A DNA stretch of 64,000 bases, taken from Thermoanaerobaculia bacterium. Its GTDB lineage: Bacteria; Acidobacteriota; Thermoanaerobaculia; Gp7-AA8. Positions 1 through 64,000 of the stretch are shown piece after piece (within the stretch, counting starts at the first letter, position 1; each line of letters begins with the position of its first letter). The stretch covers positions 25,440 through 89,439 of the forward strand of contig DASPHZ010000030.1 of the NCBI GenBank assembly GCA_035629395.1, in the 5' to 3' direction. Position numbers and translations under genes: made by a program. The notes under the pieces were generated by a model that ran no database searches, had not been told where the DNA came from, and was given only the letters and a program-made list of their open reading frames with translations.

Positions 1-1
1 C

Positions 2-1990
2 AACATCCATTACGCGGTCACGGAGCTGCTCGAAGGAGAGACGCTGCGCTCGCGCCTTTCGCGCGGGAGGATGCCGTCGCGTGAGGCACTCGCGCTGCTT
101 CTCGAAGTGGCGGACGGCGTTGCCGCGGCGCATGCGCGCGGCATCGTGCATCGCGATCTCAAACCGGAGAACATCTTCATCACGCGCAACGGCCGCGTGA
201 AGGTGCTGGACTTCGGACTGGCGCGCAATGCGAGCGGCGTGTTCGCGCGGCGCGACAGCGAGGCGCTGCTGACCGAGCCGGGAATCGTGATCGGCACGGT
301 CGGCTACATCGCGCCGGAGCAGGTCGAGGCGCGACCGTCCACTGCCGCGACGGACGTCTTCGCGCTCGGCTGCACGCTGTTCGAGATGATCGAAGGGCGC
401 GTGCCTTTCGATCGCGGCGCCTCGAGCGCGCAGGCGATGGTCGCGCTGCTGCACGACCCGGCGCCGCATCTCGCGGAGCCCGACGTCGACGCACTTCTGC
501 AGCGCATGCTGCAGAAAGACCCGGCGGACCGGCCGCGCGATGCGGGCGAGGTGGCGGCGGAGATTCGCGCGATCCTCGGCGGCAGCGGGCGTGTCGCCAC
601 CGTCCGGTTGGCGCCGCAGAAGAAAGCGGGCCGCGCCCTCGTGATCGGATTCGCGGTCGTCATCCTCGCCGCGATGACGTTCGCTTACTTCGCCATCCGC
701 AACAGCGGCCAGCTCGACGACGGCTACGACCTGCGCGCGGGCGACATCCGCGGCGACGCCGAAACGCGGCGCCTCATTCGCTTCGCACTGCGCGCCGACG
801 CGGAAGGGAATCGTCCGAAGGCATTTCAACTCCTCGAGGAGGCCGGCCGCCGCAAAGCGGAGACCGCGTTTCCGCCCGCGTTCCTGGCGAGCTTCTCCGA
901 TGCCGCGGGCAATTTCGAGCGCGGACGGTTCTGGGAGCAGGAAGCGCTGCAGCGTCTCGACGGCGCAACGCCGTACGAGTCGCTCCTCGTGCGCTATCTC
1001 GCGACGCCCAGCGCGCGTCCCGATCAGGAGCTCGCCCTCGCCAAGTCCGCGCTCGACCTGCGTCCGAACGCGTGGCGCCTGCGGCTCGCGGCGGCACACA
1101 TCTACCTCGGCTCCCGCGATCGCGAGGCCGCACGGCGCGAGCTCGTGCAGATCGACATCCGCAAGCCCGACGACCGCCGCCTCATGCTCGTCCTCGCCGA
1201 TCGAGCATCGCTCGGTGACGCGGACGGCGCGGAGCGCGATCTCCAGCGCAGCCGTCTCGCGCACAAACCGGCGCTGTTTCACTACACGGCCGGACGCATC
1301 GCGTGGAGCCGCGGCCAGGTCGCACGCGCGGCCGAGCTTTACGATCGTTCCGCGCAGGATGCGGCGAACGAAGGCATCGGCGGGATCGAGGTCGAAGCGA
1401 ACGAGCTCGCCGGATTGGCGATGCTCCGCCTCGGCAAGTTCGAGGAAGCGCAGCGCCGCTTCGCGCGCACGGCGACGCGTGCTCGCGACATCGGTCACGT
1501 CGCGCGGCAGTTTCAGGCAGTCGTGCTCGGTGCGTACACCGCGCATCGCCTCGGAGATGCCGACGGACGCGACCGCATGTTCGAGGAAGCCGTAAAGTTC
1601 GCGTTGCCCTCCGGCCCCCGCGCCGCGTTGCGACTGCTGGCCATTCGCACGCAGTCGCCCTCGTGGCTGACGTGGACCACCGAGGGCTTGACGACGGAAC
1701 AGTCGACGCTGGTGCGGGCGCGGGAGGCGTGGTTCGCGGGCGACCTCGACCGCGCGCGCCGCGAGCTCCAGCGCGCGCGTGCCGAGGGGATCGACGCGTC
1801 CGAGCTGCGCGAAGAAGCGGAGCTTCTCGCGGCAGAGCTCGGGTTGCCGTACACGCTCTTGCCGCCGGATCCTCCCTATCCGAACGTGCTGCGCTACGTG
1901 GCGATCTTCGACCATCCGTCGGAGCGCCGCCGTTCCGCGCCAGCCCGTACGATGTCCTCGTCAGCGCCGAGCCAACCAGCGGTCCGTTAG
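2..1990 (+). CDS. Ser/Thr protein kinase (5'-partial; catalytic domain start lies upstream of window) with long C-terminal TPR-like helical repeat region
   Basis: Frame continues to position 2 (..YAVTELLEGETLRSRLSRGRM..). Catalytic loop HRDLKPENI and DFGLA are present, and APE is present (YIAPEQ). Followed by a TM segment and ~400 aa of helical repeats. Confidence 0.85.
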   Translation, partial: NIHYAVTELLEGETLRSRLSRGRMPSREALALLLEVADGVAAAHARGIVHRDLKPENIFITRNGRVKVLDFGLARNASGVFARRDSEALLTEPGIVIGTVGYIAPEQVEARPSTAATDVFALGCTLFEMIEGRVPFDRGASSAQAMVALLHDPAPHLAEPDVDALLQRMLQKDPADRPRDAGEVAAEIRAILGGSGRVATVRLAPQKKAGRALVIGFAVVILAAMTFAYFAIRNSGQLDDGYDLRAGDIRGDAETRRLIRFALRADAEGNRPKAFQLLEEAGRRKAETAFPPAFLASFSDAAGNFERGRFWEQEALQRLDGATPYESLLVRYLATPSARPDQELALAKSALDLRPNAWRLRLAAAHIYLGSRDREAARRELVQIDIRKPDDRRLMLVLADRASLGDADGAERDLQRSRLAHKPALFHYTAGRIAWSRGQVARAAELYDRSAQDAANEGIGGIEVEANELAGLAMLRLGKFEEAQRRFARTATRARDIGHVARQFQAVVLGAYTAHRLGDADGRDRMFEEAVKFALPSGPRAALRLLAIRTQSPSWLTWTTEGLTTEQSTLVRAREAWFAGDLDRARRELQRARAEGIDASELREEAELLAAELGLPYTLLPPDPPYPNVLRYVAIFDHPSERRRSAPARTMSSSAPSQPAVR

Positions 1991-2523
1991 CCGTTGATCG
2001 CGATCGGCACCGGCGTCTCCAGGAACACCACCTTCGTCGTCTTCCGGCGGAACACCCGCTTGTACCAGGGCTCCGGCATCGGCTTGCCGCCGTGCTCCAT
2101 CACGAGCTGACCGAGGCGCGTCACGTCCGCCTTGTTCATGCGAATGCAGCCGTGCGATTCCGCCTTGCCGAGCGAGTCGTCATCCCCCGTCCCGTGGATG
2201 TAATAGTCCGGTTCCTTGAAGAACATCTTCACGACCTTCATCGGATTTTCCGGATCTCCCGGTGACTTGGCGGACTTGCCGCGAGCCCACTTCGAAGCGG
2301 GCGGATTCCACGACGGATTCCAGATCACCTTCTTGATCGTGAACTCCCCTTCGGGAGTCGGATAGCTGTCTTTTCCGATCGCGACCGGGAACCGCTCGAC
2401 CACCTCACCATCGACCATGACCGCCAGTTCGCGATCCGAAAGGTCGACCTCCAGACGGAGCTCCGCTGCTGCCGGCAGACTCCACAAAATGCACGTAAGT
2501 GTCAGAAAAAGAAGCCGTTTCAC
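1987..2523 (-). CDS. L,D-transpeptidase (YkuD domain), secreted
   Basis: N-terminal signal peptide; catalytic motif YYIHGT...SHGCIRM typical of YkuD/ErfK L,D-transpeptidases. 4-nt convergent overlap with the kinase gene. Confidence 0.8.
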   Translation of the reverse strand: MKRLLFLTLTCILWSLPAAAELRLEVDLSDRELAVMVDGEVVERFPVAIGKDSYPTPEGEFTIKKVIWNPSWNPPASKWARGKSAKSPGDPENPMKVVKMFFKEPDYYIHGTGDDDSLGKAESHGCIRMNKADVTRLGQLVMEHGGKPMPEPWYKRVFRRKTTKVVFLETPVPIAING

Positions 2524-2615
2524 GCTTCCTCACTACTGCAAGCGAGGTTCCATGAATGGGGACTTGCGGGCTGCCCTATTGACGAAACGGAGTCAAGGCG
2601 GCATGATGCGCCGCA

Positions 2616-2632
2616 TTGAGACGCTGTCTCAA
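2616..2632. promoter_or_regulatory. Perfect 7-3-7 palindrome TTGAGAC-GCT-GTCTCAA about 25 nt upstream of bfd start; candidate iron-regulator operator
   Basis: Read directly; near-identical palindrome TTGAGACG-C-CGTCTCA sits upstream of fur at 48875-48890. Confidence 0.45.
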
Positions 2633-2655
2633 ATGCCATCGAAGGACGACGAAGC

Positions 2656-2886
2656 GTGATCATCTGTATCTGCCGCGGCAAAAACGAACGCGACATCGCA
2701 AAAGCGATCGACAACGGCGCGACCACGGTCCGCGACCTGCAGCGCTGCGGCATCGGCAACCAGTGCGGCTCCTGCCACGTCACGCTGCGCGCCATGCTGG
2801 CTGAGTCCGTTGCCGCGCGATCCGCCGCCCAGCCCTGCCCCGCGTGCCCCACGCCGGACGCCGTTCCCGCTGCCGCGATGGCGTGA
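2656..2886 (+). CDS. bfd: Bacterioferritin-associated ferredoxin (Bfd, 2Fe-2S)
   Basis: MIICICRGKNERDI...VRDLQRCGIGNQCGSCH, the classic Bfd four-Cys motif; immediately upstream of bfr. Confidence 0.85.
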   Translation: MIICICRGKNERDIAKAIDNGATTVRDLQRCGIGNQCGSCHVTLRAMLAESVAARSAAQPCPACPTPDAVPAAAMA

Positions 2887-2900
2887 TACCCTCCGCGCCC

Positions 2901-3380
2901 ATGAAGGGCGACGCACGCATCATCGAGATCCTGAACGATGTCCTGACGGCGGAACTGACCGCCATCAACCAATACTTCGTGCATGGCGAAATGTGCGAGA
3001 ACTGGGGCTACGACCGGCTCCATCACATCATCCGCAAGCACTCCATCGGCGAGATGAAACATGCCGAGGAAGTCATCGAGCGGGTGCTGTTCCTCGAGGG
3101 CGTTCCCAACCTCCAGCGCCTCGGCAAGATCACCATCGGCGAGAACGTGCAGGAGATCTTCAAGGCCGATTACGCGCTCGAGCTCGAAGCGCTGCCGCGC
3201 CTCAACCAGGGCATCGAGCTCTGCCGCGAGCTCGGCGACAACAACACCCGCCACCTCCTCGAGGAAATCCTCCACGACGAAGAAGACCACGTCGACTGGA
3301 TCGAGGCGCAGGTCGGCCTCATCGAGCAGGTGGGCATCCAGAACTACCTCGCCCAGCAGATCAACAAAAACGAGAGCTAA
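2901..3380 (+). CDS. bfr: Bacterioferritin
   Basis: MKGDARIIEILNDVLTAELTAINQYFVHGEMCENWGY...EDHVDWIEAQ; ferritin-like di-iron ligands and heme-binding Met present. True ATG at 2901 (the ORF-track start at 2844 is a spurious upstream extension). Confidence 0.9.
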   Translation: MKGDARIIEILNDVLTAELTAINQYFVHGEMCENWGYDRLHHIIRKHSIGEMKHAEEVIERVLFLEGVPNLQRLGKITIGENVQEIFKADYALELEALPRLNQGIELCRELGDNNTRHLLEEILHDEEDHVDWIEAQVGLIEQVGIQNYLAQQINKNES

Positions 3381-3383
3381 CCT

Positions 3384-4946
3384 CTGCTCTTCCTGACGAA
3401 CGGAACGATCTGGACCGGCGACGGTTTCGCGCGCAGCGTGACCGTCGAAGGAAACCGGATATCCGCCGTCGACTGCGAAGCGCCCCACGGCGCAACCACC
3501 ATCGATCTGCGCGGCCGCCTCGCCGTCCCCGGCTTCATCGACAACCACGTCCACTTCATCGCCGGCTGCCTGCAGCTCTCCCGCGTCGATCTGCGCGCGG
3601 CGACGTCGCCGGACGATCTCGCGCAGCGCATCGCGAAACACGCCGCGTCGCTGCAGCGCGATCCATGGATCCTCGGCGGGGAATGGGACGAACAGCAGTG
3701 GACGCCCGTCGCACTGCCCACGCGCGCGCACGTCGACGCGATCGAGAACCCGGTCTTCGTCACGCGCATGGACATGCACATGGCGCTCGCGAACTCGCGC
3801 GCGCTGCAGCTCGCGGGCATCGACCGCAACACGCCCGATCCTCCGGGCGGCGCGATCGTGCGCGACGCGAACGGCGAGCCGACGGGCGTCCTCAAAGACA
3901 CCGCCATGAGCATCCTGCTCGCGGTCGTGCCGCCGCCGAGCGTCGAGGATCGCATCGCCGCCGCACGCGCGGGACTCGCGCTCGCGGCGAGCGTCGGCGT
4001 CACGTCGTTCTGCGACATGGGCATGCGTCCCGACGCGTTCGAGGACTTTCGTGCGTACCAGCGCCTCGATCGCGAAGGCGCGCTCACCGCGCGGGTCGCG
4101 CTCTACACGCCGATCAACCTGTACGAGCGCGTGCGCGACAGCGGCGTCGAGAAACGCTTCGGCAGCGAGCGTCTACGCATCGGCGGGCTCAAAGGCTTTT
4201 CCGACGGCTCCCTCGGCTCGTCGACCGCCGCCTTCTTCGAGCCGTACGAAGACGACTGCTCGCACTGCGGTCTGGTCATGGGCGAGATGGTCGACGGCTC
4301 GATGAAAGAACGCATCCTCGACGCGAACGCGCACGAAATGCAGCTCGCCATCCACGCCATCGGCGATCGCGCGAACGCGGACGTGCTCTCGATCTTCGAG
4401 TCGATCCCGGATCATCGGGAGCGCCGCTTCCGCGTCGAGCACGCGCAGCATCTCAATCCCGAGCTCGTGCAGCGCTTCGCGAAAGGCCGCTTCGTCGCGT
4501 CGATGCAGCCGCATCACGCCATCGACGACGGACGCTGGGCCGAGAAGAAGATCGGACCCGAGCGCGCAAAGTACACGTACGCGATCCGCTCGCTGCTCGA
4601 TGCCGGCGCGATCGTGACGTTCGGCTCAGACTGGACCGTCGCGCCGCTCAATCCCTTGCACACGATCTACGCGGCCGTCACGCGACGCACGCTCGACGGC
4701 AAGCACCCCGATGGCTGGATCCCCGAGCAGCGCATCACCGTGGAAGAAGCGCTGCGCTGCCACACCGTCAACAACGCCTGGGCCACGTTCGCGGAAAACG
4801 ACCACGGTCGCATCGCACCGGGCCTGCTGGCGGACATCGCCGTCCTGTCCGAAGACCTCTTCACCATCGCGCCGGAAACGATCCGGGATGTGCGGGTGGA
4901 TCTGACGATCTTCGATGGGCGAGTGGTGTACGAGGGGAGCTGTTGA
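3384..4946 (+). CDS. Amidohydrolase-family metal-dependent hydrolase (Amidohydro_3-like); start codon uncertain (CTG 3384 or GTG 3438)
   Basis: LTNGTIWTGDG...VPGFIDNHVHF...HAIGDRA...FGSDW motifs of the amidohydrolase superfamily. In the same frame as bfr, separated only by its TAA; no ATG before 3438. Confidence 0.75.
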   Translation: MLFLTNGTIWTGDGFARSVTVEGNRISAVDCEAPHGATTIDLRGRLAVPGFIDNHVHFIAGCLQLSRVDLRAATSPDDLAQRIAKHAASLQRDPWILGGEWDEQQWTPVALPTRAHVDAIENPVFVTRMDMHMALANSRALQLAGIDRNTPDPPGGAIVRDANGEPTGVLKDTAMSILLAVVPPPSVEDRIAAARAGLALAASVGVTSFCDMGMRPDAFEDFRAYQRLDREGALTARVALYTPINLYERVRDSGVEKRFGSERLRIGGLKGFSDGSLGSSTAAFFEPYEDDCSHCGLVMGEMVDGSMKERILDANAHEMQLAIHAIGDRANADVLSIFESIPDHRERRFRVEHAQHLNPELVQRFAKGRFVASMQPHHAIDDGRWAEKKIGPERAKYTYAIRSLLDAGAIVTFGSDWTVAPLNPLHTIYAAVTRRTLDGKHPDGWIPEQRITVEEALRCHTVNNAWATFAENDHGRIAPGLLADIAVLSEDLFTIAPETIRDVRVDLTIFDGRVVYEGSC

Positions 4947-5082
4947 GGGAGCTGTTGAGCTGTTGAGCCGTTGAGCTGTTGAGGCGGCATCTCGCAAGCT
5001 CAATAGCTCAATAGCTCAATAGCTCAATGGCTCAATAGCTCAATAGCTCAACGGCTCCCTCAACAGCTCCCTCAACAGCTCC
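4937..5082. repeat. Hairpin repeat element, (CTGTTGAG)n left arm / (CTCAATAG)n right arm, spanning exactly between the stop codons of two convergent genes
   Basis: ggagctgttgagggagctgttgagctgttgagccgttgagctgttgag-gcggcatctcgcaagc-tcaatagctcaatagctcaatagctcaatggctcaatagctcaatagctcaacggctccctcaacagctccctcaacagctcc. The stop TGA of the amidohydrolase lies inside the first unit. Confidence 0.85.
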
Positions 5083-5645
5083 TACCCTCCGGCAATCACG
5101 TCCAGCTCGTCCACGATCTCGTTGAGCGTGTGGTAACGCAGCTCGTCCGGGTTCGCGATCAATTCGTCGAGCGACGGCGTCTCGAATCCTGCGGCGGCGA
5201 GCTGACGCACGAGCGGGATGGCCTGCTCGCGCAACTCTTCCGGCGGATGCGGCAGCGGCCCGGGCTCCGTGCCTTCGGCGCGGAACTGCGCGCGTTCCAT
5301 CGCCCGTGCGCGCGCTTTCAGCTTCGTCTGCAGATCGCGGATCGTGCCGATGATCTCGTTCGGCAGCGCGGTCGCGTTGCGCAACGCGGCCGCGTCGTTC
5401 TGCAGCAGCGCGACGGCCGTGAAGACGGAGTCCGGCGCGCCCGCATCGTCGATCGCGGCGACGAGATCGTTCAGCGCGAACTCGATGTCGTTCACGCGCG
5501 CGGCATTCACGCCGTTCGTCTTCGCGGCGCTGACCGCATTCGCCAGCACGTCCGCGCTGATGCGGATCGCCAGCAGCGAGGGATCGTCGCCGAGCGCGGC
5601 GCGCAACTGAAACAGCGCCGCCTCCATCATCAGCAGCTCACTCAT
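5082..5645 (-). CDS. Hypothetical all-alpha protein, translationally coupled (ATGA overlap) downstream of SPFH gene
   Basis: Consistent GC3 bias; no recognisable motif. Confidence 0.55.
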
Positions 5646-6388
5646 TTCCGCGCACGCTCCGCGAGTCCCGCCAGGATGTCGACCGGCAGCGGAAAGACGA
5701 TGGTCGTGTTCTTCTCGACGCCGATCTCGGTCAGCGTCTGCAGGTAGCGCAACTGGATCGTGGCCGGTTCGGTGGCGAGGATCTTCGCCGCATCCGCCAG
5801 TCGCTGCGAAGCCGCAAACTCGCCCTCGGCGTGAATGAGCTTCGCGCGCTTCTCACGCTCCGCCTCTGCCTGTTTCGCCATTGCGCGCAGCATCGACTCC
5901 GGGAGATCGACCTGCTTCACCTCGACGTTCACGACCTTCACGCCCCACGGCTCGGTGTGCTGGTCGAGGATCGACTGGATGCGATTGTTGAGCTGCTCGC
6001 GGTGCGCGAGGAGATCGTCCAGCTCCACTTCGCCGAGGACGGAGCGGAGCGTGGTCTGCGCGAACTGCGACGTCTGATAGCGGTAATCGTAGACCTCGAC
6101 GACGGCGCGCCGCGGCTCGATCACGCGCAGGAACACGACCGCGTTCACCTTCAGCGTGACGTTGTCGCGCGTGATGATGTCCTGCGGCGGCACCTCGAAC
6201 GCCTCCTGCCGCAGCGACACGCGCACCATGCGGTCGATGGGCGCGAAGACGAGAAAGATGCCCGGCCCTTTCGCTTCGGGCAGCAGCCGTCCGAGGCGGA
6301 AGATGACGCCGCGCTCGTACTCGGGCAGGATCTTGATCGAGCTGAGAAAGTACAGCGCGACGATGACCGCGATGATGATGGGGATCAT
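5642..6388 (-). CDS. SPFH/band-7 (stomatin/prohibitin-family) membrane protein
   Basis: N-terminal TM ([15 protein letters not shown]), SPFH core (GVIFRLGRL...[18 protein letters not shown]) and C-terminal coiled coil. Confidence 0.85.
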
Positions 6389-6421
6389 GAGGACCTCCGG
6401 ACCGCGGTGATTGTACGCTGC

Positions 6422-6616
6422 CTACTTCGCGCGAGCGGCCGGCGTTGCGTTCTCGAAGTACACGACGACGTCGAACGCCCGCGCCAGTGGCAGCATCAGG
6501 TGTCCGGCCTGGAAGCGCATCGGACGCCCCTCCGACAGCCACGCGCTCATCTCCCCGCGAAGCGACAGCAGAAACGGCGCCTTCCCGACTGTCGCCAGCA
6601 CAGCGTCGAAGCGCAT
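6422..6616 (-). CDS. Possible small hypothetical ORF (64 aa) upstream of SPFH gene
   Basis: High GC3 in frame (MRFDAVLATVGKAPFLL...); no recognisable domain and not NfeD-like. Confidence 0.25.
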   Translation of the reverse strand: MRFDAVLATVGKAPFLLSLRGEMSAWLSEGRPMRFQAGHLMLPLARAFDVVVYFENATPAARAK

Positions 6617-6737
6617 GCCCGATCCCGGAAAACTCCCGGGCGGCAGAGCCGTGCCCTGGACCGGCGCGCGCTGCACGTGCGCGATTGCGATCCGAAACAC
6701 GTAGCCAGTTACGCGGCGCCCACCGCACGGTCGCGTG

Positions 6738-8099
6738 TCATTTGCGACGGCGCGGTTTCGGTTGTGTGGGCGTTTCGACACTCCCCAGAGCTTCGGCGAT
6801 CTGCGCGGGAACGTTCGCGCGCATCGTGTCGATGTGGCGGAACTTGATGCCGCCGTCGAAGCGCCATTCGTGTTGCGGGCGATACACGCCGATGTCGTGC
6901 ACGCGCGAGCCGACGACGATGCGGATCACGTTGCGGCGATAGTCGAATGCGCGGCCGTTGCGCGTGTGCACGGCGACGTCGATGCGATACGTCCCCGCGA
7001 CGAGATCGAGCGACGCGACGACGAAGCGCACGCGCGACGTGCCTTCGATGCGCTCGGCCGCGAAGCCTTCGACGTCCGTGTTCGTGCCGTACACGCACGT
7101 GCCGTCGGCGTGGTAGATGCCGAGGCCGAAGACGAAGTCGTCCTGCGGGACGCGAACTTCCACGTCGACGTCCACGACGACAGGCGTGCCGGCGCCGAGG
7201 GCGACGAGCTCGCGGCCGTCGTGATCGGTGAGCGAGACGCGCTTGATGAGGATCTCGCCGGAGCCCCAGCGTTCTTCGTCGTGGTCGGATTTTTTCGGCT
7301 CTTCCGGGGCCGCCGGTGCGGACGCCGCCGGATCCGCCGGCGAGGGCGCCGGCGTGCCGCTGACTTCCTGCAGGTACGCGTCGACCACGCGAAGCGGGTC
7401 GCCGATCGCTTCGACCTGGCCGTGGTCGAGCCACAACGCGCGGTCGCAGAGGTTGCGCACCTGGTCGAGCTGGTGCGTGACGAAGAGGAGCGTTACGCCG
7501 CGGTACTTCATCTCCTGAATCTTCGCGATGCATCTCGCGGAGAACTCTTCGTCGCCGACGGCGAGCACTTCGTCGATCAACAGCACGTCCGGATCGACGT
7601 GCACGGCGACCGCGAATCCGAGGCGCACGTACATCCCCGAGGAGTACGTCTTCACCGGCTGGTCGAGAAAATCGGCGATCCCGGAGAACTCCACGATGCG
7701 ATCGAAGCGCTGGTCGATCTCGCGCCGCGAGAGCCCCAGCATGATCCCGTTGATGTAGATGTTCTCGCGGCCGGTGATCTCCGGATGAAAGCCCGCGCCC
7801 AGCTCGATCAGCGCGGCGATGCGACCGTTCACGACGACTTTGCCGCGCGTCGGTTTGAGGATCCCGGAGACGAGCTTGAGCAGCGTCGACTTGCCCGAGC
7901 CGTTGCGTCCGATCACGCCGAACGCTTCACCGCGGTCGACGGCGAACGACACGTTCTTCAAGGCAGCAACCGCGGCGTCGGGAGCGAGCTTCAGCTCGCG
8001 CTTGAGCAACGCGCTCTTGAGCGTCGCGAACTGCGAGCTGCGTCCCCACAGGCGATAGTCCTTGGAAACGTTCTCGAGCGAGATCGAAAAGTCAGGCAC
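6738..8099 (-). CDS. ABC transporter ATP-binding protein, polysaccharide/O-antigen export type (Wzt/TagH-like) with C-terminal extension domain
   Basis: Walker A GRNGSGKST, signature SSGMYVRLGF, Walker B LLIDEVLAVGD, H-loop THQ; about 180-aa C-terminal domain as in Wzt carbohydrate-binding domains. Confidence 0.85.
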   Translation of the reverse strand: MPDFSISLENVSKDYRLWGRSSQFATLKSALLKRELKLAPDAAVAALKNVSFAVDRGEAFGVIGRNGSGKSTLLKLVSGILKPTRGKVVVNGRIAALIELGAGFHPEITGRENIYINGIMLGLSRREIDQRFDRIVEFSGIADFLDQPVKTYSSGMYVRLGFAVAVHVDPDVLLIDEVLAVGDEEFSARCIAKIQEMKYRGVTLLFVTHQLDQVRNLCDRALWLDHGQVEAIGDPLRVVDAYLQEVSGTPAPSPADPAASAPAAPEEPKKSDHDEERWGSGEILIKRVSLTDHDGRELVALGAGTPVVVDVDVEVRVPQDDFVFGLGIYHADGTCVYGTNTDVEGFAAERIEGTSRVRFVVASLDLVAGTYRIDVAVHTRNGRAFDYRRNVIRIVVGSRVHDIGVYRPQHEWRFDGGIKFRHIDTMRANVPAQIAEALGSVETPTQPKPRRRK

Positions 8100-8142
8100 G
8101 TGTCGCGGATTGTAATCGCGTCGCGGAGATGGAGCTGCGGCG

Positions 8143-8934
8143 CTAGATCGCTTCGGCCAGCGTGTCGCGCAGGCGATCGAACACGAACATCCCGGCGATG
8201 ATCGACGTCCCCGCGTACGCGATCATCAGCAGCGTGTCCGAGAGGTTCGGCAGGCGTCCGAAGAAGAAGATGTCCTGATAGGCGATGACGAACGGCGTCA
8301 TCGGATTGAGGCGCAGCATCGCGCGCAGACCGCGCGATTCGATGCGCTCGACGAGATACAGGATCGGCGTGACGAAGAACCCGAGCTGCAGCAGGTTCGC
8401 CACGATGTCGCGCAGGTCGCGGAACAGCACCGACGCGGACGAAACGATCATCGCGATCCCCGCGACGAAGATCGCCTGCAGCAGCATGACCGCCGGCGCG
8501 AGGACGATCGTCCAGTTCGGATCGAAGCTGCCCATGAGCGTGAAGCCGAGGATCGCGGCGAGCATGATCGGGATCGCCGCTAGAAAGTGCACGAGGTGCG
8601 AGAGCACGACCACCAGAGGCAACGCCTCCGCCGGAAACATCACCTTCTTGATCAGGCCCGCGTTCGAGGAGATCGACGCCGTCGACTCGAGCACCGCCGC
8701 GGCGAAGAACGTCCACGGCAGGATGCCGGCGAAGAGAAACAGCGGGTACGGCTGCACGACCTGCTGCGGGAAAAACTTCGTGAAGACGAGGGTGTAGACC
8801 GCGAGCAGCAGCAGCGGATTGGCGAGCGACCAGAAGAAGCCGAGGATCGAGCCGCGGTAACGCGCCTTGAGGTCTCGCGCGGTCAGGGCCGCGATGAGTT
8901 GCCTGTGCCGGTAGAGATTGGAGAGCTCGGCCAT
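8143..8934 (-). CDS. ABC-2 type transporter permease (Wzm/TagG-like)
   Basis: Six TM segments, ABC-2 permease signature; start at MAELSN (ATG 8934) immediately upstream of the ATPase gene. Confidence 0.8.
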   Translation of the reverse strand: MAELSNLYRHRQLIAALTARDLKARYRGSILGFFWSLANPLLLLAVYTLVFTKFFPQQVVQPYPLFLFAGILPWTFFAAAVLESTASISSNAGLIKKVMFPAEALPLVVVLSHLVHFLAAIPIMLAAILGFTLMGSFDPNWTIVLAPAVMLLQAIFVAGIAMIVSSASVLFRDLRDIVANLLQLGFFVTPILYLVERIESRGLRAMLRLNPMTPFVIAYQDIFFFGRLPNLSDTLLMIAYAGTSIIAGMFVFDRLRDTLAEAI

Positions 8935-9000
8935 GGTTGTCGGTTGTCCGTCGTCGGTTGTCTGTGATGCAGCGGCCGGCACAGACATCAGACGGCGGAC
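8935..9000. repeat. Imperfect hairpin repeat with (GGTTGTC)n-type left arm between permease start and FHA gene stop
   Basis: ggttgtcggttgtccgtcgtcggttgtctgtgatgcagcggccggcacagacatcagacggcggacgacatc. Confidence 0.6.
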
Positions 9001-9004
9001 GACA

Positions 9005-9613
9005 TCAGTGATCGTCCGTAACGATCAGCATCAACGTGGTCGCGCCCACCTGAAACTCCGCCTTGTCACTCAGCTCGACCGGGCCGTCGATCTTCGAGCC
9101 GCTGACGAGCGTGCCGTTCGTCGAGCCGAGATCGTGGAGGTTGTAAGTCGTATCGCGGATCTCGAGCGCCGCATGCTGCCGCGAAGCCTCGGTGTCGTTG
9201 AGCGTCAGGTCGGCGTTCGAGCGGCCGATCGTCACACGCGGCTTCTCGATGCGAAAGACGCTCCCCGCGTCGGGACCGTCGAGGATGGCCAGTGAGAGGC
9301 GCTTGCCGGGCGGCAGATGCAGCGAGGTCTCCGGCTTCGGCAACTGCGACTGCTCGGTCGTATCCGGCGGCGTCGTCGGCAACGCGGAGGTGCGCGTCTG
9401 CTCGCGCGAGGTGTACGTGGAATCGCGGGCGTCGACCGCGACCGGCTCACGCGCCGCGAAGGCGGGATTGTGGATCTCGAAGATCTGCTGGCAGCGCGCG
9501 CACTTGATCTTCTTCGACGGCTTCCGCTCGAAGCGCTCCTCGTCGTATTGATACTTCGAATGGCATTGAGGGCATTCGATGATCACGTCGGCGGGACGAT
9601 AACATGATTTCAT
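9005..9613 (-). CDS. FHA-domain protein with N-terminal zinc ribbon
   Basis: CPQCHSKYQY...KCARCQQIF zinc ribbon; C-terminal FHA (TIGRSNADLTLNDTEASRQHAALEIRDTTYNLHDLGSTNGTLV). Start at MKSCY (ATG 9613..9611). Confidence 0.75.
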   Translation of the reverse strand: MKSCYRPADVIIECPQCHSKYQYDEERFERKPSKKIKCARCQQIFEIHNPAFAAREPVAVDARDSTYTSREQTRTSALPTTPPDTTEQSQLPKPETSLHLPPGKRLSLAILDGPDAGSVFRIEKPRVTIGRSNADLTLNDTEASRQHAALEIRDTTYNLHDLGSTNGTLVSGSKIDGPVELSDKAEFQVGATTLMLIVTDDH

Positions 9614-11297
9614 GAAGAGACTTCTCTGTGCCGCGGCACTGCTTTCGCTCGCCTGCACTTCGACCATGCCGACCACTGAATCGCAAAGCCACCTCGCCGC
9701 CAAACCCGACGTTCCGCAACGTCTCGCGCAACTGCCGAAGACGGTCATCGACTACGACCGCTCGCTTCTCGACGAGAACGAGCGCCGCGTCGTGCAGAAG
9801 CTGATCGAAGCGTCGAAGTTCATCGACGAGATCTACTGGCTGCAGGTGGCGGAGGAGAATCCGGAGTACCGCGCGCGCCTCGCGGCGCAGGCGAACAATT
9901 CGCCGCTCGACCGCGCCGCGTACGACTACTTCATGGCTCATCGCGGCCGGTACGACCGGCTGGCCGAGGATGAGCCTTTCATCGAGCCTTTCGACAAACA
10001 CAAGCCGGCGGGCGCGAACTTTTATCCCGCCGACATCACAAAGGAAGAGCTCGAGCGATACGTGGCCGCACATCCCGGCCAGAAGGAAGCACTGCAGGGA
10101 CTCTTCACCGTCGTGCGCCGCCAGGGCTCCGAGCTCGTGGCCATTCCGTATTCGCGTCAGTACGCGGACCTGCTCACGAAAGCCGCGGCATCGCTGCGCG
10201 AAGCGGCGGCGATCAGCGAAAACGCGTCGATGCGCGACTACCTGACGAAGCTCGCCGACGCGTTCTTCAAGGACAACTATCGCGAGAGCGACATGGCCTG
10301 GATGGATCTCGACGGACCGATCGAGGTGGTGATCGGACCGTACGAGGTCTACGAGGACAACCTCTTCAACTTCAAGGCGGCGTTCGAGTCGTTCGTGAAC
10401 GTGGTCGATCGCCCGGAGACGGAGAAGCTCTCCATCTACGCGCAGCATCTGCCGGCGATGGAGCGCAATCTGCCGATTCCGGACGAGCACAAGAACCCGA
10501 ATCGCGGCACCGAGTCGCCGATCCGCGTCGTGCAGGAGCTCTACACCGCCGGCGATGCGCGCCGGGGCGTGCAGACGGCCGCGTTCAATCTGCCGAACGA
10601 CGAATACGTGCGCGAAGTGAAGGGCTCGAAGAAGGTCCTGCTCAAGAACGTGATGGACGCGAAGTACCGCATGAGCGGCGCGCCGATCGCGAACCGCGTC
10701 CTCGAGCCGTCGCAGCGTGCACTGCTCAACTTCGACGCGTATTTCAACTTCGTGCTGTTCCACGAGCTCTCGCACGGCCTCGGGCCGGGTCTCATCACGC
10801 CCCCGGGCGGCGGCGAACGCACGGACGTGCGTCTGCTGCTGAAGGAAACGTATTCTTCGATCGAAGAGTGCAAGGCGGACGTCCTCGGCGTGTGGAACAT
10901 CCTCTACGCGATGCGCAACAACCTCCTCTCCTCGTTCAACGAGCAGCAGCTCTACGCGACGTACGCGGGCCTGCACTTCCGCTCGATGCGCTTCGGCATC
11001 GACGAGGCGCATGGCCGCGGCACGGCAGTGCAGTGGAACTGGCTGCGCGAGGGCGGCGCGATCGTGCCCGCGGCGGACGGGACGTTCTCGGTCGATTTCA
11101 CGAAGATGCGCACCGGCATCGAGTCGCTCGCGACCGAGCTGCTGATGATCGAGGCGACCGGCGATTACGCGCGGGCGCAGCGCTTGCTGGCAAAGTACGG
11201 CGTGTCGACGCCCGAGATCGAGTCGGTGACCGCGCGATTGAAGGACATCCCCGTCGACATCACGCCGGTGTTCCCGGCGGCGGGTGAGACGGAGTAG
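9612..11297 (+). CDS. M49-like (dipeptidyl-peptidase III family) zinc metallopeptidase, probable lipoprotein
   Basis: Signal peptide with lipobox LSLAC|T; zinc motifs HELSH (HEXXH) and EECKAD (compare DPP III EECRAE). Confidence 0.7.
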   Translation: MKRLLCAAALLSLACTSTMPTTESQSHLAAKPDVPQRLAQLPKTVIDYDRSLLDENERRVVQKLIEASKFIDEIYWLQVAEENPEYRARLAAQANNSPLDRAAYDYFMAHRGRYDRLAEDEPFIEPFDKHKPAGANFYPADITKEELERYVAAHPGQKEALQGLFTVVRRQGSELVAIPYSRQYADLLTKAAASLREAAAISENASMRDYLTKLADAFFKDNYRESDMAWMDLDGPIEVVIGPYEVYEDNLFNFKAAFESFVNVVDRPETEKLSIYAQHLPAMERNLPIPDEHKNPNRGTESPIRVVQELYTAGDARRGVQTAAFNLPNDEYVREVKGSKKVLLKNVMDAKYRMSGAPIANRVLEPSQRALLNFDAYFNFVLFHELSHGLGPGLITPPGGGERTDVRLLLKETYSSIEECKADVLGVWNILYAMRNNLLSSFNEQQLYATYAGLHFRSMRFGIDEAHGRGTAVQWNWLREGGAIVPAADGTFSVDFTKMRTGIESLATELLMIEATGDYARAQRLLAKYGVSTPEIESVTARLKDIPVDITPVFPAAGETE

Positions 11298-11300
11298 TCG

Positions 11301-11543
11301 ATGGAAGGACGCGTATTACTGAAGTGCGGTGAGTGCGAGCTCACTCGCGAGATCGTCGGCGAGATCCCGGAGGAGTTCACGAAGTGCTTCGATGACGCCG
11401 TCCATCAGGACGGCTGGGTGCCGCGCCCCGGCGCGAATTACTCGTCGCTCATCTGCCGCGACTGCCTCGTGAAGTACAGCGGCCACGAGACCGTGGACGA
11501 CGAGGAGAAGGTGCAGGGGCGGAAGGATCCGATGGAGCCGTGA
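11301..11543 (+). CDS. Small zinc-ribbon protein (CxxC...C...CxxC), hypothetical
   Basis: KCGECEL...KCF...CRDC; 4 nt after the upstream gene stop. Confidence 0.5.
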   Translation: MEGRVLLKCGECELTREIVGEIPEEFTKCFDDAVHQDGWVPRPGANYSSLICRDCLVKYSGHETVDDEEKVQGRKDPMEP

Positions 11544-11546
11544 ACG

Positions 11547-11625
11547 ATGTTGCCGGTTGTCGGTTGTCGGTTGTCGGTGCCGTCTCGCAAGGCAGCACAG
11601 ACAACTGACCGACAACCGACAACGG
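11547..11625. repeat. Hairpin repeat element, (GGTTGTC)n left arm / (CGACAAC)n right arm, between convergent genes
   Basis: ccggttgtcggttgtcggttgtcggtg-ccgtctcgcaaggcagcacagacaactga-ccgacaaccgacaacgg. Confidence 0.8.
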
Positions 11626-11629
11626 ACGT

Positions 11630-13522
11630 CTACGCGAGCTTCCGAATCGCTTCTTCCACCTGCTCCGCGGTCGGGACCACCGGCTGCACCAGCGATCCCT
11701 CGAGCCATTCGTACTCGCCCTTCATGAACTTCTGGACGACCTTGTACGCGAGCTCGTCGTGGTTATCGAAGAGCGTGCGGAAGTTCTGGTCGACGCGCAC
11801 GCGCGCTTCGCGGCAGAAGAGATCCGCCAGCTCGAGCGCGTTCTTGTCGCCCTTTTTCGCGAGCATCGTGGCGTAGCTGATCGTCGCCGACATCGCGAAG
11901 AGGTCCGTGCCGATGTCGACGATGCGGAACAGCACCATCTGCTTCCGCTCCAGCTTCGCCTGGAAGCGCATCATGGCGTGGAAGATCGAGCGCGAGAGAT
12001 GACGCGACTGGCGCTCGAGGTAGCCGACATGCGTCTGCAGGCGCCCGAACTCGGAATGTTTCGGGAAACGGCTCCACCCCACATAACGCGTCGGGTACCA
12101 GGTCGCGTAGAACGCGCCCGCCTTCGCGGCCGCGGAGAGCTTCTCGCCCGTCGGCGTCTCCGGCAGCAGGATCTTGTAGCCGCGCTTCATGTGCGGATCG
12201 ACCGCCTCGCGCGCGATGAAGAGATGCTGGATCTCGCTCGTCCCTTCGAAGATGCGGTTGATGCGCATGTCGCGCATGATCCGCTCGACCGGATGCGCCT
12301 TCTCGCCGCGCGCCTTGAGTGACGCCGACGTCTCGAATCCGCGTCCGCCGCGGATCTGCACGAGATGATCGACGCACTGCCACGCCACTTCCGTGTTGAA
12401 CAGCTTCGCCATCGCCGCTTCGAGGCGCAGGTCGACGTCGCCGCGATCGGCGAGGCCGGACGTCAGCCACACGATCGCTTCCATCGCCAGCGTGTGCGAG
12501 GCCATCCAGGCGATCTTCGACGCGACGCCTTCGTGCTTGCCGATCGCCGCGCCCCACTGCACGCGCTCGTTCGCCCACTCGCGTGCGATCTCGAGCATGC
12601 GGCGCGCGCCGGCCGCGCAGCCCGCGGGGATCGTGAGGCGTCCCGTGTTCAGCGTGATGAGCGCGAGCTTCAGGCCGAGGCCTTCACCCCAGAGGAGATT
12701 CTCTTTCGGGACGAAGACGTCCTTGAACTTGATCAGCACGTTGCCGATGCCGCGCAGGCCCATGAACTGGCAGCGGTGCGCGATCTCGACGCCCGGCGTG
12801 TCCATCTCCAGGATGAACGCGGAGATCTGCTTCTTCTCCTTGCCGTTCACGACCTTCGGCGGCGTCTGCGCCATGACCACGATGAGCTCGGCCTTGAGGC
12901 CGTTCGTGCACCACAGCTTCTCGCCGTTGAGGATCCATCCCTTGCCGTCCGGAGTGGGCGTCGCGCGCGTCTCCATCTTGGCGGGATCCGATCCGACGCC
13001 CGGTTCGGTGAGCGCGAACGCGGAGATCGCGCCGTTCGCCAGCCGCGGCAGGTACTTTTTCTTCTGCTCCTCGGTGCCGAAGAGCTTGAGCGGCTGCGGC
13101 ACGCCGATGGACTGATGCGCGGAGAGCCAGGCCACGCTCGACGCGCACCATGTCGCGACGAGGCCGATGGCGCGGTTGTAGTTCGTGGCGGAGAATCCGA
13201 GGCCGCCGTACTCCTTGGGGATCTTCATGCCCCAGGCGCCGAGCTTGTTGAAGCCTTCGAAGAGGCTGTAGTCGTACTCGCCCTTCGCGTCGATCTCCTC
13301 GGCGTCCACGTTCTCGGCGAGGAAGCGCTCGAGGTTCTGGAGGAACGGGTCCGCCTCGGCTTTGTCGGCCGCCGGCTGCTCGGGGAAGGGGTGGATCAGG
13401 TCGAGATTGAGCTTGCCGAGGAACAGATCGCCGACGAATGAGGGCTTTTCCCATTCGGTTTCGCGCGAGGCCTCGGCGACTTCCATCGCCTCGACGGCGC
13501 CCTGCGTTTTGACTTCCGCCAT
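11630..13522 (-). CDS. Acyl-CoA dehydrogenase family protein (long form with C-terminal extension)
   Basis: ACAD N-terminal, middle and C-terminal domain motifs (FALTEPGVGSD...WCTNG...RIFEGTSEIQ). Confidence 0.85.
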   Translation of the reverse strand: MAEVKTQGAVEAMEVAEASRETEWEKPSFVGDLFLGKLNLDLIHPFPEQPAADKAEADPFLQNLERFLAENVDAEEIDAKGEYDYSLFEGFNKLGAWGMKIPKEYGGLGFSATNYNRAIGLVATWCASSVAWLSAHQSIGVPQPLKLFGTEEQKKKYLPRLANGAISAFALTEPGVGSDPAKMETRATPTPDGKGWILNGEKLWCTNGLKAELIVVMAQTPPKVVNGKEKKQISAFILEMDTPGVEIAHRCQFMGLRGIGNVLIKFKDVFVPKENLLWGEGLGLKLALITLNTGRLTIPAGCAAGARRMLEIAREWANERVQWGAAIGKHEGVASKIAWMASHTLAMEAIVWLTSGLADRGDVDLRLEAAMAKLFNTEVAWQCVDHLVQIRGGRGFETSASLKARGEKAHPVERIMRDMRINRIFEGTSEIQHLFIAREAVDPHMKRGYKILLPETPTGEKLSAAAKAGAFYATWYPTRYVGWSRFPKHSEFGRLQTHVGYLERQSRHLSRSIFHAMMRFQAKLERKQMVLFRIVDIGTDLFAMSATISYATMLAKKGDKNALELADLFCREARVRVDQNFRTLFDNHDELAYKVVQKFMKGEYEWLEGSLVQPVVPTAEQVEEAIRKLA

Positions 13523-13641
13523 ACGTGACTCCTTAGAGCTCGGGATTTACAGATTTCGTACCGGGGAGCGCGAGTATGAATGAATCACCATTCAGTCGTC
13601 AATTTGCCAGATTCGAGCCATGGAAATGGGATGATGCCGCC

Positions 13642-13932
13642 ATGCCTGCACTCGTCATCGTCGACATCGAAGTGACCGACCCCGTTCGCTACGAGGACTA
13701 CAAGCGCCTCGCCTCCGCGTCCATCGCCGCGCACGGAGGGCGTTATCTCGTCCGCGGCGGACAAAGCGAAGTGCTGGACGGCACGTGGACGCCGCGCCGC
13801 CTCGTGGTGCTGGAGTTCGACTCGGTCGAAAAAGCGAAGGCGTGGCGCGAGTCGCCGGAGTACGCCGAGGCGAAGCAGGTGCGCGCGAGTTGCGCGCGCG
13901 CGAACATGGTGGTCGTGGAGGGAGTGTCGTAA
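13642..13932 (+). CDS. DUF1330-family small protein
   Basis: MPALVIVDIEVTDPVRYEDYKRLA...LVVLEFDSVEKAKAWRESPEY is characteristic of DUF1330. Confidence 0.65.
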   Translation: MPALVIVDIEVTDPVRYEDYKRLASASIAAHGGRYLVRGGQSEVLDGTWTPRRLVVLEFDSVEKAKAWRESPEYAEAKQVRASCARANMVVVEGVS

Positions 13933-14035
13933 AGAGCCACGACCGGCGATACGGCTCGCGAGAGGATCGTGTCGCGCCTGCCACCGTGGCAGCATCAGGC
14001 TAAAACCGGCGCACCGCAGGCAAGGGTCGCCCGCC

Positions 14036-15892
14036 CTACCGCCGCCCGCCCACGATCGCCCGCAGCGTTCGCAGGCGCACGTCCAGCTCCTCGGGGGTCA
14101 CGTTCGCGTACTTGGCCGGGAGGAGGCGGCGGCTCGAAGCTTCGAACACGGCCAGCAGCTCCATGTACTCGAGCAGCTCGGTGTCGCGGCTCGGGAAGTA
14201 ATCCGCGGCCGCGCGGATGAAGCGCTCCTCGCTCACTTCCGTGAGTCCCTCGCGCGCCGCGTCGTCGAGCGCCATCAACACCACCGCTTCGATGTCCGCG
14301 TTGCTGTAGCCGACGAGCTTCTTCGAAAACCCATCGCGGATCGCGGCAAAGTCGACGCTCGTCTTCACGCGGTTCTTGCGCACCAGTGCGCGGGCGATGT
14401 TCTCCACTTCCTCCGGCGTCTGGCAGTAGAGGAACGGGATCTTGCGGTCGAGACGGCCGGCGCGTTTGAGATCGACGTCGAGCTTGTCCGGACGGTTCGT
14501 CATCACGAGGAAGAGGATCCGTCCGCGATTGCTCGTATCGGACATGAACTCCTTGATCCGTGCGATCACGCGCGACGACGTGCCGCCGTCGCCTTCTCCA
14601 TCCGTGTTGCCGAAGGCGCGGTCGCCTTCGTCGATGATCACCACGACCTGCCCGATCGCGCGGATCACGTTCAGGATCTTCTCGAGGTTTCCTTCCGTCG
14701 CGCCGACCCACTTCGAGCGGAAGTTCTTCAGCTTGATCGTCGTGAGGCCGCACTCCTTCGCAAACGCCTCGGCCACGAACGTTTTCCCCGTGCCCATCGG
14801 ACCGGTGAACAGCACGCCCATCGGCACGCGCGCGGTCTGGCCGTCGCGGATGCTCGCGGCGATCACGGAGAGATCCTTCTTCACTTCCTCCATCCCGCCG
14901 ACGACGTCGAACCCGTGCTGCGGCTCGACGAATTCGACGAGGCCGAAGCACTCGCGCTCCAGGATCTCGCGCTTGCGGCGCGCGATCAGACGATCGACCT
15001 CCTGGCGCGCCGCTTCGGCACGATCGGCCTGCACTTTTTCGGCCGCCGAGTCGACTGCCGAAGCCCCCGGCGCGAGCAGCTTCGCGATCTCCTCGCGGCC
15101 CATTCCGGCGGTGAGCTGCGCGAGCTTCCGCGCGCGCTCCGGCACATCCGTGCCGCTGCCGAGGATTCCGGAGATGAAGGCCTCGCGATCGTGGGATTCG
15201 GTCTCGCTCACCGGCGGAGGCGTGAGGATCGTCAGGACCTGGATCGCCTTGAGCCCCGCGGTGATCTCCGCGTAGCGCGCGACCTCCTTCTCCGTCAGCG
15301 AGCGATCCGCCAGCGCGGCCGCGGCCTTGCGCGTCTCGCGATCCGGCATCGGCACATCCACCACCGCCACTTTCGGGTTCGACACCAGCTTCGGCGCGAG
15401 CTCCGCCAGGTTTTCGGAGATGAGGATGACGACGTTGTCGCTCCGTTCGATCTGCGGCAGGAACGACCAGCGATGCAGCGTGACGACCGCGGCGCGATCG
15501 GCCTCGCTCTGGAAATTCGGGTCGCCCGCGGGCGCGACGACTTCCGCGTATTCGACGATCACCGCCGTGCGCGTGTTGGCCATGAGCAGGCGCTCGACCG
15601 CCGCGAGCACGCGCGGCTTCTCCACCGACGACAGCATCTGGTCCGTCTCGGCGGCGAGTCCCGGCGGCTGCTTCAGAAAACGCACGCCGGTGGCGACGTT
15701 GTAGACGGCGACGATCTCTTTCGAGTCGCGGAGCAGCACGTTGCCCAGGAATTCCGTGAGCGTCAGCGTGCGGCCGCCGCTCAGGACGACGTCGTAGACG
15801 TTGCCGTGCAGGACGAAGATCGACGCCTCGCCGCGCAGGTAGCGCCGCCGCAGGTCGTCGGCCCAGGGAGGAAGAATGCGAGCCTCGGCCAA
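14036..15892 (-). CDS. AAA+ ATPase (classic clade: Walker A/B plus second region of homology) with about 330-aa uncharacterised N-terminal domain; TTG start abutting upstream stop
   Basis: [14 protein letters not shown] (Walker A), VVIIDEGD (Walker B), SRH ([27 protein letters not shown]). N-terminal region has no recognisable motif. Start codon TTG directly follows TAG of the upstream gene. Confidence 0.8.
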
Positions 15893-16798
15893 CTAAACCC
15901 CCATCGTGCTCAGAATTTTTTCCGTGTCGAGCGCCGTCTGGCGGATCGACTCCACGCCGTCCAGCAGATCGTCGAGTTGTCCGGTCAGCTCCGCCGGCGA
16001 CTGCATCATCACGATCTGGTCCGCGATGAGCTGGAACGAGTTCTCGATCAGATCGAGCTGTCCGCGGGCGACGCGCAGATAGTCGCGCAGCTCGCTCAGC
16101 TTCTCGAGCCGCTTGCGGATCACGGCGAGATTCTTCTTCGCGATGTCGCTTTCCTGCGGAGAGATCTCACCCGATTCGATGCGCCGCTCCCAATGCGCGC
16201 GGTCGTGCTCGAGCTCCCGGAAATCGATCGTCTCGAGATACGCCTCGTAGCGCGCGCACGTGATGGCCATCTCCACGAACGCGTCGACGAGCCGGCGCGT
16301 CTTGATCAGCTCACTGCGCAGCAGCTCGCCCGTGAACGACGGGTTCTGCGAAGCCAGACGATGAATGTCGGCCTGTCTGCCGACGAGCTGGTAGACGCGC
16401 TCGCGGTCCTCCTGCGGCAACGCCTTCAGCCGCTCCTCGCGCTCGCGCGCCTCGAGGGCGAGACGCACCTTCTCGAAACGCGGATCCCAGAGCAGCCGGC
16501 GGAGCGTCTTCGACTCCGACCCGTGCATCAGCCAGAGCAGCTCGCCGCCGATCGCCGCGGCCGCGAGGATCGGATTCATCGTCGCCGCGGCAGCGGCCAG
16601 CGTGCCGAGGAAGAGGGAGAGGTTGTACGGATTGGCGAACGCCATCTTCAGATACGGACGCTTCTCGAAGACGGCATCGGTGACGACGTCTTTCGCGGTC
16701 TCGCGAATCGCCTTCTGCAGGTCCGGCTTCGCGGGTCTCTGCTGCGCGTCGCGTTTCCGCGGCGGCATCTGCGTCGTCTTGGTGGACACCGGCGTCAT
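15893..16798 (-). CDS. Membrane-associated coiled-coil protein of unknown function (about 301 aa), translationally coupled to the AAA ATPase
   Basis: Basic N-terminus, hydrophobic segment NLSLFLGTLAAAAATMNPILAAAAIGGELLWLM, then about 200 aa of predicted coiled coil. The 571-aa ORF-track extension overlaps the opposite-strand SBP gene and is rejected. Confidence 0.6.
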   Translation of the reverse strand: MTPVSTKTTQMPPRKRDAQQRPAKPDLQKAIRETAKDVVTDAVFEKRPYLKMAFANPYNLSLFLGTLAAAAATMNPILAAAAIGGELLWLMHGSESKTLRRLLWDPRFEKVRLALEAREREERLKALPQEDRERVYQLVGRQADIHRLASQNPSFTGELLRSELIKTRRLVDAFVEMAITCARYEAYLETIDFRELEHDRAHWERRIESGEISPQESDIAKKNLAVIRKRLEKLSELRDYLRVARGQLDLIENSFQLIADQIVMMQSPAELTGQLDDLLDGVESIRQTALDTEKILSTMGV

Positions 16799-16870
16799 TC
16801 TACGTGAGCCTCTCGTTTGCGAGCCCGGCGGGCACTCCGTATCATGCCGCCACATTCGGAGCGTGCATTC

Positions 16871-17959
16871 ATGAGACTGACCCCTTTCGCCAAGGTCTTC
16901 ATCACCATTGTGATCCTCGGGATCATCGGCTACATCGGCTGGCATTACCGCGACAAGCTGCCGAAGGGCGGCCAGAAGCAGGACGCGTCCACCGCGACGT
17001 CGGGCACGACCACGACCGCCGCGGCCACGAGCACCGCACCCGGCGCCACGCCGGCGTCGACCCAGCCCAGCCCCACCGGCGTGCTCGCGAAGATCCGCCG
17101 CGACAAAGTCCTGCGCGTCGGGATGGAGCCGGATGCGCCGCCGCTGCATTTCATCAACGAAAACCAGCAGGAAGACGGCTTCGACTTTCAGATGGCCGCG
17201 CGGATCGGAAAGCATCTCGGCACCGAGCGCGTGCGCGTCGTCGAGGCCGACTACGGCGAGCTGCCCGCGCTGCTGCAGCGCGGCGACATCGACATCATCA
17301 TGGCAGGCTACGTCCCCGATCCCGCGGTCCAGGGCGTCGACTGGAGCAACGGCTATCTCGACTTCGGCCTCTGCATGATCGTGCAGGAGGGGATGCTCTC
17401 GAGCTACCGCGACGTCTCCGACCTCGCCGGAAAAGTCGTCGCCATCTACGACGACCCTGCCGCCGAAAAGTGGGTGCGGGCGAACATCCCCAACGCCACG
17501 ATCCGCAAATTCTCCGGCGACTCCGGATGGTTCGAAGCCGTCGAGAACGGCCAGGCCGATGCGCTGATCTACGACTATCCGTTCGCGGCGGTCGAGATCA
17601 AGGAGCATCCGCGGACCGTCATCGCCAAGTACAACCTCAACAAATCAAAATACGCCGTCGGCGTCCCCTCCGGAAATTACGACCTGGTCTACGAGATCAA
17701 CCAGGCGCTCGACCGGATCAAGGAATCCGACCAGTACGCGACGCTCATGAAGACCTACCTGGCGAGCAAATCCGAAGCGTTCATGCAGCCGGTGGCCGGA
17801 CGCAGGACGCATCGCGTGGTGGCCGGCGACACACTCGGCAAGATCGCGCGCCAGGAGCTCGGCAGCTCGGAGCGCTGGGAAGACATCTGGAAGCTCAACA
17901 CCGAGCGCGTCGCCGATCCCAACCTCATCTACCCCGGACTGGTGTTGATCCTGCCGTAA
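16871..17959 (+). CDS. Membrane-anchored solute-binding protein (SBP_bac_3, amino-acid-binding type) fused to C-terminal LysM domain
   Basis: N-terminal TM, Thr/Ala-rich linker, periplasmic binding fold, C-terminal LysM (HRVVAGDTLGKIARQELGSSERWEDIWKLN...LIYPGLVLILP). Confidence 0.75.
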   Translation: MRLTPFAKVFITIVILGIIGYIGWHYRDKLPKGGQKQDASTATSGTTTTAAATSTAPGATPASTQPSPTGVLAKIRRDKVLRVGMEPDAPPLHFINENQQEDGFDFQMAARIGKHLGTERVRVVEADYGELPALLQRGDIDIIMAGYVPDPAVQGVDWSNGYLDFGLCMIVQEGMLSSYRDVSDLAGKVVAIYDDPAAEKWVRANIPNATIRKFSGDSGWFEAVENGQADALIYDYPFAAVEIKEHPRTVIAKYNLNKSKYAVGVPSGNYDLVYEINQALDRIKESDQYATLMKTYLASKSEAFMQPVAGRRTHRVVAGDTLGKIARQELGSSERWEDIWKLNTERVADPNLIYPGLVLILP

Positions 17960-17973
17960 CGCGAGGACCCTCA

Positions 17974-19599
17974 ATGGCAAGAACCCCACTCTTCTCTCTC
18001 GTCCAACGTTCCCTCCGTCTCGCCGCCTTCGCCTCCAAATCGGAAGGGCTGCCGGCCGATGAAATCGTCGACCGCGTGCTCGAAGGCGAAATGCCCGGCG
18101 TGTCCCGCCGCCAGTTCTTCCGGACGGCGGCCGCCGCGGGCGTCGTCGCCTCGACGCCGGATCTCTTCAGCGCCTTCGGCCAGACGGGCGGCCTCAAGCC
18201 GCGTACGGCCATCGTCGGCGCCGGCATCGCCGGTCTGAACTGCGCGTACAAGCTCCGCAAAGCGGGAGTGCCGGTGCACGTCTTCGAAGCATCGAGCCGC
18301 TCCGGCGGGCGCATGTTCACCGCCAACAACCTGCTCGCGCCCGGTATCACGACGGAGCTGGGCGGGGAGTTCATCGACAGCGGCCACGAAGAGCTGCTCA
18401 GCCTCGTCAAAGAGTTCAAGCTCGGGATGTACGACTTCCGGAAGCCGAGCAAGATCAAGGCGGAGGCGTTCTTCTTCGACGGCCGCCACTACAGCGAGAA
18501 GGACGTGGTCAAGGCCTTCATCCCGCTGGCCCGCAAGATCGCGAAAGACTACGACTCCCTCGGCGAAGAGGTCAGTTATCGCGACCACGGAAACGGCAAA
18601 GAGCTCGACAACACCTCGATCGCCGAATACCTCGACAAGATCGGCGCACGCGGCTGGGTCCGCGAGCTCCTGCACGTCGCCTACGTCACCGAATACGGCC
18701 TCGAAGCGGAGCAGCAGTCGTCACTGAATCTCATTCAGATGATCGGCACCGACACGAGCGAAGGTTTCAAACCGTTCGGCGACAGCGACGAGCGGTTCAC
18801 GGTCAAGGGTGGCAACGAGCGGGTGGTCGTGGAGCTCGCGAACCGTCTCGACCAAGGGATCGTCTCCCTCCGCCACCGGCTGACCGCCATCTCGGCCAAA
18901 GGCAAAGGCTACGTCCTCACCTTCGAAGGCCCGAACGGCACGCCGTTCGATCGCGACTTCGACACGGTCGTCCTCACACTCCCGTTCACCATGCTGCGCG
19001 AAGTCGACATCCGCGTTCCGCTTCCCGCCGTGAAGCTCAAGGCGATCAAGGAGCTCGGCTACGGCACGAACGCGAAAGTGCTCGCGGGCTTCCACGCGCG
19101 GCAGTGGAAGAATCTCGGCTACCGCGGCAACACCCTGAGCGACGAACGCTTCCAGCTCTGCTGGGACAACGCCGCGCTGCAGCCGGGCACGAGCAGCGGC
19201 ATCACGTTCTATTCGGGCGGCAAGCTCGGCATCGAAGCGGGCGAGGGCACCGCGCAGGAAGCCGTGGCGCGGCTGATGCCGGGGCTCGAGCGCGCGTATC
19301 CCGGCTCGGCGAAACAGCACAACGGAAACGTGTCGCGGTTCCACTGGCCGACGCACCCGTTCACGAAAGGGTCCTACGCCGCGTATCTGCCGGGGCAGTG
19401 GACCTCCATCGGCGGCGCGGAAGGGGAGTCCGTCGGCAACCTCCATTTCGCCGGCGAGCACACGAGCGTCGACTTCCAGGGCTACATGAACGGCGGCGCG
19501 CAATCGGGCGCGGATGCCGCGAAAGCGGTGCTGGCGTCGGTGAGTGAGAAGGCGGCGCGCCTGTTCGTGCGGCGCTCCTCCGCCCGTCTCTGGGCCTGA
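17974..19599 (+). CDS. Flavin-containing amine oxidase family protein with Tat signal peptide
   Basis: Twin-arginine motif SRRQFFRTAAAAG; FAD dinucleotide-binding motif AIVGAGIAGLNCAYKL...VFEASSRSGGR. Confidence 0.8.
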   Translation: MARTPLFSLVQRSLRLAAFASKSEGLPADEIVDRVLEGEMPGVSRRQFFRTAAAAGVVASTPDLFSAFGQTGGLKPRTAIVGAGIAGLNCAYKLRKAGVPVHVFEASSRSGGRMFTANNLLAPGITTELGGEFIDSGHEELLSLVKEFKLGMYDFRKPSKIKAEAFFFDGRHYSEKDVVKAFIPLARKIAKDYDSLGEEVSYRDHGNGKELDNTSIAEYLDKIGARGWVRELLHVAYVTEYGLEAEQQSSLNLIQMIGTDTSEGFKPFGDSDERFTVKGGNERVVVELANRLDQGIVSLRHRLTAISAKGKGYVLTFEGPNGTPFDRDFDTVVLTLPFTMLREVDIRVPLPAVKLKAIKELGYGTNAKVLAGFHARQWKNLGYRGNTLSDERFQLCWDNAALQPGTSSGITFYSGGKLGIEAGEGTAQEAVARLMPGLERAYPGSAKQHNGNVSRFHWPTHPFTKGSYAAYLPGQWTSIGGAEGESVGNLHFAGEHTSVDFQGYMNGGAQSGADAAKAVLASVSEKAARLFVRRSSARLWA

Positions 19600-19606
19600 C
19601 GATTCA

Positions 19607-19637
19607 CGGAGTGCGGAGGCAGCGCCTCCGCACTCCG
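19607..19637. terminator. Perfect 14-bp stem / 3-nt loop hairpin between convergent amine oxidase and pspA genes (no U tract)
   Basis: cggagtgcggaggc-agc-gcctccgcactccg. Confidence 0.45.
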
Positions 19638-19639
19638 GA

Positions 19640-20344
19640 TCACATCGTCTTCTGTCCCTGGGCCGCCTGTTGCGCGGCCTTGCGTGCCTTCAGCTCCGCC
19701 AGCTCCTGCTTGGCCTGCACGTCGCCGACCTGATTGCGCAGGTTCGCGAGGCGGCCGTCGAGCGACGTATCGGAGAGCTCCTTGCCGAGGTTCGCTTCGG
19801 CGATCGTGTTGCGGATGTGCGTGCGGACGTTGTCGAGCGCGCGCACCTCGTCGTCGACGGAGAGCCCGTCGAGCTGCTCCTGGATGCGCATGCGCGCCTG
19901 CGCCGACTGCATCTTCGCCAGCATCGAATCGCGCTCCGCTTTCAGCTTGCGGATCTCTCCCTGCACCGACAGCAGCGACGACTTCGCGGAGTCCGCGTCG
20001 CCGCGCGCCGCTTCGAGGTCGGCCTTCAGTTCCTCGATCTGGCCGAGGAGCTGGTTCTTCTTCTGGATCAGCACGACCGCGAGATCGTCCTGGCTCGTCT
20101 CCACCGCGGTGTTGAGCTCCGCTTCGGTCTGCTGCAGCTCGCCGGTGGCGTGTTTGAAGCGCTCCTCGAGATCCTCGCGGCGGCGGATGATCGCGGCCGT
20201 CGCGCTCTTGAGCTTCGCGTACTTGCCGACCATCGAGTTGATGGCGTTCTCGTACGCGATCTCCGGATGCTCCTTCTCGATGCCCGAGATCCACAACGAA
20301 AGGAACCCTCTCCACAAATTGCGGACACGCGATATCAGGCCCAT
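19640..20344 (-). CDS. pspA: PspA/IM30 (Vipp1) family protein
   Basis: [35 protein letters not shown]..., long coiled coil, typical PspA N-terminus. Confidence 0.9.
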
Positions 20345-20352
20345 GACTCTCC

Positions 20353-21009
20353 TCAGTTCCCGCTCTTCGGTTCGTGCAGCTTCGGAGACTCGCGCACGAC
20401 CTTGGCGACGGCGTCCTGCCCGAAGAACTCGAGGACTTTCTGCACCTCGAGCTTCTTCGCGTTGCAGGCACGCATGACTTTGTGTTGTTCGTCGACGCGC
20501 TGCTGCATCGCCCTGCGCAACAGCGCGATCTGCTCCTCGAGGGCGCGGATGTCGGTCTCGCCCTGGGCGGTCACCTGCTCGGTATCGCGCGCGCTGCCGC
20601 GGATGTAGGCCTCGAGCGCCTGGAGCTGCTCCGCGCCCGACTCGATGATCTTCTCGATCGGCACACCGAACGCGCGCAGCGACGCCATGACGATCTGCCG
20701 CTTGACGGCGTCGTCGGTGTCGGGTGGGAGAGAATTCAGCAGCTCGAGGGTCCGCGACACGCGCTCGTGCTCCTCGGCCGTGATGCCCGCGGCTTCGTAC
20801 ACGCTCCCGAAGTCGACTTCCCCCGCGGGCGCGGGGGGCGGCTCGGAGGTGAAGACCGGCAGATCGTCCGGCTCCGCCTGCGCGGCCTGCCGGATCAGCT
20901 CATCCTCATCGGCCGCGGCGACCGGTTCCGGGACCTCGCCCTCACCCGCCGCATCCTGGACGATGAACCACCCCTTGACCGTGGCTCCCCAACCCTTTTT
21001 GTCGGACAT
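20353..21009 (-). CDS. Hypothetical acidic protein encoded immediately upstream of pspA (likely co-transcribed)
   Basis: 8-nt spacing to pspA; no recognisable motif. Confidence 0.55.
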
Positions 21010-21233
21010 GAGGCCGCGAATATAGCAGGGGTGGGAGTGGGAAAAACAGATGAGGCGAAGGCGTCGTGCGCGGCAGGAATCACTTTGCCGGCAGTGACTG
21101 CACCGGGTTGCCGGCGACGTCCTGCTGGTTGTTCAGCACGGCGTTGTTCGTAAAGCCGATCACCGTGCCTCCCGGGTGCGGCGTTCCCCTCCGCGGCCTC
21201 TGTGCGGCGCGACAGTTGCTCCGGGGAGCGGGC

Positions 21234-21431
21234 ATGAACAGCACGCTTCGCGGCATCGGCATTCGCGCGATGATCCTCGTCATCGGCATCGTTCTCGTCG
21301 GGATCTGGCTCGCGTCGCTGGCGCTGAAGATTGCCGGAGCGGCGATTCATTTCCTGCTCGTCGTCGGTCTGCTGCTCGTCGTCGCGGCCGTGCTGAGCTA
21401 CCTTGTGCACCGCTTCAAGCGACGCGCATAG
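21234..21431 (+). CDS. Possible small two-TM membrane protein (65 aa)
   Basis: MNSTLRGIGIRAMILVIGIVLVGIWLASLALKIAGAAIHFLLVVGLLLVVAAVLSYLV. Confidence 0.35.
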   Translation: MNSTLRGIGIRAMILVIGIVLVGIWLASLALKIAGAAIHFLLVVGLLLVVAAVLSYLVHRFKRRA

Positions 21432-21615
21432 GGAGCAACTCGACGCTGCGACGTCAGCAGGATCGGCCGCGTGCAGCAGTGGAGTCGGCCGATCGACGTC
21501 GATGGCGCAGCTCTCCTCCGTCGCGGAACCGCAGCCTCGGCCGTACTCGACGAAAAGCTGGAACCGAAGTGGAATACCACCAACATCCGGTTGCGGATCA
21601 TGGAGGGGTGAATCG

Positions 21616-22443
21616 ATGAAAGACGAACACGAAGACGAGACCTCCGAGGTCGAGCTGAGTGAGGATGAGAAAGCGCTGCTCGAGGAAATGCCGGCGCTGA
21701 CCGGCGTCGGCCACACCCGCCGCGCCTTCCTCGGCACGTCGATCGCGGGCGGGCTCGGGTTTTTTGCGCTCGACCTTCTTGCGCGGGAGGAGGCGCTCGC
21801 GGCGCTGCAGGCCGCGCCCGACGCGGTGCTCGCGCCCGATGCCATGGCGCAGAACCTCGTGAAGGTGGCGTTTCGGGTCAACGGCGCGACGAAGACGCTC
21901 GAGCTCGACTCGCGCGTCGTGCTGCTCGATGCATTGCGCGAGCGTCTCGCCCTGACCGGCTCCAAGAAAGGCTGCGATCAGGGACAGTGCGGCGCATGCA
22001 CGGTCATCGTCGACGGCCGCCGCGTCCTCTCCTGCCTCACGCTCACCGCCACGGTCGAGGGGAAGGAAGTCACCACCGTCGAAGGCCTCGTGAAAGGCGA
22101 TCAGCTTCATCCGATGCAGGCCGCGTTCATCAAGTACGACGCCTTCCAGTGCGGCTACTGCACGCCCGGCCAGCTCTGCTCTGCCGTTGCGCTCCTCGAC
22201 GAAGCCAGGCGTGGCGACGTGAGCCACGTGACCGAGGACGTCACGGTGACGGCCACGACGCTCACCGACGACCAGATCCGCGAGCGGATGAGCGGCAACA
22301 TCTGCCGCTGCGGCGCCTATCCCGGCATCGTCGCCGCGATTCAGGAAGTGCACTCCGGCAGACAGACGCAGCACACGTGGCGCTTCGTCGATGAAGAGCA
22401 GTTGGCGCGTATCCGGGAGGAGGACGGCATTGAGACCGTTTAA
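21616..22443 (+). CDS. Periplasmic aldehyde oxidoreductase (2Fe-2S)-binding subunit, PaoA-like, with Tat signal
   Basis: Tat motif TRRAFLGTSIAGG; two [2Fe-2S] motifs (CDQGQCGACTV and CGYCTPG...CRCGAY). Confidence 0.85.
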   Translation: MKDEHEDETSEVELSEDEKALLEEMPALTGVGHTRRAFLGTSIAGGLGFFALDLLAREEALAALQAAPDAVLAPDAMAQNLVKVAFRVNGATKTLELDSRVVLLDALRERLALTGSKKGCDQGQCGACTVIVDGRRVLSCLTLTATVEGKEVTTVEGLVKGDQLHPMQAAFIKYDAFQCGYCTPGQLCSAVALLDEARRGDVSHVTEDVTVTATTLTDDQIRERMSGNICRCGAYPGIVAAIQEVHSGRQTQHTWRFVDEEQLARIREEDGIETV

Positions 22444-23416
22444 ATACGTCCGCGCTGGAAATCCGAATGGCGCCGCGCGCGCCGTCGGCGCGAACCCGAA
22501 CGCGAAGTTCCTCGCGGGCGGGACGAACATCCTCGACCTCATGAAAGAGGACGTCGAACGTCCGAACGAGCTGGTGGACGTCACGCGCCTCGCGCTCAAA
22601 GAGATCAAGCCGTTGCGCGGCGGCGTCTCGATCGGTGCACTGGCGACGAACACCGAGACCGCGAACAACGCGCTGATCCGCAACAACTATCCGCTGCTGT
22701 CGCAGGCGATCGTGGCGGGTGCGTCGGCGCAGCTCCGCAACATGGCCACGAACGGCGGCAACCTCCTGCAGCGCACGCGTTGCCAGTACTTCTACGACAC
22801 GGCCATGCCGTGCAACAAACGCGAGCCCGGCACGGGTTGCGGCGCGCTGCAGGGACTGAACCGCTATCACGCGATCTTCGGCTGGAGCGAGGCGTGTGTC
22901 GCGACGTATCCGGGAGACATGGCCACGGCGCTGTACGCGCTCGAAGCAGTCGTGCGCGTGCGCGCCGCGGACGGACGCGAGCGCGCGATTCCGATCCACG
23001 ACTTCCATCGCCTTCCCGGCGATGCACCGCAGAAAGACACGAACCTCGAGCATGGGGAGCTGATCGTCGCGATCGAGCTGCCGAAGTCGAATTTCGCCGC
23101 GAACTCGTACTACCTCAAAGTGCGCGAGCGTGCGTCGTACGCGTTCGCGCTCGTCTCCGTGGCCGCGGCAGTGGAGCTCGCAGGCGGCACGATCCGGCAG
23201 GCCCGCGTCGTCCTCGGCAGCGTCGCGCACAAACCGTGGCGCAGCGCGGAGGCCGAGGCGGCGCTCGCCGGACGGCCCGCCACGGAAGAGAGCTTCCGCG
23301 CCGCGGCCGAAGCGGCCATGCAGGGCGCGAAGCCGCTCACGCACAACGCCTACAAAGTCGAGCTGGGGAGACGGGCCATCGTCCGCGCGCTGATGCGTGC
23401 GAGCCGGCTCGCGTGA
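22430..23416 (+). CDS. Xanthine dehydrogenase-family FAD-binding subunit (PaoB-like); probable TTG start after GGAGGA
   Basis: FKYVRAG...FLAGGTNILDLMK FAD-binding fold; four spaced Cys (RCQ, PCN, GCG, ACV) compatible with a PaoB-type [4Fe-4S]. Confidence 0.8.
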   Translation: MRPFKYVRAGNPNGAARAVGANPNAKFLAGGTNILDLMKEDVERPNELVDVTRLALKEIKPLRGGVSIGALATNTETANNALIRNNYPLLSQAIVAGASAQLRNMATNGGNLLQRTRCQYFYDTAMPCNKREPGTGCGALQGLNRYHAIFGWSEACVATYPGDMATALYALEAVVRVRAADGRERAIPIHDFHRLPGDAPQKDTNLEHGELIVAIELPKSNFAANSYYLKVRERASYAFALVSVAAAVELAGGTIRQARVVLGSVAHKPWRSAEAEAALAGRPATEESFRAAAEAAMQGAKPLTHNAYKVELGRRAIVRALMRASRLA

Positions 23417-23427
23417 CGGAGGACCGC

Positions 23428-25641
23428 ATGCCGAGATACATCGGAAAAGAGATGAGCCGCGTCGACGGCGTGGCGAAAGTAACGGGAAAAGCCAAGTACG
23501 CGGCCGAGTTTCAGGTGCCGAACCTCGCCCACGGATTCATCGTGCTGGGCACCATCACCAAAGGCACGATCGCGTCGATCGACACACGCGAAGCGGAACG
23601 CGCACCCGGCGTCGTGCGCGTCTTCACTCACCTCAACACGCCGCGCATGGGACCGGGGTCGCACGAGGACGCGCCGCCGCGCGGCACGCAGCCGGAAGAA
23701 GACAAGTCGTTCCGCCCGCTGCAGTCGGCGCGGATCTACTTCAACCGGCAGCCGGTCGCGCTCGTGGTCGCCGAGACCTTCGAGCAGGCGCGGCACGCGG
23801 CGCGGCTCGTCAAGATCACGTACAACGCGGAGCGGCACGAGACGAATACCGAGGCGGTGCGCGATCGCGCACGCGTCGCCGCGCGTACGCCTCCCCCGGT
23901 GCGCGGAAACCCCGAGGAGGCGATGCGGAGCGCGCCGGTGAAGGTCGAGGCGGAGTACCGCATCCCGATCGAGCACCACAACCCGATGGAGCCGCACGCC
24001 GCCATCGCCGTGTGGCAGGGCGACAAGCTCACGATCTTCGACAAGACGCAGGAGGTCTACAACGTTCGCGCGCATCTCGCGAACCGGCTCGGTGTCCCGG
24101 AGGAGAACATCACCGTCATCTCGCCATTCGTCGGCGGCGCGTTCGGCTCCTCGCTGCGCCCGAACTACTACCCCGCCCTGACCGCGATGGCGGCGCGCGA
24201 GCTGAAGCGCCCCGTGAAAGTCGTCTACACGCGCACGCACATGTACAGCGGCCATGGCTACCGGCCGTACACGATCCAGCACATCGCGCTGGGCGCGGAT
24301 CAGTCGGGGAAGCTCGCTTCGATGATTCACGAGGTCGTGCACAACACGTCGTCGTTCGAAGACTTCAACGACGGCACGACCAATTTCACGCGTCAGGTGT
24401 ACGCGTGCCCGAATCTCAACGCGCCGCTGAAGATCACGAACACGGACCTCAACACGCCCACGTGGATGCGCGCGCCGGGTGCGGTCAGCGGCATGTTCGC
24501 GCTCGAATGCGCGATGGACGAGCTGGCGTACGCGCTGAAGATGGACCCGCTCGAACTGCGGCTCGTCAATTACGCGGAAGTCGATCCGCAGAGCGGCAAG
24601 CCGTGGTCGAGCAAAGCGCTGCGCGAGTGCTATCGCCTCGGCGCGGAGAAGTTCGGGTGGAAGAACCGCAAGTACGAACCGCGGTCGATGCGCGACGGAC
24701 GGCTGCTCGTCGGCTGGGGCATGGCCACCGGCGTCTGGGGCGCGTTCCAGCGCGAGGCGAGTGCGCAGATCACGCTGCGCGCGGACGGCACGGCGCACGT
24801 CACGAGCGCAACCAGCGACATCGGTCCCGGCACTTACACCGTCATGACGATGATCGCCGCCGAGTACCTCGGCATCCCGCCGGAACGCGTGACGTTCGAG
24901 CTCGGCGACACGCGCTTCCCGCGCGCACCGTCGCAGGGCGGCTCGCAGACGACGTCCAGCGTCGGCTCGGCGGTGATGGGCGCTTCGCTGGCGGTCGGCG
25001 CGAAGCTGCTGTCGCTCGCGAGAAAAGATCTGAGCTCCCCGCTGAGCGGCGCCGTCGGAGCGGACGTGGAGATGCTCGACGGCCGGCTGCAGCTCAAAGC
25101 CGACCCGTCGCGCTTCGTCGACATCGCGGAGGTGATGCGGCGCAACGGCCTCACTGAGATTACCGAGACCTTCCGCTCGCAGCCGTCGCCCGAGCGCAAC
25201 AACTACGCGCTCCTCGCGCACGGCGCGCAGTTCATCGAGGTGAAGGTCGACCCCGACATCGGCCAGGTGCGCGTCACGCGCGCGATCGAGGTGACGGCCT
25301 GCGGCAAGATCATCAACCCGAAGGCCTCGCACAGCCAGGAGATCGGCGGCGTCGTCTGGGGCATCGGCATGGCACTGCAGGAGGCGACGGAGATCGATCA
25401 CCGCTTCGGCCGGATCATGAACCCGAACCTGCAGCACTACCACGTACCGGTCAACGCGGACATCCACCAGATCGAGACGATGTTCGTCGAAGAGGATGAC
25501 CGCATCGTGAATCCGCTCGGCGTGAAAGGCATGGGCGAGCTGGGGATGGTGGGCATTCCGGCGGCGATCGCGAATGCGGTCTTTCACGCGACGGGCAAAC
25601 GCGTGCGCGACCTGCCGATCACACCCGACAAGCTGTTGTGA
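23428..25641 (+). CDS. Xanthine dehydrogenase-family molybdopterin-binding large subunit (PaoC-like)
   Basis: MPRYIGKEMSRVDGVAKVTGKAKYAAEF... Ald_Xan_dh_C / Mo-binding motifs throughout (about 737 aa). Confidence 0.85.
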   Translation: MPRYIGKEMSRVDGVAKVTGKAKYAAEFQVPNLAHGFIVLGTITKGTIASIDTREAERAPGVVRVFTHLNTPRMGPGSHEDAPPRGTQPEEDKSFRPLQSARIYFNRQPVALVVAETFEQARHAARLVKITYNAERHETNTEAVRDRARVAARTPPPVRGNPEEAMRSAPVKVEAEYRIPIEHHNPMEPHAAIAVWQGDKLTIFDKTQEVYNVRAHLANRLGVPEENITVISPFVGGAFGSSLRPNYYPALTAMAARELKRPVKVVYTRTHMYSGHGYRPYTIQHIALGADQSGKLASMIHEVVHNTSSFEDFNDGTTNFTRQVYACPNLNAPLKITNTDLNTPTWMRAPGAVSGMFALECAMDELAYALKMDPLELRLVNYAEVDPQSGKPWSSKALRECYRLGAEKFGWKNRKYEPRSMRDGRLLVGWGMATGVWGAFQREASAQITLRADGTAHVTSATSDIGPGTYTVMTMIAAEYLGIPPERVTFELGDTRFPRAPSQGGSQTTSSVGSAVMGASLAVGAKLLSLARKDLSSPLSGAVGADVEMLDGRLQLKADPSRFVDIAEVMRRNGLTEITETFRSQPSPERNNYALLAHGAQFIEVKVDPDIGQVRVTRAIEVTACGKIINPKASHSQEIGGVVWGIGMALQEATEIDHRFGRIMNPNLQHYHVPVNADIHQIETMFVEEDDRIVNPLGVKGMGELGMVGIPAAIANAVFHATGKRVRDLPITPDKLL

Positions 25642-25665
25642 ATCGTGCAGTAAGCTTCGTCCTGC

Positions 25666-26328
25666 ATGAAGAACGACGAATCGACTCAGTACGACGCGCT
25701 CGTCCATGACCGCGGGCTGCTCACCGGCCCGCGGCCGACGGTCGATCGCGAGCAGCTGCAGCACCATCTCCGCGAGGCGCTGCGCCTGCTGCACGTCGAC
25801 CTCGAGGACGAGAACGTGCTCGACACGCCGCGCCGCTGGGCGGAATCGCTCGTGACGATGACGAGCGGCTACGACTACACGGACGTCAAGAAGTTGACGA
25901 CCCTGTTCCGCAAGGCGTGTTCGACGGCGGACGAAAAGTGCCAGAACCTGGTCGTCATCGGCGGCACGTACAAGACCCTCTGCGCGCACCACATCCTGCC
26001 GTTCTTCGGCCGCTTCATCATCGGTTACATCCCCGAAAAGATGATCATCGGCGCGTCGAAGATCCCGCGCATCGTGGAAGTGCACATGCGCCGGCTGCAG
26101 TCGCAGGAGCACCTCGCGCACGACGTCGCGGACACGATCGAGAAGATCCTCGAGCCGCGCGGCATCGCCGTGTGGATGGGGGGCGTGCACCTCTGCATGG
26201 TCATGCGCGGCGTGGAGCAGGAATCGTCGTTCATGGAGACCAACGTCCTGCGCGGCGAGTTCCTCAACGACGAACGCACGCGGCAGGAGTTCATGTCGAT
26301 CGTGAACCGGCGCGGCTCGAAAGACTAG
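25666..26328 (+). CDS. folE: GTP cyclohydrolase I
   Basis: CAHHILPFFG...VHLCMVMRGV catalytic motifs. Confidence 0.85.
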   Translation: MKNDESTQYDALVHDRGLLTGPRPTVDREQLQHHLREALRLLHVDLEDENVLDTPRRWAESLVTMTSGYDYTDVKKLTTLFRKACSTADEKCQNLVVIGGTYKTLCAHHILPFFGRFIIGYIPEKMIIGASKIPRIVEVHMRRLQSQEHLAHDVADTIEKILEPRGIAVWMGGVHLCMVMRGVEQESSFMETNVLRGEFLNDERTRQEFMSIVNRRGSKD

Positions 26329-26386
26329 GCGCAAGGACTCGCGGAAAACCCGCGCGTCCCTTCGCCGTACAACAGGAGACGACTCC

Positions 26387-29173
26387 ATGTCGCCGCAAAC
26401 CCGCCTCCTGACGCTCTTTGCCATCACCCTCGCTGTCGTCGGCGCAGGGTTCGGCTACACGGCCGGGCGCGCGCACAAGTGGCACCAGCGTGGCTGGGTG
26501 GGGATCGCGTTCTATCCGGCGGTGCTGAACGATGCGCCGGCCACCGAGAAGGCGAAGCCTCCGTTCGGGATCGACCCGAAGAAGACTGCCGGCGAGGTGA
26601 TGTTCGGCTACGCTGCGGTGCCCGCGGCGCTGCTGCAGCCGAAGGACCGCATCGTCGCCGTCGAAGGAATCCCGATCGAGAAGACGTTCGAGCTGCGCGC
26701 CCTCGACCGGCGCATCCGCAAAGGCGACTCGGTCACGTACACGATCGACCGCGCCGGCAGACAGCTCGACGTGGAACTGCCGGTCGTCTCGCCCCTTCGC
26801 TCCGGTTACATCGTCCTGCGGATGGTGATCGCGGTCCTCGTCGCGCTCGTGTTCATCGCCGTGGCGATCGCCGTCGTGATGCGGCGCCCCGAGGACCGGC
26901 GGGTCGTGGTTTTCTACGCTTTTGCGCTCGTTTCGGCGATGGCGCTGCTGGGGAAGGCCGCCACAGGATTCGAGATCGCCGGAGGGCGGGGCATCGAGCC
27001 GGCGTTCGGCGTCGGCGGCGTGGGGCCGCTGCTCTTCTTCGTCTTCACCATCCTCTACGCGCCGCTGATCCTTCATTTCGCACTGATCTTTCCGCGCGAG
27101 CGTCCGCTCGTGCAGAAGCATCCGCACACCGTGCGTTGGGTGTACGCGGGCGCGCTGCTTTCCGGCCTGCTGTGTTTCAGCCTTTTCGTGCTGCTCTTTC
27201 GGTTCCTCGAAAACACCGGTGACGCGCAGCGCGCCGCGTACCACCTCGGCAGGCTGATCTCGACCTCCACGCGCGCCGCTGCGATCGGCGGGCTGCTGCT
27301 CGCGCTCAGCGTTTTGTGGGCCGGACGCCGCGAAGGCGTGAGCCGCGCGTTCGCACGACGGCCGCTCCGCGCCGCGATCTCCCTTTTCGCGGTCTTCCTC
27401 GGCACGACCACGGTGATCGCGAATCTCGGCTCGTCGAAGCTCGGGTTCATCGCCGGCGTCGCGCTCGTCGGCGTGCCGCTGCTCTTTCTGGCGATCTATC
27501 CGGTCCTCGCCGTCATCGCGCTCGTGCGCAGCTATCGTGAGGCGGGCGTCGAGGAAAAACGCCAGGTCCAGTGGCCGGTGTGGGGCCTCTCCATCGCACT
27601 CGCGGCACGCATTCTCTGCTCGGGGACGACCCTGGGTCTCACCGTCGGACTGCAGACGCTCGACATCTCGATGTTCGGCTACTGGCGCCTCTTCCAGACG
27701 CTCGACATCGCGCCGACGCTGGTCTCGCTGATCGTGCCGCTGTCGTTCGCGGCGGCGATCCTCAAGTACCGGCTGATGAACATCGACGTCATCATCCGCA
27801 AGACCGTCGTCTACGCGATCCTCAGCACGGCCATCCTCGTCTTCTACCTCGCGCTCGTGGGCGGACTGGGCACGCTGCTCATCACCGTGGCGCACGTGGA
27901 GAACCAGACGCTCGTCATCGCCTCGACACTCGTCGTCGCGCTGCTGTTCGTGCCGGTTCGTAACAAGCTGCAGACGCTCGTCGACCGCAACCTCTTCCGC
28001 CACAAGTACGACTATCCGGAGGCGCTGCGTGCCCTCTCGAACGACGCCCGCATGGCCACCGATACGGGAGAATTTCTCCGCTCCGCCGCGGAGAAACTGC
28101 AGCAGGCGCTGCAGAACCGCGCGGTGGTGATCTTCCTCGAGCGCCAGGAGGACTTCGTCGCCGCCGGAAAAGTCGGCGTCTCGGACACGCTCCTCGGGCG
28201 GCTCCGCGTGCCGCAGCACTTCGCCGACATGCTCGACCGTCCGTTCGATCCGCGCCGCCGCAATCTGCCCGAGGCGGCGACGGCGGCGCTGGCCCGCATC
28301 GAGGCCGTCCTCGTCGTACCGGCGGGACATCGCGCGTTCATCGCCGTCGCGCCGAAGCTCACCGGCGGTGAGCTCGACGTCGAAGACATCGACTTTCTGC
28401 AATCGGCCGCGGAAGCGATCGACATGGCGCTCGACCGCATCCGCATGCAGGTCGAAGAGGCGGACTTTGCGCAGGCGCGCGCGATCCAGCAGACGCTCCT
28501 CCCGCGTGAGATTCCGCAGCTCGAACGCCTCGACATCGCCGGCGTGTGGCTCCCCGCCCGGGCCATGGCCGGCGACTACTACGACGTGCTCAAGCTCGGC
28601 GAGAGCGAGCTGGCGTTCTGCATCGGCGACGTGGCCGGCAAAGGGATGCCCGCGGCGCTGCTGATGTCGGGATTGCAGGCGGCGGTGCGCGCGTCGGCGA
28701 GCAGCTCGCCGCGCGATCTGTGCGAGCGCGTACGCCGCGTCGTCGTCTCCAGTCTCTCCGGCGGCCGCTTCGTCACCTTCTTCTACGCAACGATCGACAC
28801 CGCGTCGATGAAGCTGCGCTGGTGCAACGCCGGACACAACGCGCCCGTGCTCGCCCGCGCGGACGGTTCGATCGTGCGCCTCAGCGAAGGGGGACCGGCG
28901 TTCTCGCGCCTCTTCCGCGACGGGCGTTACGAGGAGCGCGAGGTCGACATCGCCGCGGGCGACCGGCTCGTGCTCTTCACGGACGGCGTGTCCGAGGCGC
29001 AGGATGCGAGCGGCGAGCTGTTCGGGGAACAGCGGATCGAGGAGCTCGTGGCGGACAGCCGCGACCTCGACGCGAACAGCCTGCAGCACACGATCGTCGA
29101 CGCCTCGACGTCCTTCGGCGGTGGCGAGCTCGAGGACGACGTCACGCTCGTGGTCGTCCGCGTCCTCCAATAG
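26387..29173 (+). CDS. Membrane sensor PP2C/SpoIIE-family Ser/Thr phosphatase with periplasmic PDZ-like domain and multi-TM region
   Basis: PDZ-like (RIVAVEGIPIEKTFEL), about 8 TM helices, C-terminal PPM fold (CIGDVAGKGMPAALLM...FTDGVSEA...DDVTLVVVRV). Confidence 0.8.
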   Translation: MSPQTRLLTLFAITLAVVGAGFGYTAGRAHKWHQRGWVGIAFYPAVLNDAPATEKAKPPFGIDPKKTAGEVMFGYAAVPAALLQPKDRIVAVEGIPIEKTFELRALDRRIRKGDSVTYTIDRAGRQLDVELPVVSPLRSGYIVLRMVIAVLVALVFIAVAIAVVMRRPEDRRVVVFYAFALVSAMALLGKAATGFEIAGGRGIEPAFGVGGVGPLLFFVFTILYAPLILHFALIFPRERPLVQKHPHTVRWVYAGALLSGLLCFSLFVLLFRFLENTGDAQRAAYHLGRLISTSTRAAAIGGLLLALSVLWAGRREGVSRAFARRPLRAAISLFAVFLGTTTVIANLGSSKLGFIAGVALVGVPLLFLAIYPVLAVIALVRSYREAGVEEKRQVQWPVWGLSIALAARILCSGTTLGLTVGLQTLDISMFGYWRLFQTLDIAPTLVSLIVPLSFAAAILKYRLMNIDVIIRKTVVYAILSTAILVFYLALVGGLGTLLITVAHVENQTLVIASTLVVALLFVPVRNKLQTLVDRNLFRHKYDYPEALRALSNDARMATDTGEFLRSAAEKLQQALQNRAVVIFLERQEDFVAAGKVGVSDTLLGRLRVPQHFADMLDRPFDPRRRNLPEAATAALARIEAVLVVPAGHRAFIAVAPKLTGGELDVEDIDFLQSAAEAIDMALDRIRMQVEEADFAQARAIQQTLLPREIPQLERLDIAGVWLPARAMAGDYYDVLKLGESELAFCIGDVAGKGMPAALLMSGLQAAVRASASSSPRDLCERVRRVVVSSLSGGRFVTFFYATIDTASMKLRWCNAGHNAPVLARADGSIVRLSEGGPAFSRLFRDGRYEEREVDIAAGDRLVLFTDGVSEAQDASGELFGEQRIEELVADSRDLDANSLQHTIVDASTSFGGGELEDDVTLVVVRVLQ

Positions 29174-29208
29174 TGTTATCCTGACTTACACACGTCCGGA
29201 GACCTCTC

Positions 29209-29655
29209 ATGCGGAAACTCTGCTGCATCACGCTGCTCGTCGTCGTATTCGCCACCACCTTCGCTTTCGCGAAGCCGACCAGCTCCACGGGAGAGGTCGT
29301 GGTGCGCAGCATCGACGACAACCGCATCGCGGTGTTTCTCGACACGAACGGCGACCACCTCGTCGACCAGGGATTCCTCCTGACCACGGACATCCCCGTG
29401 CACAGCCGCTACGCCGTCCATCTCCGCGAGGCGCGCCTCTCGTTCACGGACGGTTACGTGCGCGTGACCAGCGCGAACAAGGTGTACGACCTTCAGGTCG
29501 CCGGCTACCCCGACCCCCCCGCCGCGCCGAAAGACAGCGTGGTCGTGACGTTGATCGGCTCCGCGCTGCACCACAGCAAGGGCGACAGCGGCTGCGACAT
29601 CCAGCGCGCGCACGAGAAAGACGCCGGCGCGTGCTTCTCGTACGGCAAGCAGTAG
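29209..29655 (+). CDS. Secreted hypothetical protein
   Basis: Signal peptide MRKLCCITLLVVVFATTFAFA; no motif. Confidence 0.55.
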   Translation: MRKLCCITLLVVVFATTFAFAKPTSSTGEVVVRSIDDNRIAVFLDTNGDHLVDQGFLLTTDIPVHSRYAVHLREARLSFTDGYVRVTSANKVYDLQVAGYPDPPAAPKDSVVVTLIGSALHHSKGDSGCDIQRAHEKDAGACFSYGKQ

Positions 29656-29749
29656 CCGGATCGGGCGCCGGGCTCCCGCGAATCGGTCGCGACAAAACCG
29701 TCGCTGGACTACATCGGCGTTTCGAAACGTTCCCACGGCTGTCTTCGTA

Positions 29750-30430
29750 TTGAGAACAGCCATGGCACTTGACAAGAAGAAGGTCCTGAACGAGATCCGG
29801 GTGTTCCTGCTGATGATCCTGATCGTCAGCTCGCTGCGGTCGGCGCTCGCCGACTGGAACGACGTCCCCACGGGCTCGATGAAGCCCACCATCCAGGAAG
29901 GCGACCGCGTGGTCGTCAACAAGCTCGCCTACGACCTCAAGGTCCCCTTCACCACGATCAAGATCTTCGGGTGGGGCGATCCGGATCGCGGCGACATCGT
30001 CGTCCTCTTCTCGCCCGTCGACGGCATCCGCCTCGTCAAGCGCGTCGTGGCCATTCCGGGCGACCAGGTCGAGCTCCGCGAGAACCAGCTCTACATCAAC
30101 GGCAAGCTGGCCGAGCAGTCGCTGATCGCGACCCAGCAGCTCGCCGACTACGGCCGCGCGTACGTGATGGCCGAGAACCTCGCCGGGCACAGCCATCAGA
30201 TGATGGTCACGCCGGACATCTCGGCCACACGCTCGTTCGGCCCCGTGGTCGTCCCCGCCGGCAATTACTTCGTCCTCGGCGACAACCGCGACAACAGCAA
30301 CGACAGCCGCTTCATCGGCTTCATCGAGCGCCGCCGGATCGTCGGCAAGGCCGTGGCCGTCGCGTTCTCGCTCGACCGTTCCAACTATTTCGTCCCACGC
30401 TTCGACCGATTCTTCGAAGGGCTCGAGTAG
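29750..30430 (+). CDS. lepB: Signal peptidase I
   Basis: Catalytic Ser box GSMKPT, Lys box VKRVVAIPGD, and GDNRDNSNDSR. Confidence 0.85.
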   Translation: MRTAMALDKKKVLNEIRVFLLMILIVSSLRSALADWNDVPTGSMKPTIQEGDRVVVNKLAYDLKVPFTTIKIFGWGDPDRGDIVVLFSPVDGIRLVKRVVAIPGDQVELRENQLYINGKLAEQSLIATQQLADYGRAYVMAENLAGHSHQMMVTPDISATRSFGPVVVPAGNYFVLGDNRDNSNDSRFIGFIERRRIVGKAVAVAFSLDRSNYFVPRFDRFFEGLE

Positions 30431-30457
30431 CCCGACCCGACTCCTGGAGGAACCTTC

Positions 30458-30925
30458 ATGCGGAAAGCAGTCGCCACCGCCATCGCCCTGACGATGGCCA
30501 CCATCGCCAGCGCGCAGTACAAGCCGAAGCCGAAACCGGCGCCCGGGCAGACCTCGCCGGTCGTCGTCTCCGGCGCGCGCAGCACGAGCGGCGCGCCGAT
30601 GTTCTCGCGCATCAGCCAGGCCGACGCGTACAAGCTCTACAAGGAAGGCAAAGCCGTATTCGTCGACGTGCGCTCGCAGACGCAGTTCGAGCTCGGCCAC
30701 ATCAAGGGTGCGATGAGCATCCCGGGCAGCCAGCTCATCAAGCGCTTCGCGGAAGTGCCGCCGCGCAAAACCGTCATCACCTACTGCGCCTGCTCGGCCG
30801 AGCAGTCGAGCGGCCGCGCGGCATCCGACCTCGCCGCGCACGGCGTGAAGAACGTCTTCGCGCTCAAGGGTGGCTGGAGCGAGTGGAAAGCGAACAAATA
30901 TCCGGCGCAGGCCGGGCCGAAGTAG
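30458..30925 (+). CDS. Secreted rhodanese-domain protein
   Basis: Signal peptide; rhodanese active-site loop CACSAEQSSGRA. Confidence 0.75.
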   Translation: MRKAVATAIALTMATIASAQYKPKPKPAPGQTSPVVVSGARSTSGAPMFSRISQADAYKLYKEGKAVFVDVRSQTQFELGHIKGAMSIPGSQLIKRFAEVPPRKTVITYCACSAEQSSGRAASDLAAHGVKNVFALKGGWSEWKANKYPAQAGPK

Positions 30926-30953
30926 GCGGCGCGCGCCGCAGGGCAGAGGGTAG

Positions 30954-32339
<1,386 letters not shown>

Positions 32340-32343
32340 GGAA

Positions 32344-32808
32344 TTGACAACCGCGCCCGCCTTGGTCAAGATGTTGACCATGGCGGGCGAACGCGACCTG
32401 GTCTCCGGCGTCATTCAGCTCGCGAACCTTCTCACGCGGCGCCTCGCGCCGGTGTTCGAGAAAGCGAAGATCACCCCTCAGCAATGGTCCGTGCTGTCTG
32501 CGCTCTCCGAGGCGGACGCTCCGGTCACCCTCGTCGCTTTGTCGCGCCGTCTCGCCGTCACGAAGCAGAACATGACCGGCATGATCACGCGCCTCGAACA
32601 GCTCGGCGTCGCCGAGCGTCAGGGCGATCCGAACGACCTGCGGTCGTCGCGCGTCTCCCTCACGCGCCGCGGGAAAACGCTCGTCGACAAAGTGCGCCCC
32701 GCGTACGACGAGTGGGTGCAGTCGCTCGCGACCGGCGACGTCTCCGAGCGCGACCTGCAGACGCTCACGCGGACCGTGGAGCGGTTGATCGGGCAGCTGG
32801 AGGGGTAA
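32344..32808 (+). CDS. MarR-family transcriptional regulator
   Basis: Winged-HTH (ITPQQWSVLSALSE...LVALSRRLAVTKQNMTGMITRLEQLGV). Confidence 0.8.
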   Translation: MTTAPALVKMLTMAGERDLVSGVIQLANLLTRRLAPVFEKAKITPQQWSVLSALSEADAPVTLVALSRRLAVTKQNMTGMITRLEQLGVAERQGDPNDLRSSRVSLTRRGKTLVDKVRPAYDEWVQSLATGDVSERDLQTLTRTVERLIGQLEG

Positions 32809-32926
32809 ACACCCCTTCACCGCGATCTTCGAAGAAGCGCCCGAAGGCGCTACACCGCATTCATCGAAGAACTGCCCTGATTGGCGAGACCATCACGGTC
32901 TTCGAATGGGCCATCGCGCTGCCGGA

Positions 32927-34117
32927 TCAGCCGGCGAGGACGCCGGCGTTCCGCAACGCGACGACGCGGTTGCGGCCGAGCTCTTTCGCTTCGTAGAGGC
33001 GGGCGTCCGCGGTTTTGAAAAGTGCTTCGCGGTCGCGGGCGTCGTGGGGGTAGAGGGCGGCGCCGATGCTCACGGTGACGCGCGCACCGTCCGGTGGGGC
33101 GGGGAGGGATTCGATGTTCGTGCGAATGCGTTCGGCGATCACGATGAGTGCGCTCGCGTCGACCTGCGGGACGATCACCGCGAATTCTTCGCCGCCGTAG
33201 CGCGCGGGGAAATCGACGGCGCGCACGGTCTCGCGAATGGTGAGCGCCACGCGGCGCAAGGCCTCGTTGCCGGCAGCGTGACCGAACGTGTCGTTGTATT
33301 TCTTGAAGCGATCGAGATCCATGACCAGAACGCCGAACGATTCCGGATAGCGGTCCGCGCGCTCGAGCTCCGCGTCGATCCGCTCGCGGAACGCGCGAAA
33401 GTTCGGAAGGTTCGTGAGCTCGTCGGTGCGCGCGCGTGCCTTCAGTTCATCGGCCATGCGGTTGAACGCGATCCCGAGCGTGGCGATCTCGTGATCGCCG
33501 GCGACGGGTGCACGCGCGCTGAGGTCACCCGCGGCAATGCGGTCCGCGGCCGCGGAGAGCTCTTCGATCGGATGCACGACTTTGCGCAGCGTCGTCTGCA
33601 CCGCGGCGAAGGAGAGCAGCACGAGGATCCACGCCACCGCCAGTCCGCTCGACATCATCGCGCTGGTCTCGCGTTCGAGCGCGGGCAGTTGCTGCGCGAT
33701 CTCTTTTTTGCGTGCGTCGATGATCTGCTGCGCATCCGCCACGACCGCAAGCGAAGTCGCGTCGACATCCGTGCGCCGCGGCGACGTTTCGGAGATGACG
33801 GTCCGGAACGCGTTCATGCGCGCCTGCACGATGCCGAGATCGACGCCGGTCAGCGAGTCATCGCGCAGCAATTGCGCGACGAGGCGATAGCGCGTGGCGG
33901 TTTCCTGTCCTGCGACATAGCGCGCGTGAAAGCCGTTCTGCGCGCGGATCAGCTCTTCCAGTCCGGACACCACCCGCGACTCGACGGCGATGAGTCGCGT
34001 CCAGCGCGCCTGCGCCTGTTTCGCGCGCCAGCTCAAGCCGAAGGCGATGGCGAACAGCGCTACCGCGAACGCTCCGGTGAGGAGCAGGACTCGCGTTCGC
34101 AGATGCCGTCGCCGCAC
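32927..34117 (-). CDS. Membrane sensor diguanylate cyclase (TM - HAMP - GGDEF)
   Basis: HAMP (IEELSAAADRIAAGDLSARA) and GGDEF active site RYGGEEF. Confidence 0.85.
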   Translation of the reverse strand: MRRRHLRTRVLLLTGAFAVALFAIAFGLSWRAKQAQARWTRLIAVESRVVSGLEELIRAQNGFHARYVAGQETATRYRLVAQLLRDDSLTGVDLGIVQARMNAFRTVISETSPRRTDVDATSLAVVADAQQIIDARKKEIAQQLPALERETSAMMSSGLAVAWILVLLSFAAVQTTLRKVVHPIEELSAAADRIAAGDLSARAPVAGDHEIATLGIAFNRMADELKARARTDELTNLPNFRAFRERIDAELERADRYPESFGVLVMDLDRFKKYNDTFGHAAGNEALRRVALTIRETVRAVDFPARYGGEEFAVIVPQVDASALIVIAERIRTNIESLPAPPDGARVTVSIGAALYPHDARDREALFKTADARLYEAKELGRNRVVALRNAGVLAG

Positions 34118-34140
34118 GCGACGAGGATAATCGGCACGCG

Positions 34141-35184
34141 GTGGACTTGAAAGCGATCTACCTCACAACGCTCGAACGCTGCACACCGGAAGTGCTCGTG
34201 CAGAAATGCGTCGACGCGTCGATGCCGCGCAACGCCGTGGCCATCGGCAAGTGCGCGGGTGCATTGCTCGATGGCGTGGCGCGCGTGCATGCGATCGACA
34301 GCGCGTTCGTCGCCGTTCCGGAGGGATATCGCCTGCCGCGCACCGCTGCAGAACTGCACGTGGGCGGACATCCGCACATGACGAAAGCGTCCTTCGACGC
34401 GGGCCGCGCGTTGCTGCGCTTCGTGGAAGCGCATGCGGACATCCTCTTCCTCGTTTCAGGAGGCGGCAGCGCATGTGTCGAAGTCGCCTTGCGCGACGAA
34501 GACGAAACCGCGTCCGCCAACGCGAAGCTCATCGCCTCGGGACTGCCGATCGGCGCGATCAACGCGGAGCGACGCAAACACTCCGCGATCAAAGGCGGCA
34601 AGCTGCGCGAGCGCGTCCGCGGCCGCTGCGTCACGCTCGTTTACTCCGACGTCAGCACGGGTGCGCTGACCGACGTCGCCTCGGGTCCCACGATCACGAC
34701 GAACGAAGAAGCCACGCTCATCGCCGACAACACGACGCTCGTGCAGACCGCAAGGCAAATCATTGGTGACAAGGCCGTCGTGATCGAAGAGCAGATCGAG
34801 ATGGATGTGTTGGACGCCGCAGCGATGCTTGCGCGCCATGAAATCCGAAGCGGTCAGGTGCTGGTGGCAGGAGGAGAGCCGACCGTGCAGGTGCGAGGGA
34901 GGGGGAAGGGCGGGAGGTGCAGCGAGATGGCCGTGCGGTTTGCGCTCGAAAGCCGGTGTGAGGCGCTGTTCGGGAGCAGCGATGGCGTGGATGGGAACAG
35001 TGGCGTTGCGGGGTTCTGGATGCCGAGCCGGGCGGAGGCTGGCGGCCCGCTCGACCGTACGTTGGCGCTCCGGGCGCTCGCGCGGTCCGACTCCTACGCG
35101 ATCGCGGCGCAAATTGGTGAGCCGATTATGATTGCGCCGACAGGAAACAACCTGCGCGACCTCTTTCTCGTGGCTCGTGATTAG
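34141..35184 (+). CDS. Glycerate kinase-like protein (MOFRL/DUF4147 family)
   Basis: FLVSGGGSA...LVAGGEPTVQV motifs of glycerate 2-kinase (GckA/TtuD type); GTG start. Confidence 0.65.
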   Translation: MDLKAIYLTTLERCTPEVLVQKCVDASMPRNAVAIGKCAGALLDGVARVHAIDSAFVAVPEGYRLPRTAAELHVGGHPHMTKASFDAGRALLRFVEAHADILFLVSGGGSACVEVALRDEDETASANAKLIASGLPIGAINAERRKHSAIKGGKLRERVRGRCVTLVYSDVSTGALTDVASGPTITTNEEATLIADNTTLVQTARQIIGDKAVVIEEQIEMDVLDAAAMLARHEIRSGQVLVAGGEPTVQVRGRGKGGRCSEMAVRFALESRCEALFGSSDGVDGNSGVAGFWMPSRAEAGGPLDRTLALRALARSDSYAIAAQIGEPIMIAPTGNNLRDLFLVARD

Positions 35185-35216
35185 CAAGCAGGCGCCACGG
35201 TAGTCGCACGCGACGC

Positions 35217-38200
35217 ATGAACGTCTCCGATCCCGCAGATCCGCTGTTGCCGGCTCCTCGCCGAGGACGGCGGAGGACTGCTCGGGAGCGGCAGCGCAAA
35301 GGCCCGATGTTCGGCTGCATCAAGGGCCTCATCTGGGTCTTCGGCGTCGGCTTTCTCGTGCTCCTCATCGGCATCGGCACGGGCTGGTTTCTCCTCGGCT
35401 CGACGAACTTCGCCGATTACGTCCGCAAGCGCATCGAGACCACACTCGAAACCCGTCTCGGACGTGAAGTCACGATCGGAAAAGTGATCTTCGTCCGCAC
35501 GCGCCCGCAGAAGATCATCCTCCAGAATCTGCGCATCGCGAACGCGCCCGGCGGTGCGGCGCCGCAGTTCGCACTCGTGCGCGAAGTCGAGCTCACCGGC
35601 GGCATCCAGTCGTTCTGGGGACGCGCGGTGCAGATCGATCGCATCGACATCCGCGATCCGCAGGTGTGGTTCGAGCTCCTTCCGAACGGTGAGCACAACT
35701 TCCCGAAGTGGAAGACGGGGCCGAAGCGCCGCTTCGAGATCGTGCGCGTCGACTTCCGTCATCTCTTCATCCGCGGCGGCGCGTTCAGCTTCAACGATCG
35801 CAAACACGAGATCGTCGCGGTCGCGCAGAAGATCGCTTCAGACATCACCGTCACTCGCGCCGAGGGGTTGTACGCGGGCCTCATGACCAGCCCGAACGTG
35901 CGCGTGAGCATCCAGGACTACCAGCCGTTCGACGTCACGATGCGCGGCGGCTTCCGCTACACGCCGGGCGTGCTCGCGCTGCAATCGATCGCGCTCGAAG
36001 GCCGCGGCATCCAGGCCTTCCTCACCGGCAAGCTCGATCCGCTCACCGAAGCCGTGTACGACCTCGGACTGCGGGCGCGCCTCGACCTCCCGCGCGTGAA
36101 AGAGATCTTCGCGGTCGAGCCCGTGCTCGAAGGGACGATCGCGCTCGACACGCGCCTCAAAGGAAAGGCCGGCGACTTTACGCTCGCGGGGGGCTGGACG
36201 GCGCCGAAGCTCGTCGCCGACGCGTACGAGCTCGCGAACGCGCGCGGCACGTTGAGCGTTACCGCCGACAACCTCACCATGGACGTGCAGCGCGCCGAAT
36301 ACGGCGGCGGCACGATCGGCGCGAACTACGTCCTCGCAAAGTACGCCGAGCCGTATCCGATGCGCGTCGATCTGCGCTACTACGGCATCTCCATCGAACA
36401 GCTCTTCAGCGACTGGGGCGTCGAAGGGACGGGCCTGCGCGCCGCGGCGACGGGCAATCTCGAGTACCGCTGGAACAAAGAGAAGATCCTCGAAGGCGCC
36501 GGCGAAGGCACCGCGCGGCTGGCGAAGAACGCGGTGGCGTTCTCGAATGCGCGCTACCCGATCGGCGTCACCGGCTCCACGGACTTTGCGCTGAACAACG
36601 GCGTCGTCACGTTCCGCCGCGCGGAGCTCGACACCGACGCGTCGCACATCAGCCTCACCGGCAACCTGAAGATCGAGGACGTCGTCACGGACCTGCGCAT
36701 GGCGATCCGCAGCACCGACTTTGCGGAGCTCGATCGCCTCGCGTTCAACTTCGCGCAATCCGCGGGCAAGAACGATTTCGAGCTGCTCGGATTCGGCGGC
36801 GCGGGCACGATCACCGGCACCGTCAAAGGTCCGATCGAAACGCCGCAGGTCGTCGCTCAGGTGAACGGCTCGCAGGTGCGCTACAGCGAAGTGCTCCTCG
36901 GCGACGCCGACATCGCGCTGCGCTACGACGGCAATCGTTCCACGCTCACGTTCGATCGCGCGATTTTCGTCGACGCCGGCGGACGCCTCACGCTCACCGG
37001 CACGATCGAGTTCCCCGATCGCGGACCCGGTCCCGTGTTCGACATCGCCGTCGAAGCGAACGGCTATCCCGCGCAGCGCGCGATCGACGCGGTCGGACTC
37101 GATCTGAAGATCGGACCGGGCCTGGCGACGGGACGGATGGTCGTCGCCGGCACACCGGAGCAGGGACGCGCGACGTTCGCGGGACTCACCGTCCGCCGCA
37201 ACGACGCCACGCTCGCACTCAACGGCACCATCAACTGGCTGCCGGGCGAAGGCAACGTCGCGTTCGACCTCGACATCGCCGCGACGAACTTCCCCGTGGC
37301 CGACATCGCCGCGTTCCTCGACTTTGCGGACATCCCCATCACGGGCGATCTCACCGGCACGCTGAAGATCGCGGGCCGCAAGGAATCGCTCGAAGGCTCC
37401 GGACGCGTGACCATCGCGCGCGGCGCGGTGATGGGTGAGCCGGTCGATCTCGCGTCGGCGGACATCGTCTTCAGCGAGGGACGCATGCGTGCGACGAATG
37501 TGCTCGTGCGCGCGGCGGCGGGCGAGGTCCGCGGCGAAGCGGAGATCGATCTCGCGAACGAGCGTTTCAGCTACACGATCTCCTCGGCCGCGCTCGATCT
37601 GTCGCGCCTGCAGTTGCTGCAGGGCATGCAGGACCTCTTCGGCGGACGACTCGTGCTCCGCTCGACCGGCGCCGGCACGTTCGAACAGCCGGAGCTCGTG
37701 ATCGAAGCGACGCTGGAAGAAGGGACGCTGCGCGGACTGACGCTGCCCGCGGGCTCCGCGCCGCCGTCGCTCTATCTCGCCATCCGCAACGGTCGCCTGA
37801 TCATCCGCGGCTCCGTCGCGGACATCGTCTCCATCGAAGGCGAAGGGCTCGTCGGCGAGAACCTCGCGGTCGACGGCAACGTGCGCATCGTCATCGCCGA
37901 CATCGCGGGCGCCATGGCCATGGCGCCCGCAACCGCTTCGTTCCCCGCATCCGGCAACATGACGATCGACGTGCGCCTCGGCGGCAGGCTCACGCCGATC
38001 GAAGCGCTCGTCGCCGAAGTCACCGCACCCGTCTTCAACCTTCGCTTTGCCGATCACGAGCTCACGCCCGCGGAGCCGCTGCGCATCTCGCTGCGCAACG
38101 GACGGCTGTCATTCGACTCTTTCGTCGTGCGCCGTCCCGACTCCGAGTTCGCCGTCACCGGCTTCGCGGAGATCACCGGCAACAAACAACTCGACGTCGA

Positions 38201-41200
38201 CGTGCGCGGACGCGCGAACGCCGCGCTCGTGCAGCTCTTCGCGCCCGATATCCGCGCCGAGGGATACGCGAATCTCTCGATCGGCGTGGATGGGACTTTG
38301 AGCGCGCCGCGCGTCCTCGGATCCGCGGAGCTCGTCGACGCGCAGGTGAAGTTCGCGGGATTCCCGCAACTGATCGACGAGATCAACGGCACGCTGCAAT
38401 TCCGCGGCGACCGCATCGAGATCGAATCGGTGCGGGCAACCCTCGGCGGCGGCACCGTCGTCGCGGGCGGCGCGATCGCGCTCAACGGCACGACCCCGCG
38501 CAGCGCGCGCATCACCCTGCAGGGCAACGACGTCGCGTTGCGTTACTACGAAGGGCTCACGCTCGAAGGCAACTTCACGCTGCTGCTCACGGGCGACATG
38601 GATCGCGGCCTGCTGCAGGGCGACATCGACGTCACCCGCGCGCGCTACTTCCGCGACTTCGACATCCAGCAGGCGCTGCTCAACGTCCTCCTCGCGCGCA
38701 ACCGCGTGACGCCGGTGAGCGCGGCCACGTGGCAGGAGCGCGTCGGCCTGCGCCTGCATCTCTCCGCGCCGGGCACGCTCGCGGTCGAGAACAACATCGC
38801 AGACGTCACCGGCAGCGCGGAGCTCGACGTGAACGGCACGATCGCGGCGCCGGTGATCATCGGCGAGGTCACGCTCGACGAAGGCGGCACCGTCACGATC
38901 CAGAACGTCGACTACCGCGTCGCGCGCGGCACCATCGCGTTCCAGAATCCGTTCCGCATCGATCCCTTCTTCGACGTCACCATCGAAGGCACCGTCTCCG
39001 GCTTCGGGTCGTCGGAGACCGAAGGCGGCCCATACGAAGTGAGCGTGAATCTCACCGGTACGCTCGATCGCCTCACGCCGACGGTCACGAGCGATCCTCC
39101 CGCCAGCGACATCACGCTCTTCTCCATCCTCGGCTTCGGCGCACTCGGAAGCCGCCAGCCCGGACAGCAGGCGAGCGGCGTCGGGTTGCTCGGCCAGTCG
39201 CTGCTCTACCAGAGCCTCAGCTCCTTCATCGGCTCGACGGTCTTCCCGTTCGTCGACTCGTTCGCGTACGACCCGGGCACGCTCGACGCGAGCACCGGCG
39301 CGGGCCCGCGCGTAACGTTTGAAAAGCGGCTCTCGAATCGCGTGCGCTTCCTCGTCGTCTACAACCTCGAAGACCAGCGCAGCCGTCAGGTCATCGAGTG
39401 GCTCGTCAATCCGACGTGGACGCTGCAGCTCACGCGCGACGAGGAAGACGAGTACCGCCTCGACGCGCGCTTCCGCCGCCGCTACGAAGCGCACTGGCAG
39501 TGGGGCGACGACGATCGCGCCACGAACATCGCCACGTCGTCGAGTGTAGGGACAGGCGCGGTGCCCGTCGCCACACCGGCTCCGGCATTGACGCTCGTCA
39601 ACACGCGCGCGGCCGACGACCGCCCCATCGCGCGCATCGATTTCCGCGCCGACGCCGGATTCGACACGAACGCGGTCGCGCAGGAAGTGACGCTCGCGCC
39701 GGGCGAAGTGGTGACCATCCGCGAGCTGCAGTCGTCGATCAAGAATCTCTTCGCCACCGGCAACTTCCGCGACGTACGCGTCGACTCCACGCCCGGACCG
39801 GACGGCGTCGTCCTCACGTTCTCGCTCTTCCTGCATTACCGCATCGGCGCCATCGAAGTCGCGGGCGTCGAACGCGGCGACCGCACGCGCGCGCAGCGCG
39901 AGCTCACCGTGCGCGCGGGCGAAGTGCTCTCCCTCGACGACGTCGACGACAGTGCGTCCGCCATCGAAGAGACGCTGCAACAGCACGGCTATCTCGAGGC
40001 GGTCGTCGATCCCGAGACGAACTTCGACCGCGCGCGCAACGTGGCCGACGTCACGTTCCACGTCACGCCGGGACCGCAGGCCACGATCGCGAGCGTGATC
40101 CTCGAAGGCAACACCGCGCCGTTCACGACGGACGACCTCCTCGAGCGCATGAGCCGCCGCGCGGGACGCACGTTCAGCCTCCCCGACGCGCGCGAGGATG
40201 CGGACCGCATCCAGAACTTCCTCGTGCGCCGCAATCACCGCCGCGCCGACGTCGACTTCCTCGGCCACACCTACGACGAAGCGACGCACGGCGTCACGTT
40301 GCGCTATCGCGTGCAGGTGGGACCCACCGTGCAGGTCGCGGTGAGCGGCGTACCGCGAAGCATGGTCCGCCGCTGGCTGCCGTTCGCGCGCAACCAGGAG
40401 TACAGCGAAGACGTCGTCGAGCGCGCCGCGGACCGCATCACCGAGGGGCTGCAGGAGCGCGGCTACTTCCTCGCGACCGTCGACACCGAGAGCTCGCTCG
40501 AGAACAACGTCTGGACGACGACGTTCCACGTCGATCCGGGTGTGCAGTACCGCCTGCAGGAAGTCCGCTTCAGCGGCAACGCGAAGATCGAGGACGGCGA
40601 GCTCGAAGGCGTCGTGGCCACCAATCCGCGCGGCGGCTTCCGCGGCTTCGTCGCGCGCCTCTTCCGCCGCCCGACCGGCGTCACGCGCACGCAGCTCTCC
40701 GACGACCGCGACTCCGTCGAATCGTTCTATCGCCTGCAGGGCTTCTCGCAGGCGACCGTCGGCGAGCCGATCGCGCAGACGCGCGCCGACCAGACGCTCG
40801 TCGTCGACTTCCCGATCACGGAAGGGCCGCAAACGCTGCTCGCCTCGGTCCGTCTCGAAGGGGTGCAACCGGATCACGTCGACGAGATGCCGAACCTGCA
40901 ACTGCGTCCCGGCGAGCCGCTCAATCCGCAGCTCCTCAACGAAGACGTCATCACGCTGCAGACGTTCTACGCGAACCGCGGCCATGTCGAAGTGCAGGTC
41001 TCGCCGCGCGTCGACACGACGGAGGATCAGACGACGGCGACGCTCGTTTACGTGATCGCGGAAGGGCCGCAGGTGAACGTCGACGAGATCACCGTGCGCG
41101 GCAACACGTACACCGATCGCGACGTCGTGCTGCGCCGGTCGGGCCTGGAGGCGGGACGTCCGTTCAGCTACACGTCGATGCTCGAAGCGCAGCGCGAGCT

Positions 41201-42428
41201 CTATCGCCTCGGCATCTTCCAGCGCGTGGAGGTGCAGCCGACGCAGACCGACACGACGGTCGGCGATCGCGACGTCGTCATCCAGGTCGAGGAAGGCCGC
41301 AACCTCACCGTCACCGGTTCGGTCGGTATCCGCGCCGAGCGCGGCACCAACGTCGGCAGCGGCCTCGAAGTGCACGAGCGGATCGCGGCCGCGGTCGCGC
41401 ATCGCAACCTCTTCGGCACCGGCCGCTACCTCGGCCTCGAAGGCGTCTACAGCCGCGAAGAGCAGGAAGCGTTCATCACGTACCGCGAACCGTTCGTCGG
41501 CCGCTGGAACGTGCCCGTGCAGTTGCAGATCTTCCAGTCCGACGACACGACGCGCGGCGCGACCCAGATCCTGCAGAAGGGACTGTCGGTCGAGGCCTCA
41601 CGCGTGGCGCGCCTGCAGACGCGCTGGTCGCTGCGGTACGAGTACAAGATCTCGACGTGCGAAGGCGGCGAGCTGTGCGACGACATCAAGGACGGCGTGA
41701 TCGTCGAGAACCTCGACCGCTCGCTGCTCGACATCCAGATCTCCTCGATCGCACCGACGTTCTTCTGGGACCGCCGCGACGACATCATCGATCCGCACCG
41801 CGGCTTCTTCGCCAGCGCCTCGGTCGAGTACGCGTTCCCGCTGTTCTCCGCCTCGGCCGGATTCACGAAGGAGTTTGTGCAGGGCGCGTATTACATCCCG
41901 CTCACCGAGCGCACGGTGATCGCGCTGTCGGGACGGGCCGGTTTCATCCAGCGTTACGCGAAGCGCTTCGACGAAGACCTCGGACGCGACGTGCTGCGCG
42001 ACACGCCGCTGTCGGAGCGCTTCACCGCCGGCGGCGAGACGACGCATCGCGCGTTCGCGCTGGATCGCCTCGGCGATCCGTGCATGGAGAGGAAGGACGC
42101 GCCGGTCGACGAGACGTGCTCGCGCACGCTGCGCTACGACCCCGACACGGGACGCATCCAGCCGCTCGGCGGCAACGCGCTGCTGCTGTTCAACGCGGAG
42201 TACCGCTTCCCGATCTTCGGCACGCTCGGCGGCGCGGCGTTCGTCGACATCGGCAACGTCTTCCCCGACAGCACGGTGCGCTTCAACGAGCTCCGTTACG
42301 GAGGCGGCCTCGGACTGCGCTACCTCTCGCCAGTAGGTCCGCTGCGGTTCGACGTGGCGATGCCGTACCGGCGCAGATGGTACGAGGACCGCGTGCAGTT
42401 CTTCTTCTCCCTCGGATACGCGTTCTGA
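35217..42428 (+). CDS. Giant fusion protein: TamB/AsmA-like (N-terminal TM anchor through DUF490-like C-terminal region, about aa 1-1420) fused to POTRA repeats plus Omp85/BamA-TamA-type beta-barrel (about aa 1460-2403)
   Basis: Single uninterrupted ORF with coherent GC3 throughout. N-terminal TM (LIWVFGVGFLVLLIGIG) and long beta-rich AsmA/TamB-like region ending in a DUF490-like segment (...VNLTGTLDRLTPTVTSDPPASDITLFSILGFG...VTFEKRLSNRVRFLVVYNLED...WTLQLTRDEEDEYRLDARFRRRYE). Linker, POTRA-like modules (IARIDFRADAGFDTNAVAQEVTLAPGEVVTIRELQSSIKNLFATGNFRDVRVD...), and Omp85 barrel ending ...GGNALLLFNAEYRFPIFGTLGGAAFVDIGNVF...LRYLSPVGPLRFDVAMPY...FFFSLGYAF. Confidence 0.75.
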   Translation: MNVSDPADPLLPAPRRGRRRTARERQRKGPMFGCIKGLIWVFGVGFLVLLIGIGTGWFLLGSTNFADYVRKRIETTLETRLGREVTIGKVIFVRTRPQKIILQNLRIANAPGGAAPQFALVREVELTGGIQSFWGRAVQIDRIDIRDPQVWFELLPNGEHNFPKWKTGPKRRFEIVRVDFRHLFIRGGAFSFNDRKHEIVAVAQKIASDITVTRAEGLYAGLMTSPNVRVSIQDYQPFDVTMRGGFRYTPGVLALQSIALEGRGIQAFLTGKLDPLTEAVYDLGLRARLDLPRVKEIFAVEPVLEGTIALDTRLKGKAGDFTLAGGWTAPKLVADAYELANARGTLSVTADNLTMDVQRAEYGGGTIGANYVLAKYAEPYPMRVDLRYYGISIEQLFSDWGVEGTGLRAAATGNLEYRWNKEKILEGAGEGTARLAKNAVAFSNARYPIGVTGSTDFALNNGVVTFRRAELDTDASHISLTGNLKIEDVVTDLRMAIRSTDFAELDRLAFNFAQSAGKNDFELLGFGGAGTITGTVKGPIETPQVVAQVNGSQVRYSEVLLGDADIALRYDGNRSTLTFDRAIFVDAGGRLTLTGTIEFPDRGPGPVFDIAVEANGYPAQRAIDAVGLDLKIGPGLATGRMVVAGTPEQGRATFAGLTVRRNDATLALNGTINWLPGEGNVAFDLDIAATNFPVADIAAFLDFADIPITGDLTGTLKIAGRKESLEGSGRVTIARGAVMGEPVDLASADIVFSEGRMRATNVLVRAAAGEVRGEAEIDLANERFSYTISSAALDLSRLQLLQGMQDLFGGRLVLRSTGAGTFEQPELVIEATLEEGTLRGLTLPAGSAPPSLYLAIRNGRLIIRGSVADIVSIEGEGLVGENLAVDGNVRIVIADIAGAMAMAPATASFPASGNMTIDVRLGGRLTPIEALVAEVTAPVFNLRFADHELTPAEPLRISLRNGRLSFDSFVVRRPDSEFAVTGFAEITGNKQLDVDVRGRANAALVQLFAPDIRAEGYANLSIGVDGTLSAPRVLGSAELVDAQVKFAGFPQLIDEINGTLQFRGDRIEIESVRATLGGGTVVAGGAIALNGTTPRSARITLQGNDVALRYYEGLTLEGNFTLLLTGDMDRGLLQGDIDVTRARYFRDFDIQQALLNVLLARNRVTPVSAATWQERVGLRLHLSAPGTLAVENNIADVTGSAELDVNGTIAAPVIIGEVTLDEGGTVTIQNVDYRVARGTIAFQNPFRIDPFFDVTIEGTVSGFGSSETEGGPYEVSVNLTGTLDRLTPTVTSDPPASDITLFSILGFGALGSRQPGQQASGVGLLGQSLLYQSLSSFIGSTVFPFVDSFAYDPGTLDASTGAGPRVTFEKRLSNRVRFLVVYNLEDQRSRQVIEWLVNPTWTLQLTRDEEDEYRLDARFRRRYEAHWQWGDDDRATNIATSSSVGTGAVPVATPAPALTLVNTRAADDRPIARIDFRADAGFDTNAVAQEVTLAPGEVVTIRELQSSIKNLFATGNFRDVRVDSTPGPDGVVLTFSLFLHYRIGAIEVAGVERGDRTRAQRELTVRAGEVLSLDDVDDSASAIEETLQQHGYLEAVVDPETNFDRARNVADVTFHVTPGPQATIASVILEGNTAPFTTDDLLERMSRRAGRTFSLPDAREDADRIQNFLVRRNHRRADVDFLGHTYDEATHGVTLRYRVQVGPTVQVAVSGVPRSMVRRWLPFARNQEYSEDVVERAADRITEGLQERGYFLATVDTESSLENNVWTTTFHVDPGVQYRLQEVRFSGNAKIEDGELEGVVATNPRGGFRGFVARLFRRPTGVTRTQLSDDRDSVESFYRLQGFSQATVGEPIAQTRADQTLVVDFPITEGPQTLLASVRLEGVQPDHVDEMPNLQLRPGEPLNPQLLNEDVITLQTFYANRGHVEVQVSPRVDTTEDQTTATLVYVIAEGPQVNVDEITVRGNTYTDRDVVLRRSGLEAGRPFSYTSMLEAQRELYRLGIFQRVEVQPTQTDTTVGDRDVVIQVEEGRNLTVTGSVGIRAERGTNVGSGLEVHERIAAAVAHRNLFGTGRYLGLEGVYSREEQEAFITYREPFVGRWNVPVQLQIFQSDDTTRGATQILQKGLSVEASRVARLQTRWSLRYEYKISTCEGGELCDDIKDGVIVENLDRSLLDIQISSIAPTFFWDRRDDIIDPHRGFFASASVEYAFPLFSASAGFTKEFVQGAYYIPLTERTVIALSGRAGFIQRYAKRFDEDLGRDVLRDTPLSERFTAGGETTHRAFALDRLGDPCMERKDAPVDETCSRTLRYDPDTGRIQPLGGNALLLFNAEYRFPIFGTLGGAAFVDIGNVFPDSTVRFNELRYGGGLGLRYLSPVGPLRFDVAMPYRRRWYEDRVQFFFSLGYAF

Positions 42429-42448
42429 GGCGCCTGCGGTGCGGAGCT

Positions 42449-42681
42449 GGTTACTGGTGCGATGTCGGTTGCTGGCGCGTTGCTGGTTGTTGGTTGCTTG
42501 TCAGTCCGCGACGTAGCGCCCAGCCGATGCCTGATACACGCTCCAGCGCCTGCGGCGCGTTGTCCGTCGCCCGCAATGCCAAGCGTGTCGCCCAGGCGCT
42601 GCCTCACAAGCAACCAGGAACCAGCAACCAGCAACTGAAGCGGCCCGCGCGCGCAACCAGCAACGGCCGCGGAACCGCGGC
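42449..42681. repeat. Long hairpin repeat element, (GGTTGCT)n-type left arm / (AGCAACC)n right arm with about 130-nt loop, between convergent genes
   Basis: ggttactggtgcgatgtcggttgctggcgcgttgctggttgttggttgcttg ... caagcaaccaggaaccagcaaccagcaac ... gcaaccagcaacggccgcggaaccgcggcc. Confidence 0.75.
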
Positions 42682-42924
42682 CTAAAAACTCGTCTCGAGC
42701 GAATCCGCCGCGGCCTGTGCGCGCTCCTGCTCGATGCGTGCGAGGCGGGTGCGCAGCTCGGTGATCTCGTGCTGCATCTTCGTGAAGTCTTCCTTCACGG
42801 CTTCGCGCGCGATCTCCTGGAGACGCGATGTGAGCTTCCCGAGCTGATCGGACTGGAACTGCGTGAGGCGGCTCAGCGGCTCGCCGAAGACGTCTTTCAG
42901 AAGCGATTCGAAATCCTGCGCCAT
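42682..42924 (-). CDS. Small coiled-coil protein (possibly UbiK/YqiC-like), hypothetical
   Basis: MAQDFESLLKDVFGEPLSRL...ITELRTRLARIEQE; resemblance to the UbiK family is weak. Confidence 0.4.
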   Translation of the reverse strand: MAQDFESLLKDVFGEPLSRLTQFQSDQLGKLTSRLQEIAREAVKEDFTKMQHEITELRTRLARIEQERAQAAADSLETSF

Positions 42925-42958
42925 GGCGAAAAGGGTGTGCGAGAATCGGGCCCGTCCC

Positions 42959-43276
42959 ATGGAAATCCGTTCGTTCGCCGAGTTCTGGCCGCACTACGTC
43001 CGGGCCCATTCGCGGCGGCGTACGCGCGTGCTGCACGCGATCGGATCCACGCTCGCGCTTGCCGCCATCGTCGCCTCGATTTTCGTCAGCCCGTGGTTCC
43101 TCCTCGCGGCACCGCTCATCGGCTACTCGTTCGCGTGGTACGGACACTTCTTCGTCGAGCACAACAAGCCGGCGACGTTCGGCCACCCGTTCTATTCGCT
43201 GGCCGCGGATTACGTCATGGTGTGGAAGATGATCACCGGCCGCATGGGCGCCGAAGTCGCCAAACACGTGCGCTGA
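42959..43276 (+). CDS. DUF962 (Mpo1-like) membrane protein
   Basis: FAEFWPHYVRAH...YGHFFVEHNKPATFGHPFYSL is a DUF962 signature. Confidence 0.65.
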   Translation: MEIRSFAEFWPHYVRAHSRRRTRVLHAIGSTLALAAIVASIFVSPWFLLAAPLIGYSFAWYGHFFVEHNKPATFGHPFYSLAADYVMVWKMITGRMGAEVAKHVR

Positions 43277-43289
43277 TATCATCCGGCGC

Positions 43290-44063
43290 ATGGCATTTCT
43301 CGAAGGGCAGACCGGCATCGTCTTCGGCGTGGCGAACAAGCGCTCGATCGCGTGGGCGATCGCGCAGGCGCTCGCACGCGAGGGGATGCGCCTCGCGTTC
43401 ACGTATCAGGGCGAGCGCCTGAAAGACAACGTCGCCGACCTCGCGAATGCGATCCCGAACTCGATCGTCCTTCCCTGCGACGTCACCATCGATGCGGAGA
43501 TCGACGCCGTCTACGAGTCCGTCGAGAAAGAGTTCGGCAGACTCGACGCCGTGCTGCACTCGGTGGCGTTCGCGCCGAAGGAAGAGCTCGAGCGCGATTT
43601 CATCCACACCTCGCGCGACGGTTTCAAGCTCGCACACGACATCTCCGCGTACTCCCTCGTGGCGGTGACGCGCGGCGCGGTGCCGCTGCTCGAGAAAAAC
43701 GGCGGCGGCTCCGTGCTCACGCTCACGTATCACGGCGCGGTGAAAGCGGTCGAAGGCTACAACGTCATGGGCGTCGCGAAGGCCTCGCTCGAATCGACCA
43801 TGCGCTATCTCGCCGCGAACCTCGGGCCGAAGAACATCCGCGTGAATGCGCTCTCCGCGGGTCCGGTGAACACGCTCGCCGCGCGCGGCATCAAAGGCTT
43901 CACGACGATGCTCAAGCATCACGCGGAGAAAGCGCCGCTGCGCCGCAACGTGGAGCTCGACGAAGTCGGCAACGCCGGCATGTTCCTCCTCTCGCCATGG
44001 GCCTCGGGGATCACCGGCGAAGTGACGTACGTCGACTGCGGCTACAACATCGTCGGGTTGTAG
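43290..44063 (+). CDS. fabI: Enoyl-[acyl-carrier-protein] reductase (NADH), FabI
   Basis: GVANKRSIAW...Y..(6)K catalytic dyad region, typical FabI length. Confidence 0.9.
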   Translation: MAFLEGQTGIVFGVANKRSIAWAIAQALAREGMRLAFTYQGERLKDNVADLANAIPNSIVLPCDVTIDAEIDAVYESVEKEFGRLDAVLHSVAFAPKEELERDFIHTSRDGFKLAHDISAYSLVAVTRGAVPLLEKNGGGSVLTLTYHGAVKAVEGYNVMGVAKASLESTMRYLAANLGPKNIRVNALSAGPVNTLAARGIKGFTTMLKHHAEKAPLRRNVELDEVGNAGMFLLSPWASGITGEVTYVDCGYNIVGL

Positions 44064-44386
44064 TCAGCGGAACGGCTCGAGCCGCTCCGCGCAGCGTCTC
44101 ATCCCGCTTTCGGGCCCTGCTTCCGCGCCGGGTCGTCCGGCGGAAATTCGATGTCCGTCCGGATCCCCGTGCGGTCCGGCTTGCGCGTGCCGGGGAAGCC
44201 GCTGGGACGCCCCGCCGACTCACCGTTGCTGCTGTGTCCCGGGGCGCCGCCGTCCCAGAATCCCTTGTTCTTTACATGCTCTCGTGGATTTCCCGCCATG
44301 CTTTCACCTCAACCGTAACTTACTGAATTTCCAGCAGCTTTGGCACCATCATCGCAACTACAAATAACCAAGAAGGAGGATCTTGA

Positions 44387-44674
44387 ATGGTTGACAACGT
44401 GAATCCTACCAGTCAGTTCCACCCGTACACGCCGGAGACTTCGGTCCCGCAGACGGGGAATACCAACGTCGGCGGTGGCAGCGGTCTCTCGGGCATCCTG
44501 AGCAAAGTCGGCCTCGATCAGAGCAAGATCGGTGCGCTGGGCGGCTCGCTGAAGAACATGGATCTGTCGAAGGCGCGCGGCATGGCGCAGAACAACGGCG
44601 GCCTCGTTCTCGGCGGTCTCGCGGCGCTCGCCATCGGCGTCGGCCTGATGCGCAGACGCGGCATGTCGAGGTAA
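44387..44674 (+). CDS. Small Gly-rich protein with C-terminal hydrophobic anchor plus basic tail; own AT-rich promoter region, strong RBS and terminator
   Basis: AAGGAGGA 8 nt upstream of ATG; unusually AT-rich 44290-44386; C-terminus GGLVLGGLAALAIGVGLMRRRGMSR. Confidence 0.5.
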   Translation: MVDNVNPTSQFHPYTPETSVPQTGNTNVGGGSGLSGILSKVGLDQSKIGALGGSLKNMDLSKARGMAQNNGGLVLGGLAALAIGVGLMRRRGMSR

Positions 44675-44689
44675 CGTTTTTTCGTTCGA

Positions 44690-44720
44690 GGTGCGGCCGT
44701 TCCCGGCCGCACCTTTCTTT
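44690..44720 (+). terminator. Rho-independent terminator
   Basis: ggtgcggccg-ttcc-cggccgcacc followed by tttcttt. Confidence 0.8.
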
Positions 44721-45151
44721 CAGTTCGAGTGCATCGTGAAATCGATGTACACCGTGCCGTCGTCCTCGACGCGGCCGATCACCGTCACGGTCGACGTCAC
44801 CTTCACCACCCCTTTGCTCTCCCCTTCGCCGACGAGGCGAAAGTTCTTGCCGGGCTTCATGAGCTGGCCGCGCATGATGCCGTGCTCATCCTCGACCGTC
44901 AGCGTGGGCATCGACGCCGGACCCAGCGTCGCAATCGAGTACGCCGAGCGTTCCGCCGCGTTTTCCGCGAGCGTCCAGGCGATGACGCGGGCGCGGAATC
45001 GCCGCGCTTCCGCGAGATCGCGTGAAGCGTCGACGAGCAGCAACTGGATCATGCCGAAATAGAGCACGGCCAGGATGATCGCGATCGCCAGCGCGAATCC
45101 GCGCTGACCGTTAGTCCGTCGCGCGCGGCTGATAAATCTGATCGATCGCAA
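44720..45151 (-). CDS. Pseudopilin-like protein with degenerate prepilin leader
   Basis: N-terminus ...NGQRGFALAIAIILAVLYFGMIQ, prepilin-like but lacking Glu+5. Confidence 0.4.
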   Translation of the reverse strand: MRSIRFISRARRTNGQRGFALAIAIILAVLYFGMIQLLLVDASRDLAEARRFRARVIAWTLAENAAERSAYSIATLGPASMPTLTVEDEHGIMRGQLMKPGKNFRLVGEGESKGVVKVTSTVTVIGRVEDDGTVYIDFTMHSN

Positions 45152-45617
45152 TTCGTCCTTCCCCGTCGCGCGCGAGAATGCGCGTCGCCCAGCCGCTCGT
45201 CGAGCCGGTCTTCAAGGCACTGATCTCGACATTCGCCAGATCCTTCGGCAACCCTCGCGCGACCCACTCGCGCTTTTTCCCCACGTCGTACGAGATGCGG
45301 CGCGCTTCGCCCGGCTCGCGAAAGTCCCACACGATGACGTGCACTTCGCCGTTCGGCTGAACCGACTCCACGATCAGCACCTGCTGCGACGACGTGTAGA
45401 CGTCGTGCGTGCGCTCGTACGGGGCCCTGCTGTTCGCGTCGAGCACGTCGCGACGCAGACGCGCCAGCACCGCCATCAGCGATGGATGTTTGTGCATGCT
45501 CACCGGCAGACGCTTGTCCCAGCCGCGCATCTCCGCGGTGAGGATGAAGAAGACGGCGAGGAACAGCGCGAAGACGGCCATCGCGACCATCACTTCCATC
45601 AACGTGTAACCGCGCAT
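45111..45617 (-). CDS. Prepilin-type N-terminal cleavage/methylation domain protein (type II secretion / type IV pilus minor pseudopilin)
   Basis: MRGYTLMEVMVAMAVFALFL (G|YTLMEV motif). Start at ATG 45617; the ORF-track upstream extension is rejected. Confidence 0.7.
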   Translation of the reverse strand: MRGYTLMEVMVAMAVFALFLAVFFILTAEMRGWDKRLPVSMHKHPSLMAVLARLRRDVLDANSRAPYERTHDVYTSSQQVLIVESVQPNGEVHVIVWDFREPGEARRISYDVGKKREWVARGLPKDLANVEISALKTGSTSGWATRILARDGEGRIAIDQIYQPRATD

Positions 45618-45628
45618 GCGGCGGCGCG

Positions 45629-46021
45629 TCACCACAGGTTCGTGCCTCCCGTGTCGACGCGCACGAGCGCGAGCGTGGCCTCGCGCTTTCCTTCGTGCCA
45701 GCGCACCGTCAGCGTCACGTGCTTGACGCCGGGCTCTTTGTGATCGACGCGCACCGCCGTTCCGTACGGCGCGAGCGGCGCGAGGATTTCCGTGTCGGTG
45801 ATGAAGCTCTTCTTGCTCGTGTCGAGCTGATCGAACTCGATGCGGCGCCGGAACTCTGCTTCGTTCGCCAGCGCCTGATAGGCGAGCACGAGCTCCGACG
45901 CCTGGCGCAGACGATTGTTGCGCTCGAGAAACGCGAGCAGCGAAGTCGTCAGCACGATCGTGAGGATCAGAAACGCGGCGAGCACTTCCGCCAGCGAGAA
46001 TCCCCGTTCGGAGCGGCGCAT
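45629..46021 (-). CDS. Prepilin-type N-terminal cleavage/methylation domain protein (pseudopilin)
   Basis: MRRSERGFSLAEVLAAFLILTIVL (G|FSLAEV). Confidence 0.7.
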   Translation of the reverse strand: MRRSERGFSLAEVLAAFLILTIVLTTSLLAFLERNNRLRQASELVLAYQALANEAEFRRRIEFDQLDTSKKSFITDTEILAPLAPYGTAVRVDHKEPGVKHVTLTVRWHEGKREATLALVRVDTGGTNLW

Positions 46022-46056
46022 GGCGGACCATTGTAGTTTGCTAGACTCCGCGCCCG

Positions 46057-47481
46057 ATGAAGCTCCGTTTCGCCCCTTCCCCCACCGGATTCCTGCACGT
46101 CGGAGGCGCGCGCACCGCCATCTTCAATCTGCTGCACGCGCGCCGCTACGGCGGGACGATGCTGCTGCGCATCGAGGACACGGACGTCGAGCGCTCGAAG
46201 CAGCATCACGCGGAGCAGATCGTCAGCTCGCTGCAGTGGCTCGGCGTCGAATGGGACGAGGGTCCGATCTATCAGAGCGATCGGCTGGAACGGTATCGCG
46301 ACCGCGCCGAGGAGCTCGTCGCGAGCGGCAAGGCATATCGCTGCTATTGCACGGTCGAAGAATTGGAAGCGGATCGCACGGCCGCGGAAGCGCGCGGCGA
46401 TTCGTATCGCTACTCGGGCCGCTGCCGCAAACGCGCGGAGAGCGGCCAGGAGCAGCCCGACGACGTGCCGCACGTCATCCGCTGCAAGGTCATGCCGGGG
46501 CCGATCGAGTTCCACGATCTCATCCGCGGCGACGTGCAGTTCGAAGGGGAGCTGATCGACGACTTCGTCCTCATTCGCTCCGACGGCAATCCGACGTATC
46601 ACCTTTCCGTCGTCGTCGACGACGTCGACATGGAGATCACGCACGTCGCGCGCGGCGACGATCACCTCTCGAACACGCCGAAGCACATCGTGCTCTTCCG
46701 CGCGTTCGACGCACCGATCCCCGTTTTCGCGCACCTGCCGCTGATCCTCGGCAGCGATCGGAAGCGGCTGTCGAAGCGCAGCGGCGCCACGTCCGCCGAG
46801 GAGTATCGCGACATGGGCATCGTCCCCGCCGCGCTCTTCAACTTCCTCACGCTCCTCGGCTGGAATCCCGGCGGCGATCGCGAGCTGATCACGCACGACG
46901 AAGCGGTCCAGCTCTTCGATCTCGGCGACGTCAACAAGGCGCCGGCGGTGTTCGATCCGGAGAAGCTGCTCTGGATGAACGGTCAGTACCTGATGCGCAT
47001 GACCGTCGACGAGATCCATCCGCACCTCGTGCCGTTCCTCGGCGAGAACGTGCGGCCGGTCGACGAACTGCGTTCCGTCATTGAACTGAACAAAACGCGC
47101 GCGCGCACGCTGCGCGAGCTCGCGGAGCTGATGACGCCGTTCTTCGCCGACGACGACTCGATCGAGTACGACGCCGACGCGGTGAAGAAACACGTCAAGG
47201 GTGACGAGCTCGCGTCGCGCCTCACCGAACTGCATGACGTGCTCGCGAGCACCGAGCCGTTCGACGTCACCACCACCGAGGCCGCGCTTCGCGCGCTCGC
47301 CGAATCGCGCGGCGTGTCGGCGGCGAAGCTGATTCACCCGCTGCGCCTCGCGTTGACCGGCCGCGGTGCTTCGCCGCCGATCTTCGACGTGGCCGTAGTG
47401 CTCGGCAAAGAAAAAACACTACGGCGCCTGCAACGGCTGATCGCGCGTTTGCCGGAGCTCGCTCAGGCCGCTTCGGCCTGA
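46057..47481 (+). CDS. gltX: Glutamate--tRNA ligase
   Basis: MKLRFAPSPTGFLHVGGARTAIFN (HIGH region), KLSKR-type KMSKS motif (LSKRSGA). Confidence 0.95.
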   Translation: MKLRFAPSPTGFLHVGGARTAIFNLLHARRYGGTMLLRIEDTDVERSKQHHAEQIVSSLQWLGVEWDEGPIYQSDRLERYRDRAEELVASGKAYRCYCTVEELEADRTAAEARGDSYRYSGRCRKRAESGQEQPDDVPHVIRCKVMPGPIEFHDLIRGDVQFEGELIDDFVLIRSDGNPTYHLSVVVDDVDMEITHVARGDDHLSNTPKHIVLFRAFDAPIPVFAHLPLILGSDRKRLSKRSGATSAEEYRDMGIVPAALFNFLTLLGWNPGGDRELITHDEAVQLFDLGDVNKAPAVFDPEKLLWMNGQYLMRMTVDEIHPHLVPFLGENVRPVDELRSVIELNKTRARTLRELAELMTPFFADDDSIEYDADAVKKHVKGDELASRLTELHDVLASTEPFDVTTTEAALRALAESRGVSAAKLIHPLRLALTGRGASPPIFDVAVVLGKEKTLRRLQRLIARLPELAQAASA

Positions 47482-48221
47482 TTCGCGCGCATGCGGTCCA
47501 ACGCGGTCGCGCCGAGGAGCCACAGCGCGCAGATCGCGATCATGCCGCCCATGATCCAGAGGCTGTAACGGCCGTCCGCGGAGTACGGCTCGGTGGCGAG
47601 GTGGATGGCCTCGCTGTTCGGCAGCAGCTCCGCTTCGGAGAATTCGTGAATGGCGTAGAACACGATCTGGACCGTGAACAGGAGCAGGAACAATCCCGTC
47701 ACCTGGAAGAAGCGTTTGACGTTGATGCGGTGGCCGAAGTGCGCCCACAACCACGACATCGCCGCGGCGGCCGCGAGTCCGAGCGCGCAGCCGAGCCAGA
47801 AGCGGCCCTGGCGCACCTGAATCAGCATCAGCGCGGTCTCCATCCCTTCGCGCGTGATCATCAGCAGCGTGAAGCCGAAAACACCGAGCCACGCCCACAC
47901 CGGTGAGCCTTTGGAGGCTTGCATCTCGAGGCGCGTTTCCATCTCGCGCTTCATCGTCGGCGCGACGCGCCAGATGTGGATGACGAAGCTCGCCACGAGG
48001 ACCGCGGCGACGAGGGCGAGGATGCCTTCCCACAGCGGCTGATTGACGCGCTGCAGCCACCAGCCGAGGGCGGCGCTGGCGATGACGGAAACGCCGATGC
48101 CCCACCACACGGCGGGACGCAGCCACGAGCGGCCGGTCTTGCGCAGGTACGCAAAGATGATGGCCACGGTGAGAAAGGCTTCGAAGCCTTCGCGGAAAAC
48201 GATGATCAGAGCCTGGAGCAT
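47463..48221 (-). CDS. FTR1-family high-affinity iron permease (EfeU-like)
   Basis: Two REGxE motifs (REGFEA, REGMET) in TM helices. Confidence 0.85.
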   Translation of the reverse strand: MLQALIIVFREGFEAFLTVAIIFAYLRKTGRSWLRPAVWWGIGVSVIASAALGWWLQRVNQPLWEGILALVAAVLVASFVIHIWRVAPTMKREMETRLEMQASKGSPVWAWLGVFGFTLLMITREGMETALMLIQVRQGRFWLGCALGLAAAAAMSWLWAHFGHRINVKRFFQVTGLFLLLFTVQIVFYAIHEFSEAELLPNSEAIHLATEPYSADGRYSLWIMGGMIAICALWLLGATALDRMRANQAEAA

Positions 48222-48278
48222 GTGGGTTCCTCGTGCACGGCGTCATTCTGCGGCGCGCAGACACCGAAGGATCTCGAG

Positions 48279-48297
48279 CGACGCAACGGTTGCGTCG
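48279..48297. promoter_or_regulatory. Perfect 9-1-9 palindrome CGACGCAAC-G-GTTGCGTCG in fur-FTR1 spacer
   Basis: Read directly; function unknown. Confidence 0.3.
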
Positions 48298-48360
48298 AGC
48301 GAGACCGTTCGCCGTCTGCGCGGCTCAGGGTGACGGGAGCGTGCCTGGTGTGGGATGCGC

Positions 48361-48861
48361 TCATTTCCTCAGTTTCGTGGGCTGGATCATCTTCACGCGA
48401 TCCGGCGCGTCGGGTGTTTGACCCTTGCGGCGGCAGGAGTCGCATACGCCGAGGATCTGGAGGTTGTGGAACGTCGGGGTGAACTTTTTTTTCTCGCAGA
48501 TGGCGATCTGCAGGCGCTCGAGCTGTTCGTCGTGAAACTCGATGACGTTGCCGCAGGTGGTGCAGATGAGATGGTCGTGGTGCGAGTTCCCGCTGACGTG
48601 CTCGTAGTGATAGTGGTCCTCGCCGAGGTGGACGCGGCGGACCATGTTGGACTTTACGAGCAGTTCGAGCGTGCGGTAGACCGTCGCGCGCGAGATCTTG
48701 ACGCTCTTCTCCTTCATCTTTCCGAGGAGCTCGTCCGCCTCGAAGTGGTAATGCGTGGAGAAGATCTCGCGCACGAGCGCAATGCGCTCGGACGTGAGCT
48801 TGAGCCCCTGCTGCTGCAGGTAGTCCTGGAACCGTGTGATCTCGCGTTCGACGCTGGGCAT
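48361..48861 (-). CDS. fur: Ferric uptake regulator family transcriptional regulator
   Basis: RATVYRTLELL HTH, HHDHLIC...C and CxxC metal sites. Confidence 0.9.
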   Translation of the reverse strand: MPSVEREITRFQDYLQQQGLKLTSERIALVREIFSTHYHFEADELLGKMKEKSVKISRATVYRTLELLVKSNMVRRVHLGEDHYHYEHVSGNSHHDHLICTTCGNVIEFHDEQLERLQIAICEKKKFTPTFHNLQILGVCDSCRRKGQTPDAPDRVKMIQPTKLRK

Positions 48862-48874
48862 GAGAGGGTGAGAG

Positions 48875-48890
48875 TTGAGACGCCGTCTCA
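48875..48890. promoter_or_regulatory. Palindrome TTGAGACG-C-CGTCTCA 14-30 nt upstream of fur start codon; candidate autoregulatory operator
   Basis: Same core as the bfd upstream palindrome (2616-2632). Confidence 0.45.
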
Positions 48891-48929
48891 GTTGGCGAGA
48901 GTGTAGCGGGGGGAGGGGGGTGGGTCAAG

Positions 48930-49056
48930 GGAGCTGTTGAGCTGTTGAGCTGTTGAGCCGCTGAGCTGTTGAGCCGTTGAGCTGTTGAGTCGCTGAGCGG
49001 AGGGGCCGGGGGAGCTCAATGGCTCAATAGCTCAACGGCTCAATTAGCGAACAGCT
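48930..49056. repeat. Second copy of (CTGTTGAG)n / (CTCAATAG)n hairpin repeat element, same orientation as copy at 4937-5082
   Basis: ggagctgttgagctgttgagctgttgagccgctgagctgttgagccgttgagctgttgagtcgctgagcgg-aggggccgggggag-ctcaatggctcaatagctcaacggctcaattagcgaacagctccc. Overlaps the 3' end/stop of the GyrI-like gene. Confidence 0.85.
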
Positions 49057-49523
49057 CCCACCACCGGCAGGTACACATCCGTCACCATCTCCTCCTCGCG
49101 CACGTTCGGGCCGACGTTCACGTAGTGGAAGAAGATGGGAAAGTCGGCGAGGCGCTCGCCGCTTTGCGGGAGCCAGACTTCGGCGAGATAGCGCGCGGTC
49201 GTGTTGTTTTCGCGGGAGCCGAGGTGGCGGGCTTTGGCGCAGCGCAGGGCGGGGATGCGTTTGTTGATCACGCCTTGCGGATTCGGCGGGACGTCGGCGT
49301 CGACGGCGATCGCGAAATCGACGCGATGCTCCTCGGGCGCGGTTTTCGCGGGATCGGTGTAGTGGATGCCGTACGTCTTGTAGCGATCGGGCGGATAGCC
49401 GTTCTGGATGCGCCACTGGATCAGGCGGCGCGCCGTCTCGTGCTCGAGCTCCGGCGCGCCGCGATGTTCCACGGCGGCGATCTTCGTTTCGGGAAACGCG
49501 ACGATTTCGACGGCGATCGTCAT
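49044..49523 (-). CDS. GyrI-like small-molecule-binding domain protein
   Basis: About 159 aa; start ATG overlaps upstream gene stop (TGATG). Confidence 0.55.
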   Translation of the reverse strand: MTIAVEIVAFPETKIAAVEHRGAPELEHETARRLIQWRIQNGYPPDRYKTYGIHYTDPAKTAPEEHRVDFAIAVDADVPPNPQGVINKRIPALRCAKARHLGSRENNTTARYLAEVWLPQSGERLADFPIFFHYVNVGPNVREEEMVTDVYLPVVGAVR

Positions 49524-51931
49524 CACAGGTGCGTGCGCGCCGCGTCCACCACTTCGCGGATGCGCGGCTGGCGCGGATCGATGTTCAGCGAACGGTTCCA
49601 GAAATCGAGCGCGCGTGCGTAGTCCTTCTGCCGCGCGTAGTACGTGCCCATGTTGTTGAGAACGAGCGTCGACGACGGCTGCAGTGCCAGCGCGCGGTCG
49701 AGCTCCGGCATGCCTTCGGTGTAGCGCTGCGCCTGGAAGAGCGCCGAGCCGAGGTTGGCGGAGATGAGGTACGACTGCGGGAACACCTGCTTGCCTTTGT
49801 AGAGCAACTGGATCGCGCGCGAGGTCATGTCGCGCGAGCGGTAGAGCGCCGCAAAGTCGACGAACCACTGCTCCGCGTTCGGCAGCCCGCGCTGCACGGC
49901 ACTCATGAAGACGTCGTCCGCGGCGGTGTACTGCTGGCGGTCGAACAGCGTCATGGCCATGTTGAGGTACGGGATCGGGCGCGACGGATTGCGATCGATG
50001 GCGGCCTGGAACGCCTCGATGGCCTCGCGCGTCTTGTTCTGCTTCCGCAGCTCGATGCCCTGATTGTTGTAGTACGCGTACGGACCCCACTGCTCGGGTG
50101 GGATCTGCTGTGCCGCCATCTGCGGTGTGTCGTCGTCGAACACCGGTTGCGCGCGTGTCGGATCGACCATGTGTCCGATGGCCTGCAACCGCTGCGTGTA
50201 CGAGCTGCCGTCGATGCCGCCGCTGCCCATGCTCTGCGTGTTGAAGAACTCGTCGTAGCTGACGACGCGCACGGAAGTCACGGGAGTGATGTTGCTGAAC
50301 ATCCAGTCCGCGTGCTTGCCGGGCATCTCGGTCGATTGCGGCAGCCCGAGGATGGAGAGGACGGAGGGGACGATGTCGTAGAGCGAGATGGTGTGATTGC
50401 TGCGCGACGCGGCGATGTGATTGCCGTACGCGATGAACACGCCGGGATTGCGGTGATCGGCGAGCGCGGCACGGCCGACCGGCGGCACGCGCGGACGCGT
50501 CTTCCCCCAGCGATAGCCGTGCGCGGACATGACGATCACGGTCGTGTCGTCGCTGAGGACGTTCATCCATTCGCCGATGAGGCGATCGACCTCGGAGTAA
50601 TAGTTCGCAACCGCCGGCCAGTAGCGGCGGAACTCGGTCTGGTCGATGCCTTCGCGGTACGGCGGGTGATACGGCGAAAAGAGGTGATTGACGGTGTCGG
50701 TGCCTTCGTAATTCACCATCAGCAGCAGCGGCTCGTGCTGCCGGTAGAGATCGACGGCCACGCGATGATCGGTCCACGTCTTCGACAGCACGCCGCGGAA
50801 GACGTTGACCGGGTGCATCGGCCCGCCGCTCGCCACCGCGCCGTTGTATTCGGCTTCGGTGATGTTGAGGAAGCGGCGCACCTGCGGCCCGGCGATGGTG
50901 TTCAGCGGCACGTCGAGCTGCGAGACGCGCGTGGCGAGATTGCTCGGATAGATCGCGCCGCTGTGCAGACCGACCGGGGAGTCGAATGTGATCGCGCTGT
51001 CGGGACGCGCGGGCCACCCGGCCCACCAGTTCACCGTCACCGCCCGGCGACCGAATGCCTCGGCGATGTCCCAGATGGCGGGACTGCGGCGCGTGGTCGC
51101 GTCGACGGGCTTCTTGCGCGCGCGGTCGAGGAAGTCGATGACGCCATGCCGATCAGGCGAGAGGCCGGTGGCGACGGTGGTCCAGACCATGGGCGAGACG
51201 GTCGGCTGGATCGTCTGCAGCGAAGCGGTCGTGCCGCCCTGCGCGAGCGCACGAAGGTTCGGGATGCGGCCGTCGGTGGAGAGCTCGGAGATGAGCTCCC
51301 AGTCCGCGCCGTCGATGGCGAAGATGGCCACGCGTCCGGCGACGCCGCGCGCTTCGCGGCGCAGCTCGACGCGTTTGTATTCGAGGAGAGCGCGGCGATC
51401 GGGATCGATGCGCGAGATCTCGAATGCGGTGACTTGCAGGCCGCTCTGCGCGAGATGGCGCGACACGACCTGGCGGAGGACGTCGCGCCGCGCGGAGAAT
51501 TGCGAGGTCGGCGAAACGAGCTCTTCGATCGGCACCTGCTGCGTGACCGCGGACACGGCCTCGGCGACGCGCGTGCGGATCCACGCGCTCCAGCCGTCGC
51601 GCACGAGGCGCGGCGCGTCGGGGAAGCGCTCGCCCGGGATGGCGAAGCGCAGGCGGTAGCTGATCGTGACCGGCACGCGCTCCTTCGACATGATGCGCAC
51701 AAAGCCGTCACGCTGCGCATGGCCCTGGCGCTTCTCGAAACTGAGGCGGTAGAACTGATGCGGCGGCAGGAACGTGACGCGGTTCTGCACCAGCCGCACG
51801 CGCCCGTTGCTCTTGTCGACGCCGAAGATCAGCCGCCGCGAAGACGGCAGAAAGAGCGAGATGAGCAGGTACATGACCAGGCCCATCCCGGCGAGGGTCG
51901 CGAGAGCGCGGAGAAACTTCGAGCGGAACAC
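49523..51931 (-). CDS. Membrane-anchored alkaline-phosphatase-superfamily (type I phosphodiesterase/nucleotide pyrophosphatase-like) protein with C-terminal TPR repeats
   Basis: N-terminal TM; AlkP-core motifs (AIFAIDGADWE...SPMVWTTVATG...DHRNPGVF); about 250-aa C-terminal TPR region. Confidence 0.7.
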   Translation of the reverse strand: MFRSKFLRALATLAGMGLVMYLLISLFLPSSRRLIFGVDKSNGRVRLVQNRVTFLPPHQFYRLSFEKRQGHAQRDGFVRIMSKERVPVTISYRLRFAIPGERFPDAPRLVRDGWSAWIRTRVAEAVSAVTQQVPIEELVSPTSQFSARRDVLRQVVSRHLAQSGLQVTAFEISRIDPDRRALLEYKRVELRREARGVAGRVAIFAIDGADWELISELSTDGRIPNLRALAQGGTTASLQTIQPTVSPMVWTTVATGLSPDRHGVIDFLDRARKKPVDATTRRSPAIWDIAEAFGRRAVTVNWWAGWPARPDSAITFDSPVGLHSGAIYPSNLATRVSQLDVPLNTIAGPQVRRFLNITEAEYNGAVASGGPMHPVNVFRGVLSKTWTDHRVAVDLYRQHEPLLLMVNYEGTDTVNHLFSPYHPPYREGIDQTEFRRYWPAVANYYSEVDRLIGEWMNVLSDDTTVIVMSAHGYRWGKTRPRVPPVGRAALADHRNPGVFIAYGNHIAASRSNHTISLYDIVPSVLSILGLPQSTEMPGKHADWMFSNITPVTSVRVVSYDEFFNTQSMGSGGIDGSSYTQRLQAIGHMVDPTRAQPVFDDDTPQMAAQQIPPEQWGPYAYYNNQGIELRKQNKTREAIEAFQAAIDRNPSRPIPYLNMAMTLFDRQQYTAADDVFMSAVQRGLPNAEQWFVDFAALYRSRDMTSRAIQLLYKGKQVFPQSYLISANLGSALFQAQRYTEGMPELDRALALQPSSTLVLNNMGTYYARQKDYARALDFWNRSLNIDPRQPRIREVVDAARTHL

Positions 51932-51954
51932 GGCGGCGAACTATGAAAGAAGGT

Positions 51955-52066
51955 TGCCAGATGGTTGCTGGTGGTTGGTTGCTGGTTGGTAGTTACTGGT
52001 TGCTCGGGATTTGCCCTGAGCCGAAAGCTCACGAGCAACCAGGAACCAGCAACGAGTAACCAGCAA
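51955..52066. repeat. Hairpin repeat element, (GGTTGCT)n left arm / (AGCAACC)n right arm
   Basis: ggttgccagatggttgctggtggttggttgctggttggtagttactggttgctcg-ggatttgccctgagccgaaagctcacg-agcaaccaggaaccagcaacgagtaaccagcaac. Confidence 0.8.
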
Positions 52067-52783
52067 CTACTTCCGCCGCTTCACCAACTGCTTCACCTCA
52101 TCGTTCCCGATCGCGCTCTGCGCGGAAATGATGACCGCCGCGGTGCCGTCGCGGAAGGCGGGGATGGTGCAGCGCACGGTCGCCGTTCCGTCCGCCGCGG
52201 TCTTGCCGCGGAAGATGACGCGCGGCGGTTCCACGGTCGAGATCACTTTCACCTCGATCGCGGCCGCGGGGATCGGTGCCTGGGAGAGGCTCTTGCGGGC
52301 GGCGACGCGCATTTCGATCGGGGCGCCGGCGAAGAAGTCGACCACGTTGAGGAGCGCGAGCTCGAGATGCTCGCTCTCGGCTTCCGAGGCGAGGTAGTCG
52401 ATGATGACCTGATCGAGGGTCTTCTCCTCGTCGATCGCCACCGGTGCCGCCGCGGCTTCCTCGAACACCACGCCCGAGTCCTGCGTGAGCGTCGGCATCG
52501 ACGGGCGCGGCGAGGCTTTCGTCGTATCGGCGGGCTGATCGAAGCGGCCGCGTTTGATGGCCGCGATCATGGTCCGGTGCTGCTGCTCCATGAGGCCGCC
52601 GATCCATTTGTCGTCGACGCCCGTCTTGAGCTGCTCCGCGTACGAAGTCTTCTTCGACGCGAGGATCTCGCCACCCACGTACACGAGCGACTCGATGTAG
52701 GGATTCCCTACACCTTTGTCCTCGGTCTGCACGTGGTAGACCTTCTCGTTGTGCTTGATGTCTGTATTGAAGCCGGTGATCAC
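52067..52783 (-). CDS. Hypothetical protein
   Basis: Good GC3 bias; MITGFNTDIKHNEKVYHVQTEDKGVGNPYIESLVYVGGEIL N-terminus, no motif recognised. Confidence 0.55.
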   Translation of the reverse strand: MITGFNTDIKHNEKVYHVQTEDKGVGNPYIESLVYVGGEILASKKTSYAEQLKTGVDDKWIGGLMEQQHRTMIAAIKRGRFDQPADTTKASPRPSMPTLTQDSGVVFEEAAAAPVAIDEEKTLDQVIIDYLASEAESEHLELALLNVVDFFAGAPIEMRVAARKSLSQAPIPAAAIEVKVISTVEPPRVIFRGKTAADGTATVRCTIPAFRDGTAAVIISAQSAIGNDEVKQLVKRRK

Positions 52784-52802
52784 GGGGTGAGCGAATGGTA
52801 TC

Positions 52803-52884
52803 AGAGGGCTGAGGGGCGAGGGCCGGCCGCTGAGGGAGAAAGGGCGCAGAACCCTTCGGCCCTCGGCCCTCTGCCCTCGGCCCT
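52803..52884. repeat. Hairpin repeat element, (GAGGGCY)n left arm / (CGGCCCT)n right arm
   Basis: cagagggctgaggggcgagggccggccgctgagggag-aaagggcgcagaaccctt-cggccctcggccctctgccctcggccc; same unit as the 30941-31005 element. Confidence 0.7.
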
Positions 52885-53739
52885 TTAATTCTGCTCCAGC
52901 CAGGCTTGCAGATACGCGATCTGCTCCCGCACGCGCGAGCGGTCGTCGGCTGACGGCATGAGGGAGAGGTAACGCTCGAACAGCTCGATGGCCTGAGGGT
53001 ACGCGTGGAGTTGCATCGCCAGCGCCGCGCGATCGCGCATTTCGTACGCGTCGCGGTCGTCGAGGATGAGCAGCCGGTCGATCGACGCCGCCGCGCGCGG
53101 CAGATCGTGTTGCGCGAGATACGCGGCCTTCAGTTGCGCGAGCTCGCGCGCGAGGATCTCCTTCGGCGAAAACGAGCGCAGGTGATGCTCGCGCAGACGC
53201 ACGCCGCCGCCGTACATGCCGTCGAGGATCTTCTGCAGCTCGATCGTCGACAGCACGCGTCCGCCGTCGAACGGATCGACGACGACCACACCGAACGGTC
53301 CCGTGAATTTGACGAGGAAGCGCCCCGGCAGCGATACGCCCGCGGCTTCGACACCGATGCGCCGCGACAATTCGATGTACAGCACCGAAAGCGTGATCGG
53401 CAATCCCGCATGCCGCTCCATCGCCTCGGACAAGAGCGCGCTGCGCGGATCGTAGTAATCCTCGTTCTCGCCGTGGAACCCTTCTTCGTCGAAGAGCAGG
53501 CGATTGATCGTTTCGACGATCCGCTCGACGTCGCGCGAGCCCTGCAGCCGTTCGCGCACGGCGGCGGTCCAGACGCCGACTTCGTCGAGGTAGCGGTCGA
53601 CGTCGAGCCGCGGATCTTCTTCGAGTGCGATGACGAGCGAGCCCTCGACCAGGTCGAGGAGCGGGTCAGGCCGGCCCGCGATCTCCTGGAAGCGGCGCCG
53701 CGCCAGAGCCGGATGCGTCAGAACCCGTCCGCCCGGCAT
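52885..53739 (-). CDS. Transglutaminase-like/TPR protein of the SirB1 (UPF0162) family
   Basis: Domain layout and length typical of SirB1/YchA; 74-nt overlap with the upstream thioesterase gene means the start may be downstream or non-ATG. Confidence 0.55.
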   Translation of the reverse strand: MPGGRVLTHPALARRRFQEIAGRPDPLLDLVEGSLVIALEEDPRLDVDRYLDEVGVWTAAVRERLQGSRDVERIVETINRLLFDEEGFHGENEDYYDPRSALLSEAMERHAGLPITLSVLYIELSRRIGVEAAGVSLPGRFLVKFTGPFGVVVVDPFDGGRVLSTIELQKILDGMYGGGVRLREHHLRSFSPKEILARELAQLKAAYLAQHDLPRAAASIDRLLILDDRDAYEMRDRAALAMQLHAYPQAIELFERYLSLMPSADDRSRVREQIAYLQAWLEQN

Positions 53740-54151
53740 TCGCTATCCTCCTCCGCAGCTCATCGGGAATGGGAGCTTTCGAACGGCGTGCCCAATCGAA
53801 GAGCACGACGACCACGCGGCCCGTGGCGGCCACATCGTTACCGTTGTTTTTGCGGATCTCGCACACGAACTCGATCGAGCTCGTGCCGAGAGTGCCGAAG
53901 CGCGTCCAGATCTCGATCGGCTCCATGCGGAGCTGCGCTTTGAAGTCGCACTCCGCGCGGGCGACGATGAAATCGATGTCCGTCGCCGACCTGCCGCCGC
54001 CGGAGACTTCGAACCAGAGCTGCGTGCGGCCCCACTCGTAGTACGTGAAGAAGACGGCGTTGTTGACGTGACCGAATGCGTCGACGTCGCGAAACAGGAC
54101 GTGATGAGGAACCACGAACCAGCCATCGCGCCAGAATCCCAGCTCGCTCAT
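53666..54151 (-). CDS. Acyl-CoA thioesterase, hotdog fold (YbgC/4HBT family)
   Basis: HVLFRDVDAFGHVNNAVFFTYYEWGRTQ; ATGA overlap with HMG-CoA lyase stop. Confidence 0.7.
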   Translation of the reverse strand: MSELGFWRDGWFVVPHHVLFRDVDAFGHVNNAVFFTYYEWGRTQLWFEVSGGGRSATDIDFIVARAECDFKAQLRMEPIEIWTRFGTLGTSSIEFVCEIRKNNGNDVAATGRVVVVLFDWARRSKAPIPDELRRRIANAGRTGSDASGSGAAPLPGDRGPA

Positions 54152-55083
54152 TGTACGGCCGCGCTCGTCGCGAATGGCATCTGTCCTTTGGTACAAGCCT
54201 GTAAATACCGCCCCGGCAGCGGATGATCGAGATACGGCGCGATGATCGCCGATGCCTGCACGAGGCGGTCGAGACTCACACCCGTCGGGATGGCCATCTT
54301 GTCGAGCATGTACACGAGATCCTCGGTCGCCAGATTGCCCGACGCGCCGGGCGCATACGGACAGCCGCCGAGCCCGCCGGAGGAAGCGTCGAAGGTGGTG
54401 ATGCCCATCTCCAGCGCGGCCAGCGTGTTCGCGAGCGCGGTCCCGCGCGTGTCGTGAAAGTGCATGGCCAGTTTCGAGGCGGGGATGACCTGCAGCAGGA
54501 TGCCGATCACGCCCTGCACCTGCATCGGCGTACCGACGCCGATCGTGTCGCCGACCGAGACTTCGTAGCAGCCGAGATCGAGGAGACGCGCGGAGACTTC
54601 GAGGACCTTCTCCGGCGGAACGTCGCCCTCGTACGGACAACCGAACGCCGTCGAGACGTAGCCGCGCACTTTCATCCCCTCGGCGCGTGCGCGGCCCACG
54701 ACCGGCGCGTAGTTCTCGAACGACTGGTCGATCGTCATGTTGATGTTGCGCTGGTTGAACGTGTCCGAGGAGGCGGTGAAGATCGCGATCGATCGGACGC
54801 CGGCTTCGATGGCGCGCTCGAGTCCGCGCATGTTCGGCACGAGCACCGGGTACTCGACGCCCGGGTCTTTCGGAATCTCCGCGTAGACCTGCGCGGTGTC
54901 CGCCATCTGCGGGACCCACTTCGGCGAGACGAACGCGCCCGCTTCGATGACGCGCAGGCCGGCGTCGCTCAGGGCGGTGACGTAGTCGATCTTGACCTGC
55001 GTCGGGATCGTGACCTTTTCGTTCTGCAGGCCGTCACGCGGGCCGACTTCGACGATGCGAACGGAATCCACTGTGATCTTCAT
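54148..55083 (-). CDS. Hydroxymethylglutaryl-CoA lyase
   Basis: VEVGPRDGLQNE...GDTIGVGTP...HFHDTRGTALAN motifs. Confidence 0.9.
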   Translation of the reverse strand: MKITVDSVRIVEVGPRDGLQNEKVTIPTQVKIDYVTALSDAGLRVIEAGAFVSPKWVPQMADTAQVYAEIPKDPGVEYPVLVPNMRGLERAIEAGVRSIAIFTASSDTFNQRNINMTIDQSFENYAPVVGRARAEGMKVRGYVSTAFGCPYEGDVPPEKVLEVSARLLDLGCYEVSVGDTIGVGTPMQVQGVIGILLQVIPASKLAMHFHDTRGTALANTLAALEMGITTFDASSGGLGGCPYAPGASGNLATEDLVYMLDKMAIPTGVSLDRLVQASAIIAPYLDHPLPGRYLQACTKGQMPFATSAAVQ

Positions 55084-55120
55084 GACTGCGACGTCACCCT
55101 GCGCGGCGCAGCGTGACGGC

Positions 55121-55507
55121 TCATCCCTCCAACGTAACGAGCTCCACTCCAGGCTGCACCAGCTCTCCTTCCGTGCAATTCACGGACGCGATCTTCCCGT
55201 CGCGCGGGGCGACGATCTGGTGCTCCATCTTCATCGCCTCGAGAATCAGGAGCGGTGCGCCTTTCGTGACAACATCGCCTGCCTTCACGAACATTTTCAG
55301 GACCACGCCCGGCATCGGCGCTTCCATCAGATGATCGCGCTGCCGTTTCGCGGTTTTGCGCGTCTTGTCCTCGATCTCGACGAGATACGTCTCGCCGTCG
55401 AAGACGAAATGCACGGCCGCGCCCTGAAGGACGTACGGGACAAAGTACGTGCGTCCGTCGATGCGGATCTCGGCTTCTTCGCCGTCGGTGGAAACGAGCT
55501 CGATCAT
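55121..55507 (-). CDS. Biotin/lipoyl-attachment (biotin carboxyl carrier) domain protein, stand-alone
   Basis: EAMKMEH biotinyl-lysine motif; ATGA overlap with pyrE stop. Confidence 0.7.
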   Translation of the reverse strand: MIELVSTDGEEAEIRIDGRTYFVPYVLQGAAVHFVFDGETYLVEIEDKTRKTAKRQRDHLMEAPMPGVVLKMFVKAGDVVTKGAPLLILEAMKMEHQIVAPRDGKIASVNCTEGELVQPGVELVTLEG

Positions 55508-56082
55508 TTGCTGAACCGCGATCCCGGCGCGTCGAGTGCGATGCCCTGCGCGCACGAGGGGCACGCGCTTTCTTCGTAGGTTTCGAGCGACAGCGCGAGC
55601 AGCGACTCGTAAGGCGCGTCGAACGGATTCTCTTTGCCGCTGCGATTGAGGATGGATGCGAATCCCGCGACCACGCCGCCATGCTGCGCGATGACGTCCG
55701 CGGTCTCGCGCGTCGACTTGCCCGTGGTCACGACGTCTTCGACGATCACCACGCGCTCCCCTTCGCGCAGACGGAAGCCGCGGCGCAGCGTCATCTGTCC
55801 CTCTTTGCGCTCCGTGAACACGAACGGCACGTTCAGAGCCTCGGCCACGGTGTAGCCGATGATCACGCCACCCAACGCGGGCGCGACGACTTTGTCGACT
55901 TTGGCGATGCGCGCGGCCAGCGCTTCGCCGATCGCTTTCGCGTGGTGCGGACGCTCGAGCAGCAGCGCGCACTGCACGTAATTCGGACTGTGCAGCCCGG
56001 AGGAGAGGCGGAAATGACCGGTGAGGAGCGCACCCGTCTCGGCGAGCAGCGCGCGAAGGTCCAGCGACGTTGATGGCGTCAT
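55504..56082 (-). CDS. pyrE: Orotate phosphoribosyltransferase
   Basis: PRPP-binding motif VVIVEDVVTTGKST. Confidence 0.85.
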   Translation of the reverse strand: MTPSTSLDLRALLAETGALLTGHFRLSSGLHSPNYVQCALLLERPHHAKAIGEALAARIAKVDKVVAPALGGVIIGYTVAEALNVPFVFTERKEGQMTLRRGFRLREGERVVIVEDVVTTGKSTRETADVIAQHGGVVAGFASILNRSGKENPFDAPYESLLALSLETYEESACPSCAQGIALDAPGSRFSK

Positions 56083-56120
56083 GGGCGGGCGAGAATAGAA
56101 TGCGCGCCGAGGAGAACGCA

Positions 56121-56567
56121 ATGGCTGGACTGACGGAACAGGTGCGCGCGGACATGACCGCGGCGATGAAAGCGCAGGAGAAAGACCGCCTCTCCACGCT
56201 GCGCATGCTGCAGTCGGCGCTCAAGAACGAACAGATCAACGTCGGGCACGAGCTGTCCGACGAAGAGGCGATGACGGTCATCCGCAAAGCCGTGAAGCAG
56301 CGGCTGGACTCGATCGAGCAGTACGTGAACGCCGGCCGCAACGAGCTCGCCGACAAAGAGCGCGCGGAGATGGCCATCCTGCAGACGTACCTGCCGCCGG
56401 AACTGTCGGCCGAAGAGCTGGAGAGCGGGCTGCGCGAGATCATCGCCTTCACCGGCGCCGCGTCGAAGAAGGACATGGGGAAGGTGATGAAGGAAGCGAC
56501 CGCGCGCTTCAAGGGGCGCGTCGACGGGAAGAAGGTTCAGGAGGCGGTGTCACGTCTCCTTCCCTGA
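56121..56567 (+). CDS. GatB/YqeY domain protein
   Basis: Typical length and sequence of YqeY family. Confidence 0.7.
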   Translation: MAGLTEQVRADMTAAMKAQEKDRLSTLRMLQSALKNEQINVGHELSDEEAMTVIRKAVKQRLDSIEQYVNAGRNELADKERAEMAILQTYLPPELSAEELESGLREIIAFTGAASKKDMGKVMKEATARFKGRVDGKKVQEAVSRLLP

Positions 56568-57649
56568 ACCGTTACCAGCGGCAGATCACGCTGCCGGAGC
56601 TCGGCACTGCCGGTCAGGAGAAACTCGGCCGGGCGTCGGTGCTCGTCATCGGCGCGGGCGGCCTCGGCAGTCCGACGTCGATCTATCTCGCCGCCGCGGG
56701 CGTGGGGCGCATCGGCCTCGTCGACTTCGACCGCGTCGACGAAACGAATCTGCACCGGCAGATCCTCTACGGCACATCGGACGTCGGCCGCCCGAAGCTC
56801 GAAGCGGCGAGCGAGCGTCTGCGCGATCTGAATCCCGACATCACCATCGAGACGCACGAGGAGCGTCTCACCTCGCACAACGCGCTCGAGATCCTCGGCA
56901 ACTACGACGTCATCATCGACGGCACGGACAACTTCGCCGCCCGCTATCTCACGAACGACGCCTCTCTGCTCCTCGGCAAGCCGAACGTCTACGGCTCGAT
57001 CTTCCGTTTCGACGGACAGGTCTCCGTGTTCGCCACGCCCGGGGGACCGTGCTATCGCTGCCTCTATCCCGAACCGCCGCCCGCGCACCTCGTGCCATCG
57101 TGCGCCGAGGGAGGTGTGCTCGGCGTGCTGCCGGGCGTGGTCGGGACGTTGCAGGCCATCGAGGCGATCAAGCTCATCACCGGCATCGGCGAGACACTCG
57201 CCGGACGGCTGTTGCTCTTCGACGCGCTGCGCACGACGTTCCGTACGATGCGTCTGCACAAACGCTGCGACGAGCACGCGCCCGTCACGAAACTCATTGA
57301 TTACGAGGAGTTCTGCAATCCCGTGCAAACCACCGACATCACCCCGCAGGAACTGTCCCAACGCCTTCAGAACGGCGAGGAGCTCGTGCTCATCGACGTC
57401 CGCGAACCATACGAATGGGACGCCGGCCACCTCGAGCAGGCGACGCACATCCCATTAGCGCAAGTACCGCAACGGCTCGCCGAGATTCCGAAGGAGAAGG
57501 AGATCGTGATGATCTGCCGCTCCGGCGGACGCAGCGGCCGCGCGCAGGAGTTCCTCATGAACCAGCACGGGTACACGCGCGTGAAGAATCTGGTCGGGGG
57601 GATGCAGCGGTGGGCTCGGGATGTGGATTCAGGCGTGAAGGTGGTCTGA
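56564..57649 (+). CDS. MoeB/ThiF-type E1-like adenylyltransferase with C-terminal rhodanese domain (MoeZ-type); start codon unresolved
   Basis: RYQRQITLPELGTAGQEKL...VLVIGAGGLGSP, CxxC pairs, rhodanese Cys loop MICRSGGRS. No in-frame ATG/GTG between the upstream stop and the Rossmann motif. Confidence 0.75.
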   Translation: MNRYQRQITLPELGTAGQEKLGRASVLVIGAGGLGSPTSIYLAAAGVGRIGLVDFDRVDETNLHRQILYGTSDVGRPKLEAASERLRDLNPDITIETHEERLTSHNALEILGNYDVIIDGTDNFAARYLTNDASLLLGKPNVYGSIFRFDGQVSVFATPGGPCYRCLYPEPPPAHLVPSCAEGGVLGVLPGVVGTLQAIEAIKLITGIGETLAGRLLLFDALRTTFRTMRLHKRCDEHAPVTKLIDYEEFCNPVQTTDITPQELSQRLQNGEELVLIDVREPYEWDAGHLEQATHIPLAQVPQRLAEIPKEKEIVMICRSGGRSGRAQEFLMNQHGYTRVKNLVGGMQRWARDVDSGVKVV

Positions 57650-57749
57650 GCCGTTCCGCTTCCGGGTCCACCTGCCCAGCCTGTGGCACGTCCGGCGTAC
57701 GTGCGCCGGGAGATTCCGCGTCTGCGCGCGGGATGAACTTCAAGACACG

Positions 57750-58256
57750 CTAGTCGCGCTTCCGCACCAGGACGGGCAACTGGAACTCGGGCTGCTTCTT
57801 CGCGAAGAGCACCACGATCGATTTTCCGCTCGACGGACCGTCGACCGCGCCGTCGATGATCGCGATGCCGCAGTCCTCGTACATGGCCGAGAGGATGTTC
57901 GCGCGGTGGCCCGGCGATTCCATCCACGACGTCACCAGGAGTCGCGCGGTCTCGAAACCCGTGGCGAGATTCTCGCCGGCGGCCTTGAAGTCGTAGTTGC
58001 GGAGGCGCACCCAGACGAACGGCGTGACACCGTCGGGAGACGTGTGACTCCAGTACGCCTCGTCTTCCATGTGCTTCATGCGATCGGCGGCGGCCTTCAT
58101 CAGGCGCTCGTCCGCCTGCAGCGGCGGCAGCCCGTGCTCGGCGCGATGCGCGTTCATCTGCGCGATCACGTTCTCGGTGGTGATCTCGTTCGACGGCTCG
58201 CCGGCGTATGCGGCGACGGCAGAGAGCAGGAGCGCTGCGAAGACGATCTTTCTCAT
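57750..58256 (-). CDS. Secreted CAP (SCP/PR-1-like) domain protein
   Basis: Signal peptide; HRAEHGLPPL...GENLA...SWMESPGHRANIL motifs. Confidence 0.75.
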   Translation of the reverse strand: MRKIVFAALLLSAVAAYAGEPSNEITTENVIAQMNAHRAEHGLPPLQADERLMKAAADRMKHMEDEAYWSHTSPDGVTPFVWVRLRNYDFKAAGENLATGFETARLLVTSWMESPGHRANILSAMYEDCGIAIIDGAVDGPSSGKSIVVLFAKKQPEFQLPVLVRKRD

Positions 58257-58260
58257 GGGA

Positions 58261-59457
58261 TTAGCGGACGCCGTCCGGCCGCACGCGCAGGAAGAACGTG
58301 CATGCCTTACCGGTCTTCGATTCGACCCACACAGAACCGCTGTGCGCGACCGCGAATTCGCGGCACTTGAACAACCCGCGGCCCGCCCGGTCGGGCGAGG
58401 CCGGATTCCACGCGAACGAAGGCTCGAAGATCGCCTGCCGCATCGACTCGGGGACGACGGGGCCGTTGTCCATCACGAAGAACAGCAGCAGCGGCTTCCC
58501 CTTGTGCTCCATCCAGCGGACGCCGAGGACGACCTGGCCGCCGCCGGGGACGTAGTGCAGCGCGTTCTCCATCAGGATCGCCAGCGCGTCGCCGAGCTGC
58601 TCGTGATCGACGAAACGCTCTTCGAGATCCTGCGCGTCGACGTCGAGGCGGATGCCTTTGAGGTCCGCGTACGCGCGGAAGCGCTCGGCCGTGCGGCGGA
58701 TCACGTCCGTCACCGTCGGCACCGGCCGCGCGGCGAACGACGGCTCCTCCACTTCCGGCGCCATCTCGAGCGACGACAGCACCTGGTCGATGCCCGCGGC
58801 CGAATCGGCGAGGAAGTGATCGTGATGCGTTTGCGACGCGGCCTGCAGCGACTCGCGAATCGCGCGAAGCGGGCCGAAGACCGTTTCGCGGACATACGTG
58901 ACGAACGAGGCGTGCGCTTCGTTCATTGGATCGGCGTGGCGGAAGATCAGGACCGCACCGCTGGCGCCGCCCGACATCGGCACGAGTGTGTAGATGAAGT
59001 TGCGGCTGCCGATGCGCACGCCGCTCGACGACGGCACCGAGAGATCGTTCACGCGGATGCCCGCTTTCGCTTCGATGGCGGCGATGTTCGCGAGCTCGGA
59101 CTGGGTGCCGTCGAACAGCTTCTTCGCCTCGTCGGAGACGAACTTCACGCTGCGATCGGGGCCGACCATGACGGACGGCACGCCCGCGGCGACGAGCAGA
59201 TTGACGACGCTGGTGATGGCGGGAGATGCGGATTCGACGGGGAACGTGAGCACAGGGGCTTTGGGGAACGGGTCTTCTTGGGGCTGCGGTGCGGTGGCGG
59301 CGGCGTTGTGGCGGCCGGAGTCCGACGTGACGCGCGGCGCGGGCGAAGCCTGCTGCTGCGCGAGGTCGGGGGTCGATTTGCGGCGCGGCTTGTCGCACTT
59401 TTCACAGAGGATTCCCTCCGTGACTTCGCGACCACACATGAAGCATTTGCGCGCCAT
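58261..59457 (-). CDS. Cytoplasmic histidine-kinase-like ATPase (HATPase_c) protein with N-terminal zinc ribbon
   Basis: CFMCG...CEKC ribbon; N, G1, G2 boxes (LMENALHY, DNG, GRGLF). Confidence 0.65.
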   Translation of the reverse strand: MARKCFMCGREVTEGILCEKCDKPRRKSTPDLAQQQASPAPRVTSDSGRHNAAATAPQPQEDPFPKAPVLTFPVESASPAITSVVNLLVAAGVPSVMVGPDRSVKFVSDEAKKLFDGTQSELANIAAIEAKAGIRVNDLSVPSSSGVRIGSRNFIYTLVPMSGGASGAVLIFRHADPMNEAHASFVTYVRETVFGPLRAIRESLQAASQTHHDHFLADSAAGIDQVLSSLEMAPEVEEPSFAARPVPTVTDVIRRTAERFRAYADLKGIRLDVDAQDLEERFVDHEQLGDALAILMENALHYVPGGGQVVLGVRWMEHKGKPLLLFFVMDNGPVVPESMRQAIFEPSFAWNPASPDRAGRGLFKCREFAVAHSGSVWVESKTGKACTFFLRVRPDGVR

Positions 59458-59536
59458 ATCCGGGCTCCGAAAGGATTTGATCTTACGTCAGGTGAGATAG
59501 AGTCTGCCCGATTTTGCAGATCAGGAGCGAAACCGA

Positions 59537-60385
59537 ATGAAAAACATCGTCGTCATCGGCGGCGGCACCATGGGCAACGGCATCGCCCACACGGCCGCCG
59601 CGAGCGGGTTCGACGTGATGCTCGTCGACGTCAACGAAGCGATCCTCCAGCGCGCGGTCTCCACCATCACCGCGAACCTGCAGCGCGGCGTCGACAAGGG
59701 AAAGATGACGGCCGAGGAGCGCGATGCGGTCGTCGGACGGATCAAGCCCGTTACGAGCATGGATGCGATCGCCGAGGCGGACATCGTCATCGAGGCGATC
59801 ATCGAGAACCTCGAAGCGAAGACGCAGCTCTTCGCGAAGCTCGATCAGGTCACGAAACCGGAGTGCATCCTCGCGTCGAACACGTCTTCGATCTCCATTA
59901 CGAAGATCGCGGCGGCCACGCAGCGTCCGGACAAAGTCATCGGCATGCACTTCATGAATCCAGTGCCGGTGATGACGCTCGTCGAAGTCATTCGCGGCAT
60001 CGCCACGGGCGACGACACGTGGATGAAAGTCGAGAACCTCGCCAAGCGCATGGGCAAGACGCCCATCGAGGTGAACGACTATCCCGGCTTCATCTCCAAT
60101 CGCGTGCTGATGCCGATGATCAACGAGGCGATCTTCGCGCTGTACGAAGGTGTGGCCACGCGCGAGTCGATCGACGGCGTGATGAAGCTGGGGATGAATC
60201 ACCCGATGGGACCGCTCACACTGGCGGATTTCATCGGTCTCGACGTCTGCCTGGCGATCCTGCGCGTGCTCGAGCAGGGATTCGGCGATCCGAAATACCG
60301 GCCGTGTCCGCTGCTCGTGAAAATGGTCGACGCCGGATGGCTCGGCCGCAAGTCGGGACGAGGCTTTTACGACTATCGGAAGTGA
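59537..60385 (+). CDS. hbd: 3-hydroxybutyryl-CoA / 3-hydroxyacyl-CoA dehydrogenase
   Basis: NAD motif VIGGGTMGNGIA; 3HCDH_N and 3HCDH C-terminal domains. Confidence 0.85.
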   Translation: MKNIVVIGGGTMGNGIAHTAAASGFDVMLVDVNEAILQRAVSTITANLQRGVDKGKMTAEERDAVVGRIKPVTSMDAIAEADIVIEAIIENLEAKTQLFAKLDQVTKPECILASNTSSISITKIAAATQRPDKVIGMHFMNPVPVMTLVEVIRGIATGDDTWMKVENLAKRMGKTPIEVNDYPGFISNRVLMPMINEAIFALYEGVATRESIDGVMKLGMNHPMGPLTLADFIGLDVCLAILRVLEQGFGDPKYRPCPLLVKMVDAGWLGRKSGRGFYDYRK

Positions 60386-60443
60386 CGCCAGTTCCGCGGG
60401 ATGACACCCCGCGGAAATGCTGTTCTAATCCGCCGAAACCAAC

Positions 60444-62297
60444 ATGCTTTGTCAGACCTGCAGCGCGTACAACGATGACGAGCGCGAGTTCTGCTTTCGC
60501 TGCCAGAACAAGCTCCTCGTCCTCTCCGGCGTCAACTCGTTCGAGGAAGACGACCTCGAGGAATACGAGGAAGAAGAAGATCTCTCGTTAGACGAGCATC
60601 TGCTCGAGCGCGTCTCCGCGATCGAAGAGATCGTGAAGCGCTCCGCCGAGACCATTCGCTCCCTCGTCGACGCCGTGCAGAAGCACGAGCGCGCGATCTT
60701 CATCAATCAAACCGGTCTGCTCTCGGTCAAAGAGCTGCTCGAGAAGAAGAACGTTCTCACCTCGGACGAAGTCGTCGAGCTGTGGGAATCGAAGATGGGC
60801 GAGCAGATGCTCGCGCTCGAAAAGAAGCAGCGCTTCACCGAGCGCAAGGACCGCATGGTCTCGCTCTTCCGCGGCGACAAACGCGAGCGCTTCCTGCTGC
60901 TCGTCGCCGACTCGGAGGCGGCGTTCGACGGCTTCGATCCCGATCGCGGGATGAAGCATCTCGAAGAAGCGTTCCGCCTCGATCGCGACAATTACGAGCT
61001 CTCGTTCTTCCTCGGCGAGATGTTCTTCAACGACGGCAATCTCGACCGGGCGAAGTCGTATCTCGAGCGCACGCTCGAAGTGCAGCCCGATCATTTCGAC
61101 GCCGCCGTGTTCTACGGCGTGCTGCTGCACGAGCGTCAGGATCTCAAGGGCGCGGAGCGCTGGCTCCGCCGCGCCATCCAGATCTCTCAGGAATCGTTCC
61201 TCCCTTACTTCTCCCTCGGCGCGATTTACGCGCGCAAAGGGAAGCTGCTGCGCGCGCAGAAGTTCCTCGAGAAAGCGATCCAGCTCGAGGCCATCCCGCA
61301 GGCCTACTTCCTCCTCGGAACGATCTTCTACGAGAAGGGGCAGCTCGAACGCGCCATCCGCTCGTTCCAGGCCGCGCTGAAGCTCGATCCCGATTACGAA
61401 GAGGCGATCTATCACCTCGGCCTCTGCTACCTCGACCGCAACTGGAACCGCAAAGCGATCGATTGCTTCCAGGAGGCGCTGGAGCTCAATCCGAACAAGA
61501 TGGAGTACCAGCAGGCGGTCAAGATCTACGAGGGGATCTCCGGCCACATGCCGGTCGAAGGTCCGGCCGCGCAGGTCGTCAGTGAAGCCGACACGCTGGC
61601 CTCTGAAGGCAAGTACTCCGAGGCGCTGGATCACTACCGCCGGGCGGCGGAAGAGGAGCCGGACAACGTCAACATCCTCCTCCCCTACGCGCTGCTCTGC
61701 TCGCACCTCGACATGAACGGCGAAGCGATCGCGGTCGCTCGCCGCATCCTCAAGCATCGTCCGGCGGAGGTCGTCGCCGCGGCCGCGTACACGACGCTCG
61801 TCGAAGCGTTGCGCGCCGAGGGGAACTTCAAGGAAGCGAACCGCGCGCTCGAAGAGATGCTGCGCGACTACACCTCGAATTACGCGAAATCGATCGCGTA
61901 CTTCGAGAAGGCGTACACGCTCGCCGACATGGAAGAGAACCTCGACGAGGCCCTCGAATCCGCGCAACTCGCACTGCGCTACTCACCGAAAGAGCTCAAG
62001 CAGTTCCCGCTCGCGGCATTAGGCTGGGTGTACTTCAAACGCCGCGATTTCAAATCAGCCGTCGACTTTCTGACCAAGTCCGCCGACCTCGGCCCCACCG
62101 CCACAAACCTCATGCACCTCGGCATGGCCCTCCTGGAAAGCGGCGACAAAGACCGCGCCCGCCAGGTCTTCCGCCGCGCGAAGACGTTCAAGACGAAGGG
62201 CGCGGGCCTCGAGGAAAAGATCCTCGAACAGGTGCGCACAGCGACCAAGCTGATCGACCGGTTGCACGCGCGCCGGCGGAAGGTGGCGAAGGGGTGA
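60444..62297 (+). CDS. TPR-repeat protein with N-terminal zinc ribbon
   Basis: CQTCSAYN...CFRCQ; multiple TPR units through the C-terminal two thirds. Confidence 0.7.
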   Translation: MLCQTCSAYNDDEREFCFRCQNKLLVLSGVNSFEEDDLEEYEEEEDLSLDEHLLERVSAIEEIVKRSAETIRSLVDAVQKHERAIFINQTGLLSVKELLEKKNVLTSDEVVELWESKMGEQMLALEKKQRFTERKDRMVSLFRGDKRERFLLLVADSEAAFDGFDPDRGMKHLEEAFRLDRDNYELSFFLGEMFFNDGNLDRAKSYLERTLEVQPDHFDAAVFYGVLLHERQDLKGAERWLRRAIQISQESFLPYFSLGAIYARKGKLLRAQKFLEKAIQLEAIPQAYFLLGTIFYEKGQLERAIRSFQAALKLDPDYEEAIYHLGLCYLDRNWNRKAIDCFQEALELNPNKMEYQQAVKIYEGISGHMPVEGPAAQVVSEADTLASEGKYSEALDHYRRAAEEEPDNVNILLPYALLCSHLDMNGEAIAVARRILKHRPAEVVAAAAYTTLVEALRAEGNFKEANRALEEMLRDYTSNYAKSIAYFEKAYTLADMEENLDEALESAQLALRYSPKELKQFPLAALGWVYFKRRDFKSAVDFLTKSADLGPTATNLMHLGMALLESGDKDRARQVFRRAKTFKTKGAGLEEKILEQVRTATKLIDRLHARRRKVAKG

Positions 62298-62760
62298 CCA
62301 GCTGGTGGTGAGCTGTTGAGCGATCAAGCTGTTGAGCTGTTGCGGCCATCCGCCGCTCGAGGGAGCGTTAGAGCTGTAGAGCGATAAAGCTATAGAGGGG
62401 CCACTACCGCTTTACAGCTTTACGACTCTATCACTCTACAGCTTCCTCCCCCGGCCTCAACTCCTGCGGCCATCCGCCGCTCAGCTCAACAGCTGTGGGG
62501 GAGCGGTAGAGCTGTAGAGCGATAAGCTATAGAGGGGCTGCTACCCCCTTTACAGCTTTACAGCTCTATCACTCTACAGCTCCCTCCCCGCCCTCACTCC
62601 TGCGACCATCCGCCGCTCAGCTCAATAGCTTAACGGCTCAACAGCTCAATAGCTCTGTGGGGGGAGCTATCGCGGGGCTACCCCTTTACAGCTTTACAGC
62701 TCTACCACTTTCCAGCTCCCATCACTCTACAGCTCCGCCCCTCACTCCCCCGTCTGCCGC
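62298..62760. repeat. Composite repeat array: about 125-135-bp unit in 3 tandem copies (third degenerate), flanked/interspersed with CTGTTGAG/CTCAATAG-family arms
   Basis: ccatccgccgctc recurs at 62346, 62470, 62606; each unit contains tagagctgtagagcgata(a)agctatagagggg...ctttacagctttac(g/a)(a/g)ctctatcactctacagct. Also gagctgttgagcgatcaagctgttgagctgttg at 62304 and cagctcaatagcttaacggctcaacagctcaatagctc at 62618. Confidence 0.85.
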
Positions 62761-62988
62761 TCCCGCTCCTCGCGCTGCGCGCGTTCGTGCACGCGGGGGG
62801 ACACTTCGTCGCCCGCTTCCTCGCGCACGGCGGGTATCTGCGCTGCCGGATCCTCTCCCGGTTCGGGTTGGGCGGGGCGGTTCTCGTTGTGGATGATGCG
62901 CTTCTCGGTCATGGCACCGATGAGGTGCGACGAGAATGCCACTCCGTGATCATCCGTACACGGTGAAGAGTGGTGCGCGCGTGAGCGA

Positions 62989-64000
62989 TCACGCGCGCGT
63001 CAGCTTCGCGAACTTGGCCACGAACTTTTTCGAGCCGAAGCGTTCGAAGTACACCGTCAGCTTCGCGTCCGGACCGCTGCCTTCCATCGTCAGGATCGTC
63101 CCGACGCCGAACTGCTCGTGCTTCACGCGCTGGCCGCGCTTCAGATCGGCCGCCCCCGACGCTGCTTCCGGCGCCTGCGATTTCGCGGCGCGGATGGCAT
63201 TGGGATCGAACTGCACCGGCGCGTTCTGGAAGAACGACAGCACTCCGTTGACCGAGTTGTTCTTCGGCGGCGGCGGTGCAGCAGGACGCGAGGGCGGCGG
63301 CATCGACGGCCGCCGTTGCGGCAGCGGCTGCTCGCGCCAGTTGTTCTGCGGCGCCGAGTACGCCCGCGCCAGGCGCAGCGGCTCTTTCGCTTCCTCCGGG
63401 ATCTCCTCGAGGAACGGCGACGCGCTCTGCTCGCGGAACTTCCCATGCACGCGGCGCTCGTACGCGTGCGTGCAGAACAGCAGCTCCCGCGCCCGCGTCA
63501 TGCCGACGTAGCAGAGACGCCGCTCCTCCTCGAGATCCTCGCTGTGCTCGGCCGAATTCGCGTGCGGAAGAATCCCCTCTTCCATCCCGGCCAGAAAGAC
63601 CACCTTGTACTCGAGCCCCTTCGCCGAGTGCAGCGTCATGAGCGTGACACCCTTCTGCGACTCGTAGCGATCGAGATCCGAGATCAGCGTGAGTGAATCG
63701 AGATAGTCGGCGAGCGTCGACTGCGGATTCTGCTCCGTATAGTCACGCGCGGAGTTGAGCAGTTCTTCGAGATTTTCCAGGCGCGACTCGTCCTGCAGAT
63801 CGCGCGACTCCTGCAGCATGCGCCGGTAGCCGGTGCGCAGGAGCACGTAGTCGACGAACTCCGGGATCGGATTCGTCGAGGCACGCTGCAGGTCGTGGAT
63901 GATCTCGCGGAACTCCTTCACCGCCTTCGCGGCGCGCGCGGGCAGGAACGACAGATCGCCTTCGATGATCGTCCACAGCGACACGTTCTGCGCCGCGGCC
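62989..64000 (-). CDS. UvrD/PcrA/Rep-family DNA helicase (C-terminal part; gene continues beyond window end)
   Basis: Helicase motifs V-VI (VTLMTLHSAKGLEYKVVFLAGMEEGILPH...YVGMTRARELL) and C-terminal Tudor-like tail (GQRVKHEQFGVGTI). Confidence 0.85.
   Translation of the reverse strand, partial: AAAQNVSLWTIIEGDLSFLPARAAKAVKEFREIIHDLQRASTNPIPEFVDYVLLRTGYRRMLQESRDLQDESRLENLEELLNSARDYTEQNPQSTLADYLDSLTLISDLDRYESQKGVTLMTLHSAKGLEYKVVFLAGMEEGILPHANSAEHSEDLEEERRLCYVGMTRARELLFCTHAYERRVHGKFREQSASPFLEEIPEEAKEPLRLARAYSAPQNNWREQPLPQRRPSMPPPSRPAAPPPPKNNSVNGVLSFFQNAPVQFDPNAIRAAKSQAPEAASGAADLKRGQRVKHEQFGVGTILTMEGSGPDAKLTVYFERFGSKKFVAKFAKLTRA

Follow-up and report, generated by a model that had tools for sequence, protein, structure and literature searches.

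We found that the window, a 64,000-nt stretch of a metagenome contig from an uncultured Thermoanaerobaculia (Acidobacteriota) soil bacterium, carries nine palindromic tandem-repeat hairpins (six heptamer and three octamer loci) that sit beside stop codons and turn over fast among relatives. All nine, called with TRF and by direct reading, share one plan, in which the 5' arm is a tandem array and the 3' arm an array of the complementary unit. We consider it somewhat probable that they are fast-turnover, largely non-adaptive palindromic simple-sequence-repeat elements, produced by slippage and palindrome-templated correction and tolerated beside stop codons. Tandem-heptamer hairpins had been noticed at four loci (E2, E3, E5 and E7 below) in a sequence-only reading; they are confirmed, their complementary tandem-heptamer arms being read directly in the sequence. 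In addition, the octamer CTGTTGAG loci (4935-5082, 48929-49060 and 62300-62740) are built alike and are members of this class. The elements, to which no strand is assigned, are as follows.

E1, 4935-5082: octamer hairpin, (GAGCTGTT)n / (AGCTCAAY)n, overlapping both convergent stop codons (4944-4946 and 5082-5084)
E2, 8935-9004: heptamer hairpin (8943-9003) with three GGTTGTC units in the left arm and a decayed right arm, filling the 70-nt spacer between two minus-strand genes, an FHA/zinc-ribbon gene (stop 9005) and an ABC2-membrane gene (start 8934)
E3, 11547-11629: (GGTTGTC)n / (GACAACC)n hairpin, filling the spacer between convergent stops at 11541-11543 (plus) and 11630-11632 (minus)
E4, 30938-31028: further heptamer hairpin, unit (A/C)GAGGGC / GCCCTC(T/G), 12 nt past the stop of a rhodanese gene (30925) and upstream of an enolase gene (31059)
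E5, 42430-42681: heptamer hairpin filling the entire spacer from the stop of the TamB-Omp85 gene (42426-42428) to that of a convergent 80-aa gene (42682-42684)
E5 5' arm, 42446-42498: degenerate GGTTGCT array
E5 core, 42499-42606: about 108 nt, nested, itself folded, unique
E5 3' arm, 42609-42665: AGCAACC array
E5 small GC hairpin, 42666-42683
E6, 48929-49060: octamer hairpin of the E1 family, overlapping the 3' end and stop (49044) of a GyrI-like gene and ending beside a -35-like TTGACC (48928-48923) upstream of fur
E7, 51948-52069: (GGTTGCT)n / (AGCAACC)n hairpin between the stop of a minus-strand 238-aa gene (52067-52069) and the start (51931) of a co-directional phosphodiesterase/sulfatase-TPR gene
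E8, 52803-52884: further heptamer hairpin, GAGGGCY / TCGGCCC, starting at the stop of a minus-strand transglutaminase-like gene (52885-52887)
E9, 62300-62740: compound element after the stop of a TPR gene (62297), with outer arms of GAGCTGTT type
E9 interior: a 136-nt unit in 2.6 tandem copies, with a hairpin of GAGCTGTA/GAGCGATA/AAGCTATA-type arms in each

The window holds 11 tandem arrays of period 7 to 9, eight of which have an inverted partner at most 300 nt away, while 20 dinucleotide-preserving shuffles of the window gave 0-3 arrays each, none of them paired. The first 300 nt of E9 are identical in an independent assembly (L204); elements reproduced in independent assemblies are therefore not assembly artefacts. 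Searching the whole window against Rfam 15 returned no curated RNA family at or above the gathering score, and a known RNA family was rejected as their identity. Folds at the four loci noticed earlier were more stable than those of shuffled sequences (z from -3.1 to -6.5), with z of -3.1 for E2 (8925-9010), -6.5 on the plus and -6.3 on the minus strand for E3 (11540-11635), -3.4 for E5 (42430-42700, MFE -136.8 kcal/mol) and -5.9 for E7 (51945-52075). The right arm of E2, described earlier as imperfect, is indeed degenerate, and the description of E5 as an element with a folded core between the TamB-Omp85 gene and a convergent small gene agrees with the sequence. We looked for a second copy of the E5 core and found none, so its reading as a separate dispersed element was rejected.

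E4 matches E8 in inverted orientation, and their unit type (GAGGGCN / NGCCCTC; TAAAGGG CCGAGGG CAGAGGG... on the sense strand of E8) is unlike that of the four heptamer loci first noticed. Only these GAGGGC-type arms have at least four runs of at least three G within one arm, and reading the GGTTGCT, GGTTGTC and GAGCTGTT arms revealed no G-tracts; a G-quadruplex is thus possible for E4 and E8 alone. Among the octamer elements, the outer arms of E1 are 100% complementary over 24 nt, and its right arm has four units more than the left. E1, E6 and E9 have a common arm asymmetry (CTGTT left, CAAT right), and this G.U asymmetry is a matter of common descent.

Comparison with about 1 Mb of sequence from 80 relatives showed that elements are frequent there too, at least one per 12 kb against about one per 7 kb here, and that pairing goes with the period of the array. 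An inverted partner was found for 107/140 (76%) of the period-7 arrays, 20/27 (74%) of the period-8 and 6/7 of the period-9 arrays in about 1.0 Mb of relatives, as against 8/340 at period 5 and 0/282 at period 6 (0-2%). Array formation is tied to palindrome formation.

Polarity is equally regular. Among hairpins that show a bias, the 5' arm is the G-rich one in 74 of 82 (p = 1.6e-14; 85 were counted together with those of the window), and the same is true of 40 of 44 clearly biased unit families, from a total of 48. All nine window elements are convergent, with the G-rich array first on either strand, and in other phyla the order GGTTG-then-CAACC was found 20 times and the reverse order once. 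Neither plain slippage nor template switching predicts this polarity, which therefore points to an additional constraint or a specific mechanism. We also considered that units of 7 or 8 nt, not being multiples of 3, were selected as suppliers of stops in all frames; this was rejected, as a stop triplet occurs in 15/48 units where composition expects 12.8 +/- 2.4 (P = 0.24), and 26/85 of the 5' arms leave every reading frame open. The stop triplet does resemble the in-phase triplets of the array (1.18 matches against 0.74), which we read as the array extending up to the stop codon. The fold is more stable on the plus strand in 7/9 elements. These include all four between minus-strand genes, and selection for wobble pairing in the sense-strand RNA is thus unsupported. 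A GC-skew or replication-strand cause of this fold asymmetry was set aside as well, the skew of the window being near zero and uninformative.

The elements are closely tied to gene ends. Stop-facing edges lie between -10 and +12 nt from the stop codon in 59/78 cases (median 2.5 nt), and the window elements fill their spacers. Over a 76.7-kb stretch of the contig, considering spacers of at least 20 nt, elements occupy 4/10 convergent, 5/26 tandem and 0/12 divergent spacers; in this genome, about one in five spacers following a gene end carries an element. The earlier reading had placed the 51955 element (E7) on the promoter side of the gene downstream, an assignment that is too simple: E7 starts right at the stop of the 238-aa gene, which lies upstream in the same direction, and is thus also at a gene 3' end, and the empty divergent spacers do not favor promoter-side placement. 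An exception to this rarity is the divergent promoter spacer upstream of gltX, which carries an element in 15 relatives; its boundary there falls right after a non-stop TAG. Convergent spacers free of such elements contain ordinary hairpins, suggesting that the elements occupy a terminator-like niche, which is compatible with selection. As a side observation, TAG is modestly enriched at the adjacent stops (29/59 vs 16/60, Fisher p = 0.014, orthologous loci being non-independent); as the effect is modest and counts orthologous loci, we set it aside as a feature of the elements.

Turnover is fast. One and the same spacer holds unrelated units or nothing in different relatives, and the presence/absence polymorphism that the earlier reading had named as a sign of mobility was found as filled and empty orthologous spacers. 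For example, the spacer of E7 has at least 10 unrelated unit types among relatives and no element in six of them, and the spacer of E8 is 20-46 nt long and free of a hairpin in 11/13 distinct relatives, including 22 nt with no element in the two closest (92-93% GltX identity). The spacer of E5 measures only 2-15 nt in three relatives, and its counterpart in another (L136) has the same unit around another core. Six orthologous hairpins showed double changes, mirrored between the arms, at 3/38 pairs, with unrelated loops. A near-identical strain (L203) whose flanking 617-aa protein is identical differs in E9 by the indel of one 8-nt unit, in agreement with the slippage proposed earlier, and further by a 13-nt duplication and a 3-nt deletion. 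The four additional units in one arm of E1 likewise speak for slippage. An apparent de novo swap of units between near-identical genomes (L139 and L152) was discarded, as the whole spacer allele had been replaced, most simply by recombination. The idea of one architecture with interchangeable units holds across the window elements and the relatives.

Unit families also recur at several spacers within single genomes. A family is shared by 18% of within-locus hairpin pairs vs 5.1% of pairs between loci (permutation p < 0.0005), and similarity between window loci is confined to the periodic units, with loops and unit numbers differing. The inner hairpin of E9 has, in one relative (L209), a counterpart at another locus to which both arms are homologous.

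Such hairpins had been called unusual and possibly lineage-specific. On the contrary, the architecture was also found in Acidobacteriota, Lysobacterales, Planctomycetota, Bacteroidota, Chloroflexota, cyanobacteria and others, and had been described earlier in Geobacter metallireducens (Aklujkar et al. 2009, PMC2700814) and Xanthomonas (Rehm et al. 2015, PMC4692102). The paired octa-/heptanucleotide repeats of the deltaproteobacterium G. metallireducens fall into class 1 (GTTGCTYN x4, 24 pairs), class 2 (TCTCCGTS[Y] x3, 21 pairs) and class 3 (MTYCTGA x5, 8 pairs), and were interpreted as putative IHF/HU "global regulator" binding sites (PMC2700814). Like ours, they are intergenic tandem 7-9-nt units at two opposite-strand sites a variable distance apart, with several classes per genome, and are restricted to one species of the genus; their arms have only 3-5 units, and polarity, stop-codon adjacency and turnover are not part of that description (PMC2700814). 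In X. campestris and X. axonopodis, convergent GGGAATC heptamer pairs are 89-93% intergenic, rare between divergent genes, variable in length and sequence between sister species and mostly transcribed, with no function found; their mean distance to the upstream ORF is 28 nt and that to the following ORF 160 nt (PMC4692102). As here, about three quarters of the heptamer arrays are inverted-paired (70 pairs, 186 arrays), the G-rich one leading on each strand (PMC4692102); the single unit there has a G-tract and is G-quadruplex-capable, whereas here many families coexist, most with units lacking G-tracts. Our elements therefore share with these inverted hepta-/octanucleotide repeat pairs the tandem units, the inverted partner, the polarity and the intergenic position at gene ends, but not the unit itself: only GGTTGCT resembles a described one, GTTGCTYN, with period 7 here and 8 there. 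As GGTTGCT, GGTTGTC, GAGGGCN and GAGCTGTT differ from the described units, they are new families within the same kind. The STRR heptamers of filamentous cyanobacteria and the TAACTGA repeats of Beggiatoaceae (PMC4679880) are likewise tandem heptamers in intergenic DNA, each genome having several unit families, but are mainly described as direct arrays; TAACTGA repeats lie just upstream of start codons, in 169 direct sets and one inverted (PMC4679880). Our scan found inverted pairs at five cyanobacterial loci (L003, L050, L082, L113 and L120).

The class also resembles REP/BIME/REPIN sequences in being abundant extragenic palindromes, often after gene ends or between convergent genes, that form within-genome families and attract IS elements as insertion sites. 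A REP, about 20-40 nt long, is a fixed imperfect palindrome that has a conserved sequence and a 5' GTAG and is linked to a RAYT gene. The arms here are instead periodic and variable in length, with locus-dependent units; no core is shared between window loci, GTAG is only sporadic at boundaries, and no RAYT (Y1/HUH transposase) Pfam domain was found among the genes called on 76.7 kb. Like intrinsic terminators, the elements are GC-rich hairpins that come directly after a stop codon and could work in both directions between convergent genes. They differ in lacking a U-tract and in the size of stems (25-60 vs 5-14 bp, far above what termination needs) and loops (12-110 vs 3-8 nt). In a few E. 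coli terminators the C-rich arm tends to come first, the polarity opposite to that seen here.

These comparisons bear on what the elements might be. It is possible, if rather unlikely, that they are selected factor-independent and often bidirectional terminators or stabilizers of mRNA 3' ends, in which the hairpin alone would matter, the sequence would be free to turn over and repeats would be an easy way to long stems. Their start at or a few nucleotides from stop codons, the occupancy of convergent, tandem and divergent spacers (4/10, 5/26 and 0/12), the ordinary hairpins of other convergent spacers, the covariation of paired positions, the location of E6 between a gene end and a fur promoter-like site and the fact that the equivalent Xanthomonas repeats are mostly transcribed (PMC4692102) all fit with this. 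So does the rarity of canonical U-tract terminators, at one convincing site per 20 kb: a terminator scan of 40001-60000 gave a single convincing one (44688-44715), reported none of E5-E8 and had its only hit inside an element in the E5 left arm (42471-42487, a weak match with seven pairs). No T-run was seen in the element flanks that were read, and canonical terminators were rejected for lack of U-tracts. Selection for termination is hard to reconcile with the many relatives that lack elements in the same spacers, some of just 2-46 nt, with the oversized stems and loops, with a sense-strand RNA fold weaker than the antisense one in 4/5 co-directional cases, and with the gltX upstream element that 15 relatives carry between divergent promoters; nor did the authors of the Xanthomonas study identify a gene-regulatory role (PMC4692102).

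The recurrence of unit families across spacers of one genome, the arm asymmetry common to E1, E6 and E9 and the alignment of the E9 inner hairpin over both arms with one at another locus would instead suit non-autonomous MITE-like or REP/REPIN-like hairpins, later diversified by slippage, that a trans-acting RAYT or IS200/IS605-type HUH transposase would move whole as single strands. Filled/empty boundaries are moreover sharp right after TAG, TGA or TAA, even at the non-stop TAG upstream of gltX, and in G. metallireducens the distance between such sites and inserted IS elements is fixed (PMC2700814). We regard this origin as improbable, considering that three filled/empty comparisons showed no target-site duplication, that copies are alike in their arms only, differing in loop and unit number as MITE copies would not, that a conserved non-repeat core and a general GTAG motif are absent, and that genes called on 76.7 kb encode no transposase, reverse-transcriptase or HUH domain (Pfam); constraint from the stop codon and the two back-to-back -10 boxes would explain the sharp boundaries equally well. 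Least probable of all, in our view, are arrays of binding sites for a nucleoid-associated factor of IHF/HU type, a global regulator or a single-strand binder (a cold-shock protein, for example) whose monomer reads about 7 nt. A motif repeated with regular 7-8-nt spacing and dyad symmetry, the few unit families per genome and earlier proposals (PMC2700814, PMC4679880) speak for it. However, the at least 48 unit families among close relatives (4-5 in the window) would need many co-evolving proteins, elements are missing from the same spacers in relatives, and a 7-nt period would put successive sites on different faces of B-DNA.

In the reading that we prefer, the repeat dynamics are largely non-adaptive. 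An element would consist of two convergent arrays of 7- or 8-nt units around a variable center. Whole units would be won or lost in the arms through slipped-strand mispairing, and arm complementarity would be maintained by template switching or conversion within the palindrome, perhaps with selection for pairing, while the center is freely remodeled. Elements would persist only in unconstrained DNA, which in compact genomes such as these may amount to a few bases just beyond a stop codon, and so would expand as far as the gene end or a little way into it; unit families would also reach other spacers within a genome. When transcribed from either strand, an element would place a very stable hairpin at the end of the upstream message, with a G/U-rich 5' arm and a C/A-rich 3' arm. 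The probable action of such a hairpin is that of a barrier or insulator at the 3' end, dispensable and bidirectional, an effect that is probably incidental, a by-product of the elements and not the reason for them. Against this explanation, the sharing of families within genomes requires a dispersal route, and none was found, judging by the lack of target-site duplications and of mobility-related domains among the genes called on 76.7 kb; compensatory arm changes are equally expected from selection on RNA structure.

Although we think it unlikely, the class could also be a distinct one, spread over several phyla and made by one specific mechanism, not by generic slippage. This is suggested by arrays of period 7-8 almost never occurring without an inverted partner, by the G/T-rich strand running 5' to 3' toward the center on both strands, and by the siting exactly after stop codons. 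Such a strand geometry would be expected if G-rich repeats were added to, or selected on, both 3' ends of a break at the palindrome center, for example through SbcCD cleavage followed by Chi-like protection from RecBCD/AddAB. If true, the hairpins would be the trace of a dedicated process, either break repair or enzyme-driven, that shapes intergenic DNA in many bacteria.

In practical terms, the elements break short-read assemblies, as two contigs (L203 and L204) end inside one; they also create spurious ORFs and, through stop codons inside the arrays, alter gene ends. In conclusion, several rules emerge that are absent from the Geobacter and Xanthomonas descriptions (PMC2700814, PMC4692102): arrays of period 7-8 are nearly always paired, unlike those of period 5-6, on both strands the 5' arm is the G-rich one, the edge lies about 2 nt from a stop codon, loops are hypervariable with covarying arms, and families are genome-specific. 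These rules make the long-noted excess of heptanucleotide repeats in bacteria testable in terms of palindrome dynamics, break repair and transcript-end formation.

Nine repeat hairpins were found in the 64-kb window (six heptamer and three octamer loci), each element being built of two convergent tandem arrays of one 7-8-nt unit, a 5' arm and a 3' arm, around a variable centre.

Repeat hairpins of the window (E2, E3, E5 and E7 from sequence reading, E4 and E8 from a reading of every spacer)
4935-5082: E1, 'CTGTTGAG' octamer locus, architecture as in the heptamer hairpins
8935-9004: E2, GGTTGTC three times at 8935-8962, partner arm decayed
11547-11629: E3, (GGTTGTC)n / (GACAACC)n
30938-31028: E4, heptamer hairpin, unit GAGGGCN/NGCCCTC
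42430-42681: E5, GGTTGCT-type arm at 42446-42498 and AGCAACC-type arm at 42609-42665, with a folded core of 108 nt between
48929-49060: E6, 'CTGTTGAG' octamer locus, same architecture
51948-52069: E7, (GGTTGCT)n / (AGCAACC)n
52803-52884: E8, heptamer hairpin, unit GAGGGCN/NGCCCTC
62300-62740: E9, 'CTGTTGAG' octamer locus, same architecture

The sequence-only reading had named four of these loci (E2, E3, E5 and E7) as hairpins with tandem-heptamer arms; their sequence is as it described, and their folding gave z = -3.1 to -6.5 against dinucleotide shuffles. Its proposal of one architecture with swappable units also stands, as GGTTGCT, GGTTGTC, GAGGGCN and octamer hairpins are all built alike. 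A detector requiring at least three copies of a 7-9-nt unit plus a reverse-complementary array no more than 300 nt away found 8 of 11 arrays paired in the window, compared with 0-3 arrays and no paired one in each of 20 shuffles. In 7 of the 9 elements the plus-strand RNA folded more stably than the minus-strand RNA, irrespective of the direction of the flanking genes (the comparison included 4930-5086, 8935-9004, 48925-49064, 51945-52070 and 52795-52890), with more G.U pairs where the opposite strand has A.C; the GC skew of the window is about zero and therefore uninformative on replication strand as the cause. We also noticed that the loops of E1 (4984-4998) and E3 (11579-11600) have the 9-mer TCTCGCAAG in common, which may be chance (rough p ~0.02) or a favoured loop sequence; hairpin loops of the related loci L173 and L139 also hold TCTCGCG-type motifs.

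The elements sit precisely where sequence is free. Genes and Pfam domains were called on 76.7 kb of the ENA metagenome contig ERZ27257310:k141_872186 (126,863 bp), which includes the window and whose GltX has its best named matches in Thermoanaerobaculia (Acidobacteriota) MAGs (82-89% identity). Spacers were distributed as follows.

Gene spacers in the 76.7 kb
Tandem: 47 in total, 26 of at least 20 nt, 5 with an element
Convergent: 13 in total, 10 of at least 20 nt, 4 with an element
Divergent: 12 in total, 12 of at least 20 nt, 0 with an element

A stop codon lies at, or a few bases from, the start of every window element, and the whole spacer is usually filled. E5 occupies the full interval from the stop of the TamB-Omp85 gene to that of a convergent 80-aa gene, and both E3 and E1 bridge convergent stops, E1 overlapping the two. 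The description of 51955 (E7) as a promoter-side element has to be given up, since E7 begins at the stop codon of a co-directional 238-aa gene upstream of it and no divergent spacer of the 76.7 kb holds an element. The TamB-Omp85 gene itself (35307-42428, plus strand) is a giant of 2373 aa in which AsmA/TamB-like domains (DUF748, TamB) are fused to POTRA repeats and an Omp85 barrel, uniting TamB with a TamA/BamA-like part in one polypeptide that is conserved in relatives L125, L126 and L209.

No Rfam match was found anywhere in the window, and Pfam revealed no transposase, reverse-transcriptase or HUH domain among the genes called on the 76.7 kb. The elements have no T-tract, and a terminator scan of 20 kb found only one evident canonical hairpin-plus-T-tract terminator, a 12-bp GC-rich stem at 44688-44715 between convergent small genes. 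Unlike the repeat hairpins, this textbook-like terminator has T-rich runs on either side (44675-44719) and could be bidirectional.

We then compared 80 syntenic loci (73-87% identity, 1.0 Mb) from a metagenome scan anchored on GltX, picked independently of the repeats.

Tandem arrays in the 80 relatives
Period 5: 340 arrays, 8 with an inverted partner
Period 6: 282 arrays, 0 with an inverted partner
Period 7: 140 arrays, 107 with an inverted partner
Period 8: 27 arrays, 20 with an inverted partner
Period 9: 7 arrays, 6 with an inverted partner

These counts tie array formation at periods 7-8 to palindrome formation. As the elements are palindromes, their two strands read alike, and the G/T-rich arm is the 5' arm on both. 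G exceeded C in the 5' arm of 74 hairpins compared with 8 (p = 1.6e-14), or 40 compared with 4 when each distinct unit family was counted once (p = 1.7e-8), the mean composition being G 36.5%, C 18.1%, T 25.5% and A 19.9%. Moreover, 59 of 78 stop-facing edges lay between -10 and +12 nt of the stop codon (median 2.5 nt), and the stop was often inside the first unit, for example in TAGTTGC TGGTTGC or TGAGTTGC x5. Strict detection gave 85 hairpins per 1.03 Mb, an underestimate considering that the same criteria catch only 5 of the 9 window elements.

Individual elements can be dispensed with, and their turnover is rapid. In relatives, the spacer orthologous to that of E7 carried unrelated units (GGTTGCT, GGGGAGT, AGCTCTT, GGCAGAT, GGCTCAGA, AGTTCTT, CGCGGTCA, GACGAGT, GTGTTAG, CAGTTGC), always inserted precisely in the gap that separates the stop codon from a conserved motif downstream, and in six relatives it had no hairpin (32-82 nt). 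The E8 spacer was hairpin-free in 11 of 13 distinct relatives (20-46 nt; 22 nt in the two closest, with 92-93% GltX identity) and held a different, non-periodic palindrome of ~150 nt in the other two. The E5 spacer kept the GGTTGCT unit around a different core in L136, had another unit in L173, held a GC-rich palindrome without periodicity in L209 and L210, and was only 2-15 nt long in three loci. Presence/absence between relatives, suggested earlier as a check, is thus found at all three spacers.

Whole-unit insertions and deletions occur between strains. In a strain encoding an identical 617-aa TPR protein, 275 nt of E9 showed a difference of one 8-nt unit, a duplication of 13 nt, a deletion of 3 nt and several substitutions; the single-unit difference supports the slippage that had been proposed. 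Arms co-vary and centres are hypervariable: six orthologous GAATGTT hairpins had conserved arms with three pairs changed on both sides, and loops unrelated in sequence or length. Two almost identical genomes carried different alleles at one spacer, the entire spacer being replaced, which we attribute to recombination. Two short-read assemblies made independently from near-identical strains stop inside the element at the E9 equivalent, window 62298-62605 (L203 at 2965, L204 at 2504), indicating that repeat hairpins fragment metagenome assemblies.

Families also proliferate within genomes. Different spacers of one genome shared a unit in 16 of 89 pairs, compared with 179 of 3481 between genomes, and 0 of 2000 permutations reached the observed within-genome value. 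GGTTGCT occurs in E5 and E7, GGTTGTC in E2 and E3, GAGGGCN in E4 and E8, and the GAGCTGTT family in E1, E6 and E9, these three having one and the same left/right arm asymmetry. A hairpin at a different locus of L209 aligned with the inner hairpin of E9 along both arms and, together with the unit sharing, this indicates that some intragenomic spread exists. Copies at different loci are alike in their arms only, and filled/empty comparisons of three spacers revealed no target-site duplication. A second, non-periodic palindromic family with core GTCATYCTGMGGCGCGCAG..CCGAAGGATCTCGA, which looks REP- or MITE-like, lies between the FTR1 and fur genes (48241-48335, 47-nt arms), again 22 kb off in the contig extension (about 70911-70945; L202 about 20468-20502), and after fabI in L210 as three tandem ~98-nt copies (6988-7283); its motif GTCATCCYGAGS had 79 matches in 31 of 89 related loci.

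Placement at gene ends has one exception. In 15 relatives a hairpin, of at least six unit families, occupies the divergent spacer that separates gltX from a pilin-like gene, where it lies between two -10-like boxes set back to back (minus strand, CTACAAT; plus strand, TAGACT/TAATAT). This position is the sole unconstrained one in the spacer, and these hairpins fit an element that fills free DNA better than a terminator. In the window (46019-46059), the divergent starts of the pilin-like (N_methyl) gene and gltX are just 35 nt apart, with CTACAAT (minus) and TAGACT (plus) 8-9 nt from the respective ATG, which suggests leaderless or near-leaderless transcripts from these predicted boxes.

Slippage plus intra-palindrome copying, bounded by selection and with an incidental effect on RNA, is the most likely working explanation, and we hold it with moderate confidence. 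Slipped-strand mispairing would alter unit number, while template switching or conversion within the palindrome would copy changes from arm to arm, which would account for the near absence of unpaired 7-8-nt arrays. The palindrome centre would be a hotspot of break and repair, and purifying selection on the stop codon and downstream signals would set the boundaries. Once transcribed, the elements must fold into very stable hairpins at the ends of messages, and these may block read-through or exonucleases or may recruit RNase III. That this effect is incidental is argued by stems far longer than needed, by the absence of a U-tract after them, by sense-strand folds not being favoured and by the many orthologous sites without an element.

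Generic slippage does not predict the polarity rule, which is too pronounced to be incidental. One candidate explanation is a central break at which the G/T-rich strands have their 3' ends; these would expose Chi-like sequences rightly oriented for RecBCD/AddAB. GCTGGTGG, the Chi octamer of E. coli, is present 5 times in the window, twice in 5' arms (E7, 51967-51974; E9, 62301-62308), both copies pointing toward the palindrome centre; the E9 copy is missing in strain L203. Other candidates are fold-back priming by self-pairing G/T-rich strands and avoidance of exposed C-rich RNA as a Rho loading site.

The architecture is not lineage-specific, contrary to what had been considered possible, since it occurs across several phyla and has been described in two earlier papers. 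Scanning 185,579 species genomes for (GGTTGYY)3 gave, among the matches listed, cyanobacteria, Bacteroidota, Acidobacteriota, Gemmatimonadaceae, Lysobacterales, Planctomycetota, Chloroflexota, Streptomyces and others. In 120 loci among the matches listed, 120 of 364 arrays of period 7-9 had an inverted partner, including paired units unlike the query, and CAACC arrays followed GGTTG arrays 20 times and preceded them once. Geobacter metallireducens has site pairs on opposite strands, of four GTTGCTYN octamers (24), three TCTCCGTS[Y] (21) or five MTYCTGA heptamers (8), for which IHF/HU binding was proposed (Aklujkar et al. 2009, PMC2700814). Xanthomonas has 186 GGGAATC arrays, with 70 convergent pairs among them, which are found near the upstream ORF and seldom between divergent genes, differ between sister species and are mostly transcribed, with no regulatory role detected (Rehm et al. 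2015, PMC4692102). The elements are therefore new families within a kind that is known but poorly understood, and the rules found here are sharper than those of the two earlier studies and render the mechanism testable.

Follow-up and report, generated by a model that had tools for sequence, protein, structure and literature searches.

Among the closest described systems to the repeat array analysed here are the STRRs of cyanobacteria, 7-bp tandem units that give rise to intergenic hairpins, for example at hupS–hupL and upstream of hoxW, that are found in many copies per genome and for which roles in transcript stability or termination have been proposed (PMC2670836). REPs are palindromes of 20–40 bp, linked to RAYTs and ending in a GTAG/CGTC tag; they are not tandem oligomers, and clusters of REPs make up the BIMEs of Proteobacteria (PMC3733652). 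Long SSRs with units of 5–11 nt are described as enriched in the non-coding DNA of large, GC-rich genomes of free-living bacteria, the examples relayed by the citing articles (TAACTGA and GGGNATC heptamer arrays) being direct repeats only (Mrazek 2007, cited in PMC4679880 and PMC4692102), whilst a MITE of Porphyromonas gingivalis is outlined as containing a minisatellite (PMC4596501).

The window, by which we mean the whole 64,000-nt stretch of Thermoanaerobaculia DNA that was analysed, carries an array of repeats that fills the gap between two convergent genes. This array shares with the STRRs its tandem 7–8-bp units, its intergenic position, its hairpin-forming character and the presence of many copies per genome, but its host is a member of the Acidobacteriota (Thermoanaerobaculia) and not a filamentous cyanobacterium, its units are other than the canonical heptamers, its stems are much longer (30–60 bp) and it is built from concentric shells of different units with a higher-order period of 124–136 bp. 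It is an analogue of the STRRs and not a member of that class. Like REPs and BIMEs, the array and its relatives are extragenic imperfect palindromes, dispersed, often clustered in mosaic arrays, commonly found at 3' ends and strain-variable; unlike them, the hairpins span 75–150 nt and GTAG is found inside the inner octamers rather than at a terminus, the outer type having GTTG.

With the long SSRs there is common ground in the arrays of 7–8-nt units (at least three head-to-tail copies) in non-coding DNA, in copy change by slippage and in the occurrence of the same unit in unrelated phyla. Unit number is polymorphic: strain L002 has one extra AGCTCAAC and a duplicated loop, strain L116 has one octamer fewer, and in strain L120 the left arm of a related hairpin at 4935 has more units. 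The difference is that every array here has an inverted counterpart a few dozen nt further downstream. A small non-coding inverted-repeat element with internal tandem repeats and copy-number variation also recalls the minisatellite-bearing MITE, as far as that element is outlined (PMC4596501), but there are no terminal inverted repeats apart from the body, no parent IS was found and no flanking direct repeats of the kind expected of a target-site duplication are seen at 4935, 48931 or 62304.

Layout of the array

The gap extends over ~444–445 bp (62298–62741) between the stops of the convergent genes. A preliminary description had reported an array of about 470 bp lying downstream of a UvrD-like helicase gene; the array itself stands, but the gap is ~444 bp and a conserved 56-aa ORF intervenes before the helicase gene. 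From left to right, the features are as follows.

60444–62297, + strand: gene for a TPR-repeat protein of 617 aa (Pfam TPR, E down to 1e-43; also called in the source contig), the stop of which ends 1 nt before the array
62304–62342: left arm of the outer hairpin, GAGCTGTT GAGCGATC AAGCTGTT GAGCTGTT G octamers (TRF period 8), orthologous to the left arm of a simple hairpin in the relative L105
62341–62358: anchor copy 0, TGCGGCCATCCGCCGCTC, itself a 5-bp mini-hairpin (GCGGC/GCCGC; exact repeats, predicted small stem-loop), aligning with the start of the L105 loop and presumed to be the original loop of the outer hairpin
62359–62452: inner hairpin B1, GAGCTGTA/GAGCGATA/AAGCTATA octamers, tip GAGGGG..CCGCTTT, then CTTTACAG/CTCTATCA/CTCTACAG octamers (inverted repeats); MFE −46.5 (+) and −46.1 (−) kcal/mol
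62453–62482: spacer and anchor copy 1, GGCCTCAACTCCTGCGGCCATCCGCCGCTC, similar to the 3' end of the 56-aa ORF (direct repeats, unit alignment)
62483–62494: fragment of outer right-arm octamers, AGCTCAACAGCT, with one octamer more in strain L002
62495–62590: inner hairpin B2, the best-preserved copy (inverted repeats); MFE −54.4 (+) and −57.1 (−) kcal/mol; all weak miRNA-like Rfam matches fall here
62591–62618: spacer and anchor copy 2, CCCTCACTCCTGCGACCATCCGCCGCTC (repeats, unit alignment)
62619–62655: right arm of the outer hairpin, AGCTCAAT AGCTTAAC GGCTCAAC AGCTCAAT AGCTC (TRF period 8, 4.8 copies; inverted repeats), the site of the missing octamer in strain L116
62656–62741: inner hairpin B3, degenerate, outside the outer right arm and ending at the stop of the 56-aa ORF (unit alignment; TRF period 17); MFE weaker, −26.9 (+) and −37.9 (−) kcal/mol
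62742–62912, − strand: conserved 56-aa ORF (MTEKRIIHNENRP...ERERQTGE*; translation; called in the source contig and in relatives), with no Pfam match
62989–63984, − strand: 3' part of a UvrD/PcrA-type helicase gene (Pfam UvrD_C and PcrA_UvrD_tudor; 763 aa in the full contig, L001)

The outer hairpin, the arms of which are GAGCTGTT/AGCTCAAY octamers, thus encloses two intact inner hairpins of ~95 nt, in which GAGCTGTA/CTYTACAG octamers are arranged round a GAGGGG...CCCCTTT tip. An 8-nt sub-period runs across nearly the whole region, with period-8 TRF arrays at 62309–62342, 62369–62397, 62551–62582, 62618–62655 and 62684–62717; this was overlooked in the preliminary description, as were the copies elsewhere in the window.

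The three tandem copies of a unit of roughly 130 bp that had been described are indeed present, as units of 124, 136 and 144 bp (62359–62482, 62483–62618 and 62619–62762) with 82% identical positions between units 1 and 2, 74% between 2 and 3 and 64% between 1 and 3. Tandem Repeats Finder (TRF) agrees, giving a period of 136 with 2.6 copies and 80% matches over 62369–62720. The anchor 13-mer CCATCCGCCGCTC is exact at all three of its reported positions (62346, 62470 and 62606), and a copy with two mismatches lies at 62750. The inverted segments within the unit were likewise recovered (16 nt, 94% complementarity, 62509–62524 with 62567–62582), as were the split outer arms (62309–62339 and 62618–62648, 87% complementary over 31 nt) and the degeneracy of copy 3, the left arm of which has lost ~23 nt (three octamers) and the right arm of which has a 17-nt internal duplication. 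It had also been proposed that the single mismatch in the inner segments would be a G.U wobble only in − strand RNA. This is correct for the pair in question, which is C.A on the + strand, but does not extend to a strand preference: in the outer arms, CUGUU with AAUAG gives G.U on the + strand, the opposite polarity. With polarity mixed between inner segments and outer arms, no single strand is favoured.

Related hairpins, relatives and strains

The array is one member of a family of 7–8-nt-repeat hairpins spread through the intergenic DNA of this Thermoanaerobaculia lineage, and is not a unique RNA gene. Beside it, the window holds two octamer hairpins and about five heptamer hairpins.

4935–5082: paralogous octamer hairpin, (GAGCTGTT)x5, loop, (AGCTCAAT)x7, between the convergent stops of an amidohydrolase gene (+) and a 187-aa ORF (−); MFE −99.9 kcal/mol
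48931–49057: paralogous octamer hairpin, (GAGCYGTT)x8, loop, (RGCTCAAY)x4, between a GyrI-like gene and fur, both on the − strand; MFE −86.6 kcal/mol
11549–11627: heptamer analogue, (GGTTGTC)x4, loop, (GACAACC)x3, between convergent genes
51962–52067: heptamer analogue, (TGGTTGC)x6, loop, (AGCAACC)x5
8935–9010, 42446–42640 and 30935–31010: further heptamer analogues

TRF reports period-8 arrays at 4949–5051 and 48931–48998 as well, with up to 8.5 copies. The preliminary description had named absence of the unit elsewhere as grounds for refutation; this check comes out on the side of the array, hairpins of both the inner and the outer type being present at other loci. Inner-type hairpins occur at six further loci (L109–L113 and L115) of the metagenome Ga0196958, which also holds the strain of the window (L116/L118, helicase 100% identical). 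At one of these, L111, the compound layout is found again as (GAGCTGTT)x4, inner hairpin, GCTCAACAGCT, inner hairpin, GCTCAACAGCTCC, and at L109 the inner hairpin is tandem-duplicated. In the MAG SMAG_U3429, compound clusters are frequent (L055, L085 and L056). When the window and unit B2 were compared by BLAST with 101 genome loci, there were no long matches and no inner-type unit, indicating that the octamer family of SMAG_U3429 is related but constitutes a different set of elements.

Arrays of (GAGCTGTT)n are present in unrelated phyla too. Pairing of a GAGCTGTT array with an inverted array is seen at 12 of 18 loci in Thermoanaerobaculia and at none of 83 in others. A literature search for octamer strings and repeat hairpins in Acidobacteria found nothing and, to our knowledge, gene-end signals in Acidobacteriota are essentially unstudied. 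Members of the family in the window lie in convergent (5) and co-directional (4) gaps, with none in a divergent gap. The idea of a location at 3' ends only, which holds in the window (0/9 divergent), fails in SMAG_U3429, where ~11 of 38 elements are in divergent (promoter-side) gaps by crude GC3-based gene calls; taken together, the family therefore extends beyond 3' ends.

The array is recent and unstable: it is missing or simpler in relatives, and octamer number varies from strain to strain. In L107 (helicase 87% identical) only 29 bp separate the small ORF from the TPR gene and there is no repeat, whilst L105 (helicase 93% identical) has a simple hairpin of 4+4 octamers, the left arm of which aligns to the outer left arm in the window. 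Both suggestions made earlier, of a minisatellite with presence/absence variation and of a unit-array inserted into a pre-existing hairpin, sit well with these relatives, the former with the absence in L107, the simple hairpin in L105 and the strain-variable octamer counts, the latter with the orthologous outer hairpin of L105 that is without inner units. The loop of the L105 hairpin (..GCCGCTCGGCTCGTGTCAC) is similar to the ancestral spacer of L107 (..GCCGCAGCAGCCGTGTCAC), a single filled/empty comparison that weakly suggests that the arms flank old sequence and did not arrive as a block. Orthologous convergent gaps of relatives hold unrelated hairpins (GACGGCCGAGGGCGGCCGTC twice in L119, GCGGAACGCGCCGC in L107). 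Where the window has the 4935 hairpin, the 85% relative instead carries an unrelated pair of REP-like hairpins, and in the 72% relative the gene order is different.

Origin and possible effect

Our preferred reading is that the array is probably a compound, nested cluster of simple-sequence-repeat hairpins, BIME- and STRR-like, that has grown by slippage and segmental duplication. The 124–136-bp period would stem from tandem duplication of a segment composed of inner hairpin and spacer, the spacer in the unit apparently being a copy of the final ~25 nt of the 56-aa ORF. The spacer and anchor copies probably derive from that stretch (CTCACTCCCCCGTCTGCCGCTC): a pseudo gene end (CCCTCACTCC..CCATCCGCCGCTC, compare CCCTCACTCCCCCGTCTGCCGCTC) stands in register after each inner hairpin. 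The ORF is present in L106 (56 aa) and L107 (54 aa) with its RQTGE end conserved and, because both are without the array, the ERERQTGE/RQTGE end is ancestral. Growth would have combined replication slippage of octamers with unequal, microhomology-mediated duplication, and the array would not have arrived whole as one ready-made insert. Dispersed copies may, by one route or another, have seeded single inner hairpins. A point against the preferred reading is that tips (GAGGGG..CCCCTTT) and bases (GGGAGC..GCTCCC) are shared among inner hairpins at unlinked loci, which pure local slippage would not give and which points to dispersal of a founder copy.

Sharing of this kind, at no fewer than seven unlinked loci with the same tip, base and octamer types, is also what would be expected if inner and outer hairpins were non-autonomous mobile elements (REP/BIME-like or MITE-like) copied by an enzyme encoded elsewhere, such as a single-strand transposase of RAYT/IS200 type, the array then arising as inner elements inserted repeatedly into the outer element's loop and beside it. 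The conserved core of the outer-type hairpins at nine loci of SMAG_U3429 (GAGCGAGAAGTGT..ACACTTCTCGCTC), the recurrent nesting and clustering, the resemblance of the L111 junction (CCTCCCCCGCTCAACAGCTG) to the unit junction in the window and the presence within every inner octamer of GTAG, the tag of one REP superfamily (PMC3733652), would all fit. We nevertheless think this unlikely. There is no target-site duplication or sharp common boundary, and arm lengths vary within and between copies; in the L105/L107 pair the arms, on weak evidence, flank a resident spacer; the pseudo-copy of the neighbouring gene end in each unit fits local duplication and not transposition; no transposase domain was detected in ten element-adjacent proteins; and a scan of viral contigs for (GAGCTGTT)x3 returned no matches. 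That a short-read assembler simply expanded or chimerised a simpler repeat is improbable in the extreme. Three of the four assemblies do break within the array, only ERZ27257310 spanning all three units (124–144 bp) whilst the other strain assemblies end inside it, but the units are just 64–82% identical, no exact repeat within the array is longer than 24 nt, far short of the k of 141 used in assembly, the independent assembly L003 is identical through units 1 and 2, and L002 and L116, which come from other samples, cover overlapping stretches of the array and differ from it at strain level.

The preliminary description had also raised the possibility of an sRNA locus or structured 3' UTR. In the second case a long 3' UTR would belong to the TPR gene or to the operon of the helicase and the 56-aa ORF; in both, the repeated hairpins would bind protein or serve as targets of RNase III. 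The array does lie downstream of genes on both strands and its predicted folding is very strong (whole-region z about −10 on each strand relative to dinucleotide shuffles, in answer to the suggestion that the − strand be folded), with the − strand somewhat ahead overall (−255 versus −227.6 kcal/mol). Even so, we give a dedicated RNA very little credence. No Rfam family was matched at gathering score, and permissive E-values yielded sub-threshold miRNA-like and SymR-like noise (best 29.2 bits against a gathering score of 80, for the plant miRNA MIR533), all matches to the array being generic long-hairpin matches. No terminator-like site was found in 62000–63100 on either strand, there are no T-runs in the array, and a scan of the region for promoter consensus found nothing. 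The array is missing or radically different where the flanking proteins are 87–93% identical, strains differ in repeat number, and the mixed G.U polarity within the array is accompanied by an absence of sense-strand bias in the family: in a folding-energy test the sense transcript folded more stably than its complement in only 5 of 16 co-directional contexts, a negative outcome for selection of a sense-strand RNA through G.U asymmetry.

Several other identities were considered and rejected. The region is not coding, as unit lengths of 124 and 136 are not divisible by 3, stops occur in all frames and no ORF has the GC3 pattern of a real gene. Nor is it a CRISPR array, in which repeats of 24–48 nt alternate with unique spacers of similar length, since here the entire 124–136-bp unit repeats and unique spacers are lacking. 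Integron attC sites are imperfect hairpins with R'' (RYYYAAC) on the 5' side and R' (GTTRRRY) on the 3' side, located near cassettes and the IntI integrase. GTTGAGC conforms to GTTRRRY and GCTCAAC to RYYYAAC, but they stand in the opposite order, the GTTRRRY arm coming first, and no integrase was found among the element-adjacent proteins.

If the array is a nested cluster of simple-repeat hairpins, as we favour, what might it do? By analogy with gene-end hairpins of the REP/BIME or STRR kind, transcripts leaving either convergent gene would be predicted to form stem-loops of great stability (−46 to −57 kcal/mol for each intact unit), which would block 3' exonucleases and hinder read-through. 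We put forward only tentatively that this gene-end barrier is the effect of the array, with neither exact sequence nor copy number under selection; at most, the array is a non-essential 3'-end barrier between convergent genes.

For annotation, the large 'structured' gap is repeat DNA and should be labelled neither sRNA nor riboswitch. It will break short-read assemblies of these common soil Acidobacteriota, whilst differences between strains in octamer number, and perhaps in unit number, make such loci possible markers for strain typing in metagenomes. The family also indicates that microsatellite-like arrays can be systematically organised as long hairpins with a fixed order of arms.

As regards this order, the G-rich arm is 5' and the C-rich arm 3' in 31 of 33 elements, across at least eight different 7–8-nt units, an arrangement that pure slippage does not explain. 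A Thermoanaerobaculia lineage-specific process that builds and spreads inverted simple-repeat arrays of fixed polarity, with the array in the window as one product, is conceivable, though we regard it as doubtful. Were the polarity truly fixed, it would imply a directional mechanism, for example hairpin-templated fold-back synthesis or a single-strand DNA transposase, or alternatively strong selection at gene boundaries, as the 5' arms of the family have stop triplets in every frame and start triplets are nearly lacking from the 3' arms. If arm order does reflect either mechanism or gene-boundary function, these hairpins would make up an extra class of repeat beside REP/BIME and STRR.

Anatomy of the array

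The array fills the gap between the stop codon of a 617-amino acid TPR gene (62297, + strand) and that of a 56-amino acid ORF (62742–62912, − strand), the latter located downstream of the UvrD/PcrA helicase gene. It lies downstream of the helicase gene, as the preliminary description had it, but does not abut it, since this conserved ORF intervenes. The tandem period of about 130 bp reported there is readily recovered: the 13-nt anchor CCATCCGCCGCTC has exact copies at 62346, 62470 and 62606 and a fourth copy, with two mismatches, at 62750, and Tandem Repeats Finder returns a period of 136 (2.6 copies, 80% matches). Divided at these anchors, the array yields units of 124, 136 and 144 bp, with 82, 74 and 64% identical positions between units. 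The inverted segments and split outer arms were likewise all found again (inverted repeats I4, I20 and I23). Overlooked until now is an 8-nt sub-period that runs across nearly the entire array, which is laid out as follows.

Parts of the array, in order
62304–62342: outer left arm, GAGCTGTT GAGCGATC AAGCTGTT GAGCTGTT
Between outer left arm and B1: anchor 0, a GCGGC/GCCGC mini-hairpin
62359–62452: inner hairpin B1
Between B1 and B2: spacer and anchor 1, then a 1.5-octamer piece of the outer right arm
62495–62590: inner hairpin B2
Between B2 and outer right arm: spacer and anchor 2
62619–62655: outer right arm, AGCTCAAT AGCTTAAC GGCTCAAC AGCTCAAT AGCTC
From outer right arm to stop of the 56-amino acid ORF: inner hairpin B3

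The inner hairpins are built from left-arm octamers GAGCTGTA, GAGCGATA and AAGCTATA and right-arm octamers CTTTACAG, CTCTATCA and CTCTACAG, with the tip GAGGGG...CCCCTTT. Copy 3 is indeed degenerate: in B3 about three octamers have been lost from the left arm, and the right arm has acquired a 17-nt duplication. Whichever strand is folded, the array does about 10 standard deviations better than dinucleotide shuffles. On the two strands, B1 and B2 reach predicted minimum free energies of −46 to −57 kcal/mol and B3 −27 and −38 kcal/mol; the outer arms alone give about −50 kcal/mol. The mismatch cited earlier as a wobble in − strand RNA is indeed a G·U pair there, but in the outer arms (CUGUU with AAUAG) the G·U pairs fall on the + strand; polarity is mixed within the array.

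An E. coli Chi octamer (GCTGGTGG, 62301–62308) borders the array on the left and is missing from strain L002 (accagcaggtgagc). As any 8-mer should turn up about twice in a window of this length, this is probably coincidence.

A family of short-repeat hairpins

The array is one member of a hairpin family, other members of which are found in the window itself.

Other hairpins in the window
4935–5082: octamer hairpin, (GAGCTGTT)x5, loop, (AGCTCAAT)x7, flanked by the stop codons of two convergent genes
48931–49057: second additional octamer hairpin
8935–9010, 11549–11627, 30935–31010, 42446–42640 and 51962–52067: heptamer analogues, with units GGTTGTC/GACAACC, GGTTGCT/AGCAACC and GAGGGCC/GGCCCTC

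At 4935, the hairpin's first octamer (GCTGTTGAG) provides the stop codon of an amidohydrolase gene (4944–4946) and the final bases of the other arm hold the stop of a convergent 187-amino acid ORF (5082–5084). The intergenic gap here is thus wholly repeat.

A search for the unit beyond the array, as had been proposed, was productive: a metagenome scan matched the inner right arm at eight loci. One is the orthologous locus from another sample (L116, identical to L118; helicase 100% identical), one a chance match in coding DNA (L114), and the remaining six (L109–L113 and L115) are other intergenic sites in the same metagenome as L116, having the tip, the GGGAGC...GCTCCC base and the octamers in common with the array's inner hairpins. 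L111 has the same compound layout as the array (four GAGCTGTT, inner hairpin, GCTCAACAGCT, inner hairpin, GCTCAACAGCTCC), and in L109 the inner hairpin is duplicated in tandem. Scanning species genomes for GAGCTGTTGAGCTGTTG gave at least 101 loci, 17 of them, among the matches listed, in SMAG_U3429, like the window's host a Thermoanaerobaculia MAG. The SMAG_U3429 hairpins have a common core (GAGCGAGAAGTGT..ACACTTCTCGCTC) and frequently lie inside outer shells of other octamers or in rows of two to three. Among the matches listed, GAGCTGTT arrays have an inverted partner arm at 12 of 18 Thermoanaerobaculia loci versus 0 of 83 others.

Many unrelated phyla carry perfect tandem GAGCTGTT arrays of 3 to 16 copies between genes, at no fewer than 27 loci and never with an inverted partner arm; this is a plain count for one octamer, which need not mean over-representation. 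Hosts include Pseudomonadales, Bryobacterales, Pseudoalteromonas, Planctomycetia, Chlorobium, Chitinophagaceae and Thermodesulfobacteriota (non-Thermoanaerobaculia loci L025, L048, L051, L072, L099, L081 and L022, among others), and the arrays are reminiscent of TAACTGA repeats, likewise cross-phylum (PMC4679880). In Thermodesulfobacteriota/Desulfobacteraceae MAGs (L020, L082, L102, L011) octamer arrays follow a conserved lead-in, TAGCGCCCTTCGGGCGAGCTGTT, itself a small GC hairpin, and then drift via related units (GAGCTTAT, TAGCTTAC), retaining AGCT every 8 nt. Judged by eye, a Chitinophagaceae MAG (L096, JADKKJ010000011) carries CTCAACAG arrays in inverted orientation around a ~700-nt segment, and one 24-nt array apparently in frame within a dTDP-glucose-dehydratase-like coding region.

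Its nearest known counterparts are the STRR hairpins of cyanobacteria, clusters of REP/BIME and long simple-sequence repeats of 5–11-nt units, the last enriched in large GC-rich genomes according to Mrazek et al. as cited in PMC4679880 and PMC4692102. The array behaves like all three but belongs neither to STRR, from which host and units differ, nor to REP, from which hairpin size and tag differ. A literature search returned no account of such hairpins in Acidobacteria, nor of this octamer, which is no proof of novelty.

Origin of the array and alternative readings

Relatives were ranked by helicase identity. In L107 (87%) 29 bp free of repeats separate the small ORF from the TPR gene; in L105 (93%) the small ORF is lost and a simple 4+4-octamer hairpin is present, the left arm and loop start of which align with the array's outer left arm and anchor. 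In L106 (92%) the ORF is retained next to a different neighbour, and L108 (86%) has two additional genes. The states in L105 and L107 make the outer hairpin older than the inner units and place the rise of the whole array within a few percent protein divergence. The suggestion that an array had inserted into a pre-existing hairpin is thereby supported, as is that of a minisatellite with presence/absence variation, octamer numbers also varying among strains. Differences between strains are whole octamers: L002 has one additional AGCTCAAC and a duplicated loop, the outer right arm of L116 is one octamer shorter and L120 has additional units in the 4935 element.

Every inner hairpin is trailed by CCCTCACTCC...CC(A/G)TC(C/T)GCCGCTC. 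After B3 this is the genuine 3' end of the 56-amino acid ORF (..ERERQTGE*), an ancestral end present in L106 and L107; the sequences behind B1 and B2 are diverged copies of it. We infer that the 124–136-bp period arose by tandem duplication of a segment comprising inner hairpin plus gene end, probably mediated by GC-rich microhomology with the old loop.

The tips and bases that unlinked inner hairpins have in common support the rival idea of a mobile element, REP/RAYT- or MITE-like. Target duplications and sharp ends are absent, however, the units contain pseudo gene ends, the L105 loop resembles the ancestral L107 spacer and no transposase domain occurs in the ten element-adjacent proteins scanned, making a mobile origin unlikely for the array; single hairpins could nevertheless have been seeded in this way and the array have grown locally. 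An assembly artefact is very improbable: no exact repeat within the array exceeds 24 nt, whereas the assembly used a k of 141. L003 is identical across units 1–2, and the overlapping sequences of L002 and L116, which come from other samples, show strain-level changes along the array; the large-unit number is known from one assembly.

An sRNA or riboregulator, also suggested at the outset, is very unlikely. Rfam gave no family match to the array, scans for promoter and terminator consensus sequences found none, the array is not conserved among relatives and, across the hairpin family, folding gives the sense strand no advantage (of 16 co-directional contexts, it is the more stable strand in 5); nothing suggests a dedicated RNA gene. 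A structured 3' UTR is likewise unsupported.

Gene context and arm order

The position of the elements gives mixed functional signals. In the window the family occupies five convergent, four co-directional and no divergent gaps; in SMAG_U3429 many elements lie in divergent gaps, and all elements together make 9 convergent, 16 co-directional and 11 divergent cases (both from crude GC3-based gene calls). Orthologous convergent gaps in relatives hold unrelated hairpins (in L107 a small GC stem), so that the same gaps are filled by different hairpin families in different lineages. What they seem to have in common is the presence of a hairpin of some kind where convergent genes meet. In L119 (JGI 3300076038) two direct copies of a REP-like 20-nt palindrome, GACGGCCGAGGGCGGCCGTC, lie at 2957–3050, in the gap orthologous to window 4947–5081; a similar copy follows the 56-amino acid ORF in L106 (~8490–8520).

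The structure and history of the array are shown; a role as a bidirectional 3'-end barrier is a tentative proposal. The array is best read as a repeat cluster that is prone to expand and in essence selfish, which the genome tolerates and may even draw slight benefit from: RNA from either flanking gene would form very stable stem-loops that might shield it against 3' exonucleases and hamper read-through. A similar role has been proposed for REP/BIME and STRR hairpins (PMC2670836).

More than the array itself, which is of modest interest, the family's fixed arm order deserves pursuit. In 31 of 33 members, on both strands and with at least eight different units, the hairpin begins 5' with its G-rich arm and ends 3' with its C-rich arm (window 4935–5082, 48931–49057 and the heptamer analogues; loci L004–L115). 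The binomial p of 1.3e-7 is optimistic, as the 33 elements are not fully independent. Symmetry does not force this order, since putting the C-rich arm first would give a different sequence. Stop triplets number 69 and start triplets 74 in the 5' arms, against 22 and 2 in their complements. The order could reflect selection at gene boundaries, for stops just 3' of genes and start-free leaders just 5', or a directional formation mechanism.

Two further features of the window may be mentioned. A perfect 10-bp palindrome (GCGCGCGTGA-gcga-TCACGCGCGC, 62975–62998), which accounts for weak SymR-like Rfam matches, carries the helicase stop codon (62989–62991) within its right arm; it lies in a 76-nt gap between helicase and 56-amino acid ORF, whereas in L106 and L107 that ORF abuts or overlaps the helicase stop. 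At 35217–42428 (+ strand), one 2403-amino acid ORF encodes AsmA/DUF748 and TamB domains together with six POTRA repeats and an Omp85 barrel, and looks like a TamB–TamA-type fusion in a single polypeptide.
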